DNA from: Picochlorum sp. SENEW3
Lineage: Eukaryota
Assembly: GCA_034226945.1 (NCBI GenBank)
Contig: CP120453.1
Location: 1,550,001 to 1,577,656 of the forward strand
Direction of reading: 5' to 3'
DNA length: 27,656 nucleotides
Shown here: piece by piece, positions 1 through 27,656 of the stretch
Layout: every line of letters begins with the position of its first letter
Numbering within the stretch: position 1 is the first letter of the stretch
Position numbers and translations under genes: made by a program
Notes under the pieces: generated by a model
What the model was told of the DNA's origin: nothing
The model's database searches: none
Seen by the model: only the letters and a program-made list of their open reading frames with translations

Positions 1-1
1 C

Positions 2-1504
2 CCTCGTGGGATGGTGGAATCCGCCTTTGAGTTCGCCGACATTTGCAGAGATATGGACTACCACAACTTTTTGTTCTCCATGAAAGCTTCCAACCCATTG
101 GTCATGGTCCAAGCCTACCGCCTGCTTGCGGAGGAGATGTATGCCAAAGACTGGAAGTACCCCCTGCACTTGGGAGTCACTGAAGCTGGCGAGGGTGAGG
201 ATGGTAGAATGAAGAGCGCAATCGGTATTGGAGCGCTGCTCATGGACGGGCTCGGCGATACAATCCGAGTGTCCTTGACAGAAGACCCAGAGTTTGAGAT
301 GGACCCATGCAGGCGAATGGCCAACTTAGGAAAGGCGGCAGATTCGGAGAAATGGGGTGTCCAGGAATTCGAGGAACACAGAGATACACATTTGTTCACA
401 CGTCGAGTGGGAGCATCACCTGCTCAAAATGATGGTGACAAGTATGACTACTCCCAACTTCTGCACAGAGATGGCAGTGTGTTCAGCGTAGTAAATGTAT
501 CCGAATTGGCCAAACCTGAAGCATTGTATCAAAAATTAGGCTGCAAATTAGCAGTTGGCATGCCCTTCAAGGATATTGCCACGTCAGACACGATCATCAT
601 GTATGATCTTCCTAGTCAAGATGATGCTGAGGCTTGCAAGGCGCTTCGCAGATTGCAAGAAGTTGGTGTGAATGTGCTTGCTCCAGCAGAAAGCCTTCGA
701 GAGAATCCTCTTGAGGGAGCTGTTCCAATTATGCAGCTCAAGGTGGCATCGGATATGTTCAAGACATCTGGAAAGGTAGACTCTGCAAATGGGCACTTTG
801 CTGTCTTTGTCGACGGAACAGAAACTGATGAGCAGATTGCTTCCCTGGGAGCAATGAAGCCTGACGTTGCCCTCCTCAGGATTGCTCCAGGTGTCTCCAG
901 AGTCCATGCCTCAAGAAGAGTGTTCGAAGTCCTGCAGCAGAACGATGTTGAGGTCCCAATAATTCATCACATCACGTTCCCAGATGGAACAGACAGGGAT
1001 GAAATCATCATTTCTTCAGGGGCACAAGTCGGAGCGTTAATGGTCGATGGCAAGGGAGACGGACTGGTGATCGATTGCGCCACAGAGGATGTAGAATTTG
1101 TCAGAAATACATCATTTGGTCTGCTTCAGGGATGCCGCATGCGCAACATTAAGACGGAATATGTCAGTTGTCCATCGTGTGGAAGGACCTTGTTCGACCT
1201 CCAGGAGGTCACAGAGCAAATCAGGGAGAAGACGGGACATCTGCCAGGAGTGTCCATTGCTGTGATGGGATGCATCGTGAATGGGCCTGGAGAAATGGCA
1301 GATGCAGACTTTGGATACGTGGGAGGAGCCCCAGGAAAAATTGATTTGTACGTAGGAAAGGAAGTCGTCAGACGAGGCATTGATATGGAAGGTGCACCAG
1401 ACCAATTGATTGAGCTCATCAAGGAAAATGGAAGGTGGCAAGACCCCCCAACAGACGATGATGAAGAGAGCGAACCTGCCCCAGCTGCAGCATCGTCATT
1501 CTAG
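2..1504 (+). CDS. ispG: 4-hydroxy-3-methylbut-2-enyl diphosphate synthase (HDS/GcpE), plant/algal long form; 5' part lies outside the window
   Basis: Frame open from base 2 (PRGMVESAFEF); YPLHLGVTEAG, GDTIRVSLTE; Fe-S motifs CPSCGR and GCIVNGPGE; long central insertion typical of plastid HDS. Confidence 0.97.
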   Translation, partial: PRGMVESAFEFADICRDMDYHNFLFSMKASNPLVMVQAYRLLAEEMYAKDWKYPLHLGVTEAGEGEDGRMKSAIGIGALLMDGLGDTIRVSLTEDPEFEMDPCRRMANLGKAADSEKWGVQEFEEHRDTHLFTRRVGASPAQNDGDKYDYSQLLHRDGSVFSVVNVSELAKPEALYQKLGCKLAVGMPFKDIATSDTIIMYDLPSQDDAEACKALRRLQEVGVNVLAPAESLRENPLEGAVPIMQLKVASDMFKTSGKVDSANGHFAVFVDGTETDEQIASLGAMKPDVALLRIAPGVSRVHASRRVFEVLQQNDVEVPIIHHITFPDGTDRDEIIISSGAQVGALMVDGKGDGLVIDCATEDVEFVRNTSFGLLQGCRMRNIKTEYVSCPSCGRTLFDLQEVTEQIREKTGHLPGVSIAVMGCIVNGPGEMADADFGYVGGAPGKIDLYVGKEVVRRGIDMEGAPDQLIELIKENGRWQDPPTDDDEESEPAPAAASSF

Positions 1505-1580
1505 AGTTTTGTTTCATTCGATGACGCATGAAAATGAATATATTATATTTTTAACTGGTCCTATACTACATATTTCCTAG

Positions 1581-2255
<675 letters not shown>

Positions 2256-2285
2256 CCTGTACAATAAATACATGTATGCCAATTT

Positions 2286-4903
2286 TTATATCGAAAGTTG
2301 TTCGGGCAAACTGCCTAGCATCTTTGGGCCCTTGCTGTCCCATACCTGGCATTTGGCCATTTCCGTTCCATCTTGGTATGCTCCCAGCTCGTCGGTGAAA
2401 GCATCGCTCAGGAAGATCTCCAAGTCTTCAAAACGTGCTCGACTGGCTACGAGCACTCGATTGTCATCATCCGATAGACTAGAAGATACCTTTTCCAGCA
2501 ATTTGACACACCTGAGCGTCACATTATTCCGCAGACCGGCAACATCTTCCCCTTCTCGAAGACAGCATTCGAGGACGAGGCATGCAGAGACACTGTCACC
2601 AATCTCCAAGTATCCCTCGCAGATTTTCATTGCAATTTTTAAAAAGAGTGAAGCAACTCCAGAGGCATCATTTTTCCAGTCACTCCGTGTCCTGATGACT
2701 CGCAACAAAGAAAGAACTTCAGGAAAGGTTGCAGGGTGGGTCATACCTCCGCACATCTCCTGTTTGAGCAGGACTGCTTGCTCCAAGAGTTTTCTCGCAC
2801 GTGACACTTCACCAGAATTTCCTATGGACAAAGATGCAGCAACATTTTTCAGGGCCCAAATCCGCTCCGTGACTGGTGTTTTGGATTCCCTTTCTTTGGC
2901 TCTTGCTCTCCTGAGATCTTCCTCCTCTGGCCATTCTTCCTCCAGCAGTTTAGCTGCCAGCAATGCCTTTTGTGCTTTTTCCTTCTGAATCAATTCATTT
3001 TTTCGCTCAATAGAGATATTTTTTTCAGCAATAGCCATAGTTTCCCGTGAAACTGGATGCGTTGGACCTAATATTTGGGCGATCAGGCTGGAATGTGCCA
3101 TGAGTGAATCTGGTGGCGACCCTGCAAAGGACTCGTTCAGCCTCTTCCTCGTGAATTCAGCGCACATTTCGAACCATGCTGGGGCATCACTTTCTTTTGA
3201 AGGTCTAGTATACAGAGAGCGGTCTATAAAATGTGCCACCTCAAGGCACACACCCAAGTTCTTTGGTCCACCAGAGAGGCATTTCGGTTCTGCACGGATC
3301 CCTTTGTACAGTTTTTCATTTGAATCCTCCATGGACTCCATGAACAACGCTATAGTGTCTTGATTACCCTCATCCTCTACAATCTTATCTAAAAACGTAT
3401 CGTAAAGCTTCTGATAGCTGAAAGGGTGGTCTTCAGGCAACACGCCCGACTCTGTTCGGCACTCGAATGATTGGGTCAGCGACCCAGTCCCCTGCAGATC
3501 TGCCGTGCTGCTATCGAGACACTCGAGCGCCATCAGCGTGCTTCTCATTGAGATGACAGACATCCAATGATTCGCCTCTGGACTTTCCATCAATGTTAGC
3601 GGCCCATCCCCACCCATTTTCTGCAACTGCAAGGCAGATAGCACAGAATCTGCACAGTGCTTCATCACCGTAGATATCTGACTCGGTGCGTCTGCGGCCA
3701 TGTCCTCCATCGATGCATAATCCTTCTCAACGGGATCGACGGGGCCTCCCATCAGGCTGCCGGCCTCCACAGTGAGCCGGGCCTTGGCCTGTTGCTCAAG
3801 AGGCCCTGGCAAGAGCGTGCCCTCTGGAGGGACTGCTACTGTGACAGACCCTTGCACCCGGACAGCAAATGTAGACATCTCCTTTTCGGCCTCTTCCCTT
3901 GCTCTCATTCTGGCTGCAGCTGCCTCCTCTCTAGCTTTTATTTCAGCCAGTTTCTTCTGCCGTGCCTCTTCTTCCTTCCGTTGCAACTCCAACAGGCGAA
4001 GCCTCTCTTCCTCTTCCCTCCGCTCCCTCTCAACTCGTCGCGCCTCCTCTAGTGCCTCTTTTTCTTTTTGCAACCTCGCCTGATACTCTTCATCCAACTT
4101 ACGCTGTTGTTCCTCGTACTCTTTTCGTGAGGCCTCGACCTCTCTCCTCTTTCTCTCCTGCTCCTCCCTTGCTTCCTACGCAGTAAAAATGACAGTACAT
4201 CTGGATAGCAGTAGCACCTTTCCACAAACACTCGCACAAGAGATCGTACCTTTTCATACTTTTCCTGTAATTTCTTCTGCCGGTCAGCTTCCTTGCGAGC
4301 CTTCTCGGACACCTCCTCCACTCGGCGCTTCTGCTCTGCAGCCAGTCTCACCTCCTCTTGCTCCTTCCACTCCTGCCTCTTTCGACGAAGCTCGACGTTC
4401 ATTAGTCGAGACTTTTCCTGGTTCCTAAACAGCCGAGCAGAATCATATCTTAATTCTTGAGCCGACAACCTTCCAAGAATCCCCGACACGACCGCAACCA
4501 GTGTGAGCAGATACCCGTCTAGACCATGCATGGCAGGGGCGCTTGCTTGAGCCAGCGGCGATATCGCCCCCTTGCTCTGCTCCAATTCACACAGCGTCCC
4601 ACCCACATGCTCTTGAACCTCTATAGATCTCGATGCACAGCACTCTCCCTCGCCACGATGCTCGGTAGCAATTCCTTCCTCCGCTTCCTCAAGACTGCTA
4701 GAGTCCTCCTTCGAAACCACGCTCACATCCTCCCCATGATCAGCCTCTGCCTGACACAAGCATCTATTAATGCGCCTACATGTTGACGCTGGAGAGACAT
4801 CGGCAAGGCGTGGCGCATATGCGGACCTTGGTCCCACCCAAGAGCAGGCTGCTTCCTGTCGTCGCACAGAGTCAACATACGAGCAATGCGATACCACTCT
4901 CAT
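2286..4903 (-). CDS. Unknown ~847-aa protein: transit-peptide-like N-terminus, one hydrophobic segment, long E/K/R coiled coil, helical C-terminus; exons 4903-4250 and 4175-2286
   Basis: The two listed minus ORFs (4049-4903, 2286-4097) join in frame through a GTACGA...CGTAG intron at 4249-4176 (74 nt); the coiled coil continues across the junction. Confidence 0.8.
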
Positions 4904-5179
4904 CTTTTCAGATAGAACAAGATCTTAATCATCATCATGGAAACAAAAATAATAAACTTAATGCATCGAATACCATAGTGATGTCGCAATGAGCAAATGA
5001 TCCATTTGCTCTCAAGCAAAAGGCCTTCTTTGATTGAGATTGATATCAAAATATTATGGTCCAGTCTCCTTGCCCTGGAGAGAAAACAAATATATAGTCC
5101 GGTGCATTCTTACACATAGTGCGAGTCTGAGTTGAAAGACAGGCAGACTGCTGGAATCGAGGCATACCAAGAATTCCTC

Positions 5180-6425
5180 ATGGCCCAGCATCAGTTCAAC
5201 CAATATGGGCAACAGGGGTGGTCTCAGCCCCAGCCTCAGCAAGGATACTCTCAGCCAAGTGTTTTTGTTCCACAGGTCCGTGTTAGGCTCGCGTGGACTC
5301 TGGGATTGTTGACGTCAGGGCTCGTTCCAACTGTCAACAAACATTGTACCGTTTTTCTGATGTTCGCCGCGGATTCTCGACGAGATCTAACAACATTCGA
5401 TTATTTTGGACGTGTGCAGAATCCAAGCACGATGCAAAGCGGCGGGGCGGGGCCCTCCTTTGCTGGAGTCGATCCGTTTCTGTCTGGAGTGGCTGGAGAC
5501 GTGCTGCGGCAACAAGGTCAGTCATATTTGCAACGCAGTCAGGCATACATGCAGTCCAAGATAGGGTTTCTGTCTGGTGGGACGGTATCGTACCTCTTTG
5601 CAGTGACACCAGAGTACGGTGAGTGGTTGCTGTCATGCTCGCCCCTTGGTTGACGTGGTGTTTGAACTATTGTTGTTGGTTCCAACCTTGAATGCAGTGG
5701 TGCAAAAGACGATGATGCTTCTCCTTCCATTTTTAAGGAAATGGACATATTCTAGAATACCTGACCAGGTACGTGACCTTTGCAGCCCACATGCCAGAGA
5801 TTCACACACACCCAAACACGTCTCTTCTCCTCTGCAGCTGAGTGGTCAGCACAAGTATCAGCCGGCAAAGCAGGATACGAATGCTCCTGATCTCTACCTG
5901 CCAGTGACTTCGCTATGGACATATTGTCTTCTTGTTGGATTCGCCCTCTTTGTGAAACAGGCATTCAAGCCGGAAGTAATTTACAATACTGTCTCCTTGT
6001 CAGTAGGGGCATGGATATTCCATGCCATGGTTTTAAAAACCCTGCTCTGGGCCATGAGCATATCTGACGCACCGATCATGGAGCTCTCTTCTTATGCTGG
6101 ATATTCGTTCGTGTACGGCTGTTTCGTCGTGTCGGCAAGGCTAGCAGGTGGCAGTGCTGCAGGGCATGCTGTTTGGGTGTATTGTAGTTTTGCATATGCG
6201 TTGTTCCTTGTGAGGACATTGAAACGTATTATTCACCAAGAACCCAAATACCATTATGGTGCGTCAGAGATTGTGTAGCTTGACTGTCCTGTTTATAAAA
6301 ATCTGATGCAGTGATATATTATATTGTATGCAGGAGGGCCAGCTCATCAGAATTACTTGTTGCTAGGCCTGGCCATTTTCCAATTCCCTTTGATAGGATG
6401 GCTCTCGCGAATCACTGCAGTATAA
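5180..6425 (+). CDS. YIF1: YIF1/Hrf1 ER-Golgi membrane trafficking protein; introns 5276-5419, 5619-5697, 5769-5837, 6259-6333
   Basis: YLFAVTPEYVVQK..LLLPF, DTNAPDLYLP, SYAGYSFV, FLVRTLKR; four GT-AG introns keep the frame to TAA at 6423-6425. Confidence 0.92.
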
Positions 6426-6461
6426 AAATTGTAGTATAGCAGGATTGTAGGAAAGGGAAGC

Positions 6462-7223
6462 ATGGAAGAACAACAACAACAACCAGAGTGTAGCATGTCG
6501 AACTTGGTCAGCCAAGGGGCAGAGGCGGTATGTCAACACTGGACCATGTCGTCTATTTTTTGATACACACATGATATGAATATTGCCATGCAGAGAGTCT
6601 GGGAGGTTCGTGAGCTGAACATGCCGGCCATTCGGAAGCACCGATTTTCCAAATCGTACCGTTTGGCAGAATTGGACCAACAACTGACCGTGACAAGGCT
6701 ACGACAGGAAGTGAGATCTCTTCTGAGGGCAAGAAAGCTGGGAATCAAGACACCAACGCTGTACAGGGTGGATCTGGCGAATAGCAACATCATCATGGAA
6801 AAGATCCATGGCATGACGCTCAAGCAGGCTCTGCTGCAAGATGCATTGCTCGATATGGCTGCAAAACGCCGCATATTAAAATCTTTGGGGTCTATGGTTG
6901 CAAAGTTACATGATGGAGATATAATTCACGGAGATTTGACGACGAGCAACGTGATGATGTCTGGTGCATCTGGGGACAACAAGCATGCCACCCTGTACTT
7001 GATTGACTTTGGATTGAGCCAATTTTCGGCCCTCTCGGAAGATAAAGCAGTCGACTTGTACGTTATGGAGCGTTCGTTTAATAGTGCTCACCCAATAGAT
7101 GGCGAGGAATTGTTCGCCGAGTTCATGACATCATACAGACGGTCATCCAGGGCCTGGTGTAGCACACTGAACAAACTCGCCGAGGTCAGAATGCGCGGAC
7201 GAAAGCGGTCAATGGTCGGTTGA
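6462..7223 (+). CDS. BUD32: KEOPS complex kinase Bud32/TP53RK; intron 6528-6593
   Basis: SQGAEA|RVW, KHRFSKSYR, IIHGDLTTSN, LIDFGL, EDKAVDLYVMER, C-terminal VRMRGRKRSMVG. Confidence 0.96.
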
Positions 7224-7237
7224 GAAATACAATATAT

Positions 7238-8161
7238 TTATTTTCTTTTTCGTTTCAATCGTCGTTTCATTTCTTTGGCGTGCCACGCCTCCCACGAGGT
7301 CTTGTGTTTATTGTACAGTCCCAAGACAGCTCGGGCATCCTGCACAGAGTCGTGCTCTCCCGTCTGTATGGTTAAATTCAGCTCTTCTGCGACAATGAGC
7401 CTCAACGCCCTAGGTTTCAGTTTTCCTGATATCAAACGCCTCATGAAATCGGGGTAGTGCGCTGAATCTCGAATGTGCGACTCTGGGTGGGACAGCCCAA
7501 GAGCATCCAGGTCATTCTGCAATGCATGCCCCACCAACACCCGCCCCCGTACGATTGCTTTGACTCTGTCGACAACATGGGATTTTGGAGGAGCCCCTAC
7601 TAAATCTTTTGCTCTAATACCACTCCATTGTGTCCTGTAATCTGTGATCTTTTCAGTTGGGGACACAAACGTATCGTAGACCAGATCCCCTGACGAATTG
7701 ACGATCGAAACACGAGCTAATATACTAGATACACCCCCTGGACCACTCCCAACCATTTCACAATCTAAAGCCAGTACCTTTGTGAGGCTACTGTGAATTG
7801 TCCTGGCCGCTTCCTCGTGAATCTTCTCCGAAGACGTCACGTTCAACATGACCTCTGAAGCTGACTCTCCCGTGCGATGCTTCCCGTCTTCTGCCTCCGA
7901 CAACTTCTTTCTTTTGCCGGTGGAAATTGTAGCTTTCAATATATCCCAGTTTGTCGTGCCAGGAGTATTGCCACCCACTTTGGCTGGGTGGTCCTCTGTG
8001 CTATGGCTCTTCTTCTTCCTCTTCTTGCTCTTCTTCCTTAAAGACGGGGCGGATGCCCCTTCCGTATCGCTTTGACGCACTTGTGACTCAAAATTAATAC
8101 CAGTCACCTGAGTACTACCTACGCCAAGCCGCCTGGCCTTGTCTTTCGTTCGTCCACCCAT
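7238..8161 (-). CDS. REX4: RNA exonuclease 4 (DEDDh 3'-5' exonuclease)
   Basis: ALDCEMVG, TDYRTQWSGI, LVGHALQND, IQTGEHDSVQDA; basic nucleolar-type N-terminus. Confidence 0.94.
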   Translation of the reverse strand: MGGRTKDKARRLGVGSTQVTGINFESQVRQSDTEGASAPSLRKKSKKRKKKSHSTEDHPAKVGGNTPGTTNWDILKATISTGKRKKLSEAEDGKHRTGESASEVMLNVTSSEKIHEEAARTIHSSLTKVLALDCEMVGSGPGGVSSILARVSIVNSSGDLVYDTFVSPTEKITDYRTQWSGIRAKDLVGAPPKSHVVDRVKAIVRGRVLVGHALQNDLDALGLSHPESHIRDSAHYPDFMRRLISGKLKPRALRLIVAEELNLTIQTGEHDSVQDARAVLGLYNKHKTSWEAWHAKEMKRRLKRKRK

Positions 8162-8229
8162 CCTCAGGACAATGTGCTTGTTGCCACGACAATTGATACC
8201 CTCAGTCCTTTCTTTCCCTCATTATCAAT

Positions 8230-8253
8230 TATGTATGTATGTATGTATGTATG
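8230..8253. repeat. (TATG)n microsatellite in the REX4/mS33 divergent intergenic region
   Basis: About 6 tandem TATG units read directly. Confidence 0.9.
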
Positions 8254-8377
8254 AAATTTGATTTGCAATCGACATTGCCTTCATAAATGCATGCACGGTT
8301 TGCAATTTATTCTATTTATTTACAGAGATTTACCGCACATTGGTTTGATACGCACATCGCCGCGAAGTAGCCTCTAC

Positions 8378-8398
8378 ACATACATACATACATACATA
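8378..8398. repeat. (CATA)n microsatellite, inverted relative to 8230-8253
   Basis: About 5 tandem CATA units read directly. Confidence 0.9.
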
Positions 8399-8435
8399 TG
8401 TATTAGGTTCAATTCTGGCGAAGAAGATTGCAGGC

Positions 8436-9007
8436 ATGTCGTTTCCATGCCGTCGTCGGATTCTGAGCGACTTCTCGGGGTGTTTCGCGCTTGCAAGACT
8501 GTCGAATCTGGGTGCCTCCGTGTCCGATGGCACCGTATACAGTGTTATGAGTAGAATATTTTCGAATAGCAAAGAGCCGTTGTTGTCAGAGGCTACGTTG
8601 GTTCGGAGAGTGTCCTCAGTCTCCAACAGGCAGCAGGAAGCTGGGCGTAGTGATAGCGGTGCTCGAAGCGAGACATTAGAAGAGGTGCGAGCAAGGATAT
8701 TTGGACACCATATAGGAGACGGCCTGAGATCAGGCAGAAAGATTCTGGCAAAGCCCCTCATTGGCGACCAGGTAGCATCATACTATCCTGAGGACTGGTT
8801 TGCTGGAGACCCCCTCCTGTTGGATGTAGAAGCTGAAAGGTACGAGTCGCGAGCTTTGTGGCATGGTCTAGGCTACTGTCATCATGGTGGTATCATTGCA
8901 ATGACACATTATTATGCAGGGCAAAACATAAACTGGATCGTCTCAAGAGGCGAGGGAAAGCGCCTCCCAAAAAAGGTGCTGGAAAGCGTTCTGGGAAGAA
9001 CAAATGA
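8436..9007 (+). CDS. MRPS33: Mitochondrial small-subunit ribosomal protein mS33 (Rsm27); intron 8840-8919; start could be 8547
   Basis: RARIFGH..GDGLRSGRKILAKPLIG..VASYYP; after splicing LKRRGKAPPKKGAGKRS. Confidence 0.9.
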
Positions 9008-9066
9008 TCAGGAAAATTCATTGTATGCCATAAATTAATCCTTTAAAAGCAAATTTCATCGATTGA

Positions 9067-10790
9067 ATGGTATTCTTCCTGAACTCGTTCAAATTTGTTG
9101 TTGGAAAGACACGCACCGCCTTCCCTGTCTCAAGGTATACAACAGCGAGATCATATTCCTCCGATTTCAAACAAAGCATTAATATGAATATGGTGAGTGC
9201 AACAGGAATGGATGCCATCCAAGGGTTGGAACCTCGGGCAGTTTGGGAATTTTTTGGCACACTGTCGTCCATTCCTCGGCCTTCGTTTCACGAAGAACGG
9301 TGCGTTTCAAAAGAACACTCCAAGACATGGGAGGGATCGCAAAAGTGATGCTCATTGAATGGATATATGCACGCAGGGTTCTTGAGTGGCTCAAGGAGTT
9401 TGCTCAAAAGCGTGGGCTCACCTGGGACCAAGACAAGGTGGGCAACTTGGTCATTCGCCATCCGGGTACGCAGTCGGGCGTGGAGGCGCCCACCGTCATT
9501 ATTCAGGGACATGTCGACATGGTGACTGAGAAGGACGAAGGGAGTGTCCACGATTTCATGTCAGATCCCATCAAGCTCATTCGGGATGGGGACTGGATCA
9601 CAGCAGATGGCACTACGCTCGGCGCTGATAATGGCCTGGGAGTTGTGACGGCATTGGCTGTTCTTGACACACCCAAAGATAGCAAAGATGTGCTATTGCC
9701 ACCAATCGAAGCTCTTTTCACAGTAGCCGAGGAGACTGGGTTGGTGGGGGCTTTTGAGCTGGATGGGTCAATGTTGACCGGCAAGACATTGCTTAATCTG
9801 GATACAGAAGATTGGCCAGATATTTTCATCGGCTGTGCAGGAGGGGGAGACTCCTTGCTGACCCTTGACATGAAGCAGGAGTATATCCCCAAGGACTCAA
9901 AGACATATGCACTGAAAATATCTGGATTGGCCGGAGGACATTCGGGCCTGAATATTTCAGATGGCAGAGCTAACGCGGTGAAGATTGCTGCGGATCTTCT
10001 GGATCGTATTCACGCCATGCTCCCACATGTGCGGGTATGCAGTTTCACCGGTGGGGACAAGAGAAATGCTTTGCCACGAGAGGCGACACTGACGCTGCAG
10101 CTGAGCGAACCCCAGGCAACCAGTGTTAAAGCAAAGTTGGAAGAATGGAATCAAGAGTACCTCAAGGAATTCGGTTCCAGGGAGCCTGAGATTGCGTTTG
10201 AGTTGACTGCTGCAGCACTGCAGAGCCACACTGTGCTTGCAGAGCAAGACATCGAAGCGTTGACAACGATGCTCCTCAGCCTTCCACATGGTGTCATCAA
10301 GAACAGTCACGCCATGGATGGCCTCGTTGAGACCTCGAACAATGTTGCCTCTGTGAAAATGACTCCTGGGGATGATGATGCAACAAGCAGCGTATGTGTA
10401 GTACAATGCAGCACCCGCAGCAGTATTGGATGTGCTTTAGAACGGGTCAGAAGGACGATTCGTAGGATTGGAGAGGGATGTGGAGCTGACGTGCAACAAA
10501 AGCAGGCGTATCCTGGATGGCAGCCCAACCCCAGTGCCAAGGTGGTGCAATTGTGCAAGGACGCCATCACAAGTACCACTGGCACCACACCAGAGCTGAA
10601 AGCAGTCCATGCTGGCCTAGAGTGCGGAATTTTGGGGGAGCGAATCCCTGGCGTGGAGTGCGTATCGTTCGGACCAACCATCAGGGGTGCGCATTCACCT
10701 GATGAAAGGGTCCAAATCAGCACCGTGGAACCATTTTGGAAGGCTACATTGGCACTTTTGGAACGCCTGGCCACAGTAAGGGTACAATAA
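9067..10790 (+). CDS. pepD: M20 aminoacyl-histidine dipeptidase (PepD-like) with probable organellar presequence; intron 9300-9376
   Basis: IPRPSFHEE, QGHVDMV, TTLGADNG, EETGL, NLDTED, HAGLECG, GAHSPDE. Confidence 0.93.
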
Positions 10791-10800
10791 TAATACTTGC

Positions 10801-11327
10801 TCCTTGTGAGGCACCTCCCAGCGGCGAGGCGCAAGGACTGTGCATGTGGACATTCGAAGGCATCAATGGACCATTATGCCCGAGAATGCCCTATTGCCAA
10901 ACATGTCTACAAGCTCCTCAAACCAGAAAGCATGCTTGCTGGAACAAACAGCCATTTCCAACTCCTCCTTCACAACATATGGAGCAACACATCTCCAAAG
11001 GAAGTCGACGATGCCATATGGACTGAGATTAGTATTATTACCATCAATGCTTTGGATGTGGGCCGTAAAACAGCCTACAGACTCCTCAACCACTCCACCA
11101 CAGAACATCCACCACAGCCACAGGATATCATCAGAAAGGCCAGCCACACAGCAGAGCAGTACTTCTGGGAACTGCTGAAACAACGAAAGCCAAGCTTCCC
11201 TCCACCATCGCCAACAATGAAAGAGTTGCCATTCCTGAAATGGCAACCTGCTAACAGACGTTGGGTGTTGAAGAAACCCCTGGTATGGACTCTGACTAGG
11301 AACAGAACAGCTACACTCAAACAGTGA
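10801..11327 (+). mobile_element. 5'-truncated L1-like non-LTR retrotransposon (ORF2 C-terminus); may extend to 11758
   Basis: CCHC finger CACG-x6-H-x4-CPIA followed by NIW...P...IW...NALDVGRK...A...FW.LL...PFLKW, a pattern I recognise from chlorophyte L1 ORF2 ends. No RT domain and no ATG start. Candidate TSD AATACTTGC at 10792-10800 and 11759-11767. Confidence 0.7.
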
Positions 11328-11897
11328 ACAAGGAAGCGCTTGCCACTTCCTACATAGACCTTAGCATTAAAGAGAGACTAAAGTCAGATTTGCCCGAAGT
11401 ATGATGGCCCAACTGCTCCTGTACGGTTTAGTGGTACCAAAGGTAAAAATTCACAACCTGGAGCAGTCGTCATATGGACGGTCGAGGAAATCTGTTTCAT
11501 TCACTATGCTACACTGGCTCAAACAAAACACTACAGAGAAGTATGTCCAATGGACAATGTACAGGTCAGGAGGTTTTGTATCCCTTTATAAATTTCTCAA
11601 CATTTTATTTAGGGATTTCCTCCTGTGGGGCTTGTATGATTTGGAGGAAATTCGTCATATTTTTCGACTGTGTAATAATCCCCTATAAAAATACATGTAA
11701 TAAATGCAAAAGAATAAATACGTAACCTCGGGTGTTAGAACAAACCAGGTTTACAACAAATACTTGCAAGGCAATCAATCAGTCCTAGAACGAGAGGGAG
11801 GTTGATTGAGGCCGTTTCGTTTCGCAACGGTAATAAGAGTACGGAAAAGAATAAATATATTTATAATTTGGATGGTAGGCTTTCGGTGTGACTGGGA

Positions 11898-13901
11898 ATG
11901 AGAGGACGTGTCTTTGGTGCTGGTCGAAGCCTTCTGTGGTCGCTGTCCTTTGAAAAGCAGAGGGACGTTGTGCTGAGCCGATGCACATTTTCGTCCTACA
12001 CTTCAGCATCGAGCAGTGCAAGTGAGAAGAAATGGGCTTCTTGGTCTTTGGGAGCCCTCTGTGCAGGCCTGGGAACATTTGTATGGGGAGCCTCTGGCAA
12101 ATCCGAGTGTGCCATTCCCATTGGAGAGAATGGTGCAACAGCGCCGGCGGTGCAAGTCGATGGCTGTGATACATTCGATCACGTCATTCTTGGAGGAGGG
12201 ACCGCTGGATGTGTGATTGCATATTTGCTGGGGAAATGGGTGGATGATCAAAAGATCAATGCCAATGTTCTTCTGGTGGATGGTGGACCTGGATTTGAGA
12301 AGGCAAACCCGGATCTGCTGGCGTGGTATGATATGTGGGGTGAGTTTGGAAAAGTGCACGAATCCCAATATGCGGGAGATGGCACCAATAGGACATCGGT
12401 GTACCCAATCACCCCATCGGACCACAGGGGACTCGGAGGCTGTGGAGCGCATGATACCAGGATTTACTACTTGCCGAGCGAGAAGGAGCAGCACGAATAT
12501 GCCAAGACATTTGGTTGGAGCCTCGGTGAGCTGAGGGAATACATGCAGACCGCAATGAATCTGGAGCCAGCCATCAAGGCATGCCCCCATGGTGAGGACT
12601 ACTTTGATCTGGTGATCAAGGAGCTCTCGGAAAGGTCTGGGCTGAAGAGGCTTCCCGATGACAGATTTTATGGCAATGTAGTTGCAGACTCTGTAGCATA
12701 TTTCGATGTTGGCGGGTATGCACTATCCAACACTCGGGGAATCAGATGGTCGCCAGCAATGTTGGTCAATAGCGCAGATGATTCGATCCGACCTAAATCC
12801 CTCAAAGTGCTGACAGGAGCAGAGATTGAAGCAATTGATTTTCGAAAGGGAGATCCGACAGTGGTCGAGGGTGTGAGGACCAAGGTTGATGGGGAACCCA
12901 AGCACATTCGTCTTGCTGATAAGGGAAGCGTCACCCTCTGTGCTGGTTCGATAGGGAACTCTGCAATCTTGCAAAGATCGGGAGTGGGAGATCCGCAGAC
13001 TTTGAGGCAAGTGGGGATCGAGCCGGTCTTACCGCATCCCGAAGTGGGCCATGGGGTTGATCACGAAGAGATTGCAGTTCAGTATGCACCTCCCGCCAAG
13101 TGGCCTGGTGGCACCATGCCTGCTGGTGGTGTCATGGGCTGGGCACTGGGTATTTTTAAAAGTCTACCGGGACTCGAACAAATTATGCAAGCGCATTTCA
13201 GCATCGCTGGACCTCCGTATGACGATGAGGTGACTGTTGTTGGAACGCCCAACAATACCAAGCCAGACCAACACAAAGGATACAGAGTACAGATCCAATC
13301 ACCATCTTCTGATGAGGCAGCAGTTCTCAAATACGAATACAGTTCACATGAGCGAGAGGTATTCCTCAAGGGGCTCCGAGAAATGGTCGGGATGTTTGAG
13401 AAACTGAAGGAGGCAGGCTTGGTGGGCGAACGGGTAGCTCCACCGCGTGATATTGACTTGGACGACGACAATGCTCTATGGTCATGGATCCATGATAACA
13501 AGCACACGGCGTACCATTGGCTTGGGACGTGCAAGGCGGGTCTCAGGGGAAAAGTCACACCAGGCTCTGTAGTAGATGAGACCTTTCGCCTCAGGACAGG
13601 AACTGACCAAGAAAAAGTTGTTGATAATCTGTTCCTGTCGTCTGCCGCCGTACTACCCTTTCCACCGACGGCAAACCCCCATATAACGATCCAGTCGTTC
13701 GCTGTGGCGGAGGCCTGGCAAGCATTCCAGCACATGGCAAAGATTCGTGGAATTCACGCACAGTTGCCACAAGAGCTGCAGACCGCCAGGTCGCAATTGA
13801 AAAGTGATAAAGGACAGCTCCGGGTACGGGGACCTGGAGAAGAGAAGCCTAACATTGGCCAGGTGGCCAAGAGATATTTTGATATGCATCAGCAGCAGTA
13901 A
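11898..13901 (+). CDS. GMC-family flavoprotein oxidoreductase, choline-oxidase-like, with mitochondrial-type presequence and hydrophobic segment; intronless
   Basis: ILGGGTAG dinucleotide fold, GLGGCGAHD, LCAGSIGNSAILQRSGVG, VDHEE, TAYHWLGTC, ANPHIT. Confidence 0.88.
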   Translation: MRGRVFGAGRSLLWSLSFEKQRDVVLSRCTFSSYTSASSSASEKKWASWSLGALCAGLGTFVWGASGKSECAIPIGENGATAPAVQVDGCDTFDHVILGGGTAGCVIAYLLGKWVDDQKINANVLLVDGGPGFEKANPDLLAWYDMWGEFGKVHESQYAGDGTNRTSVYPITPSDHRGLGGCGAHDTRIYYLPSEKEQHEYAKTFGWSLGELREYMQTAMNLEPAIKACPHGEDYFDLVIKELSERSGLKRLPDDRFYGNVVADSVAYFDVGGYALSNTRGIRWSPAMLVNSADDSIRPKSLKVLTGAEIEAIDFRKGDPTVVEGVRTKVDGEPKHIRLADKGSVTLCAGSIGNSAILQRSGVGDPQTLRQVGIEPVLPHPEVGHGVDHEEIAVQYAPPAKWPGGTMPAGGVMGWALGIFKSLPGLEQIMQAHFSIAGPPYDDEVTVVGTPNNTKPDQHKGYRVQIQSPSSDEAAVLKYEYSSHEREVFLKGLREMVGMFEKLKEAGLVGERVAPPRDIDLDDDNALWSWIHDNKHTAYHWLGTCKAGLRGKVTPGSVVDETFRLRTGTDQEKVVDNLFLSSAAVLPFPPTANPHITIQSFAVAEAWQAFQHMAKIRGIHAQLPQELQTARSQLKSDKGQLRVRGPGEEKPNIGQVAKRYFDMHQQQ

Positions 13902-13981
13902 GTGCACCTTGAACAATTAAGCATGTCTTCTTTTTGCATTTCAGAGGATGTACAATGCAATTCATTCATTCATTTTTTGTG

Positions 13982-13986
13982 TGTAA
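13982..13986 (+). promoter_or_regulatory. Candidate TGTAA chlorophyte polyadenylation signal of the GMC gene
   Basis: TGTAA 80 nt after the stop codon; UGUAA is the established green-algal poly(A) signal. Confidence 0.45.
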
Positions 13987-14019
13987 CTAAAATGATGACA
14001 TTTTAGTTTCATACTCTGG

Positions 14020-15310
14020 TTATGAGGTCACATCTCGTTGCCAGAAAGCACGCTCACATTTATTTTTCCCACAACGGCGTACTTTTCAGCGCTTGTGAAG
14101 CCCCATGCCAATTGGGGGAGTTTCCAATTTGGCATGGCAGCCTCAGCAGTACTGGCCACTTGGGAATTCATCAATCTCAAATCTATGAATCCCTCCAAGA
14201 TCCGAAAATCCCATTGCTCTATCCAGTTATCTATGATGTATCCCTGCAGGATGAATCAAGCAGTGCTGAGATCCAACTTGAGCTTCACTTCAGAGAAGTT
14301 TGTGTGCATTATATCCAGAAGAGTCTTATCAACAAGTGATTCTGGCTTGACAGTATTTTAAATATTGAAAACGATGCGAAATCGCTTGCTTGGATAGAAT
14401 CAGGATCAGCTTCGACCTCAGGTAAGGTGACTAGATTCCATTGTATTAGGAATGAAACAACACCACTGCCGAAGCAGGTCCTTGAGGGCTCGAAAGCAGA
14501 TCCTTTCTGTACCGTGTTTTCCTGAATCAATCAAGGCGTTCCCAAACACAACTACAGTCCTGCTCTGAGTCTCCCTGTTCTTTGTCACACAGATCCGTTC
14601 AACCATGGAGTCCAGCATTCGTTGCGTCTTTGTGTACACAGAGAACCTTTGCCTTCGGAAACAGTTCTGGGAAAAAAGGCATAAACTGTTTTCAGGTGGC
14701 TATTATTCTCCTTACATAATGCAAGCACATCTACTGCTGTTCTGACTTTTCTGGTGGGTGCCTCCTGTTTCCATGCACCTGTGCCTGACCTGCTCTGCGT
14801 CCATACCTGTTCCAATGCCTTTCGCTTGAGGACGCCCGCACGTGATCGCATCTCGTGGTTGCTCAAGCTCACCGTCCCGAAAGGTTTGTAGTCTCCATGT
14901 CGCTTGTCCTCCTCACAAAGTATCCTCATTTTGCCCTGATCCAGCTTGATGCCCACAGATGATGACTAGAGGGGGCCTGGATCAAAAACCCATGCGTTGT
15001 CAGGCGATTTGGCCAGCAGTTCTTTTGCTCTGTCCAGGTTCCCTCGACTGGGAGTATTCAGGGACTTTTGTGTACGTGTTCCTGCTTTATTTGTTGGTTT
15101 TCGTTTTCTCGTTTTTTCCTTTGAAGACTCATTCTCCTTCTGTGCCTCCTTGTCTTTTCTCCTTTCCTTTTTTTCCTCCTCATCGGCTTCAATTTCTGCG
15201 TCCGTCTTCAGATGATAATATTGCAGCGACACGTCAACACCGTCAGTGGACAGTTGATCTCCAAACAGCCACTGGTGTCCATCTTGGCACTTCCTGACTT
15301 TGATATAAAC
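14020..15310 (-). pseudogene. Fanzor1 (TnpB-related RNA-guided RuvC endonuclease) pseudogene, N-terminally truncated
   Basis: Reconstructed order: FGDQLSTDGVDVS (TDG 15247-15239); WVFDPG (RuvC-I D 14983-14981); FRRQRFSVYTKTQRMLDSMV; VVVFGNA...G; EIDEF (RuvC-II E 14169-14167); C*GC...CGKNKC (Cys 14148, 14139, 14073, 14058); FWQRDV (RuvC-III D 14034-14032). Lesions: stops at 14968, 14145, 14088, 14022; frameshift at the A6 run 14672-14677; ~272-bp insertion. Confidence 0.88.
14179..14450. other. ~272-bp insertion of unknown origin interrupting the Fanzor gene just before RuvC-II
   Basis: Removing it fuses LLRQWCCFI to EIDEF in frame; boundaries uncertain by a few bases. Confidence 0.6.
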
Positions 15311-15512
15311 CCTTGCCCTTTGTATGGTCAGTCGGGAGTCATTGGGCAGGCGCCTGCTACCGGGGAACTGACCATGACTTTGCTGCGTGGAATGCTGACA
15401 TTAAATGAGATTTTTATTAGAAATTGAATTCCAAAGGTGGTGGACATTGTATAGCGTTGTCAATCTAACCCGATCGATGTAGTTGTTCTGTTGCAAACAG
15501 ACCCTGTCCATC

Positions 15513-16200
15513 ATGCCTCGTTGCACAAACTGCGGTCGACAACGTGAAAAAAATAAAACCAGGTTTTACAAAGGCCGCCGAGTATGCCATCAGTGTATGA
15601 GCTCTCTTTTGCGGAGTGAAGGTTGGGCTCTATCACCAACCCTTGCGGGGCGAGGCAACAAGGGTGGAAAGCAGAGTGGTGACAATGGTGATCATGGTGG
15701 TGATGAAAATTCCAAAGACAGAGTCCCCTCGATCGCTGATGGTGCTGACGGTGACACCTCGAGTGAGGGTGTCACCCTGGACTCTGTCGAATTACCTCCT
15801 TCTATGTGGGATGGTGGCCGTGCGATCCAGTGGCTAGAAGCATACAAACGAGAGCTAACAATCCAGCAGCAGGAGAACCAACAATATGAGATGCTGTAGA
15901 CAACTGTTTACACTGTCTCAAGAGGGATGAACACCGCGTACGAGTCTTGGAAAATACTGTGGTGGCGATCCGGCCCATACATGTAACTGCATTTTGTCTG
16001 CAGGGATGAAAATGCCACGACAGCGGGCCGTTCACATCTGCTGCGACTGGACAGTACTTGAAGTGGCGGTCACACATCTCACATGCGCATGACATTGACA
16101 GATGAGCGGATACAGCCACCCATGAATGCATGCCGGAATGGCTCCTTCCGCTTTTGGTCCATTGGGATCTTCCAAATATTTTGGTGGATTAGAAGGCAGT
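15513..16200 (+). pseudogene. Degraded Cys-rich gene, possibly the N-terminal/CxC part of a KDZ (Kyakuja-Dileera-Zisupton) transposase
   Basis: N-terminal CTNC-x17-CHQC and an acidic linker; in another frame from ~15976, HTCNC...RQRAVHICCDWTVLEVAVTHLTC...HP*MHAGMAPSAF with several stops. Confidence 0.35.
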
Positions 16201-19042
16201 CGGGAGGCCCCTGCGGCAGTAGTGATACTGAGAAGTTGTTCAGTTTGTCAGAGGAATCCTGGCAACTTCCCCTACCCTATATACCCCAAGCCATCATCTG
16301 TCCAACAGAACCAGGACGGTGGCCATCAGGTTCTTTGATGCATATTGTCTGAGCATTGGCGTATTCCGTGGCATATTTGGAGAATATGGCATGGATTTGT
16401 CGAAAACAAAAGATTCATGGATCGGAACATGAGATTCTCTGTAATTGAACACAATAAAAAATTGTTACCTTTCAGATTTAACGACAATTTTAAGGAGGAG
16501 TTGAGTCAAAGTGAGTGAGTGACTTATTCTACTATCCAACGGGTCGACGGACCGGACCACTGTGCATATCCGTGGTGGTGCCAAAAATCTCCACGCTGGT
16601 GTCACTTTTTTGTGCAGAACTGTCCACTTTTGTCGCGTGGTCGCCTTTTTTTATTGTGTCTTTTTACGGACGGAGAAGTAGTACTAGGCGTGATGTCTCC
16701 GGTCGAGTCGATGATAGGAGCGGACAGTTCAGTTTTAGTGACCGTGGTTCTACTAGCGAGCTCAAATAGCAAGCAAGCTCTCTTTTCCTCTGCCCCATAT
16801 ATTGTTGCCGGGCAGCACTATTACTCCTCCTCTGTGTACATATCGCTGTTACATGGTTTATGTGTCCACAGTTTTGCGAGCCGACGACAGATACTCCTCT
16901 CCTCTCAACACGCAAGCGTGGCATTCGTACCAACACAGACACACAACCATTCGCTTTCCTTGAGGTTTGGAGTAGTCTGCCGTCTCCTTGATTTGATTCA
17001 TCTATATTGTGAAATAACAATCAACGATCGAATCATACAGAAACCCACCATAAGAAGGTCCTGGACGTCGGGGCATGTTGCCAAGGCGTTCCACTGGAAC
17101 GATCGGGGACAGGTATCTCTCTGTGGACGTGGCCATCGATGGGTAGCATTCTTGATTTATAGTATAAATCTATGAATACTAGTAATCGTTCTTCTTGCCC
17201 CTGGGGAGCGACCCTCTCTCCAGGCCTCCTTGGCCCAACAGCTGTGACGCGAGAGGATTTCACGATGTAGGACATTCGACACGGTGTCCACAGGAATACA
17301 CCATCTGCGGCACGTATAATGTCATATTTGATTAGAAGTCATATATTTAATGCCAAATAATCTGTTTTCTTCTCTCTCTCTCGACCGAGGGTGTGGGACC
17401 ACCTCGGTCGTTGCAATGCCCAGGGCTCGTGGCTGTGGGTCGGGCTGGCATAGCCAAGGCCTTTTCAACCACCCTGAATGTTGAAATACAACAGAATAGG
17501 TTTTGTAGGCGTATGAATGAATACGTTATCCGCCTCGCATGATTTGTCGTGGTGGTGGATTCTGACGGCAGAATTCTCTCTCCTCATCCGTCTGTCTGGA
17601 AGATTATTTATCGGTCCGACAGGACACTGGACCGGCTCAATACACGTTCGCTATGGGCTGTTTCCCCTTTCTCTCCCTAAATGACCACAATAAAAAAACA
17701 GGACCTTGAGAATCGAACCCAGTCCGCAGTCATATTTTTTTATTCATTATTTTACGGAATGCAAAACGTCTTGTGCGTAGCATCTTCGGTGCAACCGATC
17801 GGTAGACCGGACTATGGTGCAAATCCATGGGCCTTGTGTAGGCACTCTCCCCTCCTCTCCTCCTCTCGAGAGGTGTATCACTTCTTTTTCTCGCACTCTG
17901 TTTCAGTGGTCGCCCTCCTTGTTTCCTTTATTGTCACTGGTTACAGACGGACACGAGCTGTAGGCATGGTGCACACGGAAGAATGTCTGGTTCGTGTTGG
18001 ACACAAAGCAGAAGAAGCCAGTCACCTCGTTCTAGATGGCATTCTGACAAATTCACACCAACTCTCCCAGCATTCAATGCTCGTCATTCATTTTGTTGTC
18101 TATCTTTTTGTACGAGGATCTACGACGTGGTGGTATTGTTTCCGTAAAGCCAGGCGCGTTTTTTCTCTTGCTGTTGCTGTGTCGTGCAAAATTCCAAACA
18201 CATGATGTGCATGTTTGCTTGTGCGTCTCCACAAGCAAGGGGGGATGCTGGACGACCCCCTCAATTACCTGTATCAGCGTCTGGTCCACTGTTTTGATAT
18301 CTCATGATATAACAATAGAGGACACTGGACTGCGATGGATGGGGCCGATTCCGACACGTTGCTGTCGTTGGCTTGTTGTTGGTGTGATTGTGGTCTGTCG
18401 ATTCTCACAGGCAGATGAGAGACACAGCGCCAGTCCCTTCCAAGAACACACACTCTCTCTCTATGTTTTATCCTTCTTCTATTGAGTGTTGGACTGCTCT
18501 ATCTTCTGGTAGTAGTAGTGGTGGTGGTGGTGGTGGACCCTATATATATTCACACGTTGTCCTACTTACCATACGATAGAATAGTTCGATTAGAACACAT
18601 TTTTTGATCATTCGTGTTATTCTTTTATCTTCTGAATCCACCAATCAGTGTGTGTGTGGAGATATGAATGGAGCTGTTTCGCTGTTTTGCTTGTTGAGTC
18701 TGTGGATAGCGGGTGAGCACACATTGTGTGCTATTGCTACTCCTGTCTTTGTTGTTTCTACATCTGGAGCAGCAATGGCAGTGATTATTGTTCTTTGTTT
18801 TTAGTAGTAGTAGTAGTAGTACTAAACCAATAGTAATACAACTATTACTATTGGTTGTAGAAAAGAAGACGAACAAAAGGTGTAGCTCTTCAAAGGTCTT
18901 TTTTATCCTTCTCCACAGGGAGGGTAGATAGACTGAAGGCATCGGTCCGACGGCGTTTCGGACCGGTGAGGTCGGCCTTTTTTTTCTTTTTTCGGGCGTG
19001 TCCGTCCGTAAATGAGGACAATAAAAATGTATGACCACGACA

Positions 19043-19260
19043 AAGTAACCTGCAAGTATCCAGCAAGTAACCGGCAAGTAACCGGCAAGTAACCGACAAG
19101 TAACCTGCAAGTAACCGGCAAGTATCCGGCAAGTAACCGGCAAGTAACCGACAAGTAACCGGCAAGTAACCGGCAAGTAACCGGCAAGTATCCGGCAAGT
19201 AACCGGCAAGTAACCGGCAAGTAACCAGCAAGTAACCAGCAAGTAACCAGCAAATAACCT
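19043..19260 (+). repeat. 11-bp minisatellite (AAGTAACCGGC), ~20 copies
   Basis: 19 full units plus one partial; variants AAGTATCCGGC, AAGTAACCGAC, AAGTAACCAGC, AAGTAACCTGC. Confidence 0.97.
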
Positions 19261-19687
19261 TTTGGTCGGGTTTTTTTATTGTACTCTATTCCGGAAGGCA
19301 ATCTGGCGACAGGAAGACTTTCCGGTCGCCCACAGGACACGACCACATAAAACCGCCTCAACAACAGATAGCAGCCATCAGCGCAAGATGAGAGCCTTGC
19401 GCTCCCTGTGGGACATGTATGATGTGGGATTTGCGGGGCTACTATATATACTAATAATTCATCCAAGAAGCCAGTAAGATCATTTGTCACACATTCAGGA
19501 AGACCAACCCACGCGAGGAGTGTGCTCACGCATTCGAGACAACGACGCGAATCTCCCTCAAACATACAGTCACGTCGACTTTGGATTTGTCTGCTTTCGT
19601 GACTTGTATTCAACACTGTGTTAGAACACAGTCATCAGAAGAAAGAGGCCTCAACATCGCGGCTCCGGAATGGTTGTGACTGTCATT

Positions 19688-21700
19688 GTTGTCATGACAT
19701 TCCCGTGGAACGGTTGTTGTTGTTGGAACCCTGTTGTGCTCCGTGGTGGTCGGCCATTCGCTCTTATGACTAATAAATAATTTTAAACCAACAATGACGC
19801 TCCCCTATGCCCACAAAGGAACGATTCTGGGCGTCTTCGTCCCAACCGTCGCGACGCGATCGGAGTGGACCAACGTCGGTTGGTGAGGTCCATTCGACTC
19901 GGCGCCGATGTAAATAGCCCTTAATAATGTTATATTTGTCCAATCATCCAATACCAACAACCAATACTGCTATGCACTGCAGGTGAGTGGTGGCAAGGGT
20001 ATGGGATCACCGAGGCCACATGATGCGTCGTGTGCAAGAAGGTGGCTGAGTGCGTTTTCTGTTCAGGGCCACATCTGCGGTGCTGCTACCAAGTGTTCTA
20101 TGTATCCAAAGAAACTATGGAAGGTGCCAAATGGTCCATTTACACAGCAGGGACAATGGATGAGGTCGGGCTTCTAATTTTTTCCAGGCGTGTCCGTCGG
20201 ACGCGTCCGTCAATGAGGACAATAAAAAAGGATGACCATCAAAACCACACGCTTTAACCGCTCGGCCACACTCAGCGTGCTTTTTTTTCATCTCCCATCA
20301 CAACGGAGTTTTGACCGGTGGTGGTAGTTTCTTTTCGATGTTGGTTTCCCTTCTCCGATGGAAGACCCCTTCTGATGGGAGCGCCTGGATATGTGGAGCA
20401 CACAGCAGTCAGGAGGAGAGCTGATGAGCAGTCTTTCTTTGCTGTAAAAACACGACGAGATCTTCCCCATTCAAAGACGCTGCGCAGTTCTATACTACTA
20501 TTACTATCCTAATTGCAACTCATGAAGTCTATGTAAGTAAGTAAGTACGCGTGCCTCGCATGATGATGATACTGAGAGATGCTCCAGCATTGCAGCTGCT
20601 GCAATGTTCCTCTGGTGCTTATCTCAGCTTGCTTGTTGTTGTTGTTGTGAAGACGACGATTTCTTTTCATTTTATTCTTGTTTCATGTCTTCTATTTATT
20701 CTTTTTATATTTACTACTACTATTATACCTCTCTCTATCTCATATGTTGTCTGTGTAGGGTAGCTCCTTGTTCTTCTTCTTGTGTGCATGAGACTTGTGT
20801 GCTTTGTTCTGTTCTGTTATTATTGGTTGTTATCGTTGCTCGTGTCGATTGTTGTGCATGTTATTATCATTATTACTACTACTACTATTATGAGATATCT
20901 ACTTTCTCCTTTTGATTGCTTTGCTTCTTTGTTGGTGTGTTGTCTCATGTTCTGTAGCAGCAGCAGCAGTAGTAACAGTAATAGTAGTAGTAGTAGTGGT
21001 GGTGTATGCTGGATGGTTGTTGATTTATTGTATTCTTATTGTTGTTGTTGTGTAGGGTGGCTGTTTTCTACACCCTTGCTTGGTTTGGTTGGAATGTTTT
21101 TGGTGGTGGTCCCAGTCAAGTCAAGGGGTGATGGGAAGATCGCCATTCTTGTTGTTCCGAGCTGCTCCCTCTTCTTCAGACATGTGGCAGCAGACCACTG
21201 TTTGTTTTGCACTGGGTGTGCGACGCTTTTTTTTAATGATGGGTGTTTATTATTATTATTATTATTGGTATTCTTCTTACTTACTTACTTACTTAATATT
21301 GTGTCCTTCTGTTGATGCTGCTGTTGCTGTTGTGAAGAAGAAGACAGAGATTCTTTTCATTCATGCATAGCATAGCATAGTATAGATTGTTGTTGTGTCA
21401 TTATGATTATTATGAGATTTTCATCTTTTGATTTTGGTTTTGCTTTGCTTCTTTTGTGTTGGTTGCTGTTGTTGTTGTCTTCTCTTGTTGTAGTAGTAGT
21501 AGGAGTAGGAGGAGGAGGAGGAGGAGCAGTAGTAGTAGCAGAGCTTGTGGTGTGCCGTGTCTTTTGTTGTTGTTGTTGTCGTTGTATATATAGTATAGGT
21601 GGTTATTATACTACTACTTATTCTTCTTGATATTGTATTGTATATTCTGGTTCTTTTGGTGTTGTTTTTGGATGTTTTTTTGGTTGGTGTGTTTTTTTGG
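19688..21700 (+). repeat. Segmental repeat unit, copy 1 (complex head plus GT-rich simple-repeat tail)
   Basis: Colinear similarity to 25783-27375 from GTCATGACATTCCCGTGG through TTTTTTGGTTGGTGTGTTTTTTTGGT. Confidence 0.85.
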
Positions 21701-21759
21701 TAAAGGGGGGTCCATAACCTCAAACTTTTGGTTTCAGCCATAACTGGTGATCTTTGGTA

Positions 21760-22596
21760 CACGATTGTGGGCGCGTGAGAGCTTTTTTCTCTAGTCTGTC
21801 GCTTTCAGGCACCTCATATGGATGTAATTCAAAAAGACCTTTCTCGGATTTCCCAGATTTTGCGTGACCGATCATCCAGGGAGGGGTGTGTCTGTGAGGC
21901 ACTTTTGCAACGCTTGGGGCACGATTGTGGCCGCCTGAGGGCTCTGCTCCTTGGTTTGTCGCTTTCAGGCACCTCATATGGATGTAATTCAAAAAGACCT
22001 TTCTCGGATTTCCCAGATTTTGCGTGACCGATCATCCAGGGAGGGGTGTGTCTGTGAGGCACTTTTGCAATGCTTGGGGCACGATTGTGGCCGCCTGAGG
22101 GCTCTGCTCCTTGGTTTGTCGCTTTCAGGCACCTCATATGGATGTAATTCAAAAAGACCTTTCTCGGATTTCCCAGATTTTGCGTGACCGGTCATCCAGG
22201 GAGGGGTGTGTCTGTGAGGCACTTTTGCAATGCTTGGGGCACGATTGTGGCCGCCTGAGGGCTCTGCTCCTTGGTTTGTCGCTTTCAGGCACCTCATATG
22301 GATGTAATTCAAAAAGACCTTTCTCGGATTTCCCAGATTGTGCGCGACCGGTCATCCAGGGAGGGGTGTGTCTGTGAGGCACTTTTGCAACGCTTGGGGC
22401 ACGATTGTGGCCGCCTGAGAGCTCTGCTCCTTGGTTTGTCGCTTTCAGGCACCTCATATGGATGTAATTCAAAAAGACCTTTCTCGGATTTCCCAGATTG
22501 TGCGCGACCGGTCATCCAGGGAGGGGTGTGTCTCTGTGAGGCACTTTTGCAACGCTTGGGGCACGATTGTGGCCGCCTGAGAGCTCTGCTCCTTGG
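21760..22596 (+). repeat. 160-bp tandem satellite, subfamily A, ~5.2 near-identical copies
   Basis: GCTTTCAGGCACCTCATATGG recurs at 21801, 21961, 22121, 22281, 22441. Confidence 0.98.
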
Positions 22597-22627
22597 TAAA
22601 GGGGTGTTCAGAACCTCAAACTTTTGG

Positions 22628-22975
22628 CTTGGGGTCACTTTTCTGGCCGCGTGAGACATCTTCCTCTGCGTCTGTCGCATTTAGCAGGCTTGTATATATA
22701 ATATCTCAAATGCCCTCTCCCGGATTCGCCATACTCGCGACGACCGACCAGATAGCGAGGGGTGGTTGAGAAGACCAGTGCAACGCCCTTGGGGTCACTT
22801 TTCTGGTCGCGTGAGACATCTTCCTCTGGGTCTGTCGCTTTCAGCAGGCTTGTATATCTAATATCTCAAATGCCCTCTCCCGGATTTGCCATACTCGCGA
22901 CGACCGACCAGATAGCGAGGGGTGTGTCTGGGAGTCACTTTGCAACGCTTGGGATACGAGTGTGGGCACGTGAGC
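22628..22975 (+). repeat. 160-bp tandem satellite, diverged subfamily B, ~2.2 copies
   Basis: CTTGGGGTCACTTTTCTGG at 22628 and 22788, CTTGGG at 22948; shares TGTCGCTTTCAG, CGGATTT, GAGGGGTGTGTCTG and TTTGCAACGCTTGGG with subfamily A. Confidence 0.85.
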
Positions 22976-23421
22976 ACTATATCGTCGCGTCTATGGTGCT
23001 ACTAAGCCTTATATGTATCCGAAAAACATATGCAAGGAGCCAGATGGAGCATTTACATGGCGAGGACCCACCTTGGCCATCGCATGTTTTTGTAATGGTC
23101 CAGGAGTCAAAGCACAAGCAGTTGCCTCAGACTCGAAGGTTGAGAGCTTTTACTCGTGGTCTGCCGACTTTAGGCATTTCATATGCACTTCAGGAGAAGA
23201 AACAGCAGTGTCAAGAGAGTTCCCATTATCCCTTGCCGTCATTCGGAGTAGTAGTTCGCGTCGCATTCACCACCAATGCTCACAACAGAATTCGCAACAA
23301 GCTCTGGGCAAAGCAACGCGTGTGACTTTGATTGTTGGAGGGAGAAATATATATCAATATAAGATAGTAGAGGGTGCGAACCAACTTGACAAGAGTTCGT
23401 GGCTGTTTGGCACTGTTGTAC

Positions 23422-24680
23422 TTGTTGTTGACATGACATTCCCGTGGAACGGTTGTTGTTGGAACCCTGTTGTGCTCCGTGGTGGTCAGTCGTCGGCTCT
23501 TTCGACTGATATATAATTTTAAAGCAAGAATGACGCTCCTTCATGTCCATGGAGGACGACTCCAGGCCTGTGCTAGTCCCAACCGTCGCGACGCGAATGG
23601 AATCGACGACCGTCGGTTGGCGTCGAAACTGACGCGGTGACGACGGAGAGACCCTCAATGCTGTTTTAATTATCCATTTATTCAATATTAACCAATATGG
23701 AGCACCGTTTCTTCGGCAGTGCGTGGCACCGCCTGGGCCAACGCGATGTCATGGTTCTGTGGAAGGCGGTGTCAACTTGGTCTGGAACAGTCGAGAGATA
23801 GCCGCAGTATGCTGAGTATGCACAACAACCATAGGAAGGGACACCTTATACTCTAACCTATTCGGGCTGGTTCCTCCTTGTGTCGTGAGGACAACTCCAC
23901 ATGCTTTGCTCGTTCTCTCAACCCTTCGGTCCGACAAAGCCCCAGACCGTTGGCATGCGACCCGTAGGGGAGTCGGGTCTCTTTGGTCGTGCTCTGGTGT
24001 GGTGAATGTCCGTAAACAAACACAATAAAAAAGTTGAACCAAGTTGAACTCCGGTCTCCTCGGACGTAGTGTTCGTCCGTGAATGAGGACAATAAAAAAT
24101 GACGACCATGGGCCAGAGAGCCCACACGCTTTCACCGCTCGGCCACACTCATCGTGCTTTTTTCATCTCCCATCACAAGGAAGGTTTGACCGAGAGGATA
24201 TCATCGTGATGTTTTCTTATTCACAGCTCTCCCCATCCAAGATCTAGTCTGATGGGGGAAAAGCCTGGGTGTGGAGCACACACAGCAAAGCCAGGAGGAA
24301 GAGGGGAGAGCTAAGGAGCAGTGTTTAAAACACGACGAGATCTTCCCCAAAGAAGCGTCGCAATTGTATATATATAGTACTATCCTACTATGCTCATTGC
24401 AACACATGTAGTCTAAGTAAGACAACGTGCCATGCATACTGATGACACTGAGATAGTTGCTCCAGCATTAGTGCAACGTTACTCCAGTGCTTGCCTCACC
24501 TTGCTTGCTTGTTGTTGTTGTTGTTGTTGTTCTTGTTGTGAAACAAAGACAATACTTTTTTCATTTTTTCTTGTCTCATGTCTTTTCATATACTTCTTAT
24601 TGTACCTCTCTCTACCTCATATCTTGTCTGTGAGTCTATCTCCAGGTTCCTATCTTCTTCTTGTGTGTGTGTCTTTGTGT
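23422..24680 (+). repeat. Segmental repeat unit, copy 2 (partial, with a different middle ~23640-24070)
   Basis: 23422-23620 matches 19688-19880; 24075-24680 matches 20205-20780 and 26441-27035. Confidence 0.85.
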
Positions 24681-24684
24681 TTCC

Positions 24685-25205
24685 GAGTGGGTCGGGGACT
24701 TTTCGCCGACGGGACGCGGGATGGTCGCCTTCCGGCCCGGTCCGATCGGGCCTCCGACCGGACCTCGCGATCGATCTGAACAACGGTTAGGGCAATGCTC
24801 CTCGCGGAGCGCTTAGGGTTTTCGCGACGGCCCGTCGGGCCCCGAGGCCGCCCCCGCCCCGGGTTTCCACCCCCTCTCCGGCCCGTACACTTTTTCACAT
24901 CCATACGGTTGGCTGGGGCCGGCCGGCGATCCCTGATTGTCCCCCACCCAGCCTCCAGCGTGTTTTGAAAATTTTCTGTCAGCGCACGGATGGCCACCTG
25001 CGCCCCCTCTGGCACGCGTGCGCCCCATTCGGCCCGCCCTGATCGCTGTGGCACATCCCCACCACCGCATGGATGCTAGATCGCCCGCCAGCAGGGGGCG
25101 GGGGGCGACTCACGAAGCCAACAGAAGGGATTTGCACCGCCACCCTCCTCCCTGCTGCTGGGACATGGTTTTCCCCCGCGCGAGGGGGTATTTTTGGGGG
25201 GGAGA
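24685..25205. other. GC/CpG-rich non-coding island with many short inverted repeats and two TTAGGG motifs
   Basis: Abrupt compositional shift; TTAGGG at ~24787 and ~24813 (the latter a telo-box AAACCCTA on the minus strand); no credible ORF. Confidence 0.6.
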
Positions 25206-25420
25206 GATGTGACATTCGAGCATCTTGTATGGGTAGGTAACCCAGGGATCCACGAGAAGGAATGCTTGATTGCTGTGTTTCAGTCACCCCCCTCCACAGC
25301 AGCAGCATTGCCTTCTGCCATCAAATACCACCTCCTCCCAAGCCTTGGAGCCTTTCCAGTGCACCCGAGTGTCCCCGTCGAGCTCGCTTTGATATTTATA
25401 TTACGATTGGGATCATTGAC

Positions 25421-27375
25421 AACCAGCAGCACGACAAGGAGGTCCTGGACGGCGGGGGTTTGTTGCGAGTGTTGTCATGACATTCCCGTGGGACAGGTTG
25501 TTTGGACGCTCTTGCGCTCCGTGATTGTCGCCCATCGGCTCTTTAGACTGGAACATATTTCTAAAGCAAGAATGCCGCTCCTTCATGCCCATGGACAGAC
25601 GATTCCGGGCGTGTTCGTCCCAACCGTCGCGACGCGATCGGAATCGACGACCATTCGGTTGGTGAGATCCATTCGACTCGACACCTGCTGTACTGAAATG
25701 GCTCTTAAGTATTGTTCTGAGATAATTGAAAACCAGAAGCACGACAAGGAGGTCCTCGACGGCTGGGTCCGTTGCGAGTGTTGTTGTCATGACATTCCCG
25801 TGGGACGGGTTGTTGTTGGAACGCTGTTGCGCTCCGTGGTGGTCGGCCATTCGATCATTTGACTCATATGTAATTTAAACGTAAGAATGACGCTGCATCA
25901 TGCCCACAAAGGAACGATTCTGGGCGTGTTCGTCCCAACCGTCGCGACGCGATCGGAGTGGACCAACGTCGGTTGGTGAGATCCATTCGACGCGGCGCTG
26001 ACGTTAAAAACCCTTAAATATGTTTTGACTCGTTTTTCCAATCATCCATTACCAACAACCAATGCTATGCACTGCCGGTGGGTGGCAAGGGCGTGGGACC
26101 ACCGAGGCCACATGATGTGTGTTGTCATGGCTCGGCAACGAGCCTCGCTCAGCGAGGGTATCAGGGTCGGAAGGTACCCTAGAGAGGATACAAGGAGGAA
26201 GAGGCTGCAAGGCGGGTCTTATAGATCACCTCCCGGCGAGCTTCCAGCGCTTTTTTCACTCAATGTCTGTTGTCGCATGTGTGCAAGAAGGTGAGTACGT
26301 TTTCTGGTTTGGGCCACATCTGCCGTCCTACCAAGTGTTCTATGTATCCAAACAAACTATCCAAGGTGCCAAATGGTGCATTTATATAGCAAGGACAGCA
26401 GCGATGAGGTCAGCCATGTTTTTTCTTTTTCAGGCGTGTCCGTCCGTAAATGAGGACAATAAAAAAGGACGACCATGGGCCAGAGAGCCCACCCGCTTTC
26501 ACCGCTCGGCCACACTCAGCGTGCCTTTTTTATCTCCCATCACAAGGGAGGTTTGACCGAGCGGATATCATCGTGATGTTTATTCACAGCTCTCCCCATC
26601 CAAGACCTCGTCTGATGGGGAAAAAAGCCTGGGTGTGGAGCACACAGCGAAGCCAGGAGGAAGAAGAGGGGAGAGCTGTGGAGCAGTCTTTAAACACGAC
26701 GACATCTTCCCCAAAGAAGGGTCGCAATTGTTGTATCTATATATTACTATCCTACTATGCTCATTACAACACATGAAGTGTAAGTAAGACAATGTGCCAT
26801 GCATACTGATGATACTGAGATGATTGCTCCAGCATTAGTGCAACGTTACTCTAGTGCTTGCTGTTGTTGTGAAACAAAGACAATACTTTTCTCGTTCTTT
26901 CTCGTTTCATTTCATGTCTTTTATTTATTCATTGTTTTCATATATTATACTACTATTACTATTACATCTCTATCTCTCTCTCATGTGTTGTCTGTGAGTC
27001 TCTCTATCTCCAGGTGTTCTCTTCTCTTCTTGTGTGTTTGGTTGTGTTGTGTCCTGTTCCTGTTATTGTTGGTTGCTTGGTCGTGTCGATTGTTGCTGTG
27101 TATGTTCTTATCATTATCATTATCATTATCATTATCAATGCGGAGTATTATGAGCTATTTTCTTTCGATTGCTTTGCGTCGTCTTTGTTAGGGGGTCTGG
27201 TCTGCTGTTTATTTTGGTGTAGTAGGAGGAGCAGATCTTGTTGTGTGCCGTGTCTTTTTTGTCCTTGTTGCTGTATATATATAGGTGCTTATTATACTAC
27301 TTTTTCTTCTTTCATATGTTGTATATTTTTGTTGTTTTGTTGTTTTTTTGGTTGGTGTGTTTTTTTGGTTAGGGT
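25421..27375 (+). repeat. Segmental repeat unit, copy 3, whose ~310-bp head is tandemly duplicated (25421-25730, 25731-26040)
   Basis: AACCAG(C/A)AGCACGACAAGGAGGTCCT at 25421 and 25731; the remainder is colinear with copy 1. Confidence 0.85.
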
Positions 27376-27656
27376 ATTTTGGTCTTGTTGGTGGTGTTTT
27401 TTCTTGGCTTTATTTTTGATTTTTTGGATATTTTCTTATTTTTGGGTAGTTTGTATATTATTTAATTTAGAAATCGTGTTTATTTTTCTGCGAATGCGGT
27501 GGAAGTGGGTGCAATATGTGGATATATACCCTCATTACCCTCCTGCCAAGGAACGACGGTATGCACAGGGTATAGGGTATAGGGAGCAATACGTAACTGA
27601 ACGAAGTACTGATTGTGTTTGTTAGTCGCTTTTTTGGAATTTTTTGGAATTTTTTT

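Follow-up and report, generated by a model that had tools for sequence, protein, structure and literature searches.

The 27,656-nucleotide stretch of DNA analysed here (the window) carries on its minus strand, at positions 14023..15304, what is in all probability (roughly 0.9) a pseudogene: a Fanzor copy, most like Fanzor1, that is truncated at both its 5' and 3' ends and disrupted several times in between. Within the TnpB superfamily, Fanzors are the eukaryotic branch. The relic is read in three frames and is split by a 273-bp insertion. Its host is a green alga of the Picochlorum type, in whose nuclear genome it occupies the 1.6-kb spacer that follows a GMC-oxidoreductase gene. The proteins of neighbouring genes cluster, at 90% identity or more, with named proteins of Picochlorum, identifying the neighbours as Picochlorum genes.

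Three minus-strand pieces and an uninterrupted relative

The extent of the relic is defined by P0007, an uninterrupted 413-aa ORF from a public sample that is colinear with all three surviving pieces. Alignments and tblastn of P0007 on the window match the relic to P0007 residues 51-378. Across the whole window, tblastn returns three segments (aa 51-253, 253-327 and 328-378; 48-68% identity) with summed E-values of 1e-76 and, for the last segment, 1.7e-17. Only these three segments have E below 0.1, the next best match having E 0.13.

The initial annotation had proposed a hidden Fanzor1 gene scattered over several frames, and every piece that it quoted was recovered on the minus strand where it had been placed. 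Piece A (14672..15304, frame -2; P0007 aa 51-253, 47.6% identity) reads ...WLFGDQLSTDGVDVSLQYY, a charged insert, WVFDPGPL, a TAG (14966-14968) and SSSVG...SLSNHEMRSRAG. Piece B (14451..14675, frame -1; P0007 aa 253-327, 68% identity) covers a helical region and VVVFGNA, and reads FSQNCFRRQRFSVYTK...VVVFGNALIDSGKHG...LKDLLRQWCCFI. Piece C (14023..14178, frame -3; P0007 aa 328-378, 67% identity) carries the zinc finger, preceded by the alternative RuvC-II Glu and followed by RuvC-III, and reads EIDEFPSGQYC*GCHAKL...R*KVRRCGKNKCERAFWQRDVTS, followed by TAA. The three joins proposed between these pieces are corroborated by the colinear tblastn segments and by P0007 itself, which is continuous across all of them (DPGPSGHVG, GFYSQNCF and CCYIEVDEFRSSQYCCAC).

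The motifs, all on the minus strand, follow one another as in Fanzors. The TDG motif (WLFGDQLSTDGVDVSLQY, 15239..15247), assigned to a putative WED domain in the initial annotation, aligns to WMFDNAVVTDGVSISFQV of Guillardia theta Fanzor1, and TDGVSV motifs resembling it occur among the entries of PMC10711439 Table S2. Between TDG and DPG lies the Lys/Arg/Glu-rich insert EEEKKERRKDK...TRKRKP (15095..15181), which had been described as unusually long and NLS-like; the insert is present, P0007 has a similar one, and an NLS role is conceivable from its sequence. The RuvC-I motif, DPG as defined in PMC10711439, occupies 14975..14983 (Asp codon 14981-14983). FGNA follows at 14535..14546, and its Gly (14541-14543), 41 residues upstream of the zinc finger, falls at the place of the canonical TnpB RuvC-II Glu, as judged from motif comparison by eye with the Fanzor rows of Table S2 (PMC10711439) rather than from a structure. 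The alternative RuvC-II Glu (codon 14167-14169) lies within DEF (14164..14172), six residues before the first Cys of the CxxC: E, FPSGQY and C in the window, E331, FRSSQY and C338 in P0007. The RuvC-III region reads CERAFWQRD, with RDV at 14029..14037 (Asp codon 14032-14034), and homology to all relatives ends 1-2 bases further on. As had been claimed, the window copy thus still encodes the catalytic D, E and D, mapped here by motif and not by fold.

P0007 has the same arrangement in a single frame: D153 (DPG, residues 153-155), G297 (FGNA), E331 plus six residues, C338-x-x-C341, C362-x4-C367, seven residues, and D375. It also has the RuvC-III motif RDxNAAxN, as does a second relative, P0004. 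Against 1.84 billion representative proteins, the read-through of pieces A and B gave significant matches to four proteins only, all of the same family; one of these (P0001) carries both pieces in one frame. A word-index search with pieces A and B against longer proteins found none, and the same search with P0007 against proteins of near length returned only P0007 itself. No demonstrably full-length member of exactly the P0007 sub-family was seen.

Placement within the TnpB superfamily

The window copy's family membership rests on P0007 because its own pieces match no TnpB/Fanzor model. None of five pieces matched a Pfam family at E up to 10 (piece C scanned with X at its stops), piece C had no match in NCBIfam, and phmmer against the PDB gave no nuclease or Fanzor match for any of three pieces. 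P0007 does pass the gathering score of Pfam PF07282 (Cas12f1-like/TnpB TNB domain), the mark of the TnpB/Fanzor superfamily, at 27.0 bits over a cut-off of 26.3 (E 5e-6), a margin of 0.7 bits. P0004 scores 19.7 bits in the same comparison (E 9.6e-4). P0007 also matches NCBIfam NF040570 (guided_TnpB) weakly, with E 7e-5 and 22 bits, far under the cut-off of 100. The profile check suggested in the initial annotation therefore succeeds for P0007 and fails for the window's own pieces.

A profile of six family sequences, searched against 177,635 PDB sequences, gave two matches at E up to 10. The better of these, and the sole nuclease, is Guillardia theta Fanzor1 (E 0.0049), aligned over three colinear stretches that include TDG and YSQNCFRRQRFSVY. 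Feature-based look-alikes of P0007 in the ESM Atlas, whether sought with the whole protein or with residues 40-320 alone, fall in clusters carrying PF07282 and/or PF26935 (DUF8286), with taxa from Chlorophyta, Nucleocytoviricota and Mucoromycota. An AlphaFold2 model of P0007 from a six-row alignment (mean pLDDT 33.6, pTM 0.24) is unusable for fold comparison.

The active-site arrangement bears on Fanzor membership. In PMC10711439, Fanzor RuvC-I is DPG and the alternative RuvC-II Glu stands six residues before CxxC; PMC10530073 describes Gly or Pro, both inert, where the canonical RuvC-II Glu would stand. DPG, the alternative Glu and the inert Gly are all found both in the window and in P0007, and the RuvC-III Asp of P0007 lies seven residues past the second Cys pair (C367 to D375), within the expected 4-8. 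The order DPG, FGNA, DE six residues before CxxC, and RD, which the initial annotation had put forward as the Fanzor architecture, agrees with both papers. P0007 matches only a relaxed form of the strict pattern DPGx(120,160)Ex6CxxCx(12,18)CxxCx(4,8)D (PMC10711439): its DPG-E spacing is 175 rather than 120-160, its Cys pairs are 20 rather than 12-18 residues apart, and Cx4C takes the place of CxxC in the second pair. According to PMC10711439, this pattern was devised to find prokaryotic TnpBs with Fanzor-like sites.

With Fanzor1 (G. theta GtFz1, PDB 9cer; Spizellomyces punctatus SpuFz1; PMC10432273), the window family shares the order TDG, DPG, Gly, alternative Glu and RD, and in both the alternative Glu adjoins the zinc finger, which is followed by the RuvC-III RD. 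It resembles GtFz1 weakly (E 0.0049 with the six-sequence profile), the second Cys pair is Cx4C, and the window copy, unlike Fanzor1, is a pseudogene without N-terminal lobe, C-terminal tail or guide-RNA region. With prokaryotic TnpB (IS200/IS605, IS607; PF07282, NF040570), P0007 and P0004 share the C-terminal zinc-ribbon/TNB and RDxNAAxN, but the window family has DPG for D-hydrophobic-G, a relocated Glu and a eukaryotic host, and the N-terminal TnpB families are unmatched in it.

Four Fanzor HMM hits from Picochlorum sp. BPE23 (KAI8106033.1, KAI8102625.1, KAI8107949.1 and KAI8112075.1; 731-803 aa) are listed in PMC10711439 Table S2; they come from the same genus as the neighbour genes. Their RFGC.I.TDGVSV motif resembles the window's WLFGDQLSTDGVDV, and they have about 395 residues before TDG compared with 69 in P0007. 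This comparison covers their first ~400 residues, and they perhaps represent a different sub-family.

Taken together, the weak E-values and the feature-based look-alikes point to Fanzor1 as the probable subtype, and the P0007 score over PF07282 and G. theta Fanzor1 as best structure support the Fanzor interpretation first proposed. The main competing proposal, which we consider improbable, is that the relic belongs to the TnpB superfamily and not to Fanzor1 proper, stemming either from another Fanzor clade or from a compact lineage of ~410 aa that never had a long N-terminal lobe. The Fanzor1 link consists of E 0.0049 to one structure plus feature-based look-alikes, P0007 (413 aa) has only 69 residues ahead of TDG, and the nearest Atlas clusters are just 307-359 aa. 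Against this, TDG and YSQNCFRRQRFSVY are colinear with G. theta Fanzor1, and P0007 has no Pfam match to PF01385 or PF12323, families typical of TnpB and Fanzor2. In addition, the BPE23 Fanzors (731-803 aa) have TDGVSV near residue 400, suggesting that P0007 is a 5'-incomplete ORF.

A GOLD-domain exon at the N-terminal piece (WLFGDQLSTDGVDVSLQYY and the acidic insert), followed by Fanzor-like motifs arising by chance, is ruled out as a practical matter: the best phmmer match of pieces A and B to the PDB is indeed the ACBD3/GCP60 GOLD domain (E 0.0054, residues 15-100), but that match leans on a low-complexity Glu/Lys stretch, Pfam returns no GOLD family at E up to 10 for the pieces, no GOLD structure is among the three PDB matches of P0007, G. 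theta Fanzor1 aligns over the residues in question, and in P0007 the piece is continuous with RuvC-I.

Lesions and independent copies

The window copy is dead. It contains one TAG, two TGA codons, a one-base loss and a 273-bp repeat insertion, and both ends are truncated. Independent copies were examined in three metagenomes (X2, X8 and X10), with interpretation confined to the parts of the relic that contigs cover. X2 contigs are identical or nearly identical to the window and have most of the same lesions, covering the T-run, both TGA codons, the TAG region and the insertion junction at 14451/14452. In more divergent contigs the two TGA sites are TGC and TGG, the insertion is missing and the sequence continues beyond 14028. 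Scans of the viral_contigs and metagenome_contigs sets returned no locus of other copies.

The in-frame TAG (14966..14968) stands two codons past DPG, where P0007 reads DPGPSGHVG. A protein from another data set (P0002, 99% identical) terminates at the same TAG, and the X2 contig over 14748-15520 spans the place with three differences in all. The shift from frame A to frame B results from the loss of one base in a T6 run (14672..14677). P0001 is in a single frame here (TVYAIYSQNCF) and other copies have one additional base at 14671-14679; the X2 contig at 14644-14764 equals the window with no differences.

The insertion of ~273 bp (14179..14451) parts CCFI from EIDEF, base 14451 being assignable to either side. 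Copies without it pass from 14178 to 14452 (X8 contig, 142 letters on the shorter side) or from 14178 to 14454 (X10 contig). It is a dispersed repeat, since a 1897-bp X8 contig places 14181-14456 between unrelated flanks. An intron at this position was considered and rejected: the segment is not bounded by GT..AG on the gene's strand, and copies without it occur in runs labelled 'DNA?'.

Two further stops lie in piece C. The TGA at 14143..14145 falls inside the first CxxC; other copies have TGC (Cys), and P0007 and P0004 read CCAC. The corresponding plus-strand change, T>G at 14143, accounts for the whole depth in X10 and for a fraction of it in X2 and X8. The TGA at 14086..14088 replaces the Trp of relatives (HKRWKV), which more divergent contigs encode as TGG; T>C on the plus strand at 14086 accounts for 519.1 of 552.3 (X2), 21.2 of 21.2 (X8) and 56.3 of 56.3 (X10) of the summed depth. 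Across both TGA codons, an X2 contig matches the window with no differences (14040-14203).

At the 5' end, homology begins at ~15304-15306, and everything before P0007 residue 51 is missing. At the 3' end it stops at 14027/14028, directly past RDV. Loose ends of X2 and X8 contigs before 14028 read NAAINLAKFF on the gene's strand, as in P0004 and P0007. Because the break directly follows RDV, any guide-RNA region has been lost; Fanzor guide RNAs are encoded in the region 3' of RDV, which is missing from the window copy. The damage described in the initial annotation was accordingly real but incomplete: the TAG, the T-run frameshift and the insertion are upheld, the two TGA codons had been displayed as '*' and left uncounted, and both truncations had been missed. 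Its expectation of more intact copies elsewhere is borne out by P0007, by the sense codons that predominate in other copies and by the four BPE23 entries in the Fanzor table.

It is very unlikely that the gene is alive and that its stops and shifts reflect sequencing or assembly errors, introns or recoding. One lesion does lie in a homopolymer, a classic error site, and P0005 and P0006 show a related copy in a Picochlorum oklahomense poly-A transcriptome. Introns are possible in Fanzor genes, as PMC10530073 indicates. However, there are seven separate lesions, both-end truncation included; X2 is exact over the T-run and both TGA codons and bridges the insertion junction; P0002 stops at the same TAG in a different data set; the insertion lacks GT..AG on the gene's strand and is found between different flanks at another place; the first ORF (144 aa) has no Met; and the P. 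oklahomense transcript has a frameshift of its own past residue 81. RNA library X16 yielded four contigs, two of them with a likeness of 95-99%; no diagnostic junction is bridged by 31 letters in any of the four, and they are not taken as evidence of transcription of the window locus.

Setting, ancestry and significance

Contigs of X2, X8 and X10 span 13900-14069/14186 and 14748/14773-15520, so that the same truncated copy with its flanks, at ~97-100% identity, is present in all three metagenomes. This recurrence might mean that the relic has been co-opted between convergent genes, for instance as a regulatory spacer, a terminator or a 3' UTR, for which the 16-nt hairpin at 13979-14014 could also be cited. 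Such retention is nonetheless barely credible: any old neutral insertion is expected in closely related strains, and an Rfam scan of the whole window gave no match. The pseudogene probably has no present function. A transposase domain is absent from all 19 long ORFs scanned (15.4-27.6 kb), and no carrier transposon, Helitron or other, was recognised at the relic.

If the pseudogene reading is correct, its ancestor would have been a transposon-borne gene for an omega-RNA-guided double-strand DNA endonuclease. Its RuvC site would have been rearranged in the Fanzor manner, with Asp in DPG, Gly at the canonical Glu position, the alternative Glu and Asp in RD; judged by these motifs, it was presumably active as a nuclease. 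The window copy can no longer encode this protein: it has acquired three stops, a frameshift and the 273-bp repeat insertion, and the N-terminal lobe and the post-RDV region are gone.

Fanzor relics of this kind are already known from green algae. In Chlamydomonas reinhardtii, Helitron2 elements carry the Fanzor1c CrFNuc (PMC10530073), and in Auxenochlorella a Fanzor element is the most abundant repeat (PMC12633428). The window family resembles these in comprising multi-copy Fanzor repeats, sporadically distributed, in small green-algal genomes; it differs in that no carrier transposon is recognisable at the window relic.

What is new is an unannotated dead Fanzor copy in a genus whose Fanzors have so far appeared only in a supplementary table. 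Motif reading alone found a relic that domain models miss (none of five pieces in Pfam). There is a small chance that Picochlorum carries a still-active Fanzor1 lineage of unusual build, of the P0007 type, in which the D-E-D site and zinc finger are complete while TDG is preceded by only about 70 residues. If so, that lineage would be either a minimal Fanzor without most of the recognition lobe or an intron-split gene, and recent spread of full or cut-down copies would account for the several-fold excess of 3'-core sequence seen in the three metagenomes. Picochlorum grows fast and has uses in biotechnology, and an RNA-guided nuclease family native to it could have practical value, by way of the intact relatives rather than this neutral remnant.

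Three pieces of one coding sequence and their relatives

Three open pieces, each in a different frame, lie on the minus strand at 14023-15304. Piece A (14672-15304) begins IKVRKCQDGHQWLFGDQLSTDGVDVSLQYY, and no Met occurs in the first ORF of the relic. Its Lys/Arg/Glu-rich stretch (~15095-15181) is followed by NAWVFDPGPL and then a TAG (14966-14968), after which the same frame resumes as SSSVGIKLDQ...SLSNHEMRSRAG...TVYAFF. Piece B (14451-14675) reads FSQNCFRRQRFSVYTKTQRMLDSMVERI...RTVVVFGNALIDSGKHG...LKDLLRQWCCFI. It is separated by 273 unrelated bases from piece C (14023-14178), which reads EIDEFPSGQYC(TGA)GCHAKLETPPIGMGLHKR(TGA)KVRRCGKNKCERAFWQRDVTS and is closed by TAA. The initial annotation, which saw a hidden Fanzor1 nuclease gene scattered over these frames, had transcribed all three pieces accurately.

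Queried directly, the window pieces gave no nuclease-family match in Pfam (0 of 5, E up to 10), no nuclease match in the PDB (0 of 3) and no match in a word-index search among longer proteins. An exhaustive HMMER search of 1.84 billion representatives (E up to 0.001), using pieces A and B with X at the TAG, returned four matches, all short. One relative, P0001 (171 aa, 89% identical; single-frame reading ...TVYAIYSQNCFRRQRF...), spans A and B in one frame, which proves the frameshift between them. P0002 (88 aa, 99% identical) stops at the same TAG as the relic; the P0003 cluster includes a Picochlorum oklahomense transcript. P0004, with the C-terminus EFRSTQYCCAC...HKRWKVRRCMNNGCERVFSQRDVNAAINLAKFF, was the query that found P0007, an uninterrupted 413-aa ORF, among longer proteins.

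Against the whole window, tblastn with P0007 yielded exactly three segments, all on the minus strand: residues 51-253 at 15304-14672 (47.6% identity); residues 253-327 at 14675-14451 (68%); and residues 328-378 at 14178-14023 (67%). Their summed E values were 1e-76 and 1.7e-17; nothing else in the window did better than E 0.13. P0007 is continuous across every break of the relic (DPGPSGHVG, GFYSQNCF, CCYIEVDEFRSSQYCCAC, HKRWKV).

A poly-A transcriptome of P. oklahomense contains a related copy (P0003/P0005/P0006; 70% identity over 64 residues). Its Fanzor frame is lost after residue 81, so what is transcribed there is a decayed copy.

Family assignment

HMMER comparison with TnpB and Fanzor, proposed as a check in the initial annotation, was made through P0007. 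This relative scores 27.0 bits with Pfam PF07282 (Cas12f1-like TNB domain, the TnpB zinc ribbon), above that model's cut-off of 26.3, and matches NCBIfam guided_TnpB with E 7e-5 at a score well under the cut-off set for that one. When 177,635 PDB sequences were compared with a family profile (alignment A2, six rows), two matched at E up to 10. Guillardia theta Fanzor1 (9cer) was the better of them, with E 0.0049, and aligns in three colinear segments that take in the TDG motif, the YSQNCFRRQRFSVY stretch, and the zinc finger together with RuvC-III. ESM Atlas look-alikes, which count as leads and not as tests, fall in clusters annotated with PF07282 and/or PF26935 (DUF8286), drawn from Chlorophyta, Nucleocytoviricota and Mucoromycota, whether whole P0007 or residues 40-320 alone are compared.

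Two papers describe the Fanzor signature. PMC10711439 places DPG at RuvC-I and, six residues ahead of the zinc finger, a Glu; in PMC10530073 the canonical RuvC-II position is occupied by Gly or Pro, and a nearby Glu compensates. P0007 has D153, G297 (VVVFGNA), E331 followed by six residues, C338xxC341, C362x4C367 followed by seven residues, and D375; the relic has the same motifs. This geometry agrees with that signature. P0007 falls outside the strict regular expression of PMC10711439, since its spacings are longer and its second Cys pair is Cx4C. An AlphaFold2 model from a shallow alignment was unusable (pLDDT 33.6), so the D/E/D residues are mapped by motif only. Taken together, the domain match, profile and motif geometry of this relative support the proposed Fanzor identity. 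An origin in a TnpB family outside Fanzor1 keeps a small residual probability.

The alternative that the N-terminal part is a GOLD-domain exon stems from a single PDB match (E 0.0054) and is rejected: the match depends on the acidic stretch, GOLD is absent from the Pfam results for the window pieces and from the P0007 results, and the matched residues also align with Fanzor1.

Lesions, insertion and other copies

The relic is a dead Fanzor copy with seven lesions: a 5' truncation (~15304-15306); the TAG (14966-14968); a one-base loss in a T6 run (14672-14677); a 273-bp insertion (14179-14451); TGA codons at 14143-14145 and 14086-14088; and a 3' truncation at 14027/14028, immediately past RDV. 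The initial annotation had the TAG, the T-run frameshift and the insertion right and left both in-frame TGA codons out of its count.

Logan contigs of four runs were compared over 13900-15520: DNA metagenomes X2 (n=37), X8 (n=19) and X10 (n=36), and RNA library X16 (n=4). In X2, a metagenome and not the best holder, four contigs bear on the lesions. Two match the window without any difference, one across the T-run (14644-14764) and one across both TGA codons (14040-14203). A third, with two differences over 14384-14627, spans the insertion junction 14451/14452, and the fourth, with three over 14748-15520, covers the TAG region and 5' flank. This junction and both outer flanks are also bridged by X8 and X10 contigs, so several populations carry the same relic at one site. 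The lesions are not an artefact. How many lesions there are, what kinds they are and their recurrence in independent data rule out a gene that is still alive through introns, sequence errors or recoding.

The inserted segment recurs (14181-14456) between unrelated flanks in a 1897-bp X8 contig, which identifies it as a dispersed repeat and rules out an intron; GT..AG ends are also absent on the gene's strand. Summed depth over the insertion exceeds that of single-copy flanks. TTCAT at both ends, on the gene's strand, may represent a target duplication; visual inspection of the segment showed no terminal inverted repeat.

Contigs that diverge further from the window represent other copies. At 14143 they read G instead of T (TGC, Cys), and at 14086 C instead of T (TGG, Trp); the change at 14086 accounts for 519.1 of 552.3 summed depth in X2 and for all depth in X8 and X10. 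One extra base stands at 14671-14679. Copies lacking the insertion skip from 14178 to 14452 or 14454, and sequence continuing past 14028 translates to NAAINLAKFF, which P0004 and P0007 also have. The sense codons at both TGA sites and the uninterrupted P0007 ORF show that more intact copies exist elsewhere, as the initial annotation had suggested. Summed contig depth at 14010-14120 and 14450-14780 is ~4-16x that of the flanks, a figure that is only a sign of several copies and not a copy number. Contigs of the three DNA metagenomes also join 14059 to 14630, with 570 bases skipped, CCATTG between and only 22 letters on the shorter side; on this weak evidence, the join may mark an internally deleted derivative copy.

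Genomic setting and standing of the locus

The first 14 kb (1-14 kb) are dense with ordinary nuclear genes (IspG/GcpE, adenylate-kinase-like, Bud32-type kinase, REX4-type exonuclease, M20 peptidase, GMC oxidoreductase), and of eight exact protein look-ups four fell in clusters at least 90% identical with named Picochlorum proteins. The relic and the GMC oxidoreductase gene are tail-to-tail. Between the stop of the latter (13901) and the relic's 3' break lies a 16-nt inverted repeat (13979-14014; 88% complementary, 4-nt loop).

Beyond the relic, at 15.4-27.6 kb, none of 19 long ORFs had a Pfam match, and neither a transposase nor a carrier element could be recognised. This 12-kb stretch with no recognisable domain (15400-27656), directly after the gene-dense 14 kb, may be a repeat-rich chromosome region. 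At its start, a 128-aa plus-strand ORF (15513-15896; beginning MPRCTNCG...CHQC, two CxxC pairs) lies outside the Fanzor homology, whose limit is ~15306; it has no Pfam match, and its exact sequence is absent from the protein collection. Tandem arrays were also observed: a 160-bp satellite (21760-22597; 5.2 copies, 97% matches), followed by a second 160-bp unit (22628-22924; 1.9 copies); and the 11-bp repeat AAGTAACCGGC (19043-19259; 19.7 copies), which produces the recurrent LLAGYLPVTCR reading in ORF lists.

Picochlorum, Chlorophyta and Trebouxiophyceae are not mentioned in the nine text-searchable supplementary files of PMC10432273, nor Picochlorum, Trebouxiophyceae or Chlorella in two supplementary files of PMC10530073. 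Picochlorum sp. BPE23 has four Fanzor hits, 731-803 aa long, in Table S2 of PMC10711439; in their N-terminal halves, the part compared, TDGVSV stands near residue 400, whereas P0007 has only 69 residues ahead of TDG. PMC12633428 describes Fanzors as sporadic in green algae, with C. reinhardtii, Chloropicon primus and Auxenochlorella as the cases. The overall finding of the initial annotation is right and the result ordinary: the locus is a dead copy, so far unannotated, of an element type that is already known.

Follow-up and report, generated by a model that had tools for sequence, protein, structure and literature searches.

In budding yeast, the sites of the general regulatory factors Abf1, Reb1 and Tbf1, together with the X-core, form subtelomeric clusters and also occur at a few promoters near A tracts, where they have a boundary or silencer role, and these factors have hundreds of interior sites; CTCF, an animal protein, has tens of thousands of sites. 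The SPE2/PfSIP2 system of Plasmodium falciparum is built on a 16-bp motif of two repeats with strict spacing, present in hundreds of copies on chromosome ends in conserved position and orientation, with ~5% internal sites and a proposed role in end biology (PMC2829057, as far as its available text goes). Human subtelomeres have CTCF/cohesin sites <3 kb from the terminal tract at many ends, and such sites also mark the borders of subtelomeric repeats (accessible part of PMC4032850), and in Chlamydomonas a short conserved sequence, the subtelomeric Spacer, marks the border of the terminal domain at most ends (PMC8287924, from the portion available). For trebouxiophyte algae, a literature search that took in few subscription papers turned up no account of a subtelomeric site bound in a sequence-specific way.

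The stretch of DNA that we analysed (27,656 nucleotides; hereafter the window) is a chromosome end from the 13.85-Mb genome of a green alga, Picochlorum sp. SENEW3, which has the Picochlorum-type telomere unit CCCTATA. Picochlorum telomeres lack TTTAGGG (PMC6141220), and CCCTATA is the unit predicted for them in the available part of PMC8287931; it is seen in the window as 2.4 units of GGGTATA at 27568–27584 (+). The assembled telomeric tracts consist of only ~17 bp of mutated repeat. After the telomere units, positions 27585–27609 carry what we take to be a nanopore adapter. Two 160-bp satellite arrays (21760–22924) are common to other ends, and a broken Fanzor (TnpB-like) gene (14028–15306, −) at the edge of the gene-dense part has no tie to the motif described below. 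No Argonaute was found in this lineage.

Between 16439 and 26464 the window holds ten two-arm matches (≤2 mismatches) to this motif, on both strands, where 0.03 would be expected by chance and 0 of 100 shuffles reached ten; the same scan found none in 1–16438. An earlier note on this DNA had described a bipartite motif of fixed spacing, which proved real but incomplete: the motif is 31 bp long and has three arms, CCGTAA-N6-ACAATAAAAAA-N4-GACC, with fixed spacing and an A run of length 6. The third arm, which had been missed, stands in fixed register, with G, A, C and C at frequencies of 0.78, 0.85, 0.92 and 0.88 among 63 unique seeds picked by the first two arms only. The note was correct that the motif occurs on both strands and not in the gene-dense part, that its arms are not mutual inverted repeats (they are not palindromic by sequence), and that seven named N6 spacers are present.

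The innermost copy (16439–16469, +; TTGAAC lineage) is the left half of a convergent pair and is faced over a 169-bp gap by a copy of the AAAGAC lineage (16639–16669, −); the equivalent gap at other ends consists of 18–46 bp of 8/9-bp repeats. A copy with the spacer ATGACC (17675–17705, +) has flanks unlike those of any other copy, and the degenerate copy facing it (17728–17757, −) is 30 instead of 31 bp long, the missing base having been noticed before; in the gap between them lies the decamer GGTTCGATTC (17710–17719, −), which we take to be B-box-like. A decayed copy follows (17926–17946, −), with arms one and two (2 mismatches) and the third arm off register, and then a convergent pair of ATGAGG (19006–19036, +) and TAGAGT (19264–19294, −) lineage copies, left and right of an 11-bp tandem array of 19.7 copies (19043–19259) that fills their gap. 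Towards the telomere there are an ATGAGG-lineage copy facing the chromosome end (20207–20237, +), a direct pair at 67 bp spacing (ACAAAC lineage, 24010–24040, then ATGAGG lineage, 24077–24107, both +), and the outermost, telomere-facing copy (26444–26474, +), 1.14 kb from the telomere.

Genome-wide, there were 147 matches to the motif against 2 for a control, far above background, and clustering at chromosome ends, a pattern that the earlier note had considered, was borne out. Exact two-arm matches lie <60 kb from contig ends, ~1/10 of the genome, in 71 of 75 cases (~95%), and 21 of the 24 contig ends carry the motif and hold 146 of 155 collected sites, with up to 12 sites clustered per chromosome end. 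The copy nearest the end junction faces that junction in 20 of 22 cases, which are not 20 independent events since the end-facing copies lie within one duplicated terminal module; 18 of these 20 copies sit 1.0–2.2 kb from the junction, and at the ends C7R and C9R the copy nearest the junction is only a 5-nt-spacer variant. Neighbouring copies form 29 convergent and 31 divergent pairs, the convergent ones with no helical phasing in their gaps, and direct pairs at 67, 77/78 and 89 bp fit one helical phase, these representing two ancestral pairs only. Direct reading covered ~0.78 Mb of the 13.85 Mb, and weak interior sites were assessed by pattern searches rather than a genome-wide profile search. 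ORFs near the interior and subtelomeric copies belonged to no Pfam family and had atlas leads of <0.9 or none, and in the window and 15 loci neither Rfam nor tRNA scans found anything.

Most copies stem from subtelomeric duplication: two linked context families hold 129 of the 138 sites with full flanks, so the suggestion that segmental duplication accounts for the ATGAGG copies alone does not stand. The upstream flank travels with the spacer, the downstream flanks differ, and the N6 spacer marks a few duplicated lineages. It does not vary freely, as had been supposed; within duplicated lineages it changed at 6 of 216 positions versus 18 of 756 for the arms, and its identity between lineages is 44%, versus 25% for the flanks. 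Because N6 and the arms are equally conserved within lineages, homogenisation could account for part of the recent conservation. Change within lineages amounted to 2.4% in the arms, 6.1% in the flanks (p 5e-5) and 5.8% in the spacers (p 0.005). In nine contexts with unalignable flanks the three arms were 0.89, 0.98 and 0.90 identical, values inflated by the fact that sites were found via their arms, against 0.44 for N6, 0.30 for N4 and 0.25 for the flanks; the arms are thus better kept than the flanks and the N4 spacer, which argues against a single decayed repeat. A search with flanks only returned 206 loci, comprising 155 with an intact motif, 5 with a damaged one and 46 others, by eye mostly flank repeats or mis-registered matches.

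A single-copy intergenic site (G000:C8:142399) is kept in a syntenic metagenome contig of a related species, L143, with 20 of 21 arm bases, between neighbour genes that are 83–88% identical and in flanks whose aligned bases agree at 32 of 66 positions on one side and 63 of 111 on the other; this sole orthologous footprint was retrieved with the exact motif pattern. Downstream of the C8 site, at a distance of 150 nt, there is a conserved 100-nt non-coding block in which no fold signal was found (z −1.25). There are four further single-copy intergenic sites (control 0), and the third arm is weak or absent in four of the five. L142 and L145 contain the full motif within repeat-rich DNA that has no match in G000.

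Judging from sequence, we put at roughly 55% the probability that the motif serves as a binding site for a sequence-specific host protein, one that would organise the chromatin of subtelomeres as well as a few promoters, in the manner of SPE2/PfSIP2. A host-encoded DNA-binding protein or complex would touch three patches of the helix, one per arm, at fixed spacing. Its loading sites would form clusters that reach 12 members at a chromosome end; most convergent pairs would lie towards the genes, and a single site oriented to the end would lie 1–2 kb from the telomere. The protein may be a general regulatory factor that holds the local DNA open at ends, may set a subtelomeric chromatin border, tether ends together, or both, and would also bind about five single-copy intergenic sites beside ordinary genes. 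Subtelomeric duplication would generate the copy number, and selection for binding would keep the arms. In one Mutator-like family, two copies terminate just upstream of a motif, at distances of 13 and 5 bp, which is weakly (n=2) what would be expected of a site in open chromatin. The earlier note had likewise proposed a selected binding site with a subtelomeric role; the distribution and arm conservation support this, and it is from these, with the sequence and orientation, that we infer binding, the loading of the protein and its roles.

Like SPE2, the element has several parts at fixed spacing, a share of internal sites near 5% and end-clustered copies of conserved position and orientation, these copies not being independent; unlike SPE2, as the available text of PMC2829057 presents it, it has 31 bp, three unlike arms, convergent pairs and no sequence likeness, and it is not SPE2/PfSIP2 proper, as its consensus has no GTGCA-type half-site with 4-bp spacing. 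It resembles subtelomeric CTCF/cohesin sites in its place close to the terminal tract and at borders of subtelomeric repeats but is nearly confined to ends, and it shares end clusters, few promoter sites and adjoining A tracts with budding-yeast factor sites but has other sequences, and the Orc4 of this alga is not yeast-type. The Chlamydomonas Spacer is likewise short and conserved at most ends but differs, in the portion of PMC8287924 available, in being a contiguous 14-mer, one per end, that transcribes centromere-ward; by eye there was no match.

It is also possible, at rather low probability, that the motif is an snRNA-type promoter, a USE variant recognised by SNAPc or one of its relatives, driving non-coding RNA telomere-ward (TERRA-like) and across the convergent gaps, where the T run of the facing copy would end Pol III transcripts. 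The left arm CCGTAA resembles the green-algal snRNA USEs CCCRTAA and ACCCATAA (PMC8287931, accessible text), Chlamydomonas Spacers serve as promoters (PMC8287924, same portion), and the orientation of copies toward the chromosome end and the conserved block downstream of the C8 site would suit such a promoter. B-box-like decamers occur in two convergent gaps, with three more in L145; at ends we counted 15 in 539 kb, close to a rough chance estimate of 8 and mostly from one duplicated family, which makes them no more than a lead. However, the genome's own USE is TGGCCCATAA in four of four snRNA genes (U1, U2, U5 and U6), whose promoters, scored with the motif matrix, come out at −14 to −21 bits and lack the other two arms in register; there is a single SNAPC3 gene, and no Rfam RNA adjoins any scanned site. 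We therefore rejected membership of the type 3 snRNA promoters, the motif differing from the genome's USE and having, at the scanned sites, no small RNA gene 60–70 bp downstream.

An unlikely reading would make the motif the end, or the site bound by the enzyme, of a mobile element or a site-specific recombinase that shuffles subtelomeric modules, whether it acts in trans or is now a relic. The inverted arrangements of neighbouring pairs and the joint movement of spacer and upstream flank past differing downstream flanks would fit this, as would 8–12-bp tandem duplications directly past GACC in 15 of the 43 different downstream flanks (12% among 60-mers drawn at random) and copies at tandem-amplification junctions (a 5.9-kb array on C3, and C7:465 kb). 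Against it, no target-site duplications were found among the 29 convergent pairs or in 121 divergent combinations, where a lone 6-bp match was off register, homology-block ends showed no enrichment at the motif (8 of 97 versus 5.6% expected, p 0.18), a single-copy site has been kept at its locus across species, and viral and prokaryote sequence collections gave 0 matches. Nor was the motif found at the termini of the TEs examined, being absent from ten Mutator-like loci, which have other TIRs, and from ten loci of intact Fanzor elements, so that a Fanzor element end was rejected. The sole tyrosine-recombinase-like gene (a weak match) has no motif within its 10-kb locus, and with non-palindromic arms, where such a site has inverted arms around a 6–8-bp core, and breakpoints at p 0.18 a tyrosine-recombinase site was rejected too. 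A copy at C3:607780 beside a SWIM/MULE transposase had suggested a Mutator TIR, but the true ends of that family differ; one Mutator-like copy has a 9-bp duplication 13 bp ahead of a motif. As autonomous Mutator-like elements share no terminus with it and target-site duplications are lacking, a terminal inverted repeat of a Mutator-like or MITE DNA transposon was dismissed, and the transposase or recombinase site that had been proposed is left with neither such duplications nor a cognate enzyme.

Quite improbable is a replication origin defined by sequence (an ORC site) and dense at ends, whose convergent pairs would load the double helicase. The motif is similar to ORC footprints in its length and A/T-rich core, its inverted pairs lie 18–84 bp apart, and origin motifs in Yarrowia can differ from the budding-yeast ACS (bioRxiv 10.64898/2026.03.10.710760, available part). 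Yet there is no interior excess (of 213 matches, 145 fall within the fetched ends, and the remaining 68 compare with 66 for the control), weak scores in 232 kb of interior DNA equal those of controls, and Orc4 aligns with human Orc4 through the winged-helix domain with indels of ≤3 residues and no yeast-type insertion; this comparison used human and fly Orc4, the alignment with the yeast protein having missed that region. With pattern searches showing no sites every few tens of kb, though weak degenerate ones may exist, and no Orc4 insertion helix, a yeast-type origin is unsupported, and the origin element suggested before has too few interior copies. We also give little credence to a functionless motif, a piece of old subtelomeric duplicates that gene conversion has kept alike; the two linked families and the conservation of N6 within lineages favour it, but in nine contexts and at the single-copy orthologous site, which contradicts it, three separate arms persist while the intervening and surrounding bases have diverged to near background. 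The centromere determinant also proposed earlier can be all but dismissed: a few interior copies adjoin mobile or virus-like DNA (C3:607780, C8:628675), but ~95% of exact matches lie at ends, interior sites are within short intergenic gaps and not one per chromosome as a point centromere element would be, and Picochlorum Hi-C, in the available part of PMC11092101, has centromeres and telomeres clustering separately.

Returning to a subtelomeric protein-binding element, we regard as a long shot the further idea that the 31-bp element and its putative protein took over part of the telomere's work from 1–2 kb inside the end, in a lineage with such short assembled tracts and no Argonaute found. 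This work might be telomerase recruitment or the capping, clustering or silencing of ends, and a sequence-defined subtelomeric control element would then replace a long repeat tract. With the 31-bp sequence as a probe, a single pull-down could test how ends are protected and clustered in Picochlorum, and artificial chromosomes in this biotechnology alga could need the element as one of their parts.

The window forms the right-hand end of contig C1 in an assembly of 13.85 Mb and 14 contigs, 12 of them chromosome-sized; compact green-algal genes fill its bases 1–13,901, and beyond these lies a gene-free mosaic of modules common to other contig ends. All 10 matches to the two-arm pattern at up to two mismatches fell at 16439–26464 (0.03 expected), bearing out the earlier note's repeated fixed-spacing motif in the gene-free domain. 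The two arms of its bipartite CCGTAA-N6 pattern are real but incomplete, as alignment of 113 copies from other contig ends revealed a third, GACC, in fixed register (0.78–0.92 per base among 63 unique seeds picked on the first two arms only). The full element, (T)CYGTAA-N6-ACAATAAAAAA-N4-GACC, spans 31 bp and is present in the window as nine full and two degenerate copies. Rather than varying freely, as had been proposed, N6 stays linked to the upstream flank and tags a few duplicated lineages (ATGARG, AAAGAC, TTGAAC, ACAAAC, ATGGGA, and TAGART).

Exact two-arm matches numbered 75 across the genome (reversed control 0), rising to 213 when two mismatches were allowed (control 66); the three-arm pattern, at one mismatch, matched 147 times (control 2). 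Most of the exact matches (71/75) lie ≤60 kb from a contig end, as do 146 of the 155 sites collected from fetched DNA, which occupy 21 of 24 contig ends and face outward in 96 cases and inward in 50. A site was present in the fetched stretch at 22 of 23 end junctions, and the nearest one faced the chromosome end at 20 of these 22 (18 of the 20 at 1.0–2.2 kb); because the terminal modules are mutually duplicated, these counts are not independent and show that one arrangement has been conserved rather than gained separately at each end. Convergent pairs are frequent in the inner clusters; 26 of 29 have gaps of 18–227 bp, many filled with 8–11-bp tandem units, such as the window's 11-bp array. 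Contigs from other runs kept both facing copies at 16469 and 16639, the gap between replaced by 25–26-nt arrays, and may be other chromosome ends of those strains. B-box-like decamers, possibly TFIIIC boundary sites, occur at 17710–17719, in ATGGGA/TTGAAC convergent-pair gaps of this assembly, and in L145, an unrelated motif-bearing contig.

Each of the 23 end junctions (window 27568–27609 and 22 others) consists of 2.4 GGGTATA units followed directly by adapter-like sequence, which we take to be the nanopore ligation adapter; such letters remain in the assembly. The uniform tracts may reflect very short, uniform telomeres or trimming by library preparation or assembly. The same junction and adapter-like sequence occur inside contigs (C1:384208, C10:744494, C6:7530, C12:964750, C4:1822, and C3:1255727), where chromosome ends have probably been mis-joined; at 384 kb, C1 may fuse two separate chromosomes, and the "interior" motif cluster at C1:386 kb, 1.8 kb from such a junction, is probably a joined end. 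GGGTATA units, present at the contig ends, are the telomere motif predicted for Picochlorum in PMC8287931, and a telomerase was found.

The motif itself is real; as to its function, we infer, with a probability of about 0.55, that it is read by a host factor that would open chromatin, border the terminal domain, or tether ends. Judging by known DNA-binding proteins, three conserved patches at fixed spacing over three helical turns would be the footprint of a multi-domain protein or complex.

A promoter for subtelomeric RNA is an unlikely alternative. Algal USEs, the snRNA promoter elements, resemble the left arm (PMC8287931); however, TGGCCCATAA is the element of all four snRNA promoters in this assembly (U1, U2, U5, and U6), which reach only −14 to −21 bits against the motif matrix. 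A single SNAPC3 gene was found, and we rejected the motif as a USE.

A mobile-element or recombinase site is somewhat less probable still. In its favor, tandem duplications just past GACC (15 of 43 distinct flanks, which are not independent, vs. 12% by chance; upstream 8/34) could reflect cutting or fork stalling at the motif, counter to the host-factor reading. A Mutator-like terminus was rejected: these elements have other TIRs, the motif was in 0 of 10 loci, the C3 motif copy that prompted the idea is flank, and a second element copy, on C8, has a 9-bp target duplication immediately before a motif. One such family carries a SWIM transposase and, by eye, a convergent Ulp1-like protease frame (C3:602213–607772, C4:773833–779408, C2:343576–349186, and C8:7846–10880); a second is nested on C4 and C6. 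Intact Fanzor elements lack the motif. Fanzor genes are of two types (window 14028–15306; C10:617506–621250, C3:1210666–1214414, C7:373063–376125, and C7:399475–401877), several being intact 800–1030-aa frames with copies 97–99% identical, and hence recently mobile. No target-site duplications surrounded the motif in 121 divergent and 29 convergent combinations, except one off-register 6-mer, homology-block ends were not enriched at it (8/97, p 0.18), and the viral and prokaryote collections searched gave 0 matches. The single tyrosine-recombinase-like gene (C5:576829–578607; nuclear, 592 aa, with a transit-peptide-like N-terminal extension) is unlinked to the motif, and a tyrosine-recombinase site was rejected. 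A tandem array at C3:6164–~29900 comprises no fewer than four 5.93-kb units, which by eye contain an ABC transporter and a UDP-glucose dehydrogenase-like piece; every unit carries a copy of the motif with a damaged third arm.

A replication origin is less probable than either: interior DNA showed no excess of matches of the kind that a genome-wide origin would give, and Orc4 aligned to human Orc4 without insertion.

Neutrality, slightly less probable again, would have duplication alone account for the copies, and 129 of 138 sites, grouped by any alignable flank, do fall in two of nine contexts. Against neutrality, identity between contexts was 0.89, 0.98, and 0.90 in the arms, 0.44 in N6, 0.30 in N4, and 0.25–0.26 in the flanks. 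Within lineages, with ascertainment biased toward intact arms, differences numbered 18/756 in arms vs. 21/360 in spacers (p 0.005) and 109/1800 in flanks (p 5e-5), N6 alone (6/216) being as stable as the arms. An upstream-flank-only search returned 206 loci, 155 with the motif intact, 5 damaged, and 46 that by eye were chiefly hits in the wrong register or flank repeats of no relation. A centromere element is hardly credible for a motif so clustered at chromosome ends.

Selection on the motif is best supported by sites away from the chromosome ends. A metagenome scan gave 12 loci, nine matching subtelomeres of this assembly (80–98%); L142 and L145 are one sequence found twice, a full motif in repeat-rich DNA without a match in the assembly. 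The remaining locus, L143, corresponds by synteny to C8:142399, an intergenic site present in single copy: neighboring genes are 83–88% identical and flanks share 32/66 and 63/111 aligned bases, while the arms share 20/21. Near it, ~100 nt at C8 ~142130–142230 (L055:5115–5235, minus), upstream of a zinc-finger gene with weak similarity to YABBY, are almost invariant between the two, with no reading frame kept, Rfam match, or fold signal; an RNA or regulatory block of a new kind is possible. Four further single-copy intergenic sites hold the first two arms (C2:329194, C8:632921, C11:131452, and C12:474298; control 0); for most of them, a gene starts no more than a few hundred bases away. The weak C2 site lies 1.9 kb downstream of ORC4 with another gene between (C2:325324–329194), probably a coincidence. 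Two orphan ORFs (821 and 359 aa) at C8:625223–630691 adjoin a motif fragment; they have one distant paralogue on C3 and only a weak HNH/viral lead.

A host factor of this kind has parallels. Yeast general regulatory factors likewise combine end clusters with a handful of promoter-near sites. Plasmodium SPE2, bound by PfSIP2, shares the end clusters of fixed layout and the few promoter-near sites, with about 6% of 777 surveyed sites elsewhere (PMC2829057), and human subtelomeric CTCF sites cluster similarly at ends (PMC4032850). The literature searched, largely outside subscription journals, held no description of the motif, including the available parts of the Chlamydomonas subtelomere (PMC8287924) and Picochlorum Hi-C (PMC11092101) papers, PMC6141220, and PMC12636532. 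A search made without allowing for introns found no Piwi-domain gene in the assembly, which would leave room for a sequence-directed silencer. Though not a member of the SPE2 family or of any tested family, the motif would, by analogy, work like SPE2.
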